Of a stretch of 64,000 nucleotides of DNA, positions 1 to 64,000 are shown piece by piece; positions within the stretch are counted from its first letter, which is position 1, and every line of letters starts with the position of its first letter. The position numbers and the translations under genes were made by a program. The notes under the pieces are model-generated. The model worked only from the letters and a program-made list of their open reading frames with translations. It was not told the DNA's origin and made no database searches. The stretch lies in IMG/VR virus record IMGVR_UViG_3300024996_000004. One strand, given 5' to 3'. The DNA comes from a virus.

Positions 1-258
1 TAATAAAATACTATTATTATCATTTGCTAATTTGTAAATATGAACTAAAGGTTTTCGATGAATTATTCCCCCATTAATATGCGCACATCGTGGACACCAT
101 GTATCTTTGGTAATTAATTGAGTTGGAGATACTTTCCATTGATGACCATATTCACATTCAACAAACAATTTATTTGAATAAGTTTTAATATCAGTTAATA
201 ATTTTCCATTATGTAATTGTATTCATATAATTTTTGGGTTATTTACTATTTATTCCAA

Positions 259-287
259 TTGACAGGAATTGTTATATAGTTTACTAT
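259..287 (+). promoter_or_regulatory. sigma70-type early promoter
   Basis: TTGACA-N17-TACTAT upstream of an AGGAG RBS. Confidence 0.7.
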
Positions 288-497
288 TAACATATCTTAA
301 ATTCTTAGGAGAAATTTATGACAAGTTCATGGGATGTGAGTTATGATGCTCAACAAAGACTGGTAAGATTGAAAAATCTAAATATGAAAAATCTAAAGAT
401 GACGAGCATGAATTCAAAACTTACGGATCATGGTATTCTATTTGGAAAGAATATACTCACGGTAAAGTGACCACTTATTCAAAATAAAGAGAAATTT

Positions 498-884
498 ATG
501 GACAACAAAATTTTTAATGTTAATGGCAGAAGTAAAGAATGTTTTAAGCTTGCGTTACAATTATTACTTTCTCAAGAAGAATTTAATAAACCTAAAATTC
601 ATGCATGGTCAATTAATCCTCATAAAGGATTAATACTGTACAATTATCACAGCGGAGATTCCATCGCATTTCCAATACCATTGTCATGTGATGCTGTTGT
701 TGATATGGTGTGGGAATGGTTGCAAAATGATGAATCAAAGAAAATTGAATTGGATAATATTGACAAAAATTCCGTTGGATTTGATGGTTCAATTGCGAAG
801 GGCTGGCGTGTTTATCTTGAACAAGATTCGCCGTCTAATGTTCTAGGAATTATTACGCCATCGCACTTATATTATGGCAAATAA
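498..884 (+). CDS. hypothetical protein
   Basis: 128 aa ORF, overlaps next gene. Confidence 0.7.
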   Translation: MDNKIFNVNGRSKECFKLALQLLLSQEEFNKPKIHAWSINPHKGLILYNYHSGDSIAFPIPLSCDAVVDMVWEWLQNDESKKIELDNIDKNSVGFDGSIAKGWRVYLEQDSPSNVLGIITPSHLYYGK

Positions 885-1149
885 TATGAAAGTAAATTAC
901 ACAGAAACCATTGACAAAGTAGTTGATATCAAACCAGTAGAAATTATTGCATGTGCTGCCGATGCTTTTGAAAAACATAATGATCTTGAACTTAGATGGT
1001 TGGATGCCGAAAACATGATATGTCAAAACGGTAAATATGGACTCGAATGCTTATTCAAAGCATCTCCGAGACAAATTGACGCATTTAAAATTATCAAATT
1101 AATTAAAGAATATAAATCAACTTATATTGTTGAAAAACATGATTACTGA
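874..1149 (+). CDS. hypothetical protein
   Basis: 91 aa ORF in tightly packed run. Confidence 0.6.
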   Translation: MANNMKVNYTETIDKVVDIKPVEIIACAADAFEKHNDLELRWLDAENMICQNGKYGLECLFKASPRQIDAFKIIKLIKEYKSTYIVEKHDY

Positions 1150-1747
1150 AATCTTACTAAGAACATATTCATCAAAATATGAATTGATGGAAAAATTTAA
1201 AAACGCTATCTTAGATAATACTAATTTATCTGTAAAATTGATAGACCACTCAAATCTTTCTATCGAAGATTTTGAACATACTGAACAAGAAACGTTGATC
1301 AGTGTAGATGAATTTATTTCTAAAAAATTAGATATTCCATATTATAGGATGTCTAGAGTGTTTAATAATCATGGTGATGTTATTGGTAAGTATGAACAAG
1401 GAATAATCACTGAAACGGGGAATAATGTTAGAGTTCTTGACTCTGACATGGTACGAGGCGACACTATACAACGTGCATGTACTACATTCAAAACTACTAA
1501 ATTTTTTGTTCCTCTTGTCGTTAGATCATACCAAGATTTGATTGATGTTGAAGATATTGTAGAAAATAAATCAATTATATTAGTTGAAGATCAATTAAAA
1601 TTAATAAATTTATACAACATAAATCTTGCACGTTTCGCTTATAGTTATTTGCATAATAAAGAGTTCTTTTGTAAAAGAACTTCATTACCCGAACATATGT
1701 ATGATATTTTTCACGATATAAAGAATGAACATGAAAATTATTATTAA
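1139..1747 (+). CDS. putative phosphoribosyltransferase-fold protein
   Basis: VRVLDSDMVRGDTI resembles the type I PRTase PRPP loop (hhhhDD...TGxT); ATG 1139 preferred. Confidence 0.4.
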   Translation: MITEILLRTYSSKYELMEKFKNAILDNTNLSVKLIDHSNLSIEDFEHTEQETLISVDEFISKKLDIPYYRMSRVFNNHGDVIGKYEQGIITETGNNVRVLDSDMVRGDTIQRACTTFKTTKFFVPLVVRSYQDLIDVEDIVENKSIILVEDQLKLINLYNINLARFAYSYLHNKEFFCKRTSLPEHMYDIFHDIKNEHENYY

Positions 1748-1756
1748 GGATTAATT

Positions 1757-2101
1757 ATGGATAAGTGGCTACCCATTAGTAAAGCTCCGAAAGATGGCAC
1801 TATGATTTTGGTAACAGAAACTCCTAATGGAGAAGCTTGGAATGTCATTCCCGCGTGTTGGATGGCTTTAACAAGTCAAGAGCAATCGGATAAGGAATTT
1901 TTTGAGAACGGAGGATTACCACCCAATAATAGTCATAAAGGCAGTTGGTGGGGAATTTGTGCTACACGATGGTCTAGAGAAGGACCATTATACACAAGAT
2001 TTAAACCGTTAGCTTGTACACCCGTTTGTTGGATGCATTTTCCTGAAATGGAATCTGAAACGAAATTGAATCGTAGAATGTCTCAATTGTATAGAAATTA
2101 A
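1757..2101 (+). CDS. DUF551-like phage protein
   Basis: WLPISKAPKDGT N-terminus and P.CWM.FP C-terminus. Confidence 0.6.
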   Translation: MDKWLPISKAPKDGTMILVTETPNGEAWNVIPACWMALTSQEQSDKEFFENGGLPPNNSHKGSWWGICATRWSREGPLYTRFKPLACTPVCWMHFPEMESETKLNRRMSQLYRN

Positions 2102-2103
2102 AA

Positions 2104-2973
2104 ATGAAAAATGAAAACTTTAACTCATTGATTGAACAAATAAAACGATGGTTTCATGATAGAACCCTAAATCATGCAGTGATTGGATATTCTGGTGGAA
2201 TTGATTCTGCTACTACTGCTGCATTATTGGATGCTGCGGAAATTCCTACAACAATTGTTTCTATAAACATCGAAAATCAAATAAAATCATCGAATTATGA
2301 TGTTTTTGATTTTGCAAAACAATATGATTTTTTAACAGCTATTGATATGAATTTGCCGATGCCAATATTTCGTTTTGATGCTGGTAGAGAAGCAGCATTA
2401 CCTATTTTGCGAAATGCTTGTTTATATGGAGTCGTAGCTGAATATAAAATATATAAAGGATTTAATCCCGTTACAGTTGGAACTGCCAACTTTGACGAAT
2501 CGAGTTATTTAGGATTTTGGGGTAAGGCATCCGATGCAGCACAAGATTTTTATCCTATCAGTCATTTACATAAGTCTGAAGTAGTACAGTTGGCAAAATA
2601 TCTTAAGGTTCCAGTAGAAATTATTAATGCTGTTCCATCTGGTGATTTACAATGGTCTGGTGAATTGAATGATTTAAAAATGATTGGATGTGATTACAAT
2701 ACTGTTGAACAAATAGCAAATATGGCAAAATCTAATGTTAAACTAGATGAAATAGCTTCTGTTATTATTAAAATGCCTGATGCGAAAAAATTTATCAGTA
2801 ACGTATTAAGAAATGAATTTAAATATACTTTACCGTTTCCAAATTGGCATTTAAGTCCATTGTTAGAAGATTTTCGTCGCTATGCATATAAGAATGTGTT
2901 AGAAGCTTGCAAATTAACTAGGATTGAATTATTTGAGAATAAAAATCCACAATTTTTTTCATCTCATCAATAG
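2104..2973 (+). CDS. nadE: NH3-dependent NAD+ synthetase
   Basis: SGGIDS PP-loop, GTANFDE..LGFWGK, HKSEV..LA, PSGDL motifs. Confidence 0.85.
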   Translation: MKNENFNSLIEQIKRWFHDRTLNHAVIGYSGGIDSATTAALLDAAEIPTTIVSINIENQIKSSNYDVFDFAKQYDFLTAIDMNLPMPIFRFDAGREAALPILRNACLYGVVAEYKIYKGFNPVTVGTANFDESSYLGFWGKASDAAQDFYPISHLHKSEVVQLAKYLKVPVEIINAVPSGDLQWSGELNDLKMIGCDYNTVEQIANMAKSNVKLDEIASVIIKMPDAKKFISNVLRNEFKYTLPFPNWHLSPLLEDFRRYAYKNVLEACKLTRIELFENKNPQFFSSHQ

Positions 2974-3265
2974 TTGCATTAGATTTCAATTTATTTGCAC
3001 GATATGATATTACAATAACATTATCCAATGAATATCCTTTAGAAGAATCTATTCTATCGAAACTTATGGAATTATCTTCTACTTTGTGTCTATTAAAATG
3101 CAATGGAATTCCAAGAATAGGACATACGATAGGAATTCCTATTTCATCCATGTCTGATAACAATAATGTAAATGGTATGTCACGTTTTTTGGCGGATGAT
3201 TTTAAATTACTCCATAAAAGCTTGAAATCCTTTTGAGTAATATGTAAACTATTAGTGTTCATCAA
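2918..3265 (-). CDS. HNH-type (homing) endonuclease
   Basis: CPILG...SISFDRIDSSKGYSLDNV.VIS..AN..K; antisense insertion in an operon. Confidence 0.75.
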   Translation of the reverse strand: MMNTNSLHITQKDFKLLWSNLKSSAKKRDIPFTLLLSDMDEIGIPIVCPILGIPLHFNRHKVEDNSISFDRIDSSKGYSLDNVIVISYRANKLKSNATIDEMKKIVDFYSQIIQS

Positions 3266-3307
3266 GCTATTTATTAATCAAAATAATCGATATAATGAGG
3301 AAATATT

Positions 3308-3685
3308 ATGCTCAAACAGACTGATCGTATACGCGGACGACGTAAAGCCAAATTTTATATCTATCGCAACTTGAACCATGGAAAATTGTTTTCAATAAGA
3401 TATAAAGGGAAAGTTATTGATCGTTTAGACGATTTTATAGCTTATGAATGTGATATGAAAGTCAACCCAAGTGGACGAGCTAGAACACTTGCATATAAGA
3501 CTAAAAATGTTCATGCTTTCGTTGTTACCGATGCATATGAAACAATGAATGATCATGAATTAATAAATGATCATGAATTAAAATATAATCCATATAATTC
3601 TGAATATTTTCAATGTGATGGGAAAACTATTCATTATGCAGATGCAATTTTGTTTAAAAATGGGAAAGCTTATGTTCTTACTTAA
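3308..3685 (+). CDS. conserved phage hypothetical protein
   Basis: YRNL..FSI, GR.R..KNVHAFV, YNPY pattern typical of a widespread phage family. Confidence 0.65.
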   Translation: MLKQTDRIRGRRKAKFYIYRNLNHGKLFSIRYKGKVIDRLDDFIAYECDMKVNPSGRARTLAYKTKNVHAFVVTDAYETMNDHELINDHELKYNPYNSEYFQCDGKTIHYADAILFKNGKAYVLT

Positions 3686-3699
3686 AAAGAGTTTACAAC

Positions 3700-4491
3700 A
3701 TGCATGATATTAATCGTTATTATGGAGATAATAAACCTTCATGGAATCCTGTGACATTGGAAGAAATTCCAACAGATATGCATGTTGAAAAAATTCAAGT
3801 AACTGTGGGAACGACTTCATGGCCTGTTTATATCGCTAACAATGTATTTTCGGAACAATTCTGCAATGATCTGATCAAACAATTTGATCAACAAGAAGCT
3901 TATCCTGTAGGTATTGATGGATATTGCAATGCGTCAGAGAATATAGGAAGTTATCGTGCTATGGCATGGACTTCAGAATTAGCGTATATTATTTCAGAAA
4001 AACTTAGAAATGCTATGTCAAATTCTTTAGTGGTATCAGGATTAAATTTACCGTATCCATGGCCCAATTCTATGCGTTTACCGTTTTGTCATCATGTAAA
4101 TCAATATATCATGATAGGATCAACACCATTTTTACGATTCATGAAATATAAATCTGGTGGAATGCATGTTCCGCATCATGATGCCCCATATGAAAATAAA
4201 AATGAAAAATATATAACTATGTTTTCATATGTGTTATATTTGAATACTCCAAGAGGAAAAGGTGGAGAATTTCAATTTATTAATGACACAAGAAATATAA
4301 ACAATCAACATTTTCCTGATCAATGGGACATATCAGATTGGACAGAAATGTCTAATGATGTCATTATGAGCATCAATCCTGAACGTGGAAAATTATTAAT
4401 TTTTCCTCATTGGTTATGTCATCAAGTTCAAAAATACGTTGGGGAAGGATATCGTTATATCATTAGGGGAGACGTGGCTTATGGTTATTGA
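3700..4491 (+). CDS. 2OG-Fe(II) oxygenase (prolyl-hydroxylase-like)
   Basis: MKY..GG.H.PHHD, YLN...GGEF, G.LLIFPH...H.V, RY.IRGD. Confidence 0.85.
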   Translation: MHDINRYYGDNKPSWNPVTLEEIPTDMHVEKIQVTVGTTSWPVYIANNVFSEQFCNDLIKQFDQQEAYPVGIDGYCNASENIGSYRAMAWTSELAYIISEKLRNAMSNSLVVSGLNLPYPWPNSMRLPFCHHVNQYIMIGSTPFLRFMKYKSGGMHVPHHDAPYENKNEKYITMFSYVLYLNTPRGKGGEFQFINDTRNINNQHFPDQWDISDWTEMSNDVIMSINPERGKLLIFPHWLCHQVQKYVGEGYRYIIRGDVAYGY

Positions 4492-5146
4492 AGAACCATG
4501 GTACAAAAAACTTGAAGAAAAGTATGGTTATGATTTCTGTAAATTAGCTGGATATTTTGAAGAAGATCGTACATGGACAGATGTTTACGGACATTCATAT
4601 GCAGATACTTTTAAACTTCCTAATGACACTACGGTAATTCAATTTTCCGGTGCATTTTATCCTTTCCATGAAGGACATCTGTCTATTATCCTACGAGCTA
4701 TAGACGAAATTTGTGATAAAACAGAGTTTTCGTCCAATGGAGTAGTTATTTTGCACGTTGATCACAAAAGATATCGAACATCAAAAGGAAAGTATAATGA
4801 AGAAAAATTTATAAAATCATTTGATTTATTTACAAAATCATTTCCCTATAAGAATTTCACTGGACAAATAATTTTTGAAGATGATATGTTTTTAAGTTGT
4901 TCAAGAAACTTTACACGACTATATGCTGAGTTAGTTAATAAACGGAATAAAGTCTATTTCTTGTCGGGTGGTGATCGTGCTAATTATGCTTTAACTTTTA
5001 AAGATGATGGTTATTGTATTATATCTGGCAGAAATTCTGATGAGAAATTCAATGTATATAAAAACACTTTAAGTTCTGATAGAATATGGTTTCTTGATGG
5101 AGAACATCCTGCATCTTCCACGGAAATTAGAAAACAATCTCAATAG
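4481..5146 (+). CDS. HxGH nucleotidyltransferase (NadD/NadM-like cytidylyl/adenylyltransferase family)
   Basis: SGAFYPFHEGH, GGDR, C-terminal SSTEIR; start overlaps oxygenase stop. Confidence 0.75.
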   Translation: MVIEEPWYKKLEEKYGYDFCKLAGYFEEDRTWTDVYGHSYADTFKLPNDTTVIQFSGAFYPFHEGHLSIILRAIDEICDKTEFSSNGVVILHVDHKRYRTSKGKYNEEKFIKSFDLFTKSFPYKNFTGQIIFEDDMFLSCSRNFTRLYAELVNKRNKVYFLSGGDRANYALTFKDDGYCIISGRNSDEKFNVYKNTLSSDRIWFLDGEHPASSTEIRKQSQ

Positions 5147-5177
5147 GACAACAATATTAATTTTTAAAGTTCGTAAA

Positions 5178-5483
5178 CTATTGAGATTTTAAAATATAAT
5201 CGAGAACATATCCAACATTATTATTCAAATAATCCATTACAGTTCGATAATCTTCACTATCGCCGTCGAAATCATTGTCACCATCTCTACCAACTATGGA
5301 TTCAATCTTATATTTTTTGGTATTTTTATCAATAGTTAAATCTATTAAATATTGAACATCTGTGCGTTCATCTAATAGAAGAAAGCTTCCATTAACAGTA
5401 TCACCATTGTCTGAAAATAATGTTGCGCTTATTACTTCAAAATCATCTTTGTATAATGACTCATAAAGAGTTTGTATTCTCAT
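5178..5483 (-). CDS. hypothetical acidic protein, possible internal virion protein
   Basis: MRIQTLYES leader; coupled to the 1221 aa gene. Confidence 0.55.
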   Translation of the reverse strand: MRIQTLYESLYKDDFEVISATLFSDNGDTVNGSFLLLDERTDVQYLIDLTIDKNTKKYKIESIVGRDGDNDFDGDSEDYRTVMDYLNNNVGYVLDYILKSQ

Positions 5484-8400
5484 ATCACATTACCTAAATT
5501 GTTTGTTGAAAATGTGAGAACACCGTTGGATGTTGAAGTATAGCCAACACCCGGAGTTACAACCACATTACCACTATTTATAGTCACATTATATGATGTA
5601 GAAGATGACAAACCTGTAACAACATGCAAAGCTGCCACATTCGGATTCTGATAAGTAATATTTGTGGTATCCGCAAATGCAACAACTTGATCACCATCAG
5701 CACCAGCTAAATGAATAGCATAAGCAGATGAAGCTAATACTGTAATGTTTGATGATGTAGAAGCCATGTCAAATACAGTCAACCATTTTTGTTTTAATGA
5801 ATTGGTTGGAGTACGTAATTGAACATTCCAAACTTTGGGTTGAGAATCGGAAGGATAAACTTTTGTTACTGTAGCTGTTGTAGCTGGCAATACTGAAGTC
5901 ATAGAACCGACATAAGAACCTTTATAAGTAATACCAAATTGTGTTCCAGATATGAGAGTAGGATTAGCTGGAAAATTCCATGATGTGTATTGATCAAAAT
6001 TAATATTTCCCGTTTCAGTTCTATCTAACACAATGAAACGATTTGGACGAAGATACACAATTTCTCTACTCCAACCTACAACGCCATCATTAGCAGAGAA
6101 AGTTTTATACATTTGTTCAATGTTATTTCCCTTAATCCATACATAATTTCCATTATCTTCAAGAGTAGTATCAGTGATGACTCCATCATATTCAGCACTA
6201 AAACTACTTTGACCAAAGCTTTGATTAATTTTGGTTCCAGTAACATCTCTCACGTAAAATAAATTATAACATTGAGCATTACCAACATATTGAGTACCGT
6301 TAAAGCTGCCCAATAAATCATTGTATAATAATGTTTCATCGTTAGCACCATTTGGTTCATGAATAGCCCAGCCATAGGTGTTTACAAGTAAAGGAACATT
6401 TCCATTTACTAAAGCCAAACTACCTTGATCATAACCTTCTTCAGCCTGTTCAGGGTTATCCGCATATGAACTAGCTCTAAAACTTAACCATTTGGCCGAT
6501 GTTGTCCAATCTGATCTTGCAGCGACTGCACCCAACCCCATTGCTTTATAAGATAATGGCAAAGTATTTAAAGGTTTTACAGGTAATGAACTATTACCTT
6601 CAAGCATGGCAACCCACGATTCAGCTGAGGCAAAATTATTCGTAGCAGCATTCACCGATTGTAGATATTGATTAAATACGTCAACATTAGGTCTATTCCA
6701 ATAAACCAATTCACCGAGTATTTGTTTCACCATTCCAGTAGGAACTGTTCCAACAGGTGGTGTAGCTACTCCATTAGCATGATTCGTGTCTCTATCATCA
6801 AAATAATCTAATGAAGGCCATGTGAAATGCATTGCATAATCGGCCATATCTACAGGATAAGTATAAGGTATTGAAGTTGAATTTATTACATCAATACCAG
6901 TAGCAGTCTTTAGTTCTCTTGCAGGAAGACTCATATTCAAAACAGCTTGAGGTCCATAGTTACCAAAACCTTCAGGCCATCCACCACCTGTCATATGTTT
7001 TAGGAAATATGGTTGAACTCTTGATAAAAATTGATTACCATACCAATCCTGCCACATTTTTGCTCCATTAGGATTATCTTCATAGGTAGCTAATGTTATA
7101 GCACATTTTGCATGAAAGTATCCTGCATAATAATTGCATAATGGATGACTATAAGCAAAATTTGATCTAGAATTAGGATTTTCCCAACTATCAACCCATA
7201 TATTAGCAGTAGTTATTACTTGTTGACGTTGTGTAGGAGTCAATAATTCATACAACCAATCATATCCTATTCCAAAACCAACACCATAGAATTTTATGAC
7301 GAAGCCATCATCGGTTTGAGGATCACAACCTTTATTTCCACTTCCTGTAGTATATGGAGTAGCCATAGCCATTAAGATTTCAACAGCTTTAGCACCATAT
7401 ACTGCGGCTGATGCTGGATCACTTATCTTTAATATTTGATATGCCAAGGCCACATTTAGCAATTCTGGCAAATAATTTTCACCTTGATAACCACTACCGA
7501 TATTAGGGAGAGTAGGATAAGCATCTTCAACAGGAAGGTTAACTTTTCCACCATTATAACTATCGCATATGGATTTCAAAGTAACCCATTCTGGATCATT
7601 ATTAGTCATTTTTAAACGAAGATTATCCAAAGTAGTATTATCTAGGATCAATCTAGGATGGGCAGCAAGCACTGGTGCAGAAACGATACTACGCGAAGTC
7701 GTAGGTGTCGGTGTAGGACTTACAGGAGTACTACCGCTCGCTACAGGTGTGCTACGTGGAGTGCCCGTAGGTGGAACTGGTGTAGGCGATGCAGGAGTAC
7801 CCGGAGCTAAGGCAATAAGTCTGCTATAGAAACCTACTCCTGTTGCACTTGTGACAGCTACAGCTGTTACTGCACCCGTCGAACCAGCATTAGGTTGTAA
7901 AATAGAGCTACATATCATGTTTTGAGACTTAACAACTCCCGGATTTGTTATTTGTTTGTATCCGGCTGGTGCAGTAAATATTGGATTAATGTTAGTATTA
8001 TAACTACTAGTACCAGCACTATTGATAATGACACAATTAGGAACAGTAGTAGTAATACCGGGATTAGTCATATTAATAGGAGAAGGAGTTGTTTTAGTGG
8101 TAGTTGCAACACTAGAAGCATTGATTCCAGAAACTCCCATCCAACGTTCACATACTACAACCCATCCGCTATCATTTGATCCATAAGTACTTGCAATAGT
8201 TGAAGGATCATTATCAGATGCTATTTTCCAATATGCACTAGTAACACTTCCACCATCTCCGAATCGAGTTTCATCAATTAATGTAAATCCAGTAGGAGTA
8301 TTGGCACCGCCCGGAGCGCTAACAGTTAATAACAATATTCCACCTTTTCCGCTTGGTAATGAAACGCTCCAATCCATTGCTGTACCATTAGATGTGGTAA

Positions 8401-9145
8401 ACGAAGCTCGTGTGATTGTTGATGAGGAAGTGTTAGGTGTTTGAGTAACTGAAATGCTTGGTGTAACAGTTGGTTCAGGAGTTTTTGATATCGATATAGT
8501 TGGTGTTACTGATATAGTTGGTGTTACTGATATAGTTGGTGTTACTGATATAGTTGGTGTTACTGATATAGTTGGTGTTACAGTAACGTCAGGAGTGACG
8601 GATATTGTTGGTGTTACTGTAATTTCAGGTGTTGCTGATATTTCGGGTGTTACTGATATAGTTGGAGTTACCGATACTTCTGGCGTAACAGATATAGTTG
8701 GTGTTACGGTAACGTCAGGAGTGACGGATATAGTTGGTGTTACTGTAATTTCAGGAGTAACAGATATGGTTGGAGTAACAACAGGTGTTGTGGTCACTTC
8801 AGGTGTTATAGACACAGAAGGTGTAACAGTTGGTTCAGGTGTAACACTAGGAGTTACGAAACCTAGAATTCTCAAAGCGTCTGCTTGACTAGCTGCACTT
8901 AACAACAATTGACCGAATAATTGACCATCATCAGTTCCTTTAACAATAACATCTAAACCAGCTTCTGGCGTAGGAGTTTCTGGAATATAAACAATGCTTA
9001 ACTGGCTTTGCATCACAGCAGCATTAAATTCTGCAACAGAATACTCTCCTATGTTAACATCAGGGATGTAAGTTATAGAATTTGGTGAAAAATCAACGTC
9101 ACTAATAGTAATAGTAACGGGAGTTAAATTATGAATTTGATACAT
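5480..9145 (-). CDS. large virion-associated protein with Pro/Thr linkers and heparinase II/III-like polysaccharide lyase module
   Basis: TPTISV repeats; HPRL, NYY.G, GGGWPEG..Y, ARSDW motifs; late promoter at 9182-9188. Confidence 0.6.
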   Translation of the reverse strand: MYQIHNLTPVTITISDVDFSPNSITYIPDVNIGEYSVAEFNAAVMQSQLSIVYIPETPTPEAGLDVIVKGTDDGQLFGQLLLSAASQADALRILGFVTPSVTPEPTVTPSVSITPEVTTTPVVTPTISVTPEITVTPTISVTPDVTVTPTISVTPEVSVTPTISVTPEISATPEITVTPTISVTPDVTVTPTISVTPTISVTPTISVTPTISVTPTISISKTPEPTVTPSISVTQTPNTSSSTITRASFTTSNGTAMDWSVSLPSGKGGILLLTVSAPGGANTPTGFTLIDETRFGDGGSVTSAYWKIASDNDPSTIASTYGSNDSGWVVVCERWMGVSGINASSVATTTKTTPSPINMTNPGITTTVPNCVIINSAGTSSYNTNINPIFTAPAGYKQITNPGVVKSQNMICSSILQPNAGSTGAVTAVAVTSATGVGFYSRLIALAPGTPASPTPVPPTGTPRSTPVASGSTPVSPTPTPTTSRSIVSAPVLAAHPRLILDNTTLDNLRLKMTNNDPEWVTLKSICDSYNGGKVNLPVEDAYPTLPNIGSGYQGENYLPELLNVALAYQILKISDPASAAVYGAKAVEILMAMATPYTTGSGNKGCDPQTDDGFVIKFYGVGFGIGYDWLYELLTPTQRQQVITTANIWVDSWENPNSRSNFAYSHPLCNYYAGYFHAKCAITLATYEDNPNGAKMWQDWYGNQFLSRVQPYFLKHMTGGGWPEGFGNYGPQAVLNMSLPARELKTATGIDVINSTSIPYTYPVDMADYAMHFTWPSLDYFDDRDTNHANGVATPPVGTVPTGMVKQILGELVYWNRPNVDVFNQYLQSVNAATNNFASAESWVAMLEGNSSLPVKPLNTLPLSYKAMGLGAVAARSDWTTSAKWLSFRASSYADNPEQAEEGYDQGSLALVNGNVPLLVNTYGWAIHEPNGANDETLLYNDLLGSFNGTQYVGNAQCYNLFYVRDVTGTKINQSFGQSSFSAEYDGVITDTTLEDNGNYVWIKGNNIEQMYKTFSANDGVVGWSREIVYLRPNRFIVLDRTETGNINFDQYTSWNFPANPTLISGTQFGITYKGSYVGSMTSVLPATTATVTKVYPSDSQPKVWNVQLRTPTNSLKQKWLTVFDMASTSSNITVLASSAYAIHLAGADGDQVVAFADTTNITYQNPNVAALHVVTGLSSSTSYNVTINSGNVVVTPGVGYTSTSNGVLTFSTNNLGNVI
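8493..8582 (-). repeat. 18-bp coding tandem repeat (VTPTIS)x5 within a longer degenerate array (~8455-8855)
   Basis: GATATAGTTGGTGTTACT repeated on + strand. Confidence 0.9.
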
Positions 9146-9227
9146 TGTTTATCCTTGAATTAGTAAAAAATTTCATCTTGATATTTATGTTTAACGATGT
9201 TATCATTTAGTAAACTAGGAATATCAT

Positions 9228-9692
9228 ATGGTTGCCTTAAATGAAAAAAGAATTCGATGGGATAAATATTATTTGAAACAACTTGAAATCGTGAAAGATA
9301 AATCTAAAGATAATTCAACGAAAGTAGGTTCTATTATTGTAGGTGCATTTGATCAAGTTGTTTCTACTGGATTCAATGGATTCCCGCATGATGTTTATGA
9401 TGATATAAACGATTATCCACATCGTTATGAAAGACCTTTGAAGTATAATTTAACAGTGCACGCCGAATGTAATGCTATTTGTTTGGCAGCACGAACTGGA
9501 ACTCCGTTAAATGGTTCTAGAATATATTGTAACTTGTTTCCCTGTACTGAATGCGCTAAGATGATCATTCAAGCTGGGATTATTGAAGTTATAACTTATA
9601 AAGCGCCAGATTTGAAAGAATGGAATTTTGATATATCGAAAATGATGTTTGAAGAAGCTAAGATAAAGGTCACTGAATATGAAATTGAATGA
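9228..9692 (+). CDS. dCMP deaminase
   Basis: S.D.STKVG, GFNG.P, HAE.NAI, PCTECAK. Confidence 0.9.
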   Translation: MVALNEKRIRWDKYYLKQLEIVKDKSKDNSTKVGSIIVGAFDQVVSTGFNGFPHDVYDDINDYPHRYERPLKYNLTVHAECNAICLAARTGTPLNGSRIYCNLFPCTECAKMIIQAGIIEVITYKAPDLKEWNFDISKMMFEEAKIKVTEYEIE

Positions 9693-10191
9693 TATTAAAC
9701 CTATACCTGAACGTCTATCGCTATTGATGTTAATAGGATTACCGGGAAGCGGAAAATCAACTTGGGTAGAAAATTTTCTTAGAACCACCGATAAGAAGTA
9801 TGTTGTGTTATCCACGGATACTATTATTGAAAGAATGGCAAAAGAAATGGGGACGACTTATAGTGAAATATGGTCAAGTGCCATTGATGAAGCTACTCGC
9901 GAGAATTATGCAAATTTTAAAACTGCAATTAAGAATCAACAAAATATTATTTGGGATCAAACCAATCTTACATCAAGAAAACGTATAAACGTTTTGTCAA
10001 ATGTTGGATCACTTTATGAAAAAGTGGCAGTTACTTTCGAGCTTCCATTAGATATAATCTTTGAGAGAGTTGAAAATCGTGCAAAAGAAACTGATAAAAA
10101 TATTCCTAAAAACATATTAATAAATATGCAAAAGAGTTACGTAAAACCATCATTAGATGAAGGTTTCGATAAAATAATTAAGGGTAATTAA
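9679..10191 (+). CDS. P-loop kinase (AAA_33 / polynucleotide kinase-like)
   Basis: GLPGSGKST, STD, WDQTNL...R, P..DEGFD. Confidence 0.85.
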   Translation: MKLNDIKPIPERLSLLMLIGLPGSGKSTWVENFLRTTDKKYVVLSTDTIIERMAKEMGTTYSEIWSSAIDEATRENYANFKTAIKNQQNIIWDQTNLTSRKRINVLSNVGSLYEKVAVTFELPLDIIFERVENRAKETDKNIPKNILINMQKSYVKPSLDEGFDKIIKGN

Positions 10192-10200
10192 AGGATTTTT

Positions 10201-10833
10201 ATGCAACATTACAATAAAAGTAATCATGAAGTTAGCACAAGAATGCCAAAAGTTTTGGCATTAACTAGCACTGGAATGGCTTCCGGTTGGTTATCATTTG
10301 AAGATTATGCAACATTAGCGGCCAAGGATAAAATACTTTGGACTACACATAAGTATGCCGTTACTTTACATGGTGGGATTAATGCTAAAACAGGTCAACA
10401 ATCTGTATTAGAAATGGATACCATTGCTGCTATTAAATCGGATAAAAATAAACTTAATGGAAGAATAGATTATGCCCCTGCATTAACTAATAGAACACTA
10501 TTTGAACGTGATAGAAATATGTGTGCTTATTGTGGAAATGTTTATCCGACTTCAAAACTTAGTCGTGATCATGTTATTCCTGTAAGTCGTGGTGGTAAGG
10601 ATAAATGGACTAATGTAGTTACTTCTTGCTTAACCTGTAACCATTGGAAGTCTGATTCTCTGTTAGAAGAAATTGAATTAGTCTTACTCTATGTACCATA
10701 TCGTCCAAGTTTTTATGAACATTTGATTCTACAAAATAGAAATATCACGGCAGATCAAATGGAATTCTTGTTGAAAGGTGTAAGCGAACATAGTAGAGTT
10801 TACAAAGAGTATAGTGCTAAAATGGCTGCATAA
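10201..10833 (+). CDS. HNH endonuclease (McrA/HNH_5 type)
   Basis: LFERD..CAYCG..SRDHVIP.SRGG...W.N.V.SC..CN..K. Confidence 0.9.
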   Translation: MQHYNKSNHEVSTRMPKVLALTSTGMASGWLSFEDYATLAAKDKILWTTHKYAVTLHGGINAKTGQQSVLEMDTIAAIKSDKNKLNGRIDYAPALTNRTLFERDRNMCAYCGNVYPTSKLSRDHVIPVSRGGKDKWTNVVTSCLTCNHWKSDSLLEEIELVLLYVPYRPSFYEHLILQNRNITADQMEFLLKGVSEHSRVYKEYSAKMAA

Positions 10834-10858
10834 AAATGGCCCGCAAAGGGCCATTTTT
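10832..10858. terminator. bidirectional intrinsic terminator
   Basis: AAAAATGGCCC-GCAAA-GGGCCATTTTT between convergent genes. Confidence 0.85.
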
Positions 10859-10860
10859 GT

Positions 10861-11496
10861 TTAACTATAATAAGTTTTTAATATATCTTTATCGACTCCA
10901 ATGTCTACGATAACGGGATTATTTTTGTATATGCCCCAATTTGATAATCTATTGTAATCGTTTATAGGAGTATCATAATTTCCGATAAACTCTGCAAATC
11001 CATCAGCCAAATCACTTTCCCCATTAATTTTACTAGCATTTCCACCTGTCCAATCATTACCACCATGATATTCAACGGCATATGCACATAAATCAGCCAA
11101 TGTTCCTCCACAAGCTTTGATGAAATCAGAATTCTTAGCTTTTGAAGCATATTCTGTATGAATCCATGTAGGTAAATTTGATTCTTCATCGTAATCTATG
11201 ATAGGAATAGTTATGTTTAAAGAATTTAAATAATAATCATTAAGTTTCCCAACTTCATGTTCATTCTGTGCTAATCCTTTCTTGTTTTTTGCGATTTTTA
11301 AAACTGTTTGGCGTCCTTGATAAGGAACGATAAAAGCAACTCTAGAGCTACCTACGCCTATTTGCTGTGCACGCTCTTTAGCATAACGAATTTGTTGCGC
11401 AAATGGCGTATTATTGTTGAACTTATTTTTATCCCAATCTGTCGGCAATGGCATTTCAGTGAGCAAATAATGTTTAAATGATAAATTTTTATTCAT
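10861..11496 (-). CDS. protein-kinase-like fold protein, probably virion-packaged
   Basis: IGVGSSR.A, VLKIA, E, D...SNWG, IVDIG; SFKHYLLTE leader; late promoter 11516-11522. Confidence 0.65.
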   Translation of the reverse strand: MNKNLSFKHYLLTEMPLPTDWDKNKFNNNTPFAQQIRYAKERAQQIGVGSSRVAFIVPYQGRQTVLKIAKNKKGLAQNEHEVGKLNDYYLNSLNITIPIIDYDEESNLPTWIHTEYASKAKNSDFIKACGGTLADLCAYAVEYHGGNDWTGGNASKINGESDLADGFAEFIGNYDTPINDYNRLSNWGIYKNNPVIVDIGVDKDILKTYYS

Positions 11497-11579
11497 GATT
11501 TTTGATAATATACTATATTTATGATGGATTGATTTTCTTATCTGATGATGTTAAGATACTAGAATAATATGGAATATCT

Positions 11580-12158
11580 ATGAATCTTGAAGAATATAAA
11601 AATTTAGCTTTACGTACAGAATCGAAAATTGATAAGATAGTTTGTAATAAGAATGAATTAAATCATTTGTTAGCAGCATTTATTACTATTGCCGATATTT
11701 TAGATGGTTTGAAGAAAAAAATATATTATTCTAATCCTAAAAAATATAATGAAAAATTTCATGAAGCCGCTGAAAAGTTAAAGTTTTTCACACAATGTTC
11801 GGATCGACATCATGATGATCATTTAGATGATGAGATTGAAATTGACCCACGTATTATGCATGGCCTCTTAGGAAATTGCACTGAAAGTGGTGAGTTGGCG
11901 GAGCATCTTATGCATATGATTAATGGAACTCCTACAGATAAACATGGTATCGTTGAAGAAATTGCAGATCAACATTGGTATGATGCTATTTTGTTTGATA
12001 GCTTAGATATGTCATGGGAACAAGGATTGATTAATAATATTGATAAACTTAAAGCACGTTTTCCCGATGGTTATAGCGATTACCATGCTGAACATCGTAA
12101 TTTAAATACTGAACGAAAGATTCTTGAAACTAATGGTAGTGCAAGAAATAATAAATGA
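11580..12158 (+). CDS. MazG-like NTP pyrophosphohydrolase
   Basis: LG..TESGEL, EEIAD..WY, NI.KL..RFPDG. Confidence 0.8.
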   Translation: MNLEEYKNLALRTESKIDKIVCNKNELNHLLAAFITIADILDGLKKKIYYSNPKKYNEKFHEAAEKLKFFTQCSDRHHDDHLDDEIEIDPRIMHGLLGNCTESGELAEHLMHMINGTPTDKHGIVEEIADQHWYDAILFDSLDMSWEQGLINNIDKLKARFPDGYSDYHAEHRNLNTERKILETNGSARNNK

Positions 12159-12796
12159 AAATAAAAGATTTACTAAAAATGTTAAATAAAAAATCTTTAA
12201 CAGAAATAGAACGAGTTAGTTCTGGTCAACAAGGAATTATTGATAGCAATATTAATTATGAATCTAAAGAATTAATGACAGATATAGATGGGAAACCTAT
12301 TTTTAAATATAAACTTAACGATAGTAAAAATACTATGTTTGCTATTGAAGAAGATGAAAAGATTGTATCTTACTTAGCTGGAACCATAATCGATAAACAT
12401 TTCAATATCAAGCGAAGTTTTACGAATCCTAAATTCCGAGGTAAAGGATATGTAACCGCTTTATACAAATCTTTGTTTGTAAACTTAGGATATATTTTAG
12501 TAAGTGATTCAAAATTAACACCAGAATCTATTTCAGTATGGAAGAAATTAGGTAAATTATTTCCACACAACATTAAGGTTTATGATGCATCAACAGGCGA
12601 AATGTTATCATTTTCTGATGATGAAACATACGATTATTACACAGATATAAAATACAAATTTATATTGGAAGCATCATTTGAATCAAAATTGTATATATCT
12701 GAATCAGAATCGAGAAAAACATTTCCAGCATACATTATGTATATTGGTGAAAATGCTGAAAAGTTTTGGAAGAATAGAAATATTGAATTACTTTAA
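12155..12796 (+). CDS. GNAT-family acetyltransferase, probably virion-packaged
   Basis: NPKFRGKGY acetyl-CoA motif, SD..LT..S..VW..L; SLTE leader. Confidence 0.65.
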   Translation: MKIKDLLKMLNKKSLTEIERVSSGQQGIIDSNINYESKELMTDIDGKPIFKYKLNDSKNTMFAIEEDEKIVSYLAGTIIDKHFNIKRSFTNPKFRGKGYVTALYKSLFVNLGYILVSDSKLTPESISVWKKLGKLFPHNIKVYDASTGEMLSFSDDETYDYYTDIKYKFILEASFESKLYISESESRKTFPAYIMYIGENAEKFWKNRNIELL

Positions 12797-12844
12797 TAAA
12801 AATAATTGTATAAAGATTGATTAGTGGATGTTCTTACAACAAAT

Positions 12845-13045
12845 ATGAAAAAGAAATTAGTATTTTTAACTGGTGCCGGAATTTCAAAAGAAAGTGGGTT
12901 ATCTACTTTTCGCGATTCTATTGACGGTTTGTGGAATAATCATAAAATTGAAGAAGTTGCTTCAATTGAAGGATGGAAAAATAATCCTCAACAGGTTATA
13001 GAATTCTATAATGCTCGCAGGAATGAAGTATGGATAAAACTATAA
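12845..13045 (+). pseudogene. truncated Sir2/CobB deacylase (N-terminal ~60 aa only)
   Basis: LTGAGISKESGLSTFRD..GLW...FYN.RR, then ends at the next gene's ATG; no QNVD or HG catalytic motifs. Confidence 0.75.
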
Positions 13046-13584
13046 TTATAGATATTGATGATGTTCTTAGTGACTTTAAAAACATCATTACTAAAAAACT
13101 AAATAACCATGTTCATAAAGATTTGCATTGGACTGGACAATATAGTTATGATATCGCTGGACGGTATGGAATAACATATGAAGAATTTTATGACATTATC
13201 ATTAAAGATAAAGTTTTGGAATCTGTTGAAACTGTAAAGTATGCCAAAGAATTATTAGATGTTTTGAAAAATGATCATACTATTGTAATCGTTTCAAGTC
13301 GAAGTTATCATCCACATGCTTATGATGTGACTTCAGAATGGTTAAAGAAATATAAATTGAAATATGATCATTTACACATTTCAGGTGGAGCAATTAAAAA
13401 ATCGTATTTTGCTCAACGATATGATAACATTGTAGCGTCGATAGATGACAACGTAGAGAATTGTAATGATTTTTTAATTAATTGTAATATTGATAAAATA
13501 ATTTTGATGAATCAACCTTGGAATATTAATGAAAATAAATTTTATAGGATTGATTCATTGAAAGAAGTATTAAACATAATCTAG
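13030..13584 (+). CDS. HAD-family 5'(3')-deoxyribonucleotidase-like
   Basis: IDIDDVL, SSR, K, IDD, PWN. Confidence 0.8.
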   Translation: MDKTIIIDIDDVLSDFKNIITKKLNNHVHKDLHWTGQYSYDIAGRYGITYEEFYDIIIKDKVLESVETVKYAKELLDVLKNDHTIVIVSSRSYHPHAYDVTSEWLKKYKLKYDHLHISGGAIKKSYFAQRYDNIVASIDDNVENCNDFLINCNIDKIILMNQPWNINENKFYRIDSLKEVLNII

Positions 13585-13617
13585 CGAAGATAACATCTTC
13601 GCTTTTAACTAAGGAAG

Positions 13618-13917
13618 ATGAAAATGAAATTCGCTAATAAAAATAAAGTAAAAACTCTCTTAGAAAAGGGTGGAGTTCTAATCGATTTACGTGATCCAGT
13701 CTCATTTAGAGATGGTTCTATCGAGGGTGCAAAAAATTTGCCATTATCAAATTTCATTAATAATTTCTTGAAGTTTGATAAAACTAAGCCCATCGTATTG
13801 ATTGTTAATTTTGTCGATGATGCTGATTTAAAGACTGTTACTACTTATGCCGATCAATTAGGTTATGATAAGGTATGGGCAGCTGAATATAATCAGCTGC
13901 GCGAAGATAAATCTTAA
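13618..13917 (+). CDS. rhodanese-like domain protein (no catalytic Cys)
   Basis: LIDLR....F..G.I.GA.N.P; LGYDKV. Confidence 0.7.
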   Translation: MKMKFANKNKVKTLLEKGGVLIDLRDPVSFRDGSIEGAKNLPLSNFINNFLKFDKTKPIVLIVNFVDDADLKTVTTYADQLGYDKVWAAEYNQLREDKS

Positions 13918-13958
13918 TTTCTAAAAATAATAACAACTTCTTTCATTGAGTATAAACT

Positions 13959-15098
13959 ATGTTAGGTCTATTTTTATTTTTGATTATTTTGTCATTTTCG
14001 TTGGCAGGAATCTGTCATTTTGTGTTTCCGAAACATTTTGATCTTGCAGAAACGTGCATCATTATTGCAGCTTCATTGTTTATTGGGACTATGGCAATTC
14101 TAATCATGTCATGGAATAGTACATCAGATTTTGATATTTTAAACGGTCAAGTAACATCTAAAGTTGTGGAGCGTGTAAGTTGTTCTCATAGCTATCCGTG
14201 TCATTGTCATACAGTCACTACAGGTTACGGAAAAAATAAATCAACTACAACAGAATGTGATACTTGCTACGAACATCCCTATGACCAAGATTGGGTAGTG
14301 CATTCAACTATAGGTTCAGTGGATATTAATAGAGTGGATAGTCAAGGATTAATAGAACCCAAGCGATGGAGCATTGTACAAAAAGATGACCCATTTTCTC
14401 TGTCTGAAAGAATCACAAATTATGTATTAGCTGCTCCAGATAGTTTATATAATAATAAATCCTTTCCGAATGATATAAAACTTTATGGAAAATGGCTACC
14501 AAAATATCCATCAATCTACGATTATTACAAATTTAATCATGCTATTAATACAGGAGTTATTGGATTAGACATTGACAGTTATAATAAGGAATTAGCAGAT
14601 ATTCTTCGCAATATTGGACCGAAAAAGCAAGCTAATATTATTGTAGTTTTTGTTCCAGTTAATGATCCAGCATACTTGAATGCATTAGAACGACATTGGC
14701 TCGGATCAAAAAAGAATGATATTGTTGTTGCTATTGGTGTAACACATTATCCAAAAATCGATTGGGCTGGGGCATTTACCTTTGGAAAAAGTGTTAAAAA
14801 TCAATTGCTCATAGTCAAAATGCGTGATACCATTGAAAACGTAGGTGATGTAAGTAAGGTTGGAGATGTAGTAAATCAAATTCGGGTTAATGCTGAATAT
14901 TATTACAATCGTCAATCTATGAGCAATTATGAATATTTAAAACATGATTACTTTCCAAGTGCCACAGCATTAATTGTTTCTAGTATTATTTACTTAATTA
15001 TGTTAGCAGGATTATTAATATGGTGTTGGTTCAATGATGCTTTCGTTAATTCATCATTTGGAAATGGTTCTATTCGTCGTAGTAATTATTTTAATTAA
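13959..15098 (+). CDS. membrane protein with Cys/His-rich extracytoplasmic domain
   Basis: 2 N-terminal and 1 C-terminal TM segments; CSHSY.C.C...CDTCYEH.YD. Confidence 0.7.
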   Translation: MLGLFLFLIILSFSLAGICHFVFPKHFDLAETCIIIAASLFIGTMAILIMSWNSTSDFDILNGQVTSKVVERVSCSHSYPCHCHTVTTGYGKNKSTTTECDTCYEHPYDQDWVVHSTIGSVDINRVDSQGLIEPKRWSIVQKDDPFSLSERITNYVLAAPDSLYNNKSFPNDIKLYGKWLPKYPSIYDYYKFNHAINTGVIGLDIDSYNKELADILRNIGPKKQANIIVVFVPVNDPAYLNALERHWLGSKKNDIVVAIGVTHYPKIDWAGAFTFGKSVKNQLLIVKMRDTIENVGDVSKVGDVVNQIRVNAEYYYNRQSMSNYEYLKHDYFPSATALIVSSIIYLIMLAGLLIWCWFNDAFVNSSFGNGSIRRSNYFN

Positions 15099-15112
15099 CA
15101 AAAGGATATAAA

Positions 15113-15667
15113 ATGAAAATTGTATTAGGTATTATTGTAGCATTTGTATTATTAGTCACAGTTGTTATAGGTTCAGCTTATATTTCAAATGCTAACTATG
15201 GCAATCGCAGTGAGCAAGCATTAAAGGCTCGTATTTCAGATAGTCAAAATATTTTGGCTAACTATACCACATCTATTGCAGAAATGATTCAGATTCCACA
15301 AATGTATAAGAAAGATTTAGGAGATATTATTGATAAAACTTTCAAGGGGCGTTATGGTGATGGTGGTTCAAAAGCCATGTTTCAATTTATTAAAGAACAG
15401 AATTTGAGTCTTGATCCAAATATGTATAAGAATGTTCAAGAAAAGATGGAAGCTGGTCGAAATGAATTTAAAGATTCTCAAACTGCCGTTATTGATCTTA
15501 AACGTAGTTATACTACTTCATTAGGAAATGTGTGGAGCGGTTTTTGGTTACATATGGCCGGTTATCCTAAAATGGATTTAGATGCCATCCAACCCGTAAT
15601 CAATGATCATACTGATCAAGCTTTTAAGACACATCGTGATGAAGGTATTAAGCTTACGCCACAATAA
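15113..15667 (+). CDS. membrane-anchored coiled-coil protein (LemA-like)
   Basis: N-terminal TM, GR.EF...Q, W......GYP; paired with preceding membrane gene. Confidence 0.6.
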   Translation: MKIVLGIIVAFVLLVTVVIGSAYISNANYGNRSEQALKARISDSQNILANYTTSIAEMIQIPQMYKKDLGDIIDKTFKGRYGDGGSKAMFQFIKEQNLSLDPNMYKNVQEKMEAGRNEFKDSQTAVIDLKRSYTTSLGNVWSGFWLHMAGYPKMDLDAIQPVINDHTDQAFKTHRDEGIKLTPQ

Positions 15668-15685
15668 TTTTGAATATGTTATATA

Positions 15686-15717
15686 AAAAAATGCGACCAT
15701 CAAAGTCGCATTTTTTA
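15686..15717 (+). terminator. intrinsic terminator
   Basis: ATGCGAC-loop-GTCGCAT plus T tract. Confidence 0.75.
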
Positions 15718-15753
15718 TTGGAATCATTCATTTAAAATGATGTTATATACAAC

Positions 15754-15781
15754 TTGACACACTTTCAATCTGTGATAGACT
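15754..15781 (+). promoter_or_regulatory. sigma70-type promoter
   Basis: TTGACA-N16-TAGACT with TG extension. Confidence 0.65.
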
Positions 15782-15855
15782 TCACGTTCTTGATTTGGTA
15801 AACAGCGGGGCCAATCGAGTTATCCTTTCCTGCTTTTAATTAATGGAGATTATAA

Positions 15856-16494
15856 ATGAGAAATATGAATAAATTTAATGTTGCTTTAGGAATTGCTCTT
15901 GCTTTCGGTATTTCTACTGTTGCAATGGCTACTGATGGTAATACATCAACTACTACTGGTACTGTAACTGGTCAAGTAACAGGATGGCAAGGTGGAATTA
16001 ATGGTTCGACAGGATCAACTACCATTGCAGGTTCACAGGCATCAACAGGTGTTGATGGAACTGGTTTTAGCCAACAAGCAACTTCAAATAGCAGCGGTGG
16101 CACTGTTTCTGCTGGTGGCGATATTTCGGGCGCTGGTGTAACTACTTCAACATCTGGGTCAACTTTCAGTAATGGTACGAGCGTTGGTGAGTTCAGCGGT
16201 TATGCTGGCGATTTCCGTAATGATACAAGTGGTGGTGCACAGACCAACGCTACAGCAACTGTAGAAGGTTCTTTTACCTTGAGTTCTTTCGGTGGTAGTG
16301 CAGCTTTCGGCGCAAGTCAAGGCAGTGATTCACAAGGTGGTCAGAGTGGAAACGGAAATGGCGAAAATAGTGGGAACAATGGCAACAGCGGTAATAATGG
16401 AAATGGTTCTAATCACGGCAATGGTCAGGGAAATGGAAACGGCCATGGTTCAGGTGAATCAGGTAATAATGGTCATGGTCATAACCACGGCTAA
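15856..16494 (+). CDS. secreted Gly/Ser/Thr/Asn-rich protein
   Basis: signal peptide ending AMA; GN/GH-rich tail; GGAG RBS. Confidence 0.7.
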   Translation: MRNMNKFNVALGIALAFGISTVAMATDGNTSTTTGTVTGQVTGWQGGINGSTGSTTIAGSQASTGVDGTGFSQQATSNSSGGTVSAGGDISGAGVTTSTSGSTFSNGTSVGEFSGYAGDFRNDTSGGAQTNATATVEGSFTLSSFGGSAAFGASQGSDSQGGQSGNGNGENSGNNGNSGNNGNGSNHGNGQGNGNGHGSGESGNNGHGHNHG

Positions 16495-16566
16495 TATTAT
16501 TTAAAAATGGTGAGAGAGAATATTCTTCTCTCTCATTTTATCTACAACACAAACAGGGACTTTTTC

Positions 16567-17172
16567 ATGAAATTTAAAATCGTTTTATTTACTTTATTGT
16601 CGTTAATTTCCGTGAGTGCATTCTCACAGGATGTAACAAATGGTAATACGGCAACATCAAATGCAACTGCCAATACTACTGCTAATTCAGTTAATGGTGG
16701 ATTGCAAAATCAACAAAACTTTATTACTAATAATCCGGGCACAGTTCAATATAGTGGACGATTCACACAACGTAACGTGCCAACAGTAGCGTTAGGCTCA
16801 TTCAGTAATAGCTTTTCAAGCGATTATTGTAGTGGGACAATGCAAGCTGGTGTAGGTATTGCTGGTGCTGGTTTAAGTATGGGCAAGCAGAAGTTGGACA
16901 CGGGTTGTCAATTACTTCGTTCGGCGGACATGACTATGCGTATTGCTCAAGTCTATGCAGCTGACGCTGATGCAGCATGGCGTTTTTCAAATACTCTCGG
17001 ACCCATGAAATCTGCACAAGCATATGCAGTTGAAGTTAGACAGCGTTCATTCCAAAAAGCCGAAAAAGCTGATGCTCTAAAAGACGCTTCGGTAAATATG
17101 ATTTGTGCTATTAGTGATGATGTTCGAAAAGCTTTAGTAGATGCATCAATTCAGTGTCCCGCCAAACATTGA
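16567..17172 (+). CDS. secreted Cys-containing protein
   Basis: signal peptide MKFKIVLF..SAFS; four Cys. Confidence 0.7.
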   Translation: MKFKIVLFTLLSLISVSAFSQDVTNGNTATSNATANTTANSVNGGLQNQQNFITNNPGTVQYSGRFTQRNVPTVALGSFSNSFSSDYCSGTMQAGVGIAGAGLSMGKQKLDTGCQLLRSADMTMRIAQVYAADADAAWRFSNTLGPMKSAQAYAVEVRQRSFQKAEKADALKDASVNMICAISDDVRKALVDASIQCPAKH

Positions 17173-17391
17173 TTAAGTTTATAACAAAAAGGAAGTGTAA
17201 TGCTTCCTTTTTTCATTATACAAAAAATATCAACAACTTCGTACAACAAAAGATTCAGAAAAACGAGAAAAAAGAACGTATTAAAAATTGAAACTAACAA
17301 TGTTGAATTTTTCGACATTCTTCAAATGTATGAATTACATGATGGAATTATTGTTAAAGTTCGTGATTGTGAATATGAAGCATTTTAATCC

Positions 17392-17420
17392 TTGACATAT
17401 TTCATTGTATCCTTTACGAT
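17392..17420 (+). promoter_or_regulatory. sigma70-type promoter
   Basis: TTGACA-N17-TACGAT. Confidence 0.7.
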
Positions 17421-17446
17421 GACATCAATTATAAAGGATATGTGTC

Positions 17447-17860
17447 ATGACGAAGTTAGTTTCAGCAGGAATCATCGTAAAATATCGTGATCGGTATTTA
17501 TTAGGTCATGTAACAGGTCATGATAGTTATGATATTTTTAAAGGTAGAACTGAAGAAGGCGAATCCTATATTCAAACTGCTTTGAGAGAATGCCAAGAAG
17601 AATCGGGAATAGAATTTACTGAAGATCAATTGCATTATTTAGGATATCATACTTATATTCCCAAGAAAGATTTGGTTTTATATGTTGCAAGAATTGATGA
17701 ATTGTATATATCGGATTTGAAGTGTTCAACTGTATTTGATAATGGCAAGCCAGAAATGGATTCTTATGCAACCTTTGAATTCGATGATATGATTCCATAT
17801 CTTGGTCGCAACATGGGTCGTGTACTATCATCACTTAAACATGAAATCGAAAGTTATTAA
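17447..17860 (+). CDS. Nudix hydrolase
   Basis: KG..EEGES...TALRE..EESG. Confidence 0.9.
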   Translation: MTKLVSAGIIVKYRDRYLLGHVTGHDSYDIFKGRTEEGESYIQTALRECQEESGIEFTEDQLHYLGYHTYIPKKDLVLYVARIDELYISDLKCSTVFDNGKPEMDSYATFEFDDMIPYLGRNMGRVLSSLKHEIESY

Positions 17861-17932
17861 CTCATAATATCAAATTATGAGTTGATTATAAGTTCTAGTT
17901 AGTCTATTATTATAGAGAATGAGAAAATTAAT

Positions 17933-18178
17933 ATGCATTATAGAAACGGACGAGAAGCTAAAAACGGTGATAAAATTATACAATTAGGAACTGATGGAAA
18001 AATTGTTTCCTATGGTCTTTTGTATAATGCAGTTCCCGGCAATGATTACTGCAATGGAAATATTGCAACATTACAACATAATCCTGATACGGCTTGTATT
18101 TGCGATTGTTTGCATGTTGATGATCTTGCAGCAATTCTTAAAGAAAATGGTTTGGATAAACGTCCAGAGAAAATGTGA
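17933..18178 (+). CDS. hypothetical protein
   Basis: MHYRNGREAKNGD..., Cys-rich. Confidence 0.65.
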   Translation: MHYRNGREAKNGDKIIQLGTDGKIVSYGLLYNAVPGNDYCNGNIATLQHNPDTACICDCLHVDDLAAILKENGLDKRPEKM

Positions 18179-18633
18179 TGATACATAATAATATAAATCC
18201 CACATTATATGTATTAGGATTCGCTTTCAATGAAGATAATACTAAAGTCCTTCTCATTGAAAAGAATCGGCCAAATTGGCAAGTCGGAAAGTTGAATGGA
18301 GTAGGTGGGCACATGGAAAAGAACGAATCGGCGCGTGAAGCAATGATTCGTGAATTTGAAGAAGAATCTAATCTACGAAATGAGAATTGGACGCAATATT
18401 GTGCCATGGAAGGCGATGGTTTTGTAGTTTATGTTTTTGCATCCTATCATAACGATAATTTAAGTGATTTTGTCAATATGACAGATGAAAAATTATCTAT
18501 AATTGAAGTTAAAGAATTGCATGCTAATTCATCAATTAAAACGATATCAAATATTCCTTGGTTGGTTAACATGGCTCTTGATTATGATGTTATGATTCAA
18601 AATGTTGAACCTGTAATGATTTATTATGACTAA
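18175..18633 (+). CDS. Nudix hydrolase
   Basis: NGVGGHMEKNES...AMIREFEEE. Confidence 0.9.
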   Translation: MMIHNNINPTLYVLGFAFNEDNTKVLLIEKNRPNWQVGKLNGVGGHMEKNESAREAMIREFEEESNLRNENWTQYCAMEGDGFVVYVFASYHNDNLSDFVNMTDEKLSIIEVKELHANSSIKTISNIPWLVNMALDYDVMIQNVEPVMIYYD

Positions 18634-19210
18634 GTTAGTAGTATTCGACGCATATGGAACGATTGTAAATCGTACAAAAAAGATGGGCGTTTATCATGAA
18701 TTAAAGAAATTGGCTGGTGTCACTGGTTATGAAATTAATCCATTAACTAATCCGATTACATTTGAAGATTGCGCTGAATTATTAGATGTGCATCTTCCTT
18801 ATACTGGACTTTTAGAAAATTTGGAAACAGAAATTAATTCTATCAAACCTTTTCCAGAAGTTATTGAAGTATTAAAGATTTTGAAACAGCGTAATAAGAA
18901 ATTGGCGGTCTGTTCCAATTTAGCTCAACCATATGCTAAACCTATCGTAGATATTTTTGGAGATTTGTTTGATCATTATATATGGTCATTTGAAGTAGGA
19001 TATACAAAACCTTCTTCACAAATTTATGAAAAAGTAGAAGAAGTTTTCGGGATGTCAGGAAAAGATATTCATATGGTCGGGGATACTTATGATTGCGATT
19101 TTGAAGAACCTCGTAATCGTGGTTGGACAGCTACATTTCTAGATAGGTCTGGAAAGAGTGAGCATTGTTCTATTTCAAGATTGAATTCATTATTTTTAGA
19201 TATTAAATGA
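18626..19210 (+). CDS. HAD-superfamily hydrolase
   Basis: FDAYGTI, CSN, KP, VGD...D. Confidence 0.9.
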   Translation: MTKLVVFDAYGTIVNRTKKMGVYHELKKLAGVTGYEINPLTNPITFEDCAELLDVHLPYTGLLENLETEINSIKPFPEVIEVLKILKQRNKKLAVCSNLAQPYAKPIVDIFGDLFDHYIWSFEVGYTKPSSQIYEKVEEVFGMSGKDIHMVGDTYDCDFEEPRNRGWTATFLDRSGKSEHCSISRLNSLFLDIK

Positions 19211-19258
19211 GTTGATTTCTGTGTTAGAAACAGTTATTCTTGATAAGAATAAGAAATG

Positions 19259-19266
19259 TATAAATA
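19259..19266 (+). promoter_or_regulatory. T4-type late promoter driving tmRNA
   Basis: TATAAATA just upstream of the tmRNA acceptor piece. Confidence 0.6.
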
Positions 19267-19271
19267 GTTTT

Positions 19272-19605
19272 AATGATTGTGTGGATGGAAACATCCTGAA
19301 AATTGATCAATAAAGTGGTTGCGGACGTGGGTTCGAGTCCCACCATTTCCACCAAATGTAGCTTGAAAGCACAAAAGGCTGAAAGCATAAGCGGATACTT
19401 GGGATTAGCGCCAAGCAGGCTACATTTGATGGGGATGCATTGGTTTCGACGTGGCTGGTAATAGGTGAAATTACAATCCGTTCAGAATGGTACGTTATAC
19501 CTTAAATAAAGCAAATGCTAATGATTCGTCATTCGCTCTAAACGATTACGCACTAGCTGCCTAATCCAATTTAGATGGGGTTTAAATCGACCTTATTACC
19601 CAATG
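19272..19605 (+). ncRNA. ssrA: circularly permuted (two-piece) tmRNA
   Basis: T-arm and CATTTCC-A-CCA end at 19354, before the 5' end GGGGATGCATTGGTTTCGAC at 19431; G3.U70; tag (AN)ANDSSFALNDYALAA* at 19511/19517-19564; outer ends approximate. Confidence 0.9.
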
Positions 19606-19608
19606 ATT

Positions 19609-19642
19609 AAAATAATGGCTCCTTTCGGAGCCATTATTTTTT
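19609..19642. terminator. bidirectional intrinsic terminator
   Basis: AAATAATGGCTCC-TTTC-GGAGCCATTATTT. Confidence 0.85.
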
Positions 19643-19656
19643 GTAACACAATTACA

Positions 19657-20427
19657 TTATAATCCTAAATCTTCGCAAGCAATGATGAAGTTTTTGACGA
19701 ATTTTGATCTGACAATATCTTCTTTTTGAAAATAAATGATGTCAACTTCATCCATTCTATTCATAACTTTCATGAATTTATCGAATCCACTGACCACTTT
19801 ATGTTCATATTGCAAATCACCTTGCGCCTTATCACCTATGATGACAAGCTTACTATTACCAGATAATCGTGTCATAACACTTTTAAGTTCATCCCATGAA
19901 AAGTTTTGACATTCATCAATAATAACAATAGCATTATCCCATGATAATCCTCTGATGAACGATGTTGGCATAAATTCTATTTTCCCAGCTTCTTTAAGAT
20001 CATCATATGATGAATATTTACCTACTAAATCGTGACATATATCTCTGTAAGGAGCTTCAAATGGTGCAGTTTTTTCATCTAAATCGCCCGGAAGCGCTCC
20101 TAAACTTTTGCCTGTTGTAATAATAGAGCGGACAATGATAATTTTATTCTGATTAAATTCTTTAGAGAATATCGTGTTTAATGCTAACCATAATGCTAAG
20201 AAACTTTTACCAGTTCCCGGTGATCCCGTAGCTACAATATGATTTCCCATAAAATAACTTTCTATCATAGCTCTTTGTTTTTCGTTCATAGGTTTGATAG
20301 ATTTAATATCTAATACATTCCAAGATTTTTTTCTTGATCCTTGTTTAATAGCTACAACATTATTTTCTGTAAATTCTGACATCAACATTTCATTTTTTAA
20401 CGCTTTTCTTGATACTCTTTTTGACAT
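19657..20427 (-). CDS. phoH: PhoH-like ATPase
   Basis: GSPGTGKS, LPGDLDEK, FIRG, IIDECQN, GD..Q, DIVRS. Confidence 0.92.
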   Translation of the reverse strand: MSKRVSRKALKNEMLMSEFTENNVVAIKQGSRKKSWNVLDIKSIKPMNEKQRAMIESYFMGNHIVATGSPGTGKSFLALWLALNTIFSKEFNQNKIIIVRSIITTGKSLGALPGDLDEKTAPFEAPYRDICHDLVGKYSSYDDLKEAGKIEFMPTSFIRGLSWDNAIVIIDECQNFSWDELKSVMTRLSGNSKLVIIGDKAQGDLQYEHKVVSGFDKFMKVMNRMDEVDIIYFQKEDIVRSKFVKNFIIACEDLGL

Positions 20428-20637
20428 AAATTAATTCCTTTAAAAAGATATTGGCATGCAACGGGGGGAGGATTAGTAGATGGGAGAGCGATTACATAAC
20501 ATTCTCCTTAAGTTGATGTGCACGATAGCGAGCAATAAAGTTGATAAATAATACGTCAAATGATACGATAGTTTTTAACAAAGAACAAACTCATTGTTTA
20601 CTAAATTATTTATTAAATACTAATATAGGAATATTAA

Positions 20638-20826
20638 ATGTCTATTAAAACTTATGTTTATGGTGGAAATGAAGTAAGTCTCACCGGAAGAATAGCTAAT
20701 AAAAAATTATATTCTGGGAGATTGAAAGTGTTATACGAAATCCATCCAATCAATATAGATAATTCTGATAAATCTTACAATAAATGGGTTGAAATGAACG
20801 ATTTATTTGAAATTGAGGACAATTAA
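20638..20826 (+). CDS. hypothetical protein
   Basis: 62 aa, RBS, TAAATA upstream. Confidence 0.6.
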   Translation: MSIKTYVYGGNEVSLTGRIANKKLYSGRLKVLYEIHPINIDNSDKSYNKWVEMNDLFEIEDN

Positions 20827-21314
20827 TGAAATTAGAAACTCTTGTAGAACATATGATTAAAGAAAGTGGCGGCACATATGATGCAGTTACTTTCAGTGAA
20901 GGTACGGATAAACGCATTAAAAAATTTGTAGATGATCATCATATTCCCAACCCATTGTCTCCCAAAAAATATCATTGCACCGTGATTTATTCTAAAAAGT
21001 ATTTGCCAACATTTAAAGCTATGGGTAAAATTGAACCTCATTGGATAGGCACACCCACAAAACTTGATATTTTCAAGACTGCAGAAGGTTCAAATTGTTT
21101 AGTATTAAGATTCGATTGCAAAGATGTTGTAGATCGTCATCACTTTGTTATGAAAAAATATGGAGCTACTTATGATCATCCAGTATTTAAAAATCATATT
21201 ACATTAAGTTATGACATCGGTGACGATTTTGATATAAAACCTTTACAATCTTTCGTTAAAAATATTGGTCCTATCGAAATTATTGAAGAATATTCTGAAG
21301 GATTAGATGAGTGA
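20826..21314 (+). CDS. 2H phosphoesterase, T4 gp57B/Acb1-like anti-CBASS nuclease
   Basis: HCTVIYS and HITLSY motifs, GAT.D.P. Confidence 0.8.
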   Translation: MKLETLVEHMIKESGGTYDAVTFSEGTDKRIKKFVDDHHIPNPLSPKKYHCTVIYSKKYLPTFKAMGKIEPHWIGTPTKLDIFKTAEGSNCLVLRFDCKDVVDRHHFVMKKYGATYDHPVFKNHITLSYDIGDDFDIKPLQSFVKNIGPIEIIEEYSEGLDE

Positions 21315-21742
21315 TCATTGACGAAATATCAGAGATTAAAAAGTATCTTCAAGATATTACAGATCGAACAGATTTTGATGAATTGATGCAATCTTTTAAT
21401 ATAACCTTTTTTATTGATGATATTAAGAAATTAATGTATATTAAACAATTTCTACGTTTAGTTCATCTTGCAGTGTCCAAATCTTTCTATATGTATGATA
21501 CCATTGATGAACTTCCAATAGGATTATTAGGATTTAATGGTACTTTTACATCGTCAACAAAAATCAAAGAAGTTATAAAAAGTATTTTAGAAAACCATTC
21601 ATGTTCTCTGGAAGATATGACCATCATCATAGGATTATATGATGATAAATCACATATCGTTGGCATGCTCAATAATTATGTTCACAAAGATGAACAACCT
21701 ATAATCATGCATGTGGAAGATGCTGTCAGCGAATTTGCTTAA
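21311..21742 (+). CDS. hypothetical protein
   Basis: 143 aa ORF. Confidence 0.55.
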   Translation: MIIDEISEIKKYLQDITDRTDFDELMQSFNITFFIDDIKKLMYIKQFLRLVHLAVSKSFYMYDTIDELPIGLLGFNGTFTSSTKIKEVIKSILENHSCSLEDMTIIIGLYDDKSHIVGMLNNYVHKDEQPIIMHVEDAVSEFA

Positions 21743-21800
21743 ATCATTGCTTTATTCATGAGGATTCTGTAAGATTGCAGTCCTATTCAGGAGATGTGAT

Positions 21801-21998
21801 ATGCAAGATTTCCAGCAACGAGTAATAGATGAAAAGTCAGAGCTTGATAACAAAATAGACAAGTTAGCGACATTTGTCGATTCAGACAAATTTGAAACTT
21901 TAAGCGCCAAAGACCGTTCATTATTATATCAACAATTAAATATTATGATTAATTATAGTGCAATTCTTGGCGCACGAATCGCAGGTTTCGAAATTTAA
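21801..21998 (+). CDS. Acb2-like (T4 Vs.4-like) cyclic-oligonucleotide sponge
   Basis: QQRVIDEKSEL..KI.KL..F...F..L......L..Q...M..YS.IL..RI; AGGAG RBS. Confidence 0.75.
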   Translation: MQDFQQRVIDEKSELDNKIDKLATFVDSDKFETLSAKDRSLLYQQLNIMINYSAILGARIAGFEI

Positions 21999-22011
21999 TC
22001 GGATCATTTTC

Positions 22012-23886
22012 ATGAATATTATTGAAGAGTTAATTTCACAATTAATCGAATATGATAATGCTTATCATAATGGAGATAGCGTTATTCCAGATGTGCAATA
22101 TGATCAATTAAAACGTGAAATTCAAAAACAAGCTCCCAATCACCCGTACTTCATTCAAGTAGGATCAGATGTTCGTGGAGGTAAAGTAAAATTACCTTAT
22201 AGCATGGGATCACTCAATCAAATTTATGAAAATGATTATGAAAAATGGTGCAATAAATTCAATCTTAAAAATGAATCCATTGTAGTTAGTCATAAATTGG
22301 ACGGTGTATCGTGCATGATCCAATATAAGGATGGCAAATTTAGAATAGCTTATTCTAGAGGCAATGGTGTAATGGGCGCAGATATCACTCGTCACGTATC
22401 CAAAATCATTAATCTTCCTAAAGATATTTCATTACGAGGTCATGTCACCATTCGTGGTGAATTGATTATGAAGAATGATACTTTTGAAAGGAATTGGAAG
22501 GATGAATTTGCTAATCCGAGAAATATGACAAGCGGTATTTTCAATCGATCAATTACGGATGAAGATGCTATTAAAGATATAGATTTTATTGCTTATCAAA
22601 TCGTAGACGGTAGTGATGAATTTAAAAAGTCGAGTCAAGTTGATGATATGCAGTTGCTTGATACACTAGGATTTACCACTGTTACATTAGAAACGGTTCG
22701 TGGAAGTAAATTGGATGATGATGAATTAACATCTATGCTGACTAAAGCTCGTCAAATATCTCCATATGAATTAGATGGCATTGTACTTACTATTAATGAG
22801 AAGAATGCCCAAAAGAATTTGAGCAATTCTTCCAGTCTTAATCCAGAACATTCAGTAAAATACAAAGTTTTGGACAAAAATTCTATTGTTGAAGCAGAAG
22901 TTGTGAATGTCAGTTATGAAATATCTAAACATGGCCTCTTTAAGCCTCGTGTAGAAATTATTCCTGTTCAGTTATTCGGAACTACTGTAACCTTCGCCAC
23001 GGGCTTTAATGGACGTTATATCAACGATAATAATATTGGTCCCGGAACTATTGTGAACATTACAAAAAGCGGGAGTGTGATACCACACATTTTAAATGTT
23101 GTCAAACCGACAAATGCACAACTTCCAATCAAAGAGTTGTGGGAATGGAATGAAAATGGCGTTGATATGGTTATTAACAACTATCAGAACAATCCTACAG
23201 TAATATTCAAACAAGTATTAGATTTTTTTAACACTTTAGAAGTGGATTTATTGAAAGAAGCATCAATAAAGAAAATCATCGATTACTGTGATATGAATGA
23301 TGAACCATACGAAACCATTCTTGCTGTTATGATAGATTTAACCGAGTTGGAATGGGAGAAAGCTATTGGTGCAAATGGATCAAAGATTTATGCCAGTTTA
23401 GAGAGAAAATTAAACACGTTAACTTTGGCTAGATATCTTGGTGCCGTTAAGTATTTTGGATCAGGATTTGGCGTAAGAAAAGCAAAATTGTTATTAAAAA
23501 ACCTGACTGACGAATCTTCTGTATGGAATTTAACAGTTCCGAAAATTATAGAATTTGAAGGATTCGATACAATAACTGCTGAAAAATTTGTGGACGGTTT
23601 GCGAGAAGCTTTAGAATTATCTAAAGAACTTGATTTAAAATTTAAACAAGAGGTCAAAACCAATGAATTACAACATTTGGTAGTTGTATTCACTGGATTC
23701 CGAGATAAGGAATTCCAAGATAAATTAGAAAAGACTGGTGCGAAGGTAGGTACATCAGTATCCAAAAAAACCACTCATGTTATTACAGCAGAACCTAATT
23801 CGATGTCAGGAAAAGCAGTAAAAGCTAGAGAACTTGGAATAAAAACTTTATCACTTGACGAATTCAAAGAAGAGTTTAATTTATGA
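22012..23886 (+). CDS. ligA: NAD-dependent DNA ligase
   Basis: YD.L, HKLDG, SRG.G..G.DIT, RGE, NPRN, DGIV, C-terminal BRCT. Confidence 0.92.
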   Translation: MNIIEELISQLIEYDNAYHNGDSVIPDVQYDQLKREIQKQAPNHPYFIQVGSDVRGGKVKLPYSMGSLNQIYENDYEKWCNKFNLKNESIVVSHKLDGVSCMIQYKDGKFRIAYSRGNGVMGADITRHVSKIINLPKDISLRGHVTIRGELIMKNDTFERNWKDEFANPRNMTSGIFNRSITDEDAIKDIDFIAYQIVDGSDEFKKSSQVDDMQLLDTLGFTTVTLETVRGSKLDDDELTSMLTKARQISPYELDGIVLTINEKNAQKNLSNSSSLNPEHSVKYKVLDKNSIVEAEVVNVSYEISKHGLFKPRVEIIPVQLFGTTVTFATGFNGRYINDNNIGPGTIVNITKSGSVIPHILNVVKPTNAQLPIKELWEWNENGVDMVINNYQNNPTVIFKQVLDFFNTLEVDLLKEASIKKIIDYCDMNDEPYETILAVMIDLTELEWEKAIGANGSKIYASLERKLNTLTLARYLGAVKYFGSGFGVRKAKLLLKNLTDESSVWNLTVPKIIEFEGFDTITAEKFVDGLREALELSKELDLKFKQEVKTNELQHLVVVFTGFRDKEFQDKLEKTGAKVGTSVSKKTTHVITAEPNSMSGKAVKARELGIKTLSLDEFKEEFNL

Positions 23887-24080
23887 TTATTGAAGATTTG
23901 AATCATTATATCGGAAAACCAAAGAGTGAATTAGAATCATTCCTTAAAGATAATTTCCACACTTTAAGAATAATCAAACGTGATGGAATTCCGATGGTTT
24001 GTACAAGAGATGTTAATCGAGATAGATTAAATGTAGAAGTTGTGGAAAATTTAATTACTGCTATCAAAGGATTTGGATAA
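23883..24080 (+). CDS. I78 / potato-inhibitor-I-like peptidase inhibitor
   Basis: R......MVCTRD...DRLNVEV....I.....G. Confidence 0.6.
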   Translation: MIIEDLNHYIGKPKSELESFLKDNFHTLRIIKRDGIPMVCTRDVNRDRLNVEVVENLITAIKGFG

Positions 24081-24146
24081 AATTAGTTAATTACATTATT
24101 CAACAGATAAATAATCCATCATAGGAGAATGATATGTTTAATCTGA

Positions 24147-24294
24147 TTTTGTTGTATCATCTGTAGGTGTAGTAACTGTTACGGGTATCGTTACTTTACC
24201 AAAACTTAAAGCTTTATTTACCACTTTAAAAGGTAAGTTTTTTGCGAAAGATGCACCCGTAACAGTTACTACACCTACAGATGATACAACAAAA
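24147..24294. repeat. perfect 40-bp inverted repeat (24147-24186 / 24255-24294)
   Basis: arms are exact reverse complements, 68-nt spacer. Confidence 0.95.
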
Positions 24295-24340
24295 ACAGTA
24301 GCTAAGTAATTGAGAAGTAAGTAAAAAATATATAAGCCGC

Positions 24341-24369
24341 TTGACAATTACGTCAAGCGGCTTTATTAT
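24341..24369 (+). promoter_or_regulatory. sigma70 promoter overlapping a hairpin
   Basis: TTGACA-N17-TATTAT inside AAGCCGCTTGAC..GTCAAGCGGCTT. Confidence 0.65.
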
Positions 24370-24396
24370 GTGGTCTATCAACGAAGGTGAAATATT

Positions 24397-25149
24397 TTGA
24401 ATAATAAACAATTAGGAAACATGGGTAAAATAGATTTTCAGTCATTACAAAATAATAATTTCGAAGAATTATTACAATTAGATTTAACACAACAGAATAA
24501 ACACGTAAAACATTATAAGCAATCAGTGGCAGTTAATATTCATCATTTCTATATCGTTGAGGATATTGGTGAAGTTAATTATTATCTTAACATGATTAAC
24601 ATTTTAAGGACTGCTGAACAACATGATACTATTTTCATATATTTGAATACAAATGGTGGAAATCTTCACACATCTATACAAATTATTTCGGCTATTAGAC
24701 AATCACAGGCTACTGTAATAACATCATTAGAAGGTATGGTAGCATCAGCTGGAACAATGATATTCCTAGCAGGTCATAAGCATATTGTTAATCAGAATTG
24801 TACTTTCATGATTCATAATTATTCTCAATTGGTTGGCGGTAAAGGAAACGAAATCGTAGCTCAAGTTAAATTTACTGAAGTGTACTTTAGAAAACTTGCG
24901 GATATGATTTATGGAGAATTTTTGACTAAGGAAGAATTGGATTCTGTCGTGCAAGGAAAGGATTTATGGATGGATAGTGATGAAGTAGCATCTAGGGTGA
25001 AAGATAAATTGATAAATCTTAATTCTCCTGATGATGTTTCCGATATTATTAGTCCATTAAGTGAACAATTAGCTGTACAAAAACCAGCGGACGAAGTGGT
25101 TCAATCAAAACCTAAAAAATCGTCAAAAAAACCTAAAAAAGTTGATTAA
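24397..25149 (+). CDS. ClpP-like protease
   Basis: YLNTNGG, ASAGT, FMIH, D.W; start may be 24421. Confidence 0.85.
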   Translation: MNNKQLGNMGKIDFQSLQNNNFEELLQLDLTQQNKHVKHYKQSVAVNIHHFYIVEDIGEVNYYLNMINILRTAEQHDTIFIYLNTNGGNLHTSIQIISAIRQSQATVITSLEGMVASAGTMIFLAGHKHIVNQNCTFMIHNYSQLVGGKGNEIVAQVKFTEVYFRKLADMIYGEFLTKEELDSVVQGKDLWMDSDEVASRVKDKLINLNSPDDVSDIISPLSEQLAVQKPADEVVQSKPKKSSKKPKKVD

Positions 25150-25194
25150 ATGCATTAATCATGATAAATTAGCCATCGTTAAGATGGCTTTTTT

Positions 25195-26223
25195 ATGTTT
25201 AACAAAAACATTGAAGATTTAGTTCGAGAATACGTTGATTTCAATCATGGATATTCTAAAAACTGGAACAAAGTTTACTGTGAAGTTTGTGGTGATGGTA
25301 GCAGAACCAAAGGACCGCGCGGTGGATGGTTATTTAATGATGAAATGGCATTTTATCATTGTTTTAACTGCAATATAGAAGGAAATTTCGATCCTAACAG
25401 AGAATATCCTTTATCAAAGGAAATGAAAACCATTTTTGATAGCTTTCATGTTCCAGAAAAAGAATATTATACGATTGCATATAAGAATAGAATCTTAGAT
25501 GATAAAAAATTAAATAAACCAAAAAGAAAAAAAATAGATATAGAAGTCATGGAACTACCGGATTACTTCTATTTACTTAATGATGCTAAAAAAGATAATG
25601 TGATAGCTGCCAAAGCTTATGAAGAATTAGCATATCGTAATATAAATCCTGATGATTATCCATTTTATTTGAGTAATGGAAAATCTAAAATGGGAGTTAG
25701 ACATGAAGCTATAGCAAAATCTTTAGTAAATCGTCTTATTATACCTTTCTTTGATAACAAAGCTGATTTGATTTATTATCAGGCGCGAGCATTAGATAAA
25801 ACCAATAAAAAACGTTACATAAATGCAGATGTGTCCAGATCAAATATTATCTATGGTATGAATCAATTATATACTAATACAACATCTCCATTATATGTAA
25901 CTGAAGGATTTTTTGATGCTTACCACCTTAAAGGTGTTAGTTTGCAAGAAAACAATATGACTCAAGGACAGATTGAGTTATTGAAAAGAAGTCCTCGACA
26001 AAAAGTATTCATTCCTGACAAAAAATCAGATTCTTCAAAAATAGTGGATCAATTTATCAAATTAGATTGGAAAATATCGGTTCCTGATATTGGATCATCC
26101 TGCAAAGATGTTGATGACTCTGTGAGGAAATATGGACGACTTTACACATGTTGGCAAGTGGCTAATAATATACACAATGCGTCTGATGCAAAATTGTTAC
26201 TAAAAATGTTTAACTATCTATAA
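25195..26223 (+). CDS. DNA primase (T4 gp61-like)
   Basis: C..CGD..YHCFNC zinc finger, RLIIP, YQAR, TEG.FDA, CKD. Confidence 0.85.
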   Translation: MFNKNIEDLVREYVDFNHGYSKNWNKVYCEVCGDGSRTKGPRGGWLFNDEMAFYHCFNCNIEGNFDPNREYPLSKEMKTIFDSFHVPEKEYYTIAYKNRILDDKKLNKPKRKKIDIEVMELPDYFYLLNDAKKDNVIAAKAYEELAYRNINPDDYPFYLSNGKSKMGVRHEAIAKSLVNRLIIPFFDNKADLIYYQARALDKTNKKRYINADVSRSNIIYGMNQLYTNTTSPLYVTEGFFDAYHLKGVSLQENNMTQGQIELLKRSPRQKVFIPDKKSDSSKIVDQFIKLDWKISVPDIGSSCKDVDDSVRKYGRLYTCWQVANNIHNASDAKLLLKMFNYL

Positions 26224-26257
26224 ATAATCTTACAATATCATAACTTGAGATTAGTAC

Positions 26258-26437
26258 ATGGATAATAAAGTTCATTTAGAATCTTTTAAACATCATTCAG
26301 TTGAAGATGTCAATGCTTCTATCATGAAATTAATCGATTTTGTTGAATGGCAGAGAAAGATGCCAGATAATGTTGTCTTTTACACTAAAGAAGATATATT
26401 CAAACATTTAAGTAAACATCTCTCATTTTATTCATGA
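26258..26437 (+). CDS. small hypothetical protein (59 aa, not in ORF track)
   Basis: ATG..TGA after TATAAATA (26219-26226); ATGA-coupled to next ORF. Confidence 0.55.
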   Translation: MDNKVHLESFKHHSVEDVNASIMKLIDFVEWQRKMPDNVVFYTKEDIFKHLSKHLSFYS

Positions 26438-26625
26438 TCGATCACGTCCAATTAGCTAAACTCATCGAAGTTCATGGAATAGAACAAACGTTAACCATGA
26501 TATCTATCGAAGATATAGAAGATTTAACACTAAAGATAATTATGAGAACAATTGCCCATTCTCTAGAAAGTTTGTATATCGCAATCGGTGAATTATCCAA
26601 TATAAATGAGTCTAAACATTCATAA
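26434..26625 (+). CDS. hypothetical protein
   Basis: 63 aa ORF. Confidence 0.55.
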   Translation: MIDHVQLAKLIEVHGIEQTLTMISIEDIEDLTLKIIMRTIAHSLESLYIAIGELSNINESKHS

Positions 26626-26649
26626 ATAATAGCATAAACATTTTGTGCT

Positions 26650-28548
26650 ATGGCAACCTCAAATATAATTTCAACAAGTATAAACTCAAAGCCATCACCC
26701 ATTGATGCTTTCGTAGATTATTTCAATGAAGTAAAACCATATCACTCTAAAATATTAGAAATTATTCAACGCTACAATTTTTATGATAATGTCATTGTTA
26801 ATATAGAAGAGTTAGAGAATTATAAATTCACCATAGAAAACAATCCATTATGTGGACCTGTAGGGTTTGGATTGGAATGGGATGATGATTGTGGTTTTGA
26901 TGCTTTGGAATGTTGTTCTCTCGGAACATGTACTATTCCCGAAGGTCCATATCCACAATTAACAACTGTAGTTGATGGGACAGTAAGTTCTATCATTGCA
27001 GATTCTGGAAATATAATCATACAAGGTAATCATACATATGACAGTACATTTTCCATTCAACGCATTATTAACAATAATACATTTTCTGTTTTTGGCGATG
27101 CTACATCTTTCCTTGCGGCACAACCAGTTTTCAGAATTGTTCCATTAAACACTTTACCATATACCATTAATAATGTAAACAGCATAACTATTTCAGGTAA
27201 TTATGCTGCTCAATTTACATCACATCAAATTTTTCAGATTATTGGTAGTAAACATAATGATGGTAATCATTCTGTCTATTCTGCAATATATTCAGCAGGA
27301 ACCAATTCAACCACTATTTTCGTTGCTGAAGATTTAACACCAAACGATTATGGTTCTATGTTAGTATCTACATCAACATTAAACAATGGCGTTTATAAAG
27401 CACTCAGCTATAATTATAATGGCTCTATAACTACGATCACAGTTTCAACTTCTGTAAAATCACTTACATTAGAATCATCTTCATCTTCTATTATGTTTAA
27501 GGATGGATATTTACAAAACCGAATTGGTAAATTATATAATACCTGTTCTGGTGAAATATGTCCCGATGATGGTGAATACATTATCATTGGAAGCTCTTAC
27601 GATCCAGTAAACAATCTAACTAATGTTTCTATAAGAAATGCTCTTACTGAAGATAGTAACATGGGCAGATTTGATTTAATGATTGATTTAAGTGTGGATG
27701 GTTATAAAGCTGATTTGTTATGCGCTACACCCAAAGAAAGTAACTTATCTGTTAACTTTTCTGAGAATTTGCAAATAGTTGGTGGTGTTGTTCCAGTTCC
27801 ATCACCAACTCCGATGGCAACTGTTACACCAACACCTACCATAACACCAACTATATCAAATACACCGGGAATTTCGTCAACACCGACACCGACAATTACG
27901 CCAACAAAAACAACAATTGTACCAGCATCACCAACACCTACACCTACAAGAACAAAAACGCCGCCAGCAACTCCAACGAAAACGGCCACTATCACCCCAA
28001 CAAAAACGCCACCAGTGACGCAAACAAAAACGCCACCAGTGACACCAACGATGACGCCAACACATTCGCCAACGTCCTCAACATTGGTTATTGATGGAAA
28101 TAGTTATATTGCAAATGCCGTTGCTAAACATGGGCCAAATTGGTCAGCCAACGCCGAGTTGACTTTACAATTTAATGCAAATGGTACTTATACAGTGAAG
28201 CGTAATAATAATGGTAGCGTTACAACGCCATTTAGTGGTACATGGTTGCCAGCAGGACAATTAGCTTCTAATTATACATTACTATTAACTCAAACTATCA
28301 CATCACAAGATAATGGAACCAACGGCGGAACAGGATATTCTAATTCAGCTTCTACGGCAAAACAAATGACGACATCTTATAATTCTCAAATAATTGCAAC
28401 ATTTAATTTTACTGGCCCAGCTATTCCAACTAGTGTATCAGGTGGTTCAATTTCATCTACCATAGTTATTAAATTGACTAACACAGTTGATGGAACAACT
28501 TTGAATGGTACTATAAACATGTTATGTACAACATTCTCATCTAGTTAA
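26650..28548 (+). CDS. virion structural protein with Pro/Thr linker
   Basis: EVKPYH.K motif, beta-rich domains, PT repeats, late promoter 26622-26628. Confidence 0.7.
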   Translation: MATSNIISTSINSKPSPIDAFVDYFNEVKPYHSKILEIIQRYNFYDNVIVNIEELENYKFTIENNPLCGPVGFGLEWDDDCGFDALECCSLGTCTIPEGPYPQLTTVVDGTVSSIIADSGNIIIQGNHTYDSTFSIQRIINNNTFSVFGDATSFLAAQPVFRIVPLNTLPYTINNVNSITISGNYAAQFTSHQIFQIIGSKHNDGNHSVYSAIYSAGTNSTTIFVAEDLTPNDYGSMLVSTSTLNNGVYKALSYNYNGSITTITVSTSVKSLTLESSSSSIMFKDGYLQNRIGKLYNTCSGEICPDDGEYIIIGSSYDPVNNLTNVSIRNALTEDSNMGRFDLMIDLSVDGYKADLLCATPKESNLSVNFSENLQIVGGVVPVPSPTPMATVTPTPTITPTISNTPGISSTPTPTITPTKTTIVPASPTPTPTRTKTPPATPTKTATITPTKTPPVTQTKTPPVTPTMTPTHSPTSSTLVIDGNSYIANAVAKHGPNWSANAELTLQFNANGTYTVKRNNNGSVTTPFSGTWLPAGQLASNYTLLLTQTITSQDNGTNGGTGYSNSASTAKQMTTSYNSQIIATFNFTGPAIPTSVSGGSISSTIVIKLTNTVDGTTLNGTINMLCTTFSSS

Positions 28549-29078
28549 ATAGATTGAGTTAATATTGTTTTAATTTTTTCAATAGTTGACTTAGTATCTG
28601 TATGCAAAATACCGATGCCTCCTGCAGCAATCCAAGGATCAATAGATTTGGCTCTGTCATCTATGAGAATAGTGTGAGGCGTTGCAAATTGAGCTTTATC
28701 AGCACTTTTTATTACTATTTCAACTCTTAAATCTTCATAATGTTTTTTATACCATCGAAGTTTCTGTTCTCCGCCATCTTTTGGTGTTGAACCTTTTGCG
28801 GTGAGAATAAAATAATCTTCAAAAGTATCCCTTACAAAATCAATAAGTTGATCAGCATCACACATTTTTTGTAAAGATTCAAAAAAGGGTTCAACATGAC
28901 GATCATGCCAATCAATAGCTCCCCACATTCTTTTTTTATCAATGATGGATTCATCGATCCGAGCTATGGTAGAAAGTTCTTCTTTTGGAATAATTTTAAG
29001 GATTTCCACAACTTTTCTCGAAAAGTCGCAGATCACACCATCACTATCTATGGCAATTGTATATTTGGAAGTTTTCAT
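28545..29078 (-). CDS. HAD 5'-nucleotidase-like
   Basis: DSDGVICDF, LTA, K, LIDDR, W...GG.GI. Confidence 0.85.
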   Translation of the reverse strand: MKTSKYTIAIDSDGVICDFSRKVVEILKIIPKEELSTIARIDESIIDKKRMWGAIDWHDRHVEPFFESLQKMCDADQLIDFVRDTFEDYFILTAKGSTPKDGGEQKLRWYKKHYEDLRVEIVIKSADKAQFATPHTILIDDRAKSIDPWIAAGGIGILHTDTKSTIEKIKTILTQSI

Positions 29079-29172
29079 GATTAAATTCTCTTTGCAGAGA
29101 TTGTAACATGAAAGAGTTTGTCGCACAATATTGACTTATAAGAGATATAATGCTATATATCTAGAGTAACTG

Positions 29173-29463
29173 ATGAGGGTATCATTCGTGTCTGAAGAAG
29201 ATTTCGTTGAAGAATTGAAAAAATTATCAAAAAACTTAAAAGTACAGACACTTGATGAAAATGGTGATATTTTCGGTCACGGACAATTACTTGTAGCAAT
29301 TACTCGATTGGATCGAATGCTTAAAGAATATCATTCTACACAAAACGTGATACAAATGAATGGTGACAATTATAATTCAAATAAAGAATTAATAGATCAT
29401 TATATAAAAGAAGCTGATAATCTAGTTATTGGTGCATTGACCGTATTATCTTTCTATAATTAA
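29173..29463 (+). CDS. hypothetical protein
   Basis: 96 aa ORF after TTGACT promoter. Confidence 0.55.
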   Translation: MRVSFVSEEDFVEELKKLSKNLKVQTLDENGDIFGHGQLLVAITRLDRMLKEYHSTQNVIQMNGDNYNSNKELIDHYIKEADNLVIGALTVLSFYN

Positions 29464-29660
29464 ATATTGCGTTCTACAACATCATAAGCATCTTTGAAGA
29501 TTTCTACTATCCGTTGTACTTCTTCATCCTGAATTTTATCTTCTTCTGGACTGTAATGTTCAAAATTGATAATATCAAATTCTATGAACAATTCACCAAG
29601 TTCAGTCATTTTTTCTTTAAGCATTTCGAAAAATGCTTCTCTATTTAAATTACGTATCAT
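29460..29660 (-). CDS. hypothetical protein
   Basis: 66 aa acidic ORF. Confidence 0.5.
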   Translation of the reverse strand: MIRNLNREAFFEMLKEKMTELGELFIEFDIINFEHYSPEEDKIQDEEVQRIVEIFKDAYDVVERNI

Positions 29661-29666
29661 TAAATT

Positions 29667-29855
29667 TTAACCCATTAATAATGTTTTGCCATCACTTAAT
29701 ATCGGAATGATAACGGCTTTATTTTTTGTATCTTCAGCTAATCCGAGAATAGCAGCTTCAGCTAGAATTTTATTAGTATGTTCACTAATTATTCTACCTT
29801 CCACCATAACCCTATATTTTATATTATTGTTATCTAGATTCATATAATTTTCCAT
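29667..29855 (-). CDS. hypothetical protein
   Basis: 62 aa ORF ending GK.LL.G. Confidence 0.55.
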   Translation of the reverse strand: MENYMNLDNNNIKYRVMVEGRIISEHTNKILAEAAILGLAEDTKNKAVIIPILSDGKTLLMG

Positions 29856-29946
29856 GATATCATATAAATTGATTTATATCAATTTATCTTGGTTATTTAG
29901 TATGAACTCTGAATTGTGTATAAATAATAGAAAATAAGATTTTATC

Positions 29947-30840
29947 ATGATTAAAACAACATTTAAAGATTATCTAAAAGAATCCCTTAATGAGATGGCA
30001 ATAAAAGATTATCAGACCATTGGCGATTTTAGTAAAAATAGTTCTTTTAGAGATAAACGAGATAGAATGCTTATTCAAAATCCCCGAAGCATTGAGTTAG
30101 TTAAAAAGAAATTTAATAATACTGATTATGACTTCAATTTTTATTTTGTCAATTCAGCCAAAGCTAATCGTCATACTGAAGTAGGCGTAGTTAATCCAGA
30201 ATGGTTAAAAACTAATCTCGGTGATGATGTTTATAATGCTGTAACTAAAGGTATGCAAGATAACGATGATACTATATCTGTGGTATTCACTAATAATAAA
30301 GGATCAGAACGTCGAAATTTGACAGGCTGGATGATGGCACATAGAATTTTTCATGCTCTTGCCATAGGGAATTACAGACGTGAAAATCATCTATATATAG
30401 AAGCATCAAATTTTATTATTAGTACTTTAAAGGAAATAATGCATTTTTATGGAAACGACTCTTATCCAGATAATGAAAGGAGATTAGTGACATATGGTTA
30501 TGGTGATCGTCATCAAGCCAGAAAAGATCAACTCGGAATGATTTATTTCTTCCAAAAAGTTTGCACTTTTAGATCGGCCAGAGAAGGTATAATTCGTGAT
30601 TGGTTCGAAGTGTTAAACGAACTTGGTGCACAATACCTAACCACCGGAAGAATTCGATTTAACGATGCGCCACAATGTTTTGGTAATAATGCATATGGAA
30701 AAAATGCATACAGAAAATGTGTGCGATCCCAAGATGATTTAAGTGAAGTTAATGAACTTCTAGAAACATTATCTAGAGATTTAACATATTATTTAGATAA
30801 TATCTTAGGTGCTGCTGTTAATAAAATTTTTGTAATGTAA
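29947..30840 (+). CDS. putative internal virion protein with zincin-like HRxxH motif
   Basis: TFKDYLKESLNE leader, W..AHRIFH, E...EL.AQY; TATAAATA 29919-29926. Confidence 0.6.
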   Translation: MIKTTFKDYLKESLNEMAIKDYQTIGDFSKNSSFRDKRDRMLIQNPRSIELVKKKFNNTDYDFNFYFVNSAKANRHTEVGVVNPEWLKTNLGDDVYNAVTKGMQDNDDTISVVFTNNKGSERRNLTGWMMAHRIFHALAIGNYRRENHLYIEASNFIISTLKEIMHFYGNDSYPDNERRLVTYGYGDRHQARKDQLGMIYFFQKVCTFRSAREGIIRDWFEVLNELGAQYLTTGRIRFNDAPQCFGNNAYGKNAYRKCVRSQDDLSEVNELLETLSRDLTYYLDNILGAAVNKIFVM

Positions 30841-31551
30841 TTACCATTCTATCTCAACATTCTTAATAACTTGTCTGCATAATTCTGGATCAAACCAATC
30901 ATCAGTTCTTATTCCAGATTCCATATCAATATAATAGCTTTCAAGTTTATTTAAATTGTGAATTTTATCATTTATTTGTTTAACATTACTTGGATTTATG
31001 CCGCCAGCATATCCAGTGAAATGAGTTTTAAAAACGGGAAGAATATCAGTCAATTCTTTATTATAACCACCGGATGCATCATATAATATGCTTATGGCTT
31101 CTCTACAAGTTCTATTGTTATCATATGTTATTAACTTATCAATTAAAGAAGTTTTACTCTTATTATGTTGAATGATAATATCATTTAGTTCACATTTTTG
31201 TAGTATCTTATCGACAAGCTCATCTTCGTCATAATTGTTAACATTTAAATTCAATTGAATTCTACCAAAATTCTTTTTAACTAAACGCATGATATCTTCG
31301 TTATCAGAGAAGAAACCATCTATACTTTCACTACCACATAAATGCAATGATGATATCAAATCGTGATGATACATTTTATCGAAAATTTTTAAACATTCAT
31401 CATATGCAGGATAACGTTTATGTTTTCCAGATTTATTGATAGAATATAAAACACCAAATTCCAAAGGATAACCTGAGTTATCTTGTAACTTTATTAGATC
31501 ATCAATGTTAGTTTTAGAATCAATGCCTACGAACGAAATGAGTTCAAGCAT
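30841..31551 (-). CDS. TIM-barrel protein, phosphoribosylanthranilate isomerase-like
   Basis: EFGVL, HLCG, RIQLN, LYDASGG, GYAGGI.P.NV, IDMESG.R. Confidence 0.7.
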   Translation of the reverse strand: MLELISFVGIDSKTNIDDLIKLQDNSGYPLEFGVLYSINKSGKHKRYPAYDECLKIFDKMYHHDLISSLHLCGSESIDGFFSDNEDIMRLVKKNFGRIQLNLNVNNYDEDELVDKILQKCELNDIIIQHNKSKTSLIDKLITYDNNRTCREAISILYDASGGYNKELTDILPVFKTHFTGYAGGINPSNVKQINDKIHNLNKLESYYIDMESGIRTDDWFDPELCRQVIKNVEIEW

Positions 31552-31561
31552 AAAAAATCCT

Positions 31562-31933
31562 CTATTTTAATATTTTTGGTAATGCGTCAATAGAAATAGT
31601 CGGAACGATGTTTTGGATCAACTTATTATCTGTTATAAAATCATTAGTATCTTTTGCTTGATGTTTAGATGGATCAATTGATGATGTAATATGATACTTA
31701 CTTCCATCAGATCGTGTGCTTGTTCCATCAACAGAAACCAAAAAAGCATCCAAACCATCAACTGAAAGATATCCAATAACTCTAATATCTAAAGGTTTAG
31801 GTGGTAAAGTATAATCATCATCAATTCCAAAGTCAACGGTAATATGATGACAGATAATCCTTTCGTTTTTAGGAGGATAAAGATTCAATAAAATTTTTCT
31901 ACTATCTTCTGATAAAACGTAGGCAGAATACAT
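31562..31933 (-). CDS. 2H phosphoesterase (tRNA-ligase CPDase-like)
   Basis: HHITV and YHITS motifs; start MYSAYVL likely. Confidence 0.65.
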   Translation of the reverse strand: MYSAYVLSEDSRKILLNLYPPKNERIICHHITVDFGIDDDYTLPPKPLDIRVIGYLSVDGLDAFLVSVDGTSTRSDGSKYHITSSIDPSKHQAKDTNDFITDNKLIQNIVPTISIDALPKILK

Positions 31934-31944
31934 GATAATTCCTA

Positions 31945-32211
31945 TTAATTTAGAGAACAATTATTTTCTTGATAGCTTAACCATGCAACAAAATCTTGAT
32001 ATCCACCTATATGTTTTGAGTCTACAAATATTTGTGGTGCTGATCGCAGAGGAATATCGGAATTAACACTAGCTACTCGTTCTTTCAAATCTTCAATTTG
32101 AACATCTTTGCCTAACATATATTCATTATATTCTAAACATTTTTGTTTAATAAGACTTTTAACTTGATTACATTGACCACAATTATCTTTGCTGTATACA
32201 TCAATTTGCAT
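31945..32211 (-). CDS. glutaredoxin-like
   Basis: CGQC, PQIF, IGGY. Confidence 0.85.
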   Translation of the reverse strand: MQIDVYSKDNCGQCNQVKSLIKQKCLEYNEYMLGKDVQIEDLKERVASVNSDIPLRSAPQIFVDSKHIGGYQDFVAWLSYQENNCSLN

Positions 32212-32235
32212 ATTTTTTTCCTTTAATTTTTGTAT

Positions 32236-32685
32236 TTATCCTAACTCATAAATCATAACATCTACCATGGGGAACATTTTACACATTTCTCTGAAAATAG
32301 GTTCCACATCTAAAGCCCAATCCAGACCACCCAATCCACATCCTATTTTAACCGTTTTTAATGGTAAATCTAAATCTCGACACCATCTAAAAGTTTGATC
32401 CAATATATGTTCTATGGCAGTAATTGAGGCATATCGTTTACCATCATTCCCATAATACAATTGTCCAAAACCGTTCGCTACATAAAGCTCCGCACCTACT
32501 GGAACAATTTGCAATTTTCCTAATGAATCTTCTCCCGTGGGAATTTGTAAATATCTATCATACACAATAGGCCACTTCTTACGCAAAGCTAATGCAACAC
32601 CAGAACCCATGACACCTTGACAATTAACACTATGTAAGATAATTCCACGGGTTTCTTCAACTATATTTGATTTTATAAATTGCAT
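32236..32685 (-). CDS. macro domain protein (Poa1p/DarG-like)
   Basis: H.VNC.GVMGSGVA, GQ..YG, KIGCGLGG.DW. Confidence 0.88.
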   Translation of the reverse strand: MQFIKSNIVEETRGIILHSVNCQGVMGSGVALALRKKWPIVYDRYLQIPTGEDSLGKLQIVPVGAELYVANGFGQLYYGNDGKRYASITAIEHILDQTFRWCRDLDLPLKTVKIGCGLGGLDWALDVEPIFREMCKMFPMVDVMIYELG

Positions 32686-32783
32686 ATAAATTCCAGTAAA
32701 TATGAGTTATTATAATTCAGTGTAAGAGTTATAACAACTAAAATCAACTTCCTATAAATATTGATACTAACGGATATTTCACA

Positions 32784-33104
32784 ATGAAAATTTCAGAATT
32801 GTACAATATATTGAATGAATCTAAAAATGAGGACGAAACTCCTAATGATGCGCCGCCACCTTCCGGCTCATTGATTTCTACTGCTCAAGCTGCTAAAATA
32901 CTTGGTGTTAGTATGAGTCGAATTAGACAATACAAGCAAGATGGTGTTCTTACACCCGAATCTGGTCCAGAACCGGGATCGCGAGACAATTGGTGGAAGA
33001 TGAAAGATATTCAATCATTAAAAGATAAACAAGAAGATGGTGAATTACCACGTACTGGACGACCACCTGAATCAAAAGAACATAAATCAAAGAAGGATGA
33101 ATGA
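32784..33104 (+). CDS. MerR/excisionase-type HTH protein with capsid-targeting-like leader
   Basis: STAQAAKILGVS.SRIRQ; ILNES leader; TATAAATA 32753-32760. Confidence 0.7.
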   Translation: MKISELYNILNESKNEDETPNDAPPPSGSLISTAQAAKILGVSMSRIRQYKQDGVLTPESGPEPGSRDNWWKMKDIQSLKDKQEDGELPRTGRPPESKEHKSKKDE

Positions 33105-33355
33105 TGGTTATAGAAATCTATAGTAAAGACAATTGTCCGTATTGCATGAAAGCTAAAACTGCTATTAAAAATGCTGGACATACTTACACTGAATATAAGA
33201 TAGGAGTAAATGCAACAAAAGCTGATGTGCAATCTAGAATTAATGCATTAGGATTACATATTGTTGTATCTACAGTTCCACAAATATTCATTGATGATGA
33301 ATATGTTGGCGGGTATGATGATTTGAAACGATTATATCCTGATTGGACTGCATGA
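33101..33355 (+). CDS. glutaredoxin
   Basis: CPYC, TVPQIF, VGGY. Confidence 0.92.
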   Translation: MMVIEIYSKDNCPYCMKAKTAIKNAGHTYTEYKIGVNATKADVQSRINALGLHIVVSTVPQIFIDDEYVGGYDDLKRLYPDWTA

Positions 33356-33368
33356 TCAACTAATGATT

Positions 33369-33397
33369 GAAAAAAGCTGACATTTGTCAGCTTTTTT
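33369..33397. terminator. bidirectional terminator
   Basis: AAAAAAGCTGACA-TT-TGTCAGCTTTTTT. Confidence 0.8.
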
Positions 33398-34652
33398 ATT
33401 CAAAATCTTTTAACATGTAAATCTTTGATTTTTTATCTATAGATTCAATGTTATTTTCACTCAAAAACCAATGCCATCTTTCCGGTTTTTCACACGTATA
33501 TTTCGATGCCATTCCATCCGATACGACCCAAACACTAGCTGGATAATCCGAATTTTCTTTCTTTATGATATTTTGAATATCATCTTCAATAATTTGGAAA
33601 TTAGTTCCGACACCTTTATGCACTTTATTACCAGCTATGTCAGTCTCAACTACAAAATCATGAAAACAAAATAGTCTCACTTCAAATTTATCTTCTGGTA
33701 AGGATTTTGCAGCCTTAAAGAATCGTTCAGATAAATGATGACATGATCCCGAAGTATCAAGATAAAAATGTATTTTTATCTTGGTTTTTTCTTTCTTTAC
33801 ATCATCATATTCCATTTCACTAGGTAAGAATAAATCATTTTTTAAAAATACGAATCTTCTATTAATTCTCGCCCATTGATCGACTATTTTTTCTTTTCTA
33901 CCTACAGCATGCAAGGACCACTTTTTAATAATAGTTTCCCATTTCTTTTTCTTTTTCACCTTTATATTAAAAAATGTCCACAATCCTTTTCCTTCTCCCG
34001 TTCCATGAACATTCATGGTATTTTTAAGAGCATCTTTTTCTTGTGGAGTTAATAGCTTGTCAAACTCTTTCATAATTTTTTCATAATCTTCTTGAGTCAT
34101 AGTTTCATGACCATCTACTAAAGATGAACCCGTTGGCAATTCACCAGCATCCTTTTTGGATTTAAGAAGTGGATAATAATACTCTAGAGTTTCGTTTGTT
34201 GGAATATTTTCTTCGGGCTTGAAACATTTATCAATCCAATAATAATTATTTGTGGGATCAATTTCAGTTCGAATACATCCGAATTTTTCAACAGCCATAT
34301 GATTTACGACTAAATCGGCTGCAATATTAGCTATTTCTGGATCATCAAATGCTATACTGCGCATAGGATGACCCAAGATTAAATGACTACATTCATGAAT
34401 AATGACGAATAATTTTTGTGGTAAATTCAATTGTCGCCAAAATATCGGATTGATTTTCATATACAAAAAATTACCCGATGCACGTTCAACATAAACGGCG
34501 GCTGTAGGTAAACTCATATCAAAAATAGGTTTACCCACATTGAAAAATTTATTGAATATTCCATGGTATTTTTGTAGATGAAATGAAATGTTTATGATTT
34601 CATCATAAGACATTTCACTTACCGTATTGAATATATTTTGTTCAGTAGTCAT
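33396..34652 (-). CDS. DUF2201-type metallopeptidase-like plus VWA domain protein
   Basis: HECSH..H, NIAAD..VN, DTSGS, GT.F, SDG. Confidence 0.8.
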   Translation of the reverse strand: MTTEQNIFNTVSEMSYDEIINISFHLQKYHGIFNKFFNVGKPIFDMSLPTAAVYVERASGNFLYMKINPIFWRQLNLPQKLFVIIHECSHLILGHPMRSIAFDDPEIANIAADLVVNHMAVEKFGCIRTEIDPTNNYYWIDKCFKPEENIPTNETLEYYYPLLKSKKDAGELPTGSSLVDGHETMTQEDYEKIMKEFDKLLTPQEKDALKNTMNVHGTGEGKGLWTFFNIKVKKKKKWETIIKKWSLHAVGRKEKIVDQWARINRRFVFLKNDLFLPSEMEYDDVKKEKTKIKIHFYLDTSGSCHHLSERFFKAAKSLPEDKFEVRLFCFHDFVVETDIAGNKVHKGVGTNFQIIEDDIQNIIKKENSDYPASVWVVSDGMASKYTCEKPERWHWFLSENNIESIDKKSKIYMLKDFE

Positions 34653-34653
34653 A

Positions 34654-35544
34654 TCAATTAGCTTTTTTATTGTAAACGAAAACTTTAACACCAGCATTAA
34701 AAACGCTAAAAACTTCACCCTTGCGAATTCGTTCCATAATTTGCTTGTGTATCATGGGTTTACGATGAAATACGATTCCGGTAGATTTCTCAACATTCAT
34801 AAATCCGGGACCGGAATATCCAATAAACTCAAATCCAAGATGATTTAGACTATTTCCTGAATTGTGATCATAATCTACATAATAACAAATGCTATTCCAT
34901 GCTACTTCTCTATTACTTATTTTTACTGTAGGATAATTCTTGACAAAATGCGTAAATAACTTTGATGCGCCACCACGTACTTGACAATTGCGCAGCGTGG
35001 CGGCTCGGATAATTTCAAGGTCATACTTATTCTTTTTAGCACCAAAGAAAGGGTGTCCAAAAGTATAAATCATAACTAAAGTGTCTTTTGAATATTCTCC
35101 AACATCTTTTTTCAAAAATAATCCAAGATTCAGAGCACTACTACGATAACCATAAAATGAATTCTGTTCAAGAAAAGATCGAATTTCTTTATTTGAAATC
35201 TCTTTTACATAAGTATCTCGGCCATTAAATTGATGGTTTACTTTACCACATGCTGATAAAATAATAGACAAAATGATTTCACGTTTATCAGTGTTTTCGC
35301 TAAATTCATGAGGCTTAACCCAAATGGTTCTGATGCCATTAGCTTCGTTTTCAATAGAAGTTTTCTGGAAATACTTTTTAGCGACGCCACCGTTATCATC
35401 GTAATATCCATAACGTACTTTATACATATCATCCACTGGATAAATGCGAATGTTCTTGTTTGTAACATCAATATATTCATCTACAAAAGTATGAATAACA
35501 TGATTATCGGTAAGAATTTGAGAAATATCAGATTTGATTGACAT
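34654..35544 (-). CDS. Hef-like putative endonuclease-associated protein
   Basis: FL..N...G, GGASKLF..F, YVD....SG..L..LGF, AG..V.V; start MSIKSD likely. Confidence 0.5.
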   Translation of the reverse strand: MSIKSDISQILTDNHVIHTFVDEYIDVTNKNIRIYPVDDMYKVRYGYYDDNGGVAKKYFQKTSIENEANGIRTIWVKPHEFSENTDKREIILSIILSACGKVNHQFNGRDTYVKEISNKEIRSFLEQNSFYGYRSSALNLGLFLKKDVGEYSKDTLVMIYTFGHPFFGAKKNKYDLEIIRAATLRNCQVRGGASKLFTHFVKNYPTVKISNREVAWNSICYYVDYDHNSGNSLNHLGFEFIGYSGPGFMNVEKSTGIVFHRKPMIHKQIMERIRKGEVFSVFNAGVKVFVYNKKAN

Positions 35545-35671
35545 AAAAAATTTCCTGTGAAGATGTGGCAAGTGTAACATATCATGTGTAAAAGTCAACA
35601 GCGTTTGATGACTTGCAAAGTTTATATTAAGCAGTTAGAATGTTTGAATCTAACAAAGGATCGTCTTACTC

Positions 35672-37090
35672 ATGTATTCAATTCCCACACCAGCAAAGTA
35701 TAATTTTTGGATTAAAAATAACATAAACGTGCTATTTATTGGCAAACATGGAGTGGGCAAGACTGAATCGGTTAAAGAAAAATTTAATGAACATTTTGGT
35801 GATCGTTGGTTATATTTCTCGGCATCCACTATGGACCCGTGGGTGGACTTTGTAGGCGTTCCTAAAGAAATGATTGATCCTGATACCGGCAACAGCTATC
35901 TCGGCCTTGTACGTCCTAAAATGCTGGCTAATGATGAAGTTGAAGCCATCGTCATTGATGAGTATAACAGAAGTTCACCTAAAGTAAAGAATTCTGTTAT
36001 GGAATTGATTCAATTTAAATCAATTAATGGTAAAAAATTCAACAATCTTAAAATTATTTGGGCAATGGTGAATCCAGACGATGATGAAACCTATGATGTT
36101 GAACGACTTGACCCGGCACAGAAAGATCGGTTTCAAGTTCATGTTTATTATCCATACGAAGTTAATCGCGAATATTTTATAAAAAAATATGGGTTCGAAG
36201 GCGAAACAGCTTGTATGTGGTGGGATAAACAGGATGAAGAAATTAAGAATCAAATTTCCCCTCGTAGACTAGCTTATGCTATGGATATGTACAATCTTCA
36301 AGGTGATTTGAGCGATGTTTTACCTCATGAAACCAATTTTGAAGAATTGTTAACTCAATTGACCAATGGTTCATTTTTGGAAAAATTAAAAGTCCTATTT
36401 GCATTAAAAGATGATAAGAAAACTGCCGAAGCCTTGGCAAGCGAAAATTTTGTATATGCAACTGAAAAGTATATCATGGAGAATAATGATTATTTGGCAT
36501 ATTTCGTTCCTATGTATCCAAAGGATCGACTTGTTAACCTATTTTTAAATAATGAAAAAGTTAGACGTTATTTTGACGAACATGAAGATTATCGCAATTT
36601 TCAACAAATATTTGATCCTGTTATAAATGGTAATTCTGTCACACAACAAAGCATTAAATCCTTACTAAAACGTTGGAAGGGACGCACTGTATCTATTGAT
36701 GCTATCAGCGATATTGAATTTATCGATATGGTGGTAGACAATCGTAGGAATATTGAATTACTATCCAATACTGAAAAGCAACGTGATGTTATCAATAAAT
36801 TTGGTATGATTTTAAATAATAAAATTATTATTGATCAAGGATATTATATTAAAATGTTGGGAGTAAGTTGTGAATTGCTGATTCGTGTCAATGACAATTT
36901 GAAAGAATATGTTATTAAGAATATAAAAAGTATTAAACAAATATTTATTAACCAACAATGGGGTCAAATGGAAGGATATATAACTCAAGATTTGCCCGGT
37001 TTGCGTAGAGCAAAAACTGGAACTTTATTTGATGAAATTGTTGAAATCTTAAAGAAAGAACATATTGTGGAAGATGTTAATTACATTTAA
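35672..37090 (+). CDS. MoxR-like AAA+ ATPase
   Basis: GKHGVGKT, D.VGVP, IDEYNR, N, LDPAQ.DRF, SPR. Confidence 0.85.
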   Translation: MYSIPTPAKYNFWIKNNINVLFIGKHGVGKTESVKEKFNEHFGDRWLYFSASTMDPWVDFVGVPKEMIDPDTGNSYLGLVRPKMLANDEVEAIVIDEYNRSSPKVKNSVMELIQFKSINGKKFNNLKIIWAMVNPDDDETYDVERLDPAQKDRFQVHVYYPYEVNREYFIKKYGFEGETACMWWDKQDEEIKNQISPRRLAYAMDMYNLQGDLSDVLPHETNFEELLTQLTNGSFLEKLKVLFALKDDKKTAEALASENFVYATEKYIMENNDYLAYFVPMYPKDRLVNLFLNNEKVRRYFDEHEDYRNFQQIFDPVINGNSVTQQSIKSLLKRWKGRTVSIDAISDIEFIDMVVDNRRNIELLSNTEKQRDVINKFGMILNNKIIIDQGYYIKMLGVSCELLIRVNDNLKEYVIKNIKSIKQIFINQQWGQMEGYITQDLPGLRRAKTGTLFDEIVEILKKEHIVEDVNYI

Positions 37091-37092
37091 AA

Positions 37093-39486
37093 TTATGGAC
37101 AAGTGCCCCAAACTGGTTTGGGGAGCGTCCAATTTGTAGCTCCGGTAGAAAAATTAGGAGTTCCTAGATAATTCGGTTCAGTAGGAATTTTACTTACACA
37201 CCATCCAGATAAATCTTGATTAAATGCGATTGCATTTCTGAACATAAAATCCATTCGTGATACATTGCTCACATTCCAGTTAGAAATATTTTGATTGAAA
37301 TTTGTTGTATTTAGAAACATTTGTGACATGTCTTCCACTTTATTAGTATTCCATGTTGAAATATCACTATTAAATGCTGATGCACCACCAAACATGTCAC
37401 CCATACTTGTTACATTACTAGTATTCCAAGTTGACATGTCTTGATCGAAAGAAGTTGCACTTTTAAACATTTGACTCATATCTGTGACCTTACTAGTATT
37501 CCATGATGATATATCTTGATTAAATGTACTTGCTTGAAGAAAAGTTCCATTCATTGCTGTGACATTACTAGTATTCCAAGTTGATATGTCTTGATTGAAA
37601 TATGTGGCATTAGAAAACATGTTAGACAAATTAGTTATATCTGATCGTAGTGTAGATGGCACTGAAATAATATATTGAGGCAATTGTATACTATTTAAAT
37701 TATACTCTCCCCAAGATGTCAAGGCTGAACCTACAGATGGACCTGAATCTCCATCGTCACTATTAAATGATAAATAAGAACTGTCGCCGTATATAGATAT
37801 TGTATAATTTCCACGAACATTGTATGTATGTTCATAAGGAGCATATTGGTCGGGTTGACTGGTGGATAGTGTTCGTTGCCCATCACCCCAATCTACTGTT
37901 CCGACTGAAGTTGGACTAAAATTAAGACGTACAGTTGATACATTCGGAAATGTTAAAGTCAACGGTAATCTAGTAAAATTTACAGATGGTGTTGGAGTTG
38001 GTGTTAACGTTGGTGACGGGGTAGGTGTTGGCATTGGAAATGATTGAGCATATCTGTACGAACTAATTCCAACATTGTAATTTTCCGAAACTTGTTCTTG
38101 AGTTAATACATAATCATATACGGCAGGATTCCCCATATATCCTACCATATATTCATTGAAACTATCTGTACCCAAATAATTGAAAATATATGTATCTTCT
38201 AATGGAACTGATCCCGAATATTCTACGGAGTTTAGATATAATTTAGCATTAGCGCTACTATCAACTGTCAACACTATATGATAAGTGGTGTATGTTTCTA
38301 GATTTAATCCGTCAAATCCTACAGAATCGTTGTTTCCATATAACATTAAAGTTGAGCCATCTACATTTAATCCTTCACTTGGAGGGGAAGAGCCGAATAT
38401 AGTGCCAAATAGATTTAAATCAAAAACCTCCGTCCATACTTCTAATGAATAATTATCATATTCATAAGATGTGTTTACGGTAACACCGGCAAAAGTTCCG
38501 CTCGATTCAGGATAATTAAGCCATAAAAATTTTCCATAAGCATCATTAACTAATGAAACATTAGGTTCTAGAGTTAAAGATACATTTCCAACTACATCTA
38601 TTAAGTTATCGTTTAGCGGCCAATAAGCTACGGGATTTTTCTGCAGAACGATGTTATCATATTCGGATAATTGAGATGATCCTGTTGGCGTTGGCGTTAA
38701 TGCTGGAAACGTGTTTGAACGCGATAATTGTGGATTTTTAAACTTATACGTATATCCATTTTTGGGTGGTGCATTAAAATTTGAATCCGAATAAAGTGTT
38801 ACAACCATTTCAATTTGATTCACATTCATTGGGACATATAATTTATAGTTTAATTCTCCACTGAAAGCGAAAATTGCATTTTTTATGTACATATCAGGTG
38901 TAATGCCATACACCAATTTTTGTATTAATACAGAATTACTAATTAATTCTATTATAGCATATTGACAAGTTCCTTCGATATATCTTAAATTCAGATAATA
39001 GATATTTCCACCATCTGTAGAAAAATTGGTAGTGTATTTAACTGGTTCATTATTTGTTGATGTTGAAGTAAAAACAATATCACCAGTAGTCGAATTTACA
39101 TCTACAGTTCCATTAGAATGAGTCCAAGTAGCATTAGTAAATAAATTAGGATACAATATGGGCGAAAGAGATGGCGTCAATGTGGCTGTTGGTGAAATTC
39201 TAGGTGTTCTTGTCGGAGTTGCGGTTAATGAATGTGAGATTGATGGCGTAGGTGTCACAAACTTCGTTTGAATCTCTACTTCTGCCATGCTTTCTAGAGG
39301 ATAAAGTTCTTCGTGAGTATAGGTTTCAATTTGATTATTATCTTTCATTAGAAATTGATAAGATGTTGTAGACCCAACATAATCGCTATCAGAAACACAA
39401 ATACCCATTCTGATTTCTAATTGATCAGATATTACATATCCAATATCATCTATTTTATAAGGATAACCATGTATATTTGTACGCAT
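37093..39486 (-). CDS. virion fibre/adhesin: LamG-like, PKD-like and DUF285 (BspA-type) repeats
   Basis: PVAYWPL, HIVLT, DWGDG, FNQDIS.WNTS.V..M..MF repeats, PT linkers. Confidence 0.8.
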   Translation of the reverse strand: MRTNIHGYPYKIDDIGYVISDQLEIRMGICVSDSDYVGSTTSYQFLMKDNNQIETYTHEELYPLESMAEVEIQTKFVTPTPSISHSLTATPTRTPRISPTATLTPSLSPILYPNLFTNATWTHSNGTVDVNSTTGDIVFTSTSTNNEPVKYTTNFSTDGGNIYYLNLRYIEGTCQYAIIELISNSVLIQKLVYGITPDMYIKNAIFAFSGELNYKLYVPMNVNQIEMVVTLYSDSNFNAPPKNGYTYKFKNPQLSRSNTFPALTPTPTGSSQLSEYDNIVLQKNPVAYWPLNDNLIDVVGNVSLTLEPNVSLVNDAYGKFLWLNYPESSGTFAGVTVNTSYEYDNYSLEVWTEVFDLNLFGTIFGSSPPSEGLNVDGSTLMLYGNNDSVGFDGLNLETYTTYHIVLTVDSSANAKLYLNSVEYSGSVPLEDTYIFNYLGTDSFNEYMVGYMGNPAVYDYVLTQEQVSENYNVGISSYRYAQSFPMPTPTPSPTLTPTPTPSVNFTRLPLTLTFPNVSTVRLNFSPTSVGTVDWGDGQRTLSTSQPDQYAPYEHTYNVRGNYTISIYGDSSYLSFNSDDGDSGPSVGSALTSWGEYNLNSIQLPQYIISVPSTLRSDITNLSNMFSNATYFNQDISTWNTSNVTAMNGTFLQASTFNQDISSWNTSKVTDMSQMFKSATSFDQDMSTWNTSNVTSMGDMFGGASAFNSDISTWNTNKVEDMSQMFLNTTNFNQNISNWNVSNVSRMDFMFRNAIAFNQDLSGWCVSKIPTEPNYLGTPNFSTGATNWTLPKPVWGTCP

Positions 39487-39521
39487 TTACATCACTCTTC
39501 TATAATTATTTTTACCTAAAA

Positions 39522-39812
39522 TCAATTCAACACCTGAGAAGTACAAGTATAATTTGTCCATTCTGCTTCATTTATTTGAATGTGTTTACCATTAATATCA
39601 ACAATTTCTGAAATCATAAAATGATTAAAAACTGTTGAAGGAACATCTTTACGCTTAGATTTTAAATAATCGACCTCGGAATGGTCTAAATGATTAATAC
39701 AGGTAATATACGTATCATTATGATATTGTGATAAATCTGGTTTGTTATCGTTTGTTTGTGCACATGCCGTAAAAGAAAACATGACCAAAGCAGCAATGAT
39801 ATAATATTTCAT
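39522..39812 (-). CDS. secreted/lipoprotein-like hypothetical
   Basis: signal peptide with FTAC. Confidence 0.55.
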   Translation of the reverse strand: MKYYIIAALVMFSFTACAQTNDNKPDLSQYHNDTYITCINHLDHSEVDYLKSKRKDVPSTVFNHFMISEIVDINGKHIQINEAEWTNYTCTSQVLN

Positions 39813-39834
39813 TCGAAATTCCTAATAATAATAT

Positions 39835-40053
39835 TTATGATTTCTTGAAATATTTCAGACTTTTAGAAAAAGTTTTTATCCCATCAATACATCCTAACAT
39901 ACCAAGCACCATACATAGAACGGCATTTATTACTTGAAAACTACTTTTAGCTTCAATAATCCATATACAAGAAAAAACCGTTATAATTCCAAACTTTAGA
40001 AAGAATATAATTCCCATGACCATGTTATAAATTAGAAATTTATGATTTGCCAT
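39835..40053 (-). CDS. small membrane protein
   Basis: two hydrophobic helices. Confidence 0.55.
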   Translation of the reverse strand: MANHKFLIYNMVMGIIFFLKFGIITVFSCIWIIEAKSSFQVINAVLCMVLGMLGCIDGIKTFSKSLKYFKKS

Positions 40054-40918
40054 ACACGCGAACTACTTTATTCAATAATTCTTCAATTGTTTTTGAATTT
40101 GAATTTTTGAGAATTTCAAAATATTTTTTTACATCATCTCGATCAGTATCTCTAGACTTTAAATAAAATAATACCATGTTACCAAAACGATTTCTATAAT
40201 CATCATCCATTAAATAACTTAATGTTGTTTTATCTTTACTATTAAGCTTTCCCGGTGTTGATGATATAATAGAAATTAAAGAATCAAAATCAATTTTGAT
40301 TTTATGTGTTAAATTAGATTGTATCGGTTCATCAACAACACGAGAATTATCAAAAGTTCTTTCATCGGGAACTATAGATTTATTAGTATTAAGAATTAAA
40401 AAATCTTTTCTATTGGTGTAGAACTTTATTGGAATATTAAATTTTTCAGCGTCTTTACGCAAATTGTATAACATATTGCCATAACGTCGATAATCCTGCG
40501 GTATATAACAATGAATAGAAATTATGTAGGATGCTGCATCAGGAATATCAGGTTTATTTGAAGTAATTCTGTCTTCAAATTCATTATAATGATATTTATT
40601 AGCGAAATCACCGAAATAATTAACCGCTCTACCAGAATATTGATGAGATATTTTATCACCGTTTATAATAAAAGTTACAACCGAAGTATCATCTCTAAGC
40701 ACTCCTTGCACAAATGAAGAATTTTTGTTTCGTGAAAAACTCATAAAATAATTTTTAGAATTGTTATGTTTAGATTCTAAACTACTCTGTATAACAGGAG
40801 ATAATTGAAAAGTGTTAGAATCCAAAATTCTAACGGCATTTCGTAAAGATGTGCTATGATATAAAATAGAAGAAGTTCTTTCTATTAAATATTGTTTAAA
40901 TGATTTGACTTTATTCAT
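40040..40918 (-). CDS. putative ADP-ribosyltransferase-fold internal virion protein
   Basis: LYHST...A..IL, MSFSR, EFEDRI; SFKQYLIE leader; late promoter 40924-40930. Confidence 0.5.
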   Translation of the reverse strand: MNKVKSFKQYLIERTSSILYHSTSLRNAVRILDSNTFQLSPVIQSSLESKHNNSKNYFMSFSRNKNSSFVQGVLRDDTSVVTFIINGDKISHQYSGRAVNYFGDFANKYHYNEFEDRITSNKPDIPDAASYIISIHCYIPQDYRRYGNMLYNLRKDAEKFNIPIKFYTNRKDFLILNTNKSIVPDERTFDNSRVVDEPIQSNLTHKIKIDFDSLISIISSTPGKLNSKDKTTLSYLMDDDYRNRFGNMVLFYLKSRDTDRDDVKKYFEILKNSNSKTIEELLNKVVRVYGKS

Positions 40919-40957
40919 GTTATTATTTATGATTCACTACATAAGGAATCACACACA

Positions 40958-41251
40958 ATGACATCTAAAATTAATTTAATACCCGAAAATGATTATGTGT
41001 TTATAAAACATGAAAAAGTTAGAAAGAAAACAATGGCTTCTGGAATTATTATCGCAGAAGTTGATAAACATAAAGATGTATTATCGGGTGAAGTAATCGC
41101 TATCAATCCAAATTGTGATCGAACATTAGAAGTAAAAGTTGGAGATATTGCATATTTTATTGAATCAGATGTAAAATCTAGAACTACTCTCGACAATCAA
41201 GAATATGTAATAATAAGTGAGAGCAATATTCTGGCCGTTAATGAGCAATGA
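40958..41251 (+). CDS. groES: GroES-like co-chaperonin
   Basis: P.ND.V, T.SGIII, GEVIA, VKVGD, ESNILAV. Confidence 0.85.
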   Translation: MTSKINLIPENDYVFIKHEKVRKKTMASGIIIAEVDKHKDVLSGEVIAINPNCDRTLEVKVGDIAYFIESDVKSRTTLDNQEYVIISESNILAVNEQ

Positions 41252-41799
41252 TATATTCTAACGCTTGCGTTAGCATAGTCACTAATAATCATTAAAATTT
41301 AATGTTAAAGGTTCATTAAAATTTATTATTAATCTCTTAAAAAATTGTTGTTAAATTCAACATGATCTTTTGATTTAAATTTGTGCATTGAATATTTTAT
41401 ATGTTTGAATGTAAATTTAAACCCAATTCTGATATTTATTTTAAATATAAAACGTTATAAAACAGCGAATATTTTATTATTTGTTTAATATTGTTATAAT
41501 TGTTCGAAGCAAAAGATTTCAAATTACATTAATAATAGTTAAATATTGAAAATTGATTATCTTATGAAAAATAGAAAATTCTCAAGAATAATTTATTTTT
41601 GATAAATTATTCTTGTTAAAATAATTAAAATTAATGTTATATGAATAACAAATTTTTAATAAATGATTCTCCTTTTAAAATGAAATATCTCGGCACGAAA
41701 ATTGTATCATTTTAATACGTTACATGCAATATGCATTACATTTCACATTCATGAAGTATTCATTATTTTACTCTTGACTTTTCCATTGATTCCATTAGT

Positions 41800-42081
41800 A
41801 TGTGCATACACAAGGAGTCATCCATGAATCTATTAAACAAATACCTAATAGCTAGAGCGTTCATCGGCTTAGATGGCCCAGCCTTTTTTCTTATTGTAAT
41901 GTGCATAGCGAGTTATTTTTGCATTGCGTTATACGGATGGATTGTGTGGTTTCTACTATTCATAGTAGGCGGCGCACTACTACTCTATGTGTTCATTCGT
42001 ATAAGCGCAAATTACATTGCGAAAAATATGACAGAAGATGAAAAAATTTCTTTTCGCAGAAACCATCTAGGTCACGATTGA
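41800..42081 (+). CDS. membrane protein
   Basis: two TM segments; likely start 41824 after AAGGAG. Confidence 0.6.
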   Translation: MCIHKESSMNLLNKYLIARAFIGLDGPAFFLIVMCIASYFCIALYGWIVWFLLFIVGGALLLYVFIRISANYIAKNMTEDEKISFRRNHLGHD

Positions 42082-42084
42082 CGA

Positions 42085-42112
42085 TTGACATTAGCGTTAA
42101 ATGTGTTATAGT
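42085..42112 (+). promoter_or_regulatory. sigma70 promoter for rII operon
   Basis: TTGACA-N16-TATAGT with TG extension. Confidence 0.7.
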
Positions 42113-42179
42113 TACAACCAATCCGCCACCGACACAATATTGTGTCGATAATTTATAATTTTATTGAGAAAATTTATCA

Positions 42180-44360
42180 ATGATTATTAACAAGAATACC
42201 TCTACGCCAGTCATTACCAGTGGTCAGCTTGAAACCACTGAATATTCTATTCAGGCTGATGGCAAAATGTTTACCATGCTTATTGACAATTTGTACAAGA
42301 ATAAGCCCGGTACTGTCGTGCGTGAAATTTCTACTAACGCATTAGATTCACATATCATGGCTAAGTGTCCAGAAAAGCCTTTTGAAATTCATGTGCCATC
42401 GGTATATGAACCGTGGTTTAGTGTGACTGATTTTGGTGTTGGCATGGCACCGGATACAGTAAAGCATGTTTTTACTGTATTGGGTAAGAGCACGAAAGAT
42501 GCTTCTAATGAGGCAGTAGGTTCATATGGTTTGGGATCGAAATCATGTTTTTCGGTATCCAACACCTTCTCCGTTATTTCTATTTTCGATGGTGTTAAGA
42601 GTTATTATAATGCCATTATTGGCGAGAATAACATTCCATCTATTACACTTTTTGATGAAGAACCGACCGAAGAACATAATGGTGTTACTGTAAGTGTGCC
42701 TATTCCTATTGATGATTGTTCACGTTTCCGCCGTGAAATTTTTGAACAACTTCGATTCTTGGAAGTTAAGCCCATTCTGACTAATCACAATGAAAATCAA
42801 GGAAAGTTTCAAACTATTGAATTCGCTCATGATTTTGGTAATTTGAAGATTCCGACCAATTTGCGTGGCATTTGGATTGTACAGGGTCAGATTGGATATC
42901 CATTGGATATGGATCAAGTGCGAGAAAAGATCAAGAATAAGGATAATTTGGAATTCTTTTCACTGTACAACAATGCCATTTTGTATTTCGATATCGGTGA
43001 AATTGAAGTCACCATGAGCCGTGAAGCATTGTCTTATAGTGATTTTACGCTAAACAGTATTGAAAAATTCATTGATAAGTATGTGCCTATTCTGTGTGAT
43101 AACATTAAGAGTAAGGTTGATGCTTTCAAAAATGATTGGGATCGTTTGTGTTTTATCAATGACAATTATCAAAATCGTCGATTTGCCGCTCTATCCAAGC
43201 TTACTTTTGGAAAGAATGGTAATACGGGTGATAAGCTTTTAAAGATTACTGGCAATGCTTCTACTGATTATTCAATTTGGCTAACTAATGATTGGTTAAG
43301 CCCAACTAAGACACATTTGTTTAACATGTCTTATGTTGAATCATCGGGTAAGCGTGTATATTTTAATGGTTCTGAACTGTATATTACGCCAAAAGAGGGT
43401 GTAAAAGTATTTGTTCGTGATACTAATAAGCAAGCGATTGCAAAGCTTAAAAATTATATGTTTACCAGTCCATCTTCTGAAAAAGTTTACATGATTGAAC
43501 ACATTCAAGGTGCCGATCATGTGGATGATGCATTCATTGCTAAGATCAAAAATATGCTTGGTGGACTTGAACCAATTCTTATGTCTACATTCCCTGAACT
43601 TCCGAAGAATGCCAAGGCGCGTGGTGGTTCTCCTATCATTTATGTTAATGCAGATAACCGCATCAATTTAGAATCAATTTGGAAATGGAACAAGGTTTAT
43701 GAAGAAGAAGAAGTAGAATCGGGTTATTATATTTTGTTTGATCGTTTTCCAACTCTCGATTTGCAATATAATGATAGAGAATTGATTGAACGTATTCATC
43801 AAGGTGAATATTTTGATAAACCAATTTATGCTATTAAAAAATCTAAGTTCGATTTGATTAAAGATAATCCGAACTTTACTCCTGCTATTGATAAAGCAAA
43901 ACAACTTCTTGCCGAATTTGCCAATGAATTGCTAAAGAGTAAAACTATAATTAAACGTTATGGCGAAGCGAGAACTGCCATGGAATACCTTGAAACTATG
44001 ATCAATAATTTTGCATTCAGTTTCGAAAAATCAGACCTTGCTCGACTTGGAAAAAATTTCATTGCAACAAAACTTGACAACAGATTGCGGTTGGCAACAA
44101 AAATCGTGGATAATTATGCTAAAAAGTTGTACACTAATGATGTAGTTAAATCATCACTGGTTAATGACATGATTTCGAAGATTAATATTGACATTTCGAA
44201 ATACACCAATGATCTTAACTATGATGAAAAAGCTTTCAATGAAAAATATCCAATGATTTCTCATGTTCAAAACGGTTATTATTATCACAATAAAAAACAG
44301 CGTTCAAAAGATGTAACAGATTATATTATGCTCATTGACAAGATGCATGATATGCGTTAA
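42180..44360 (+). CDS. rIIA: rIIA-like protein
   Basis: LY.NK...VREI..NA.DSH, DFG.G, STK..SN..G.YGLGSK GHKL domain. Confidence 0.9.
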   Translation: MIINKNTSTPVITSGQLETTEYSIQADGKMFTMLIDNLYKNKPGTVVREISTNALDSHIMAKCPEKPFEIHVPSVYEPWFSVTDFGVGMAPDTVKHVFTVLGKSTKDASNEAVGSYGLGSKSCFSVSNTFSVISIFDGVKSYYNAIIGENNIPSITLFDEEPTEEHNGVTVSVPIPIDDCSRFRREIFEQLRFLEVKPILTNHNENQGKFQTIEFAHDFGNLKIPTNLRGIWIVQGQIGYPLDMDQVREKIKNKDNLEFFSLYNNAILYFDIGEIEVTMSREALSYSDFTLNSIEKFIDKYVPILCDNIKSKVDAFKNDWDRLCFINDNYQNRRFAALSKLTFGKNGNTGDKLLKITGNASTDYSIWLTNDWLSPTKTHLFNMSYVESSGKRVYFNGSELYITPKEGVKVFVRDTNKQAIAKLKNYMFTSPSSEKVYMIEHIQGADHVDDAFIAKIKNMLGGLEPILMSTFPELPKNAKARGGSPIIYVNADNRINLESIWKWNKVYEEEEVESGYYILFDRFPTLDLQYNDRELIERIHQGEYFDKPIYAIKKSKFDLIKDNPNFTPAIDKAKQLLAEFANELLKSKTIIKRYGEARTAMEYLETMINNFAFSFEKSDLARLGKNFIATKLDNRLRLATKIVDNYAKKLYTNDVVKSSLVNDMISKINIDISKYTNDLNYDEKAFNEKYPMISHVQNGYYYHNKKQRSKDVTDYIMLIDKMHDMR

Positions 44361-44391
44361 ACTTAATTATCACTAATATTTGGAGAGTCAC

Positions 44392-45375
44392 ATGACTAAA
44401 GCGTTTGCATACCAATACAAACTGAATCACTCAATCACAATCTTTTCTAATGGAAAGCTTGTTACCATCGACAAAAGTTCTTTGAACTATGAAGTCGTTC
44501 TTAATGCCTTAAAGAAAGGTGATTATGAAACAGTAGAAAATTGTCTAACTGTGGCTAAAGCGATTGCAGATCATACTGATGGTCGCATTGAAATCTATGG
44601 TGAAGATATTTACCTTGATAAAAAGCCCATTCATCCTGCATTAAATGCTCGTGTATATGCAATGTTTAAGAATGGGTTTAATGTATCACCATTGTTTAGG
44701 TTTTTGGAAAATCTACAAGCTAATCCAACACAAAGTGCACGGGACGAATTGTATCTTTTTTTGGAAAATAATGATCTTCCCATTACACCAGACGGTTATT
44801 TTCTCGCGTATAAAATGGTGAAGTCTGATTACACAGATTGTTATACTGGTACGTTTGATAATTCTATTGGTCAAAAGCCTTCCATGCGTCGTGAAGATGT
44901 TGATCCTGATCGAGAACAGACATGTTCACAAGGTTTGCATTTCTGTTCTTATGGTTATCTTAGCAGTGGATATGGTGGAAATCGTTCTAAATTACGTTTG
45001 ATGGTATTGAAGATTAATCCTAAGGACGTAGTTAGCATCCCTTCTGATTATCAAAATGCAAAAGGACGTTGTTGGACTTATGAAGTAATTGATGAATTGC
45101 CAAATTATGATGACACTTTAACTAGTGATTATAATTACAATCATGATGAAGATTATAATGAAGATTATGATGAAGATTATGATGAAGATTATGATGAAGA
45201 TTATGATACAAAATCATTGAATTCTTCGACTAAACTTAACAAGGATAATGTTAGAGAAATTCGAATCATGTTAAATGATGGTTGGACTCTGAAAGGTATT
45301 GCTGAACGTTTTAGTGTCTCTCCGCGTCAAATTGCTCGCATTCGTGACGGTGAAAATTGGTCACATATAGTTTAG
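44392..45375 (+). CDS. rIIB: rIIB-like protein with acidic linker and C-terminal HTH
   Basis: ELY.FL....PIT.DG.FLAYK, CS.GLH, VVSIP.DY..KGR...YEV. Confidence 0.9.
   Translation: MTKAFAYQYKLNHSITIFSNGKLVTIDKSSLNYEVVLNALKKGDYETVENCLTVAKAIADHTDGRIEIYGEDIYLDKKPIHPALNARVYAMFKNGFNVSPLFRFLENLQANPTQSARDELYLFLENNDLPITPDGYFLAYKMVKSDYTDCYTGTFDNSIGQKPSMRREDVDPDREQTCSQGLHFCSYGYLSSGYGGNRSKLRLMVLKINPKDVVSIPSDYQNAKGRCWTYEVIDELPNYDDTLTSDYNYNHDEDYNEDYDEDYDEDYDEDYDTKSLNSSTKLNKDNVREIRIMLNDGWTLKGIAERFSVSPRQIARIRDGENWSHIV
45142..45207 (+). repeat. 12-bp coding repeat (DEDY)n in rIIB
   Basis: GATGAAGATTAT units. Confidence 0.85.
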
Positions 45376-45407
45376 TGTGAAATTGCACTCACTTTCATTG
45401 AAAGTGA

Positions 45408-45905
45408 GTGCAACTTTTTTGGACACACATTTTGAAATTAAAAATAATTACAAAAAATTCTAACGATCCTAACAACCCAATATATCTAGATGCAGTAAAA
45501 TACTTCTTAAGAATTTTACTTAATGATGTTGATTATGAACATGTTGAGAGAATAGATATTAAAGTCGATTCTGTAATGAGTGATTTTGGTGAATGTTTTA
45601 TAAGAAAATTAAAAAACAAAAAAATAACAGTAAGAATTAAAGTAAAAAAAGGCTTATCATTTATTCAAACTTTGCTTACACTGGCGCATGAATCTACTCA
45701 TGCTGAACAATTTATTACTAAACGACTGGTAATTGCCAAATCTGGAATGTGGTATTGGAATAATAATGCATATGGAGAAATGCCTTATTTGGGATTGAAA
45801 CAAGATGAAATATATGATATTCTTCCATGGGAGCGTGAAGCAGTTTACAAAGAAACTGAATTATTTTTACAATACATGAATTATTATATAGAATCTAATA
45901 GTTGA
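45408..45905 (+). CDS. HExxH zincin-like protein
   Basis: LAHESTHAEQ, PWEREA; start uncertain. Confidence 0.7.
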   Translation: MQLFWTHILKLKIITKNSNDPNNPIYLDAVKYFLRILLNDVDYEHVERIDIKVDSVMSDFGECFIRKLKNKKITVRIKVKKGLSFIQTLLTLAHESTHAEQFITKRLVIAKSGMWYWNNNAYGEMPYLGLKQDEIYDILPWEREAVYKETELFLQYMNYYIESNS

Positions 45906-45914
45906 GAAAACGTA

Positions 45915-46517
45915 ATGGCAACGAAATGCTATAAATTAACGACACAAAACAATTTCACCATGAAGAAAACACTATGGGGAGAAAATGTATCTCATTCTGT
46001 TTCAGGTAAAGGAGAATTGTGTTCAGCTGGTTGGTTGCATGCTTATTCTCATCCATTATTGGCAGTATTGTTGAATCCAATACATGCTAATATAAAGAAT
46101 CCTAAGTTATGGGAAGCTTACGGTTCAGGACTAAAAAAGTCTGATCATGGATTAAAACTAGGATTTACAAAGTTGACCACAAAGAAAGAAATAGCATTAC
46201 CAGTAATTACTGATACACAGAAAATAGCATTTGCTATTCTTTGTGCTCTTGAAGTTTGTAAAGAACCAAGATTTGTGACATGGGCTAATAATTGGTTATC
46301 TGGTAAAGATCGAACTGCGGATGCTGCTGCCTATGCTGCCTATGATGCTGCTTATGCTGCTTATGCTGCTTATGCTGCTAAAAATGCTGCCAAGGCTGCT
46401 GAAAATGCTCGTTATGCTGCCAAAGACTATTATAATGTTTATATTGCTACTGCTGCTAACAATGTTAACAATGATATTGATTTAATCAAATTAGCCAAAA
46501 AAGCTATGAAATATTGA
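45915..46517 (+). CDS. family A paralog 1 (MATKCYKLT, Ala-rich variable cassette)
   Basis: paralogous to 53982, 60855, 63656. Confidence 0.85.
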   Translation: MATKCYKLTTQNNFTMKKTLWGENVSHSVSGKGELCSAGWLHAYSHPLLAVLLNPIHANIKNPKLWEAYGSGLKKSDHGLKLGFTKLTTKKEIALPVITDTQKIAFAILCALEVCKEPRFVTWANNWLSGKDRTADAAAYAAYDAAYAAYAAYAAKNAAKAAENARYAAKDYYNVYIATAANNVNNDIDLIKLAKKAMKY

Positions 46518-46558
46518 TTAAGACATTTAACATAATTAAAAATTGGAGATAATAGATA

Positions 46559-47077
46559 ATGAAGTTTAATTTGAACTCTGCAATGAATGATATCAATTTT
46601 CTACACGAAAATTGTGAAAGATTTTGTGGAGATAAAAATCGTTTCTATAATGGTAAGGTGAGTTCGGGTGCTTATGGTTCAGTTTATATTCCCAAGAAAG
46701 AATCTTATGTCATCAAACGAGTGAATCGTTTTGATGACTATGGTTATACTGCTTATGCAAAATATTGCAGACGATCATATGTAAATAATCGTCATCTTCC
46801 ACAAATTTATAAAATCATTGTTCGCGGAGATTTTCGATATTTTATTATTGAAAAACTGAAACATAATATTAAGGCTCAGATGTTGGAAGAAAAAATTAAT
46901 GATTATTTTTATAAAAGTTATAAAACTAATCCCATTAATTGGAAGAAAAATAACGCTTTAAAAAAAGTTTTAAATAAAATTCGGAAATTATCGAAAACGT
47001 GTGGTGAAATAGATATCCATTATAATAATATTATGATGCGTGGAAAAACGTTTGTCATCACTGACCCATTATGTTAA
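46559..47077 (+). CDS. protein-kinase-like protein
   Basis: SGAYGSVY, VIK, EKL, DIHYNNIM, ITDP. Confidence 0.75.
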   Translation: MKFNLNSAMNDINFLHENCERFCGDKNRFYNGKVSSGAYGSVYIPKKESYVIKRVNRFDDYGYTAYAKYCRRSYVNNRHLPQIYKIIVRGDFRYFIIEKLKHNIKAQMLEEKINDYFYKSYKTNPINWKKNNALKKVLNKIRKLSKTCGEIDIHYNNIMMRGKTFVITDPLC

Positions 47078-47085
47078 GATAAATT

Positions 47086-47412
47086 ATGCAATTACCTTAT
47101 TTTGTAAATGAATACATTAACCGTGAAATAATTAATAACAATCAAGTAAGAGTTGAAATTAATGAATTTTCACCTGACAATAAAATTGTTGTAAATAAAT
47201 TTGGATTAACTTTTGGAATTGACCGTTGTTTTCATGGATTGAATGGAGAAAAAATTACCATAGATCATTATATTTTGAATACGTTAAAATATTCTAGGAA
47301 AAATATTAAAATATATTTAAATAATAAATTGCTTTCTGACATTAAACCTCTTATGCTTGAGGCTCCATCGAAAACACCACCGACCATTAATTTAAATGAC
47401 ACTAAAGGATAA
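47086..47412 (+). CDS. hypothetical protein
   Basis: 108 aa ORF. Confidence 0.5.
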   Translation: MQLPYFVNEYINREIINNNQVRVEINEFSPDNKIVVNKFGLTFGIDRCFHGLNGEKITIDHYILNTLKYSRKNIKIYLNNKLLSDIKPLMLEAPSKTPPTINLNDTKG

Positions 47413-47414
47413 TT

Positions 47415-47618
47415 ATGAAAACGTTTTTGTATAATGCTGCATTAGCTATCGTAGTTTTGTTAATTTTGACTGTATCTATCCTTAGCATTTTTGACACTAC
47501 TACTATCTTAGCTCGGAGTGTTTCTACCATTTTTTTCGCTATAATTATTGCAACTATTATAGGTGTATCTAAACTGGCTTACATTGAACACAAAGATAAA
47601 ATGACGCCGGATGATTAA
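47415..47618 (+). CDS. small membrane protein
   Basis: two TM helices. Confidence 0.6.
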   Translation: MKTFLYNAALAIVVLLILTVSILSIFDTTTILARSVSTIFFAIIIATIIGVSKLAYIEHKDKMTPDD

Positions 47619-48286
47619 TGATGAAAATCACTAAGAAATTTGTGACAAAGCTGTTGTCAGTTGTCGATCAGGGATTGGTTAAAGGCATTGGCGAACCAAT
47701 TCCCGGTAAGATGTGTGTCGAAGCTGCTGTGTGCTATGCTCAAGGTTTGCCACATAACGATAAACCGACTTGTGTCGGCAGTACTGTACGATCATTTAAA
47801 ATTAAATTAAATGATGCAGATTGGTCTAGCAATGCTGCTCGTGCTGCTGGTATGCGAAAACTAGCGGTGGCGCAGCTTGGTAGTGATAGTATTGATCAGT
47901 TAGAATTTGCAAAGATTATGGTGGAGCAAACAATCCGTCGCATAGTACCCGTAGTTATGCGCAATGCTGCTAATACTGTTCCTGAACATGCCGAAGAATT
48001 TAACAATGCTGCAAAGGATTGTGAAGAACTCGGGGATTTGAATGCAATTTTGACTGCCGAAAGACTCACTCGTCATAACAACATTTATGGTTTGGTTAAT
48101 CGGTGTGCGTATGCTGCTGGATGTGTTAATTATCATCCATCTCTTGCCGTTAATGAATTGGTTAATGGAGTTATCCACATTTCGGATTTAGATAATTCAG
48201 AATTATTTACTATTGCTGACATTGGATTACAAGCTTTGATTCAATTAAATTCTCCGGGTTGCAAGTATTTGACATTATGTGATTAA
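47618..48286 (+). CDS. family B paralog 1 (ITKKFV..MCVEAAVC; lacks Ala-rich cassette)
   Basis: paralogous to 51794 and 58594. Confidence 0.85.
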   Translation: MMKITKKFVTKLLSVVDQGLVKGIGEPIPGKMCVEAAVCYAQGLPHNDKPTCVGSTVRSFKIKLNDADWSSNAARAAGMRKLAVAQLGSDSIDQLEFAKIMVEQTIRRIVPVVMRNAANTVPEHAEEFNNAAKDCEELGDLNAILTAERLTRHNNIYGLVNRCAYAAGCVNYHPSLAVNELVNGVIHISDLDNSELFTIADIGLQALIQLNSPGCKYLTLCD

Positions 48287-48635
48287 TATTGTACAATTAT
48301 TTAAATCGAGTAAAATTATGAACAGAACAGAATTGACAGAAAAACTTAAATCGTTAAATTTTGATCAAGCTTCAAACATCAAATTTTTTAGAATTTTATG
48401 GTCACGTTTAACGGAATTGAATATTCCATCTGATGATGCAACAAAAATTGCATCTATTGTGGAATATGATTTTAGCAATGTTCCAGAAGATAATGATAGT
48501 TTGAGTGAGTTTGCCACTGAATATGCTGAATATGCTCACAAAGCTTACAAATATATCAAAATGATAGGTGTAAAAGATATTACTCCTTTATTGAAGTATT
48601 TCAAAATTGAAAAAATGGAGATAACCAGTTTATGA
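48279..48635 (+). CDS. hypothetical protein
   Basis: 118 aa ORF. Confidence 0.55.
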   Translation: MINIVQLFKSSKIMNRTELTEKLKSLNFDQASNIKFFRILWSRLTELNIPSDDATKIASIVEYDFSNVPEDNDSLSEFATEYAEYAHKAYKYIKMIGVKDITPLLKYFKIEKMEITSL

Positions 48636-49054
48636 ACAAAGACATGAAAACTATTATCATTGATGGTAAACCATTATCTATTTCTTTGATATCACAAGAT
48701 GAAGTTAATAAGTATGAAAAGGAAATTAACGATATTCTGATGATATTGGGACATCCAGAAGCATTAGTTACAGATGAATCGACTATTCAAGATTTTATGA
48801 CTGATACAAGTTATTTGGATGAAGAAGATAAAATTTTGGAATTAACTTTTCAAAATGAAATCTTAGATGACTTATCTGAATATGTTAATTATAAAGTTCA
48901 TGGTTTTGAAACTCTTGTATCGTTGGCTAAACATGCAAATGAATGCATTGTTCAATTTGATTTAGATTTTGGGTCTATTCCTGATACCACGTCTGTAGAA
49001 GTTATGGAAGCTGGACAGATTTTGCAATCAGCACAACATAATGATGAATGTTAA
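48632..49054 (+). CDS. hypothetical acidic protein
   Basis: 140 aa ORF, LVTDES.I.DF. Confidence 0.6.
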   Translation: MNKDMKTIIIDGKPLSISLISQDEVNKYEKEINDILMILGHPEALVTDESTIQDFMTDTSYLDEEDKILELTFQNEILDDLSEYVNYKVHGFETLVSLAKHANECIVQFDLDFGSIPDTTSVEVMEAGQILQSAQHNDEC

Positions 49055-49098
49055 AAGTAATGTTCAATATCATTAACATTTAAAGCCTAGAATTTATT

Positions 49099-49617
49099 CT
49101 AGGCTTTTTGTTTATATGGTCTTATGTATCCTTGTGCAGTAATGCGCTTATTGTTTGAATCTCTTAAAACTTTGAATTCTTTTTGTAACAAATCATGTTC
49201 ACGTTGTTTAAGATACACTTTCTTACCATCTTCATTTTTATAAACATATAATTTTACTTTCGGATCATGCCCTATACGATTGCCAGAACTTCCTAAAGCG
49301 ATGGCTACGGTTTTCCAATTTTGTCCATGACCAGTATCACCATAAGGCTTGTCATTCAAGTCTAGCCACAAGCATATAATGTGTGCAACTTCATGCGGAA
49401 CTATTTCAGACAGTATGAAGTCTAAATTATCTTCTACAACTTTTGTCGAAAACTTGACATACCATCCCCATTTCTTGTTGTGTCCTGCCCAACCAGCCGA
49501 GCCAATTAGATTATCCGAATACAATATTTGATCAATTCTAGCTTTAGCCTTGAACTTTCGATTGCCATATCTCAAACATTCTTCGACTTTGTTTAAAACT
49601 TTGTTTTGGACTTTCAT
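49099..49617 (-). CDS. SprT-like metalloprotease
   Basis: AG.A, VPHEVAH, HG..WK. Confidence 0.8.
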   Translation of the reverse strand: MKVQNKVLNKVEECLRYGNRKFKAKARIDQILYSDNLIGSAGWAGHNKKWGWYVKFSTKVVEDNLDFILSEIVPHEVAHIICLWLDLNDKPYGDTGHGQNWKTVAIALGSSGNRIGHDPKVKLYVYKNEDGKKVYLKQREHDLLQKEFKVLRDSNNKRITAQGYIRPYKQKA

Positions 49618-49658
49618 AGAAAATGATATTTGTTGATGATATTTATAAAGAAAACTCT

Positions 49659-49850
49659 TTAAGGGGTTTCTTTATGGGAACCTGTTATTAATGGAGTAAG
49701 ACTATTTGGTGTAGCTACCATGGTGCAAGGTTCATTCCAATATTGCTCACATTGTGATACAGCATTCATTCTTTGAAAAGAGGCAATAATAATGCTAACC
49801 ATTAATACTAACCAACACCAAAACCAAAAAATTCCAGTACGCTTATTCAT
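49659..49850 (-). CDS. small membrane protein
   Basis: N-terminal TM, AAGGA RBS. Confidence 0.55.
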   Translation of the reverse strand: MNKRTGIFWFWCWLVLMVSIIIASFQRMNAVSQCEQYWNEPCTMVATPNSLTPLITGSHKETP

Positions 49851-49909
49851 TTTTAATATCCTTAATAGAAAAAATCCTATCAGGAATATTCCCGATAGGA
49901 TTCGTTAGT

Positions 49910-50092
49910 TTAGTTTTTTAAATCATCAATATTGAACAATTCAGGTCCAACAGTTAATCTATAACGTCCATCACAAAAAGTAACTTTCCCATAATAGTTT
50001 GAATTGTCATCATATAATGGAATGAATTTATTGTAACGAAACTGTGAAGAATCAATATCCAATGTACTCAAAATATTATTTACAATATGCAT
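49910..50092 (-). CDS. hypothetical protein
   Basis: 60 aa, GAGGG RBS. Confidence 0.5.
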   Translation of the reverse strand: MHIVNNILSTLDIDSSQFRYNKFIPLYDDNSNYYGKVTFCDGRYRLTVGPELFNIDDLKN

Positions 50093-50145
50093 AAAAATAT
50101 CCCTCTAATAATAATTAAATGTCACGATGGAATATTATTTATTGG

Positions 50146-50385
50146 TTATTTCACTCGTTTAACAATCTTTCTCCAATCTGCCGGAACATGTGTAGAAGGT
50201 TTATCACTCTTTACGATAATTTGACCGCGTTCATTGCAAATAAACACATCTAGTCGATCAAATTCTTTCACCAACTTAGTATGAAAGGTTAAAGAGTTTT
50301 GTTTAATGCCTTCTCTTACATCATAAGCATCTTTAATAGGGTTGAAAAAATAAATGGTGCCGCCATTGTGAAAACTATATTTCAT
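50146..50385 (-). CDS. hypothetical protein
   Basis: 79 aa, AAGGA RBS. Confidence 0.55.
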   Translation of the reverse strand: MKYSFHNGGTIYFFNPIKDAYDVREGIKQNSLTFHTKLVKEFDRLDVFICNERGQIIVKSDKPSTHVPADWRKIVKRVK

Positions 50386-50402
50386 AATATGTTCCTTTCT
50401 TA

Positions 50403-50633
50403 TTATTGTTCAGTTGCTAGAGTTTTTACGATTCTGCTTTCAGCCACAAAGGTAGAATTGTGGTCAAAACGATCACAAATCATTCCAGCTTTGGTTTTCA
50501 TTTCAATGTAACTTTGCATTTCAGCTTCATCATTGAAAGTTCTAGTGGTGGAATAAAGCGGAGAGCCGTTTCTTCGAGAGAGGATGAGATATTTATCCAC
50601 TGTTGTTATCCCTGTAAAAAGTGTGATTGCCAA
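50403..50633 (-). CDS. hypothetical protein
   Basis: ORF, start probably internal (GTG near 50600). Confidence 0.5.
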   Translation of the reverse strand: MAITLFTGITTVDKYLILSRRNGSPLYSTTRTFNDEAEMQSYIEMKTKAGMICDRFDHNSTFVAESRIVKTLATEQ

Positions 50634-51183
50634 TTTTGGCGATAATGGTTATGTCACGGCGATGTTTATCTAACCTTGACACATGGAATGATAAAGCATG
50701 AGGAACATTATTGTCAACTAATTTAAGAAGAATTTCTTCTGCAACATTCAAACAATTCTGATAAGCTGCATTAGAAATAATCCGATTCAACTTGCCTACG
50801 CCATCGCTATCACAATACCATGAAAATTGACAATATGTTTTGCTTTTAATTTGAGTAGTTTGTTTGACTACTCCACAAATAGTATCAGGATACTTATCGG
50901 ATTTTGTTCTATTGACAACAACATATCCAACAGCTATCTTTCCCGATGATGGCTCGCCGCGAGCTTCATAATAGATCGTCTTGGCAAGACAGTTGAGATC
51001 ATCTTTAGATATAACAGGTTCAATAATTCTAATTTTAGAATTATCTATATTATGATGAATATCTGTCACTATCGTTTTAGGTAAAGTGACAGGGGTTAAA
51101 TCTATCGTTCTTACATTTCTAATACTACATCCGCTGCATAAAAATATACAGATCATACCCATTACTGCGATACATTGTCTCAT
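50593..51183 (-). CDS. SleB-like cell wall hydrolase (Hydrolase_2)
   Basis: CLAKTIYYEARGE...G..AV..VV.NR, P.TICGVV.Q, QFSW, IGNH.FY. Confidence 0.9.
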   Translation of the reverse strand: MRQCIAVMGMICIFLCSGCSIRNVRTIDLTPVTLPKTIVTDIHHNIDNSKIRIIEPVISKDDLNCLAKTIYYEARGEPSSGKIAVGYVVVNRTKSDKYPDTICGVVKQTTQIKSKTYCQFSWYCDSDGVGKLNRIISNAAYQNCLNVAEEILLKLVDNNVPHALSFHVSRLDKHRRDITIIAKIGNHTFYRDNNSG

Positions 51184-51214
51184 GGTTCGGTCCTTTTATT
51201 TAATTTTAATAAAG

Positions 51215-51252
51215 AAAAAAGCCCTGACAAGCAAACCTTGTCAGGGCTTAAA
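51215..51252 (-). terminator. intrinsic terminator after tRNA
   Basis: AAGCCCTGACAAG..CTTGTCAGGGCTT plus U tract on minus strand. Confidence 0.8.
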
Positions 51253-51300
51253 CTTTTGCAGATTTAAATAATCAGCAGTTCTGCATCTACTTAATATTTT

Positions 51301-51385
51301 AGAACCGTATGGGATTCGAACCCATGATAGGATTTCTCCCCGCAGATTGAAAGTCTGCTCACTTCAGCCACTTGTATAACGGTTC
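51301..51385 (-). tRNA. tRNA-Glu(UUC) anticodon on a class II (long variable arm) body, no encoded CCA
   Basis: GAACCGT/ACGGTTC acceptor, GCAGA-CTTTCAA-TCTGC, variable GGGA-GAAA-TCCT, TTCGAAT T-loop. Confidence 0.75.
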
Positions 51386-51399
51386 ACAATGTTTTATTT

Positions 51400-51427
51400 A
51401 TAGTAACACAGAAATTTTATTTGTCAA
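51400..51427 (-). promoter_or_regulatory. sigma70 promoter overlapping a late TATAAATA motif
   Basis: TTGACA-N16-TACTAT(AAATA). Confidence 0.65.
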
Positions 51428-51516
51428 CTGTTTAAATAGTATTTAAATAATTTGTGCGTGCATTAACCTTCAAATCAACGTCCAGCGCACGCTACTGTCG
51501 TCTACTTGCTGTCGCA

Positions 51517-51792
51517 TCACTGCGATAGTTTTCTTTTATCTAATATGTTTACAATATTTTCAAGAATATTAAGAAATTTGAAATAGGTTTCGTATTGATC
51601 AATAATAAATTGACCACTTTCTGTTATTGGTTTTCCGTTATATTTATTTAAATATGTTTTATACTCTTCATTTATAACTGATTTCAATCTAAAAATCTTA
51701 AATTTACAGTTTATTGGATCACACGAATAAATTACTTCATCTATTAATGTTAATATTTGAATGTAAAATTTATTAACATTCATATCGTTCAC
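51517..51792 (-). CDS. hypothetical protein
   Basis: 91 aa ORF. Confidence 0.5.
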   Translation of the reverse strand: MNDMNVNKFYIQILTLIDEVIYSCDPINCKFKIFRLKSVINEEYKTYLNKYNGKPITESGQFIIDQYETYFKFLNILENIVNILDKRKLSQ

Positions 51793-51793
51793 A

Positions 51794-52492
51794 TTAATCG
51801 CAAAGATGCAAGTATTTGCAGCCCGGAGAACCCAGCTGAATCAATGCTTGCAAAGCAATATCAGCACCGATAAGCAAGATGGAATCATCAAGAGTAGTCT
51901 TGGCAGCATTGACGGCAGTATAGGCCGCACTGGTAGCAGAATAGGCAGAATAGGCAGCATTGGTAGCATCGTCAACAGCATTGGCAGCAGCATGAGCAGC
52001 ATGAGCAGCATGAGCAGCATAAGCAGCATTGGTAGCATGATAAACAGCGTTGACAGCGGCACGGGAAGCTTCCGCATTGCCAAGTTCTTCACAATTCTTG
52101 GCAGCTTTATTCAATGCTTCAGCATGTTCAGGATTAGCATTAGCAGCATTTCGCAAAGCTATGGGCAGCACTCGACGGATTGTTTGATTTGTCACAATCT
52201 TTGCAAATGTTTTCTGGTCAATGTTATCACTACCAAGCTGCGCAACGGCCAGCTTGCGCATGCCAGCAGCACGCGCAGCATCGCTAGACCAATCAGCATC
52301 GTTCAATGCTATCTTAAATGCTCGCACAGCATTGCCAACACAAGTCGGTCGGTCGCTATGCGGGAGTCCTTGAGCATAACACACAGCAGCTTCCACGCAC
52401 ATCTGGCCCGGCACAGGTTGACCGATGCCATTGACCAGTCCCTGATCGACCACTGAAAGCAGCTTTTGAACAAATTTCTTAGTGATGTTCAT
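51794..52492 (-). CDS. family B paralog 2 (Ala-rich cassette)
   Basis: near-identical to 58594 outside the cassette. Confidence 0.85.
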   Translation of the reverse strand: MNITKKFVQKLLSVVDQGLVNGIGQPVPGQMCVEAAVCYAQGLPHSDRPTCVGNAVRAFKIALNDADWSSDAARAAGMRKLAVAQLGSDNIDQKTFAKIVTNQTIRRVLPIALRNAANANPEHAEALNKAAKNCEELGNAEASRAAVNAVYHATNAAYAAHAAHAAHAAANAVDDATNAAYSAYSATSAAYTAVNAAKTTLDDSILLIGADIALQALIQLGSPGCKYLHLCD

Positions 52493-52494
52493 GA

Positions 52495-53481
52495 TTAATC
52501 AATCCTATTAGTTAAATTAAGGAAGTATACTCTAGCCGTTTGCATAACCTGTTTTTGAATTTGTTTCCAATCAAATCCACTCGCTACAATAGCATTCATT
52601 TCTTCCTTAATAATATCATTCGCTATAAATTTCATGAATACGGGAATAGATTCTGGAAGAATGGGGAGTCCCTGTTCGATGACATGAGTCACACCTTGTT
52701 CCAATCTCCATTCAGGCAAAATAATATTCGTAAGATCGCGAATACTTTCCAATTTTTCATCAGAAATAATGATTTTTGGAGTTTTGGTTTTATCAGAACC
52801 TTTGTGGAGCAATCCTTTGGTTTTAAACCATAAATGTGAATTAGTAGGATCATCCTTTGCATGCCATACTAAACCTTCACCAGTCATATTCCCATCATTA
52901 ACATTAAATATTGAAGAAACCCACAAAGAACGTTCTTCAACTTCTAAAGTATACTTTTCCAATAATTCCGAAGCAGGAGTAGGATTCAAAAAATCTATTT
53001 CCACTTCAAATGTTGGAATCTGATAAATGTTGTAAATACCATTTTCATTATCATGAAGATCAGGAGGGAGTTCAATGTATTTAGCATATCCATCCTTGCC
53101 AGCTTTGGCAGCAAATAATACCCAATGTTTAGGTACTTGATTAAGTGCTACATGTTTTTGGATATTGCTTCCACACCATTCACCATATAAAGTGATATCT
53201 TGATCTGAAGGGAATCCTTCAAATAGTTTCTCTATAGCATCTTGATGTTGTGCACAAAACATGGCAAATCCATAATTATCAGAAGTGATATCTAAGATAC
53301 GTTCGCGCGATTGAGGATAAAATTTTCCACTTGCACTGCGTCTATAACCACAGTTTGAGCCATGTAATTTTTCAGTGCCGATAAAGGTGATAGTTGGGTA
53401 CGATTTACCAATTTTATCATAATACTTTCTAATGTTGGCTACAATATGTTTAAACGATTCAATTGATGTGAATTTTTCCAT
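52495..53481 (-). CDS. RNA ligase 2 (Rnl2) family
   Basis: EKLHGSN, QSR, YGEW.G, GEGLVW, FK.KG; start MEKF at 53481 (track start lies inside the tRNA). Confidence 0.85.
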   Translation of the reverse strand: MEKFTSIESFKHIVANIRKYYDKIGKSYPTITFIGTEKLHGSNCGYRRSASGKFYPQSRERILDITSDNYGFAMFCAQHQDAIEKLFEGFPSDQDITLYGEWCGSNIQKHVALNQVPKHWVLFAAKAGKDGYAKYIELPPDLHDNENGIYNIYQIPTFEVEIDFLNPTPASELLEKYTLEVEERSLWVSSIFNVNDGNMTGEGLVWHAKDDPTNSHLWFKTKGLLHKGSDKTKTPKIIISDEKLESIRDLTNIILPEWRLEQGVTHVIEQGLPILPESIPVFMKFIANDIIKEEMNAIVASGFDWKQIQKQVMQTARVYFLNLTNRID

Positions 53482-53510
53482 GATGCTCACTTTTAAGTTT
53501 GTCATTAAAT

Positions 53511-53592
53511 TGGCGACCCCGGCAGGATTCGAACCTGCATACTCCAATTACTCGGTTAACGTCCGTTTAGAAGACGGATGAGATACGAGGCC
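53511..53592 (-). tRNA. D-armless tRNA-Arg(UCU)-like RNA with expanded variable region
   Basis: GGCCTCG/CGGGGTC-G-CCA, 7-nt connector in place of D arm, TCCGT-CTTCTAA-ACGGA, canonical T arm. Confidence 0.7.
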
Positions 53593-53602
53593 ATGAAATT
53601 AC

Positions 53603-53630
53603 ATTATATAGTGTTATTGAGCGTTGTCAA
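53603..53630 (-). promoter_or_regulatory. consensus sigma70 promoter for D-armless tRNA and Rnl2
   Basis: TTGACA-N16-TATAAT. Confidence 0.8.
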
Positions 53631-53972
53631 CACTTGTTGAACAAGTTCAATAGAATCAAAGAGTTGACAATCGGCATCTTTAATATTTTTAAAATCATTT
53701 ATCATACTATCATAAATGTCACTGCTCATTGTATTAAACCCTATTCGAGTTTTATTAAGTGTGTACAATGATCCACTGTCTGTTTCAACTATAAAATATT
53801 TATCATCTTCTGTAAATTTAATAATGTGTGAAGATAATCTCCATGATGAACCATAAAGATAACCACCTGACCACCCTGATAAAATTTTAATAGTCATTTT
53901 ATCAAGGTGACTAATTTTTAATATAACCCATTTATCGGGTGATATTGAATGTGAAGATTCTAAAGATTTCAT
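53604..53972 (-). CDS. conserved phage hypothetical protein
   Basis: PDKWVILK, GWSGGYL.GSSWRLSS, SGS.Y. Confidence 0.7.
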   Translation of the reverse strand: MKSLESSHSISPDKWVILKISHLDKMTIKILSGWSGGYLYGSSWRLSSHIIKFTEDDKYFIVETDSGSLYTLNKTRIGFNTMSSDIYDSMINDFKNIKDADCQLFDSIELVQQVLTTLNNTI

Positions 53973-53981
53973 ATTATTTTC

Positions 53982-54581
53982 TTAATATTTCATAGCTTTT
54001 TTAGCTAATTTTATTAAATCAATGTCATAGACAGCATTGACGGCAGCATATCTTGCAGCATAGGCAGCATTGGTAGCAGCATCGGCAGCATAATAAGCAG
54101 CATAAACAGCAGCGTAGGTAGCATAGGCAGCATTATAAGCAACAGAAGCCATATTAGGAACAGTCTCTGTGGTGCTGGCACTTCTATCTTTATTAGACAA
54201 CCAATTATCAGCCCATGTCACAAATGATGGTTCTTTATAAACTTCAAGAGCGCACAAAATAGCAAATATCACTTTTTGGATATCAGTAACCACTGACAAT
54301 GCTATTCCTTTCTTGGTTGTCAATTTTGTGAATCCAATTTTCAATCCATGATCAGATTTTTTCATTCCTGAACCATAAGCCTCCCAGAGCTTAGGGTTAC
54401 TGATATTGGCATGCATTGGATTAAGCAATACTGCCAATAATGGATGAGAGTAAGCATGTAACCATCCAGCGGAACACAATTCTCCTTCACCCGAAGTAGT
54501 ATGAGAAATTCCTTCTCTCCATAATGTATCATTCATGATGAAGTTGTCTTGTGTCGTCAATTTATAACATTTCGTTGCCAC
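53982..54581 (-). CDS. family A paralog 2
   Basis: paralog of 45915. Confidence 0.85.
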   Translation of the reverse strand: MATKCYKLTTQDNFIMNDTLWREGISHTTSGEGELCSAGWLHAYSHPLLAVLLNPMHANISNPKLWEAYGSGMKKSDHGLKIGFTKLTTKKGIALSVVTDIQKVIFAILCALEVYKEPSFVTWADNWLSNKDRSASTTETVPNMASVAYNAAYATYAAVYAAYYAADAATNAAYAARYAAVNAVYDIDLIKLAKKAMKY

Positions 54582-54590
54582 CGATTTATT

Positions 54591-54776
54591 CTACTTTTTC
54601 TTTTGAAGTTTTGTTTTATTTTTTCCTACGTTATAAGTACCTTTCTTAACTGACCAAAACATTTTTGTACGACTACGCAAAAATGCGGCCAACGTATTAC
54701 GGTTTTGACGATATTTACGTTCTACTGATACTTCAGGAGTTTCTTCGATACTTTCTGGTACAATTTCTTCATTCAT
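54591..54776 (-). CDS. small basic hypothetical protein
   Basis: GAGGA RBS, own promoter. Confidence 0.6.
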   Translation of the reverse strand: MNEEIVPESIEETPEVSVERKYRQNRNTLAAFLRSRTKMFWSVKKGTYNVGKNKTKLQKKK

Positions 54777-54894
54777 TAAGTATTATCCTCTATAGGATAT
54801 GATTGTATAACAGGTTTTAGTCATAGTCAACTATAACTTTTATGGCAATTAAAAAGAAAAAAATTCCATCTTAAAAAGATGGAATTTTTTTAAT

Positions 54895-54968
54895 TGGCAG
54901 GCAGTGTAGGAATCGAACCTACGTATTTCGGGTCAAAGCCGAACTCTCTACCATTGAGATAACCGCCT
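54895..54968 (-). tRNA. tRNA-Gln(UUG)
   Basis: cloverleaf, TTCGG-CTTTGAC-CCGAA, G73-CCA. Confidence 0.9.
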
Positions 54969-54976
54969 AAATATTT

Positions 54977-55309
54977 TTACATAAAGAATGTGTGAACTAC
55001 ATATCCAAGTATCAATAACAAAGTTATATTTACACATTGTGTCAAAATGTTATTCATATATTTATTAATAGTGTCAATTGTTATTTCGTTAATTTTATTA
55101 AGTTTAGCCGATAACTCCAAAAACGGATATGATATAACACAAAGAATACCAATAGCCATAGATATGTTAATTTTCATAACTCCTAAAGGAGTAATAAACC
55201 AATTCCATAACGATGAAAATATAAATCCACTATAACATATTGATGTTATTGTAACTGCAATTAAGACAACAGTCTTAAACATTTTTGCGAAAAACAATTT
55301 TATAGACAT
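54977..55309 (-). CDS. membrane protein
   Basis: three hydrophobic segments, LWNWFI.PLG. Confidence 0.65.
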   Translation of the reverse strand: MSIKLFFAKMFKTVVLIAVTITSICYSGFIFSSLWNWFITPLGVMKINISMAIGILCVISYPFLELSAKLNKINEITIDTINKYMNNILTQCVNITLLLILGYVVHTFFM

Positions 55310-55419
55310 TTATTTATTCTAACAGGAAGATTGTTTTAATTTCAATTTTAATTTCAATTATTATGATTGATTATTATGTAATTGTAACATAATTTAATAT
55401 TGAAGTCAACTGTATAATG

Positions 55420-55662
55420 TTATGAATCTTCGTTATCATCAATTTTCATAATTTTATTTTCATGGACTGCTCGCAACATTTTTGCAAATGTTTCAACATG
55501 TTCGAGTAAATCTTTTAAATTATTGGGATCAGATGCACTAAATTCTGCATGAGCACCACCAATATTCCATCGGTAGCGCATAGTTCCACCTGTAGCGTTA
55601 CGCCATATCTTAGAAGCTTCTCGCCACAATTTATATCGTTTGTATCGCGTCATCAAATTCAT
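55420..55662 (-). CDS. hypothetical protein
   Basis: 80 aa ORF. Confidence 0.55.
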   Translation of the reverse strand: MNLMTRYKRYKLWREASKIWRNATGGTMRYRWNIGGAHAEFSASDPNNLKDLLEHVETFAKMLRAVHENKIMKIDDNEDS

Positions 55663-55694
55663 ATCATTAATTCCAATTGTGTATAATTAATATA

Positions 55695-56009
55695 TCAAAA
55701 ATTAAACTTTAATTGTTTTGCATCATCTTTATACTTTTCTATGTAGAATCTGAAACTATCTAGAGAAATATCTAATGGCAATTTATAATATGTTCTCACC
55801 ATAGAACAACTTCTGCAAGAACATTTAGATGTACCATCATGGAACAATACAGTTTTGTAGTATTCTATCCAAATATTATTTTCTATAAGCTGTGCACGTT
55901 GTTCTTCTGTTGGTTTTCCTTTAATGGTTTTACGAAATGCCATGAGAGATTCATAATCTTTCATCCATTCGATCCACAGTTCTTCGCCAAGAAAATCTCT
56001 AGCTAACAT
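55695..56009 (-). CDS. hypothetical protein
   Basis: GGAGG RBS, CxCxxC. Confidence 0.6.
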   Translation of the reverse strand: MLARDFLGEELWIEWMKDYESLMAFRKTIKGKPTEEQRAQLIENNIWIEYYKTVLFHDGTSKCSCRSCSMVRTYYKLPLDISLDSFRFYIEKYKDDAKQLKFNF

Positions 56010-56075
56010 ATAATAGCCTCCTAATGGCAGAATTATAGTGGAATATAGTTATTGCGTCAAGGGGACAATTTTTGT

Positions 56076-56546
56076 TTAATTTTTCTCAAATATGTAATCA
56101 TCACCCATCTTTTCAGAAAATTTCCATCCAGCATTTTGAATAGATTGTAACGAAAATTTGTTAGAAATTAATTTATTATAAATTTGATTTAATTCTGGAT
56201 TCGCAGCTTTAAATTTAAGTTGATTAATGTTACCTCTTTCAGCCATATCTAAGGCAACAAACATAAAGTTATTAAAGATCTTTAATGCATTTCTAGTAAG
56301 TTTGCGATTGTTATCATACTCTAATGGTGCAAACGTTTTTACAGGCGATGAACCAAGACCAACATCATTGGTAGTTTTTGAAATAGATACAGAATAATAT
56401 ATTCCATTTTGTTCAAAAAATGTTAAATAATATCCTTTAATGTTATAGATGTTTCCATCATCCATATCATCATTTGTTCCGAATGGGACATAAGAAGGTT
56501 GAAAAGATTCTAATAGTGATTGTAATAATGGAAATGATTTGATCAT
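56076..56546 (-). CDS. putative internal virion protein
   Basis: LQSLLES leader; late promoter 56553-56559. Confidence 0.55.
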   Translation of the reverse strand: MIKSFPLLQSLLESFQPSYVPFGTNDDMDDGNIYNIKGYYLTFFEQNGIYYSVSISKTTNDVGLGSSPVKTFAPLEYDNNRKLTRNALKIFNNFMFVALDMAERGNINQLKFKAANPELNQIYNKLISNKFSLQSIQNAGWKFSEKMGDDYIFEKN

Positions 56547-56598
56547 GATTATTATTTATGATTAAACCGTTTCCGGTTTCCTTTGATACTCCAAAAAT

Positions 56599-57123
56599 TT
56601 ACAATGAATCTTGTTTAATTTGAGTTTCATACTCAATCATGGGACAATAATTATTCTTTTTACTTTCTAACCATGTTGAAAACAAACTCTTTTCATTTCT
56701 TGAAATGGGGATGATCTGACCAAATTTATCAAATAATTTATAGCATACATTACATAAATGTTTGATTAAAAATTGTCCAATACACATTATCGAGAATATG
56801 ATTAAAGCTGCCGCACAAGTTGTTCCGGGAATACAAAATGCTAACCATAATGCATTGGTAATATTAAATTCAATCAGAGGCGTAATAGGAATTGTGACCA
56901 AAACTGCTTTCAAAAATGAAGGAATCATCAACAAAATGAAAAAATGTTTAACAGTAAGCTTTAAAACATCACGATAATATGAACAGAAATCATGTGCAAC
57001 GTAACGGTAGTAAGAATTTTCCTTATTATACTCGGGATCATCATTTTTAAATAATTTGTAATTAATGTTCCATCGAGAAAGATATTTAAAAGATTGACTG
57101 TTTTTCTTGATTAAGAATGACAT
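56599..57123 (-). CDS. membrane protein
   Basis: DFC.Y, two TMs, K...YCP.IEY. Confidence 0.65.
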   Translation of the reverse strand: MSFLIKKNSQSFKYLSRWNINYKLFKNDDPEYNKENSYYRYVAHDFCSYYRDVLKLTVKHFFILLMIPSFLKAVLVTIPITPLIEFNITNALWLAFCIPGTTCAAALIIFSIMCIGQFLIKHLCNVCYKLFDKFGQIIPISRNEKSLFSTWLESKKNNYCPMIEYETQIKQDSL

Positions 57124-57208
57124 TACAGTTTCCTAATGATGAGTAGAGATATAGGATATCATGATCGACAACTTTGTCAATCATTTTTAGTTAGTAATTA
57201 AATGAAAG

Positions 57209-57284
57209 TGGTGGAGAATATCGGTAACGATCCGATCAGGCTAGAATCTTGCAAGGATTCTCCGGGTTCCCATGCCCATTCCCC
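57209..57284 (-). tRNA. atypical tRNA-Ala(UGC)
   Basis: G3.U70 acceptor, A73-CCA, CTTGCAA loop; T-loop ATCGTTA, no U8. Confidence 0.75.
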
Positions 57285-57288
57285 ATTT

Positions 57289-57379
57289 TGGTGCTGCCCA
57301 TAGGATTCGAACCTACGATGGAGTATATTAACTCTCCGCATTACAAGTGCGGCCCTTTCAACCTCTCAGGCAAAGCAGC
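57289..57379 (-). tRNA. tRNA-Thr(UGU) with long variable arm
   Basis: CCGCA-CTTGTAA-TGCGG, variable GAGT-TAATAT-ACTC, CCA. Confidence 0.8.
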
Positions 57380-57386
57380 GCATACA

Positions 57387-57494
57387 TTGTTTGAAATCAT
57401 CTGGATTGGTTTACTTTCATCCTACTTAAAGGCAATCCCATATATTCACGATGACAGTGTTGCTCTACGATGAGCATTTATATCCTTCAAACAA
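57387..57494 (-). ncRNA. putative structured ncRNA between tRNA-Pro and tRNA-Thr
   Basis: 9-bp closing stem plus nested helices. Confidence 0.45.
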
Positions 57495-57497
57495 AAT

Positions 57498-57576
57498 TGG
57501 TCGGGACGGCTGGATTTGAACCAGCGGCTTCGAAGTTCCAAACCTCGCACTCTAGACCAGACTGAGTTACACCCCG
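57498..57576 (-). tRNA. tRNA-Pro(UGG)
   Basis: canonical cloverleaf CGGGGTG...CGTCCCG-A-CCA. Confidence 0.92.
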
Positions 57577-57589
57577 TGATATTTTGCAC

Positions 57590-57618
57590 ATTTTACAACT
57601 ATTGTTAATTGATGTCAA
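57590..57618 (-). promoter_or_regulatory. sigma70 promoter for Pro/Thr/Ala tRNAs
   Basis: TTGACA-N17-TAAAAT. Confidence 0.7.
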
Positions 57619-57656
57619 CTATTTATTAATTGTAAACTAAAACTAAAACATAAAAT

Positions 57657-57730
57657 TGGTAGCGCCAGCTGGAATTGCACCAACACCTGATGGTTATGAG
57701 CCACCCAATCTGCTATTAATCTACAGCGCA
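57657..57730 (-). tRNA. tRNA-Met(CAU), initiator-like, atypical
   Basis: U1.U72 mismatch, GGTGG-CTCATAA-CCATC, T-loop TGCAATT, D-loop lacks GG. Confidence 0.75.
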
Positions 57731-57736
57731 TCAAAT

Positions 57737-57827
57737 TGGCGGAAGCGGTGAGATTCGAACTCACGAAGGAAATTATCCTTTCTAGTTTTCAAGACTAGCG
57801 CCATAAACCGGACTCGGCCACACTTCC
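57737..57827 (-). tRNA. tRNA-Ser(UGA)
   Basis: canonical class II cloverleaf, G73-CCA. Confidence 0.93.
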
Positions 57828-57988
57828 AATATTTTTATTTATCATTAAAATTAATTTCTTGAAACGATTACGAGAAAAACCGTCGTTAGTCTCTTATATC
57901 CTTGAAGATAATTGTCGTTTCATACAATGAATTCAAGTTCATTCCACTTATCGACACTTTATACAATTTAACCTCTATGGTTATTATT

Positions 57989-58090
57989 GTTATAATCGTT
58001 ATAATCGTTATAATCGTTATAATCGTTATAACCGTTATAATCGTTATAATCGTTATAATCGTTATAATCGTTATAATCGTTATAATCGTT
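57989..58090. repeat. 9-bp tandem repeat GTTATAATC x11 within a 24-bp inverted-repeat-bounded element (57847-58106)
   Basis: direct inspection; one unit is GTTATAACC. Confidence 0.95.
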
Positions 58091-58124
58091 TCAAGAAATC
58101 AATTTTTACTTATTTCAAACTTTT

Positions 58125-58297
58125 GCAAGTAGGCGTAAACTTTAATTGACGCCTCGTGTTAATTATCCCATATTTCCTATATGGATTCTTCAATGCAATT
58201 GCCGGTGTCCTAGTATTGGACGATCAAGCATTTGCTTGAGTAGGATTGACACCTACATTTCCGGCTAGTCTTGAAGCTCTCGCTTTCCATCCTTGTC
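58125..58297 (-). ncRNA. putative Y-RNA/YrlA-like RNA with circularly permuted tRNA module
   Basis: T arm, closed acceptor stem and D arm enclosed by GCCGG/CCGGC (58201-58265); own promoter at 58301-58328; ends approximate. Confidence 0.6.
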
Positions 58298-58336
58298 ATT
58301 ATATTATCATCTTTTACAGCATTGTCAAGCATTAAT

Positions 58337-58431
58337 TGGTGCTTCTACTTGGAATCGAACCAAGATTGTACGCTAATCTGGCGTCAGTGGCAGTTTATAA
58401 GGCTGCTGTTCTACCATTGAACTATAGAAGC
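58337..58431 (-). tRNA. tRNA-Ile(UAU) with long variable arm
   Basis: CTTATAA loop, variable ACGC-CAGATTA-GCGT, A73-CCA. Confidence 0.82.
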
Positions 58432-58444
58432 ATTAATTATTAAT

Positions 58445-58518
58445 TGGAGCTTCGTGAGGGAGTCGAACCCTCGACCATTGCTTGGAAGGCAATTATTTTA
58501 CCGTTAAACTAACGAAGC
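58445..58518 (-). tRNA. tRNA-Gly(UCC)
   Basis: ATTGC-CTTCCAA-GCAAT, U73-CCA. Confidence 0.92.
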
Positions 58519-58593
58519 GCATTACATCGAATACATTATGTAGTAATGATACACTATTTATATAGATTGTCAACCTTTTATATTTGCATAAAA

Positions 58594-59316
58594 TTAATCG
58601 CAAAGATACAAGAATTTGCAGCCGGGAGAATCCAACTGAATCAATGCTTGTAAAGCAATATCAGCACTGATAAGCAAGAATGAATCATTATCTACAACAG
58701 CATATCTAGCAGCATTGACAGCATAGACAACGGCATCGACAGCATCGACAGCATGGGTTACAGCATAATAAGCAGCATTAGCAGCATCATAGGCATCATA
58801 GGCAGCATAAGCAGCATAAGCAGCATCAGCAGCATCAGCAGCATAAGCAGCATCATAGGCATCATTAGCAGCATCATAGGCAGCATTAGCAGCATCCAAA
58901 GTGCCGAGTTCTTCACAATTCTTGGCAGCTTTATTCAATGCTTCAGCATGTTCAGGATTAGCATTAGCAGCATTTCGCAAAGCTATGGGCAGCACTCGAC
59001 GGATTGTTTGATTTGTCACAATCTTTGCAAATGTTTTCTGGTCAATGTTATCACTACCAAGCTGCGCAACGGCCAGCTTGCGCATGCCAGCAGCACGCGC
59101 AGCATCGCTAGACCAATCAGCATCATTCAATGCTATCTTAAATGCTCGCACAGCATTGCCAACACACGTCGGTCGGTCGCTATGCGGGAGTCCTTGAGCA
59201 TAGCACACCGCAGCCTCTACACACATCTGACCGGGCACTGGGGTGCCCAAGCCATTGACCAGTCCTTGATCGACAACTGAAAGTAACTTTGAAACAAATT
59301 TCTTAGTGATGTTCAT
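58594..59316 (-). CDS. family B paralog 3 (Ala-rich cassette)
   Basis: paralog of 51794. Confidence 0.85.
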   Translation of the reverse strand: MNITKKFVSKLLSVVDQGLVNGLGTPVPGQMCVEAAVCYAQGLPHSDRPTCVGNAVRAFKIALNDADWSSDAARAAGMRKLAVAQLGSDNIDQKTFAKIVTNQTIRRVLPIALRNAANANPEHAEALNKAAKNCEELGTLDAANAAYDAANDAYDAAYAADAADAAYAAYAAYDAYDAANAAYYAVTHAVDAVDAVVYAVNAARYAVVDNDSFLLISADIALQALIQLDSPGCKFLYLCD

Positions 59317-59318
59317 GA

Positions 59319-59615
59319 TTAATCCTCTTCGATTCTACTATGTTCATCAGCATACAAATCTTCAAGTTCTTCTTCAAGAAGAAAAATTTCATCTTCAATA
59401 GCATCATAATGTGCTTCAGTAGCCAATCGAATAACATCCAATTCTTTCAATATAGAATCATTGTGTTCATCGAGAGTATCGTCGTCACAATTATCCCAAA
59501 ATTTGGCGGAAGCTACTGCATATTTTTCAGCAGCTTCATCCATTTTCTTTTCAGCTTCAAGCAATTCTTGACTCAACTTTTGAATGCGAGTCTGAATGTT
59601 GATGATGTTACTCAT
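59319..59615 (-). CDS. acidic coiled-coil protein
   Basis: very D/E-rich; early promoter upstream (TTGACA near 59679). Confidence 0.65.
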   Translation of the reverse strand: MSNIINIQTRIQKLSQELLEAEKKMDEAAEKYAVASAKFWDNCDDDTLDEHNDSILKELDVIRLATEAHYDAIEDEIFLLEEELEDLYADEHSRIEED

Positions 59616-59684
59616 GTCACTTAATTTCCTGTAGTGGATTAGGTTATAGTAAGATAATCTATTACAATATCAATGTCAATAGTG

Positions 59685-59882
59685 TTAACGCGCCGCAATC
59701 AACATTCCTAAAAATATGATGATTAAAAATCCTGCATAAGCTACAACAGAATGTCCACGTTCCGTAAATGATCCTAAATTATACTTAATGCAAAGCTTTT
59801 TACACCATGCTTCACCAAAATACAAAAATGAAAATCCTGAAACGACTACAAATAAAAAACCTTCCAGAGCATGTGCAAACAT
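59685..59882 (-). CDS. small membrane protein
   Basis: two TMs. Confidence 0.55.
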   Translation of the reverse strand: MFAHALEGFLFVVVSGFSFLYFGEAWCKKLCIKYNLGSFTERGHSVVAYAGFLIIIFLGMLIAAR

Positions 59883-60143
59883 AAATTCACCTGTTTATAT
59901 TTTTATTTATTTCTAAATTTTGGTGCCATCTAATTTAAATCTAGGAAACAGTGTAGAACAAAAGGAATCTCCACTGCATTGATTAGTATAATATTTTCTT
60001 ACACATTTCGCTATAGCAGAACCATAACCTTTATTTCTTTCCGATTTTTTGGTATAAAAATGGACTTTAGTAAAGAATGAACGTTTACTATAGTAACCTA
60101 TTTCGTTTCTATACATCCATTTAGGTTGTTGCCATGTTAATGA

Positions 60144-60380
60144 TCAAGATTTAATGCTATCATTTTTATCTTTGATATAAAAAACAATAGGATTTGATTT
60201 TTCGAAGTTTACAATAGAATCAGCTGTTTTATCTTCAATTTTATTGATTAATGATTTTAACGTGCATTGCATCAAACCTGCTTGATGACAATTTAAGATC
60301 ATCAATTGTTGTTTAATTTTTGGAGATATTTCATATAATGATTTAATATACACTTTATTCGTGTAAACAATCCTTAACAA
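60144..60380 (-). CDS. hypothetical protein
   Basis: 78 aa ORF. Confidence 0.4.
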   Translation of the reverse strand: MLRIVYTNKVYIKSLYEISPKIKQQLMILNCHQAGLMQCTLKSLINKIEDKTADSIVNFEKSNPIVFYIKDKNDSIKS

Positions 60381-60571
60381 GAATGTAAATGCTCATCTGA
60401 AATAATCAGTAACATTACACTAATAATTAACCAAAATACAGCAGCTACTAATTTCCATGCTCCTTTCTTATGTTCATGATAAGAATGCCAGAACGTCCAT
60501 GCTCCACCAATTGAAGCTATCAAATGATAACCAAAATGGAAAACCAACAAAAAATTTAAAAACACTGACAT
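60374..60571 (-). CDS. small membrane protein
   Basis: two TMs. Confidence 0.55.
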   Translation of the reverse strand: MSVFLNFLLVFHFGYHLIASIGGAWTFWHSYHEHKKGAWKLVAAVFWLIISVMLLIISDEHLHSC

Positions 60572-60577
60572 TAATAA

Positions 60578-60796
60578 TTACTTCTTTTTCTTGGGTTCTT
60601 GAGGCATATCAGGATCACGTTTCCGCCTCTTTTCCATCTTTACACCGTTCTTAAATTTATGATAAGCTGACGAATTCAGCAAATCGCGCCAAACTTTCTT
60701 TTCTGCACCTGTCTTGGCAGTGGACAGATAATGCCGAACAATCTTAATCGACATTGGATATTCAAAATCAGTACGGTATTCCATATCACGAGACAT
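60578..60796 (-). CDS. small basic protein
   Basis: GGAG RBS, K/R-rich. Confidence 0.6.
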   Translation of the reverse strand: MSRDMEYRTDFEYPMSIKIVRHYLSTAKTGAEKKVWRDLLNSSAYHKFKNGVKMEKRRKRDPDMPQEPKKKK

Positions 60797-60854
60797 TTTT
60801 TATTTACTCCGTTGTAAGTAGGTAAGGTAATGATATAACGTAAACAATTTAAAG

Positions 60855-61493
60855 TCAATATTTCATTGCTTTTTTAGCTATTTTGATTAGATTAATATTC
60901 TTATGAAAACAGGCAGCATTGGCAGCATTGGCAGCATTGGCAGCATTAGCGGCACTGGCAACATCGACAGCATTGCGAAAACAGGCAGCATTGGCAGCAT
61001 ACCATGCAGCATGAGCAGCATCATAGGCAGCATTAGCAGCATCATAGGTAGCATTGGCGGCAGCATTGATAGCATCATTAGCAGCATCCGCAGTTCGATC
61101 TTTATTCGATAACCAATTATTAGCCCATGTTACAAAATTTGTCTCTTTGTAAACTTCAAGAGCACACAAAATAGCAAATGCTACTTTTTGTGTGATAGTA
61201 ATTGTTGGTAATGCTATTTCTTTCTTTGTAGTAAGCTTGGTAAATCCGATTTTCAATCCACGATCATTCTTTTTCAGACCTGAACCATAAGCTTCCCATA
61301 ATTTAGGAGTCATAAAACTAACATGAATCGAGCTTAATAACACCGCCAATAATGGATGAGAATAAGCATGTAACCAACCAGCCGAACACAATCCGCCTTT
61401 ACCTGAAGTCGAATGAGAAATACCTTCTCCCCACAATGTATTATTCATTGTGGTGTTGTCTTGTGCTGTCAATTTATAACATTTCGTTGCCAT
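60855..61493 (-). CDS. family A paralog 3
   Basis: paralog of 45915. Confidence 0.85.
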   Translation of the reverse strand: MATKCYKLTAQDNTTMNNTLWGEGISHSTSGKGGLCSAGWLHAYSHPLLAVLLSSIHVSFMTPKLWEAYGSGLKKNDRGLKIGFTKLTTKKEIALPTITITQKVAFAILCALEVYKETNFVTWANNWLSNKDRTADAANDAINAAANATYDAANAAYDAAHAAWYAANAACFRNAVDVASAANAANAANAANAACFHKNINLIKIAKKAMKY

Positions 61494-61587
61494 GGATTTA
61501 TTCCAATTTCCGAGTGTCTTTTTTTTTAAACGACAATAGTTGTTTACTGATAGAATTATTATCTATATCTCTCGGAAATATAGATAA

Positions 61588-61845
61588 TTACTCGGAAGCA
61601 ACCGGCTTGCGTGCATTATAAAAATACACATTTGCAGTGCCTTCTGTAACACCAAGTTGTGCAACCAATTCCTTAACAGCTTCCTTATGAGTAAGTTTTT
61701 CAGGCGGTAAGCTTGCGAGTAAAGCGCGAGCACGACTAAACTTGCTATTAGGATCGACCTTGCGACCCTTGCGCTTTGCAGGAGCAGGAGCAGAAACGGC
61801 AGTGTCTACAACGGTATCATTGGTTACAGTAACAGTATCGTTCAT
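61588..61845 (-). CDS. small basic putative DNA-binding protein
   Basis: KRKGRK..SK..RAR, LG.T..TA..YFY; AAGGA RBS, early promoter. Confidence 0.6.
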   Translation of the reverse strand: MNDTVTVTNDTVVDTAVSAPAPAKRKGRKVDPNSKFSRARALLASLPPEKLTHKEAVKELVAQLGVTEGTANVYFYNARKPVASE

Positions 61846-62107
61846 AATAAATTTCCTTTAGTTTTGTTTAAATTGTTGTCCACCATTGGACAGATTAGAT
61901 ATTACATTTCTGAAACTTAAATGTCAATTGATATCGATTTATTGTTAATAGATTATTCAGCTTGAATCATATTCTCAACTTCTTCGGCTATTAATTCTTG
62001 CCGTGTTGGAATATAATTATTTTGATTAAAATTAAAAATCGGAATAATAACATTATCCCGATTTTCATCTTCTCCGGGGCGATATTTACAATTGTCGATT
62101 AACAATA

Positions 62108-62551
62108 TCATTGTAGTTTACTTTTAACAAGTTGTGAAACTTTAGTCATATCACACTTACCTAACAATTGAGATTTTACTAATCCCATAATACGTCCCAT
62201 ATCTTTAATGGAATTTGATCCAACATTGTGCAATGCTTGAGCTACAACAATGTCAATTTCCTCTTGAGAAGCTTGTTCTGGCAAAAACTCTTTAATGATT
62301 TTTAGTTCATTTTCTTCAATCGCCGTTAAATCAACTCTACCTGCTGCACTAAATTGCATTATAGATTCATTATGTTGTTTAACCATTTTATTTAAAATGG
62401 TTAAAACGCCATTATCATCTTGTTCAATTCGGGTATCGACTTCTACTTGTTTAATTGCAGCCATAATGGAATTGATTATCTGACTACGTTGAGAATTTTT
62501 CGCTTTCAACGCTGCAACCCATTCATTTTTAATTCTTTCTTTAAGATTCAT
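62108..62551 (-). CDS. GatB/YqeY domain protein
   Basis: ALKA, I.AAIKQ.E, K...ESI.QF..AGR.DL...E, FLP.Q, KDMG.IMG. Confidence 0.9.
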   Translation of the reverse strand: MNLKERIKNEWVAALKAKNSQRSQIINSIMAAIKQVEVDTRIEQDDNGVLTILNKMVKQHNESIMQFSAAGRVDLTAIEENELKIIKEFLPEQASQEEIDIVVAQALHNVGSNSIKDMGRIMGLVKSQLLGKCDMTKVSQLVKSKLQ

Positions 62552-62781
62552 AAATTCCAACCATTCGTTGCTTGAACGATGACAACTGTTTGTTTCATGG
62601 TTTCAGGGAAGTCTAAATAATTCTCTTTAGCGGCTGATATGGCTTCTGCTTCAGTTTTATACCACATTCCATAATCAACAACAGGCATTAATTCCACCCA
62701 CGTCCATGAAAATTCTGTAGACGGTTCTGTTGCATATACATGTTTACTGATTTTAGGCAGTTTCATTTTCCTCTCTCCCAT
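62548..62781 (-). CDS. hypothetical protein
   Basis: ORF, start probably 62766. Confidence 0.55.
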   Translation of the reverse strand: MGERKMKLPKISKHVYATEPSTEFSWTWVELMPVVDYGMWYKTEAEAISAAKENYLDFPETMKQTVVIVQATNGWNL

Positions 62782-63226
62782 AACTTAAAGCATTTATCCA
62801 ATAATTGATTGCAATAACTTTATTATATTCATCATAATGATGACGTTTCAAACAGTAAAAAAAATAATTAAAACAATTAACTTTCAATTCATTATATCCA
62901 AGAACAGATAGAAATTTAAGAAGTCTTGTGACGCGAAGATTATTATGATGAATTGAATTATCCATTAATAACGAATAATGAGTCATAAAATGATGAACCA
63001 TCTTATATATTTTTAATTCACAATTTTTCTTCAAAAAATCTAAAGTATCAATATTTAAGACAGGAGAACCGGGAACCACTTCGCTAGGTTCAAAATTAGG
63101 GAAAGCTCGCTGACACCATGTATGACATTTTTCTAAATCTTCATAGTTCCATGACAACACCTGATTATAAATGGGATTATTATCATGTTCAATGTTTAGA
63201 TAAAAATTCTCGATATCATTAGTCAT
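62753..63226 (-). CDS. OGFr-like (opioid growth factor receptor N-terminal) domain protein
   Basis: W....LE..H.W.Q..FP...PS, HNNLRVTRLLK.L..LG, YW. Confidence 0.7.
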   Translation of the reverse strand: MTNDIENFYLNIEHDNNPIYNQVLSWNYEDLEKCHTWCQRAFPNFEPSEVVPGSPVLNIDTLDFLKKNCELKIYKMVHHFMTHYSLLMDNSIHHNNLRVTRLLKFLSVLGYNELKVNCFNYFFYCLKRHHYDEYNKVIAINYWINALSYGREENETA

Positions 63227-63228
63227 AA

Positions 63229-63648
63229 TTACCTCAACATTTCCAAAAGTGAACCGTTACTGATGGAGTAGATTATACGCGGAATTTGCAATTTATCAAT
63301 CAATCGCTGACAACCAATACAGGGGCACGATTCAGACAAATTCCCATGTTGATCTGTCCTAACTACAAACAAAGTAGCTTTTGACATGTTCAAATGTTTA
63401 ACACTTTTAAGACAATCGACTTCGGCATGTCTCCATGTTAAATGAGACAACCGTGCATATTCTTTCTGTAAAGGATCGGATTTAGCTTTGTTTACACCAA
63501 TACTTACAATCTTGCCTTTGATGGTCAACATTGCAGCATGCTTACAACGCATTTCATGTGTAAGATTTTGTGAAATTTGTTGCAAATTCTTACAATAATG
63601 CAGTTCGAAATTTTTGATAGTCATGCCATTATAGTATAACGTAAACAC
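63229..63648 (-). CDS. CMP/dCMP-type zinc deaminase-like
   Basis: H.A, G.N, HAE, L.V.R, S.PC..C. Confidence 0.8.
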   Translation of the reverse strand: MFTLYYNGMTIKNFELHYCKNLQQISQNLTHEMRCKHAAMLTIKGKIVSIGVNKAKSDPLQKEYARLSHLTWRHAEVDCLKSVKHLNMSKATLFVVRTDQHGNLSESCPCIGCQRLIDKLQIPRIIYSISNGSLLEMLR

Positions 63649-63655
63649 TCTAAAG

Positions 63656-64000
63656 TCAATATTTCATAGCTTTTTTGGCTAATTTGATTAAATCAATATC
63701 ATTGTTAACATTGTTAGCAGCAGTAGCAATATAAACATTATAATAGTCTTTGGCAGCATAACGAGCAGCATCGGCAGCATAATAAGCAGCATCAACAACA
63801 TAATAAGCAGCATAATAAGCAGCACGGGCAGCATTGATGGCAGCATAGGTAGCATTGGCAGCAGCATTGGCAACAGCATAGGCAGCAGCATCCGCAGTTC
63901 GATCTTTACCAGATAACCAATTATTAGCCCATGTCACAAATCTTGGTTCTTTACAAACTTCAAGAGCACAAAGAATAGCAAATGCTATTTTCTGTGTATC
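63656..64000 (-). CDS. family A paralog 4 (5' end beyond window)
   Basis: identical flanks with 45915 copy. Confidence 0.85.
   Translation of the reverse strand, partial: DTQKIAFAILCALEVCKEPRFVTWANNWLSGKDRTADAAAYAVANAAANATYAAINAARAAYYAAYYVVDAAYYAADAARYAAKDYYNVYIATAANNVNNDIDLIKLAKKAMKY

Follow-up and report, generated by a model that had tools for sequence, protein, structure and literature searches.

Four grouped enzyme genes and the ORFs between them

What could be made by a phosphoribosyltransferase (PRTase)-like protein, an NadE homologue, a 2OG-Fe(II) oxygenase and an HxGH nucleotidyltransferase (NTase) whose genes are grouped in a phage genome? This question is raised by a locus in a 64,000-nucleotide stretch of viral DNA (IMG/VR record IMGVR_UViG_3300024996_000004), referred to below as the window. 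The four genes listed in a first-pass annotation were all found, on the plus strand: a 202-residue PRTase-like protein with an ATG start, here called X (1139–1747), the NadE-like enzyme (2104–2973), the oxygenase (3700–4491) and the 221-residue NTase (4481–5146). The ATG of the NTase gene at 4481 does overlap the oxygenase gene, which has its stop at 4491. The description of the set as closely spaced holds in part: the genes are co-oriented, but they are non-contiguous, being interrupted by three further ORFs, two of them small and co-oriented and one an HNH gene in antisense orientation.

The ORF between X and NadE (1757–2101, plus strand, 114 residues) has no family match among Pfam, phrog and NCBIfam profiles, and is found only in the window's phage and lineage L018, being absent in L001, L002, L017 and L019. 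The HNH endonuclease gene (2918–3265, minus strand; phrog_3322, E 1.5e-31) overlaps the 3′ end of the NadE gene on the opposite strand and is kept at the same position in L001, L002, L017, L018 and L019; it does not encode a pathway enzyme. Xanthomonas phage Xoo-sp13 has, in an unannotated stretch, a match to the HNH region at 71.5% nucleotide identity (query offset 999). The third ORF, which resembles mycobacteriophage L5 gp82 (3308–3685, plus strand; PF25735, E 7e-20), occurs only in the window phage's own contigs.

Co-occurrence and fusions in other lineages

Other genomes were searched for co-occurrence and fusions of the four genes, as the first-pass annotation had proposed. X, NadE and the oxygenase are encoded within 10 kb of the NTase in all ten other recovered lineages with an A1-type NTase (L001, L002, L013 from Burkholderia stagnalis, L015 from a Pseudobdellovibrionaceae MAG, and L017–L022). 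The GC content of module-bearing lineages ranges from 32 to 67% and the genes occur in three orders, and their grouping is far beyond chance. Three types of fusion were also seen, namely X::NadE (P0095, P0101), NTase::X (P0102–P0104) and NadE::2OG (L026). From the co-occurrence and the existence of these fusions it follows that X, NadE, the oxygenase and the NTase are one functional unit. Type 3 loci comprise the oxygenase and an X::NadE fusion, with no NTase nearby. Our literature search found no paper on this four-enzyme module, which is a conserved set undescribed in the literature found.

Sequence and predicted structure of the four enzymes

The NadE signature corresponds to a full-length match above curated cut-offs, covering positions 3–242 of the 242 in PF02540 (E 4.9e-25; 88.5 bits, cut-off 21) and scoring 79.5 bits against TIGR00552 (cut-off 63.65). 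The motifs SGGIDS (residues 30–35, the PP-loop), GTANFDE (126–132) and GKASDAAQD (140–148) align with those of Francisella NadE, and the patterns SGGIDS, GTxNFDE and GKASDxxxD are conserved across 11 unfused module copies. Judged by its sequence, the phage protein is a PP-loop ATP pyrophosphatase of the NH3-dependent NAD (or NMN) synthetase family. Its best solved match is the Francisella enzyme (PDB 3fiu, E 1.7e-16), which acts as an NMN synthetase (PMC12143786).

The oxygenase is a member of PF13640 (40.5 bits, cut-off 27), a prolyl-4-hydroxylase-like family, and also matches PF13759. Its H-x-D...H site is intact, comprising H159-x-D161, H237/H241 and, as the basic residue that would hold the C5 carboxylate of 2OG, R252. 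These residues are invariant in 13 of 13 module copies. Four further residues, R86, R146, H156 and R256, are also invariant, and we infer that these extra Arg and His residues would suit an anionic small-molecule substrate. Among solved structures, bacterial protein prolyl hydroxylases come nearest, though the match is weak (E 0.003). The oxygenase is conserved in every aerobic-type module copy, and in L036 a radical-SAM gene takes its place beside NadE. The module has an obligatory fourth part, which is the oxygenase or, in its stead, a radical-SAM enzyme.

For X, no Pfam match was obtained, and among 39 homologues one reaches PF15609 (E 0.001) and one PF00156 (E 0.033); the family has 49 representatives. 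The annotation had proposed a PRTase-like protein, and the predicted structure is in keeping with this. In VIA-align, type I PRTase-fold proteins made up about 20 of the 21 chains at Z ≥ 5 for the AF2 model (pLDDT 94.5), the best being HGXPRT 4z1o at Z 6.8 (rmsd 4.6, 131 aligned), a Z range where chance arrangements also occur. Foldseek gave weak matches, nearly all to PRTases (E 2e-3, TM 0.24–0.35). The closest structures are purine and orotate PRTases, not type II nicotinate/nicotinamide PRTases. Residues 97–109 (VRVLDSDMVRGDT) resemble a PRPP loop, for which the pattern used was four hydrophobic residues, two acidic residues, xx and [ST]Gx[ST], and they provide D101-x-D103...G107-x-T109. 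Within this loop D101 and D103 are invariant, G107 is nearly so, and T109 does not vary among the six closest homologues. Ser takes the second acidic position, giving D-S-D as against the usual acidic pair, and an alignment to the human APRT loop was not significant (E 0.58). Relatives of X in the fusions carry canonical DDDxAxGxT-type loops (ILDDDSASGGT, IEDDIASGQT, VDDDIATGFT). Other motifs in X are SRVF (72–75), DLIDxED (133–139) and KRTS (179–182). Overall, the modest but consistent fold resemblance of the model is moderate evidence that X is a divergent type I PRTase-like protein and a putative PRTase.

The NTase carries GAFYPFHEGH (57–66) and SSTEIR (212–217), within which G57, F59, P61, H63, G65, H66, S212, S213 and R217 do not vary across 24 homologues. 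Beyond the HxGH and SSTxxR elements shared with other HxGH nucleotidyltransferases, the family has its own invariant motifs, HVDHxxYRxSKG and CSRNFTRLY. Scores fall below the curated cut-offs for PF01467 (16.1 bits against 21) and TIGR00482 (14.7 bits against 112.45). The predicted fold (AF2, pLDDT 94.3) was also compared with solved structures, as had been suggested, and is closest to NadD/NMNAT: among the matches listed by Foldseek, ranks 1–49 are all of this kind, as are the top ten in VIA-align, from Z 12.6 (rmsd 3.3, 173 aligned) to Z 9.1, while PPAT and FAD synthetase, other HxGH enzymes, reach Z 8.3 and 7.9. The model thus points to a NadD-like adenylyltransferase that lies outside the NadD equivalog (TIGR00482).

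The module adjoins genes of NAD metabolism

Just upstream of the window, the same jumbo phage encodes NADAR, NMNAT-Nudix and Nampt, in a set that ends 148 nt before the window starts. Nampt and NMNAT-Nudix together are a complete NARP2, in the same genomic island as the module. All three genes also lie directly upstream of the module in L001, L002 and L017–L019, Nampt lies upstream of it in L010, and on the P0104 contig it is adjoined by an NrtR-type regulator and a NadD-like gene. These neighbours tie the module to NAD biology. The NAD-dependent DNA ligase that the annotation had mentioned is indeed present (21958–23886; PF01653, PF03120 and BRCT).

Relation to known NAD pathways

NARP2, of the vibriophage KVP40 type, consists of Nampt/NadV and NMNAT-Nudix/NatV (Osterman et al., bioRxiv 10.1101/2024.02.11.579819). 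As is predicted for the module, it restores NAD by way of a mononucleotide formed from PRPP, but it is a two-enzyme amidated route without NadE or an oxygenase. The module cannot itself be NARP2, as there is no Nampt (PF04095) among the four genes, and Nampt and NMNAT-Nudix are separate and upstream of the window. Nor does the module stand in for NARP2 in this phage; since the phage carries a complete NARP2 plus NADAR just upstream, the module is an addition and not a NARP2 variant. The first-pass annotation had pointed out that NARP1 and NARP2 do not use NadE. The use of NadE is not new in itself, as jumbo phages with Preiss-Handler clusters that include it (pncB-nadD-nadE) are on record (PMC11662467).

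The Preiss-Handler pathway (PncB, NadD, NadE) is the closer comparison in its formal steps: the module has the same three, with NadE-family and NadD-fold enzymes. However, PncB is a type II PRTase (PF04095), whereas the module's putative PRTase is small, divergent and type I-like; the NadD-like enzyme fails curated NadD models; the parts occur fused; and there is the obligatory oxygenase or radical-SAM enzyme. In its composition the module departs from the Preiss-Handler pathway, which has PncB, NadD and NadE and no further enzyme: X takes the place of PncB, and an oxygenase is an obligatory addition.

In Francisella tularensis, NadE serves as an NMN synthetase (PDB 3fiu) that turns NaMN into NMN, and NadM acts next. 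The best solved match of the phage NadE fits this route, as do the type 3 loci, and with a NadM-Nudix also encoded by the phage, amidation could take place on the mononucleotide. The substrate of the phage NadE would be NaAD (or NaMN) and its product NAD (or NMN). The Francisella route differs in that it lacks both an oxygenase and a type I PRTase. NARP1 (Adps + Namat) and NARP3 (PnuC + NadR; PMC13464706) are phage-borne means of restoring NAD in the face of NADase defences, and NARP1 likewise re-purposes an enzyme of PRPP-synthetase/PRTase fold. Homologues of Adps, Namat, PnuC and NadR are absent from the module, whose starting materials would differ from the ADP-ribose and nicotinamide riboside used by NARP1 and NARP3.

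Proposed pathway and alternative products

The predicted folds, motifs, co-occurrence, fusions and genomic context suggest a single pathway by which the four proteins would convert a free base, PRPP, ATP and ammonia into a nicotinamide-type adenine dinucleotide. The product is most likely NAD or a near analogue of it; NAD+ itself is the one that we favour, at close to an even chance. Our best reading is a Preiss-Handler-like route (base plus PRPP, adenylylation, amidation) with one extra oxidative step. X would join a pyridine-3-carboxylate-type base to PRPP, yielding a nicotinate-mononucleotide-like product that the NTase would adenylylate, and NadE would amidate the carboxylate, equally possibly at the mononucleotide stage, as in Francisella. 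The oxygenase would contribute one extra two-electron oxidation, of the base or of a later compound in the route, by which the nicotinate ring is unmasked or formed; a radical-SAM enzyme may perform this task in at least one other lineage. The module would then be a second, nicotinamide-independent NAD supply beside NARP2 and NADAR, and its NAD+ could feed the phage ligase and offset NAD-depleting defences.

Several observations weigh against NAD+ as the product. The case for X as a PRTase is moderate (Z 6.8, no Pfam match, D-S-D loop) and the NTase fails curated NadD thresholds. The phage already has NARP2, and the Pseudobdellovibrionaceae MAG has a canonical NadD and a glutamine-type NadE; as housekeeping enzymes could handle ordinary NaMN and NaAD, the presence of a separate, divergent set is a hint that the intermediates are non-standard. 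We know of no route to NAD+ that needs an oxygenase, and an oxidative enzyme that is always present fits a modified product as well as an unusual precursor. Because the oxygenase is obligatory, both options in the first-pass annotation, a deamido route to NAD and a modified pyridine dinucleotide, are compatible with the module. The latter would follow the same enzyme logic to a dinucleotide with, for example, a pyridone ring, a hydroxylated ring or an oxidation elsewhere, and we view it as a serious but rather doubtful proposal. Fusion of the obligatory oxygenase to NadE (L026) and its exchange for a radical-SAM enzyme (L036) are typical of tailoring, dedicated and strongly divergent NadD-like and NadE-like enzymes persist beside canonical ones and beside NARP2, and the family-specific NTase motifs also speak for such a product. 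Against this, NadE still passes the NAD-synthetase equivalog-domain cut-off, the genes nearby serve ordinary NAD supply or, as with the NrtR-type regulator, NAD homeostasis, and to our knowledge no natural dinucleotide of this kind has been described. Were it made, it might serve as cofactor or AMP donor while resisting cleavage by defence NADases, act as a decoy or inhibitor of these NADases, or be a specialised cofactor of the bacteria with the operon.

The base may not be a pyridine at all. From a carboxylated orotate-like, purine-like or other heterocycle the module could make a new nucleotide that is both amidated and oxidised, such as an antimetabolite or one that serves as precursor in nucleic-acid modification, with the NAD-like appearance arising from shared superfamilies only. 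The purine and orotate PRTases that neighbour X in structure would suit this, as would the scores of X and the NTase below all curated family thresholds. We nevertheless find it improbable, given that in the NTase comparison NadD/NMNAT outscores every other HxGH transferase by 1–4 Z units, that the match between NadE and NAD synthetase is full-length, and that Nampt, NMNAT-Nudix, NADAR and NrtR repeatedly adjoin the module. It is very improbable that the route is plain Preiss-Handler, made up of X, NTase and NadE, with the oxygenase as a prolyl-hydroxylase-type protein modifier or regulator, or as an ammonia-releasing helper of NadE. Membership of PF13640 and the weak similarity to protein prolyl hydroxylases favour such a role, but the oxygenase is present in every aerobic-type copy and can be fused to NadE, a radical-SAM gene occupies its position in one lineage, and its additional invariant Arg and His residues would suit a small anion as substrate.

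Returning to a pyridine dinucleotide as the product, we propose tentatively that the module is a previously unknown route in which the pyridine ring is formed or altered by an Fe/2OG oxygenase (by a radical-SAM enzyme elsewhere), and in which a new type I PRTase family handles the pyridine base. This would deliver either NAD+ from a precursor used by no known pathway or a natural NAD analogue for phage escape from NAD-cleaving immunity. The three-gene core is also present in the cultured Acinetobacter phage ME3, which provides an available test system for the module.

Gene content of the module region

Between positions 1139 and 5146 the window holds seven ORFs. The putative phosphoribosyltransferase (PRTase) X (1139-1747, 202 aa) receives no assignment from Pfam, PHROG or NCBIfam, and is followed by an accessory 114-aa ORF with no function assigned (1757-2101) and by NadE (2104-2973), which matches the whole PF02540 model (E 4.9e-25) and scores 79.5 bits with TIGR00552, against a cut-off of 63.65. 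An HNH endonuclease gene on the antisense strand (2918-3265, minus; phrog_3322, E 1.5e-31) overlaps the last 56 nt of NadE. Next come an ORF resembling mycobacteriophage L5 gp82 (3308-3685), the 2OG-Fe(II) oxygenase (3700-4491; PF13640, 40.5 bits) and the HxGH nucleotidyltransferase NTase (4481-5146, 221 aa), whose start codon overlaps the oxygenase stop. The first-pass annotation had described X, NadE, oxygenase and NTase as a closely packed, co-oriented set; the motifs it listed for them are all present and the four genes do share the plus strand, but other ORFs intervene and the genes are not contiguous. An Rfam scan of window positions 1-6000 found no RNA families, and a promoter/terminator scan gave background-level signal in AT-rich DNA, so operon boundaries are not delimited.

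The window comes from a jumbo phage contig of approximately 295 kb, obtained from bioreactor and wastewater metagenomes. Two sequencing runs labelled as RNA cover small pieces of the sequence and have the look of DNA. The NAD-dependent DNA ligase attributed to this phage is indeed encoded, at 21958-23886 (plus strand), and has a BRCT domain.

Some smaller features of the region were also recorded. The position of the HNH gene between NadE and the oxygenase is common to six phage lineages. This gene shows 71.5% nucleotide identity to an unannotated stretch of the Xanthomonas jumbo phage Xoo-sp13, and is also similar to PHROG families named Srd anti-sigma factor. In the sister population (contig L004, 8020-8462, compared with window 1757-2104) the 114-aa ORF is altered to 116 aa and a 92-nt gap precedes NadE, which is small-scale variation within the module.

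Recurrence and fusion of the module genes

Loci were retrieved via X or NTase alone and then inspected for the other module genes. X, NadE and the oxygenase are present in every recovered lineage that has an NTase of the window's class (A1-type), and three arrangements are seen. Type 1, in jumbo phages including that of the window, runs NADAR, NMNAT-Nudix, Nampt, X, NadE, antisense HNH, oxygenase, NTase. In type 2 the genes overlap in the order NadE-oxygenase-NTase-X; this form occurs in Burkholderia stagnalis, a Pseudobdellovibrionaceae MAG, a nusA-infB contig and other phages. Type 3 consists of the oxygenase followed by an X::NadE fusion (:: denotes gene fusion). The GC content of type 1 and type 2 loci spans 32 to 67%.

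Fusions were found between X and NadE (485 and 495 aa), between NTase and X (447-580 aa) and between NadE and the oxygenase (550 aa); the last adjoins an NTase::X gene, and the four domains are thus held in two genes. Each part of the module is tied by fusion to another. Co-occurrence or fusion in other genomes, named in the first-pass annotation as a check on its proposed pathway, is therefore what we see. The module ranges over jumbo phages, a few bacteria and one cultured Acinetobacter phage, vB_AbaM_ME3. The annotations of the core set in ME3 (genes ME3_299, ME3_298 and ME3_305) go no further than 2OG oxygenase, hypothetical protein and NAD synthetase. A search for further conserved partners in loci L020-L022 found none, and complex prediction for NadE with the oxygenase returned a score of 0.00, which counts neither for nor against binding.

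Predicted folds of NTase and X

NTase has 47 homologues, most of them on long phage contigs. Among these homologues GAFxPxHxGH, SSTxxR and several motifs particular to the family show little variation. Structure searches, which had been suggested for this protein, were made with an AlphaFold model (pLDDT 94.3), and NadD/NMNAT ranks first in both: all top matches listed by Foldseek (ranks 1-49) belong to this group, as do the ten best VIA-align chains (Z 9.1-12.6), with PPAT at 8.3 and FAD synthetase at 7.9. As NTase scores under the curated NadD and Pfam cut-offs, it is predicted to be NadD-like and not an equivalog. Scanning a genome collection with the NTase alignment gave matches in 2 of 185,579 species genomes.

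X belongs to a small family: a search of 1.8 billion proteins yielded 49 representatives. The model of X (pLDDT 94.5) resembles type I PRTases only: about 20 of the 21 VIA-align chains with Z of at least 5 are HGXPRT, XGPRT, OPRT, PRPP synthetase, UPRT and similar. The anticipated PRTase fold is supported to this extent, but the best Z is only 6.8 and Foldseek agrees weakly. The PRPP-loop-like motif noted earlier in X (D101-x-D103...G107-x-T109) is kept across the family, and takes the canonical form DDDxAxGxT in fused relatives. We assign X as a putative divergent type I PRTase with moderate, not strong, confidence. A tblastn search of 50,697 records of cultured phages matched neither X nor NTase; the copy of X in ME3 was reached only via the X::NadE fusion protein.

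In the ESM Atlas, the X fold matches (TM 0.77, 188 residues) a portion of the 611-aa proteins of a cluster from bacteria of candidate phyla. Most members of that cluster carry a HAD phosphatase domain (PF08282), which may be another fusion partner of the fold.

NAD-related context

A gap of 148 nt separates the end of Nampt from the start of the window, and NMNAT-Nudix and NADAR lie ahead of Nampt. Loci L001, L002 and L017-L019 have these neighbours too, and the type 3 module of L010 also has Nampt in front of it. On one bacterial-type contig, the neighbours of the module include a NadD-like gene and a winged-helix regulator of the NrtR type. The best solved relative of the phage NadE is Francisella NadE (3fiu), which acts as an NMN synthetase (PMC12143786); the phage enzyme might accordingly amidate either the mononucleotide or the dinucleotide. 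On L003, which covers sequence upstream of the window start, the genes for NADAR, NMNAT-Nudix and Nampt make up an NAD/ADP-ribose island (4788-8714), with a lipase-like and a Fer2_BFD gene further upstream.

The oxygenase and its apparent replacement

The oxygenase is of the prolyl-4-hydroxylase-like kind, with invariant residues at the positions that bind iron and 2OG. We know of no NAD pathway with a 2OG-Fe(II) oxygenase, and to our knowledge the oxidative step of the module is without counterpart in NAD biochemistry. In one lineage (loci L036, L037 and L040) the module oxygenase is absent within 6 kb, and a radical-SAM gene (PF04055, 36 bits, over the cut-off) lies 83 nt upstream of NadE-NTase::X; searches placed its product in no particular radical-SAM subfamily. 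This gene looks like an O2-independent substitute for the O2-dependent oxygenase at the same step. The swap, seen in this single lineage, argues for a genuine C-H-activating reaction on a pathway intermediate and against a protein-modifying side activity. It also makes a role for the oxygenase as ammonia supplier for NadE, or as a trigonelline demethylase, less attractive. In one of two assemblies of this radical-SAM-type locus (L037, 4853-5841) the NadE reading frame is broken into two parts, by a frameshift or by an error of assembly.

Proposed pathway and product

Taken together, the fusions and folds suggest a pathway skeleton in which X would attach a carboxylated base in a PRPP-dependent manner, NTase would adenylylate, NadE would amidate, and the oxygenase would add one oxidation. 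The first-pass annotation had offered either a deamido route to NAD or a modified pyridine nucleotide. We tentatively favour NAD+ as the product, in which case the oxidation would unmask the nicotinate ring or form it. A modified NAD analogue is the main rival, a less probable outcome that nonetheless draws on two observations: the window's phage already has NARP2 (Nampt plus NMNAT-Nudix), and the module-bearing Pseudobdellovibrionaceae genome retains canonical NadD and a glutamine-type NadE, so that a dedicated divergent set would be needless for ordinary intermediates.

Two further explanations are less likely than either NAD+ or an analogue. That the substrate is not a pyridine seems improbable for a module found repeatedly beside NAD-related genes. 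Still more doubtful is that the oxygenase is a bystander; in oxygenase-type modules it is always present, and its fusion to NadE occurs.

Relation to known systems

Depleting NAD is one of the most frequent ways in which bacteria resist phages. Since 2024, three pathways by which phages restore NAD have been reported (NARP1-3); NARP1 and NARP2 (bioRxiv 10.1101/2024.02.11.579819), like NARP3 (PMC13464706), use enzymes other than those of the module. Preiss-Handler clusters with PncB, NadD and NadE are listed in jumbo phages but, unlike the module, are without X or the oxygenase (PMC11662467). A survey of NAD/ADP-ribose systems in viruses (PMC9503650) contains no mention of NadE or of a dioxygenase, and no description of the module was found in the literature searched. 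The module would be a further phage NAD-restoring pathway, mechanistically distinct from NARP1-3, and would bring a PRTase family not recognised before. With NAD+ as its product, the module would open a way into NAD synthesis that has not been described before; with an analogue, it would yield a previously undescribed natural cofactor or anti-defence molecule.

Other features of the phage

The gene directly downstream of the module, at 5480-9145 on the minus strand, codes for a protein of 1221 aa that has extended Pro/Thr-rich (VTPxIS)n repeats and is recorded under no Pfam family. Beyond it, 9228-10833 on the plus strand holds a second HNH gene together with genes for a dCMP deaminase-like protein and an AAA_33/KTI12-type kinase, a trio also found behind the module in L001 and L002. 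An RNA ligase (PF09414; 52495-53547, minus strand) is separate from the NAD-dependent DNA ligase. ARAGORN identified a permuted tmRNA at 19262-19655 (plus strand) with the tag ANDSSFALNDYALAA, and nine tRNA genes at 51301-58518 (minus strand), including a tRNA-Ile with anticodon TAT.
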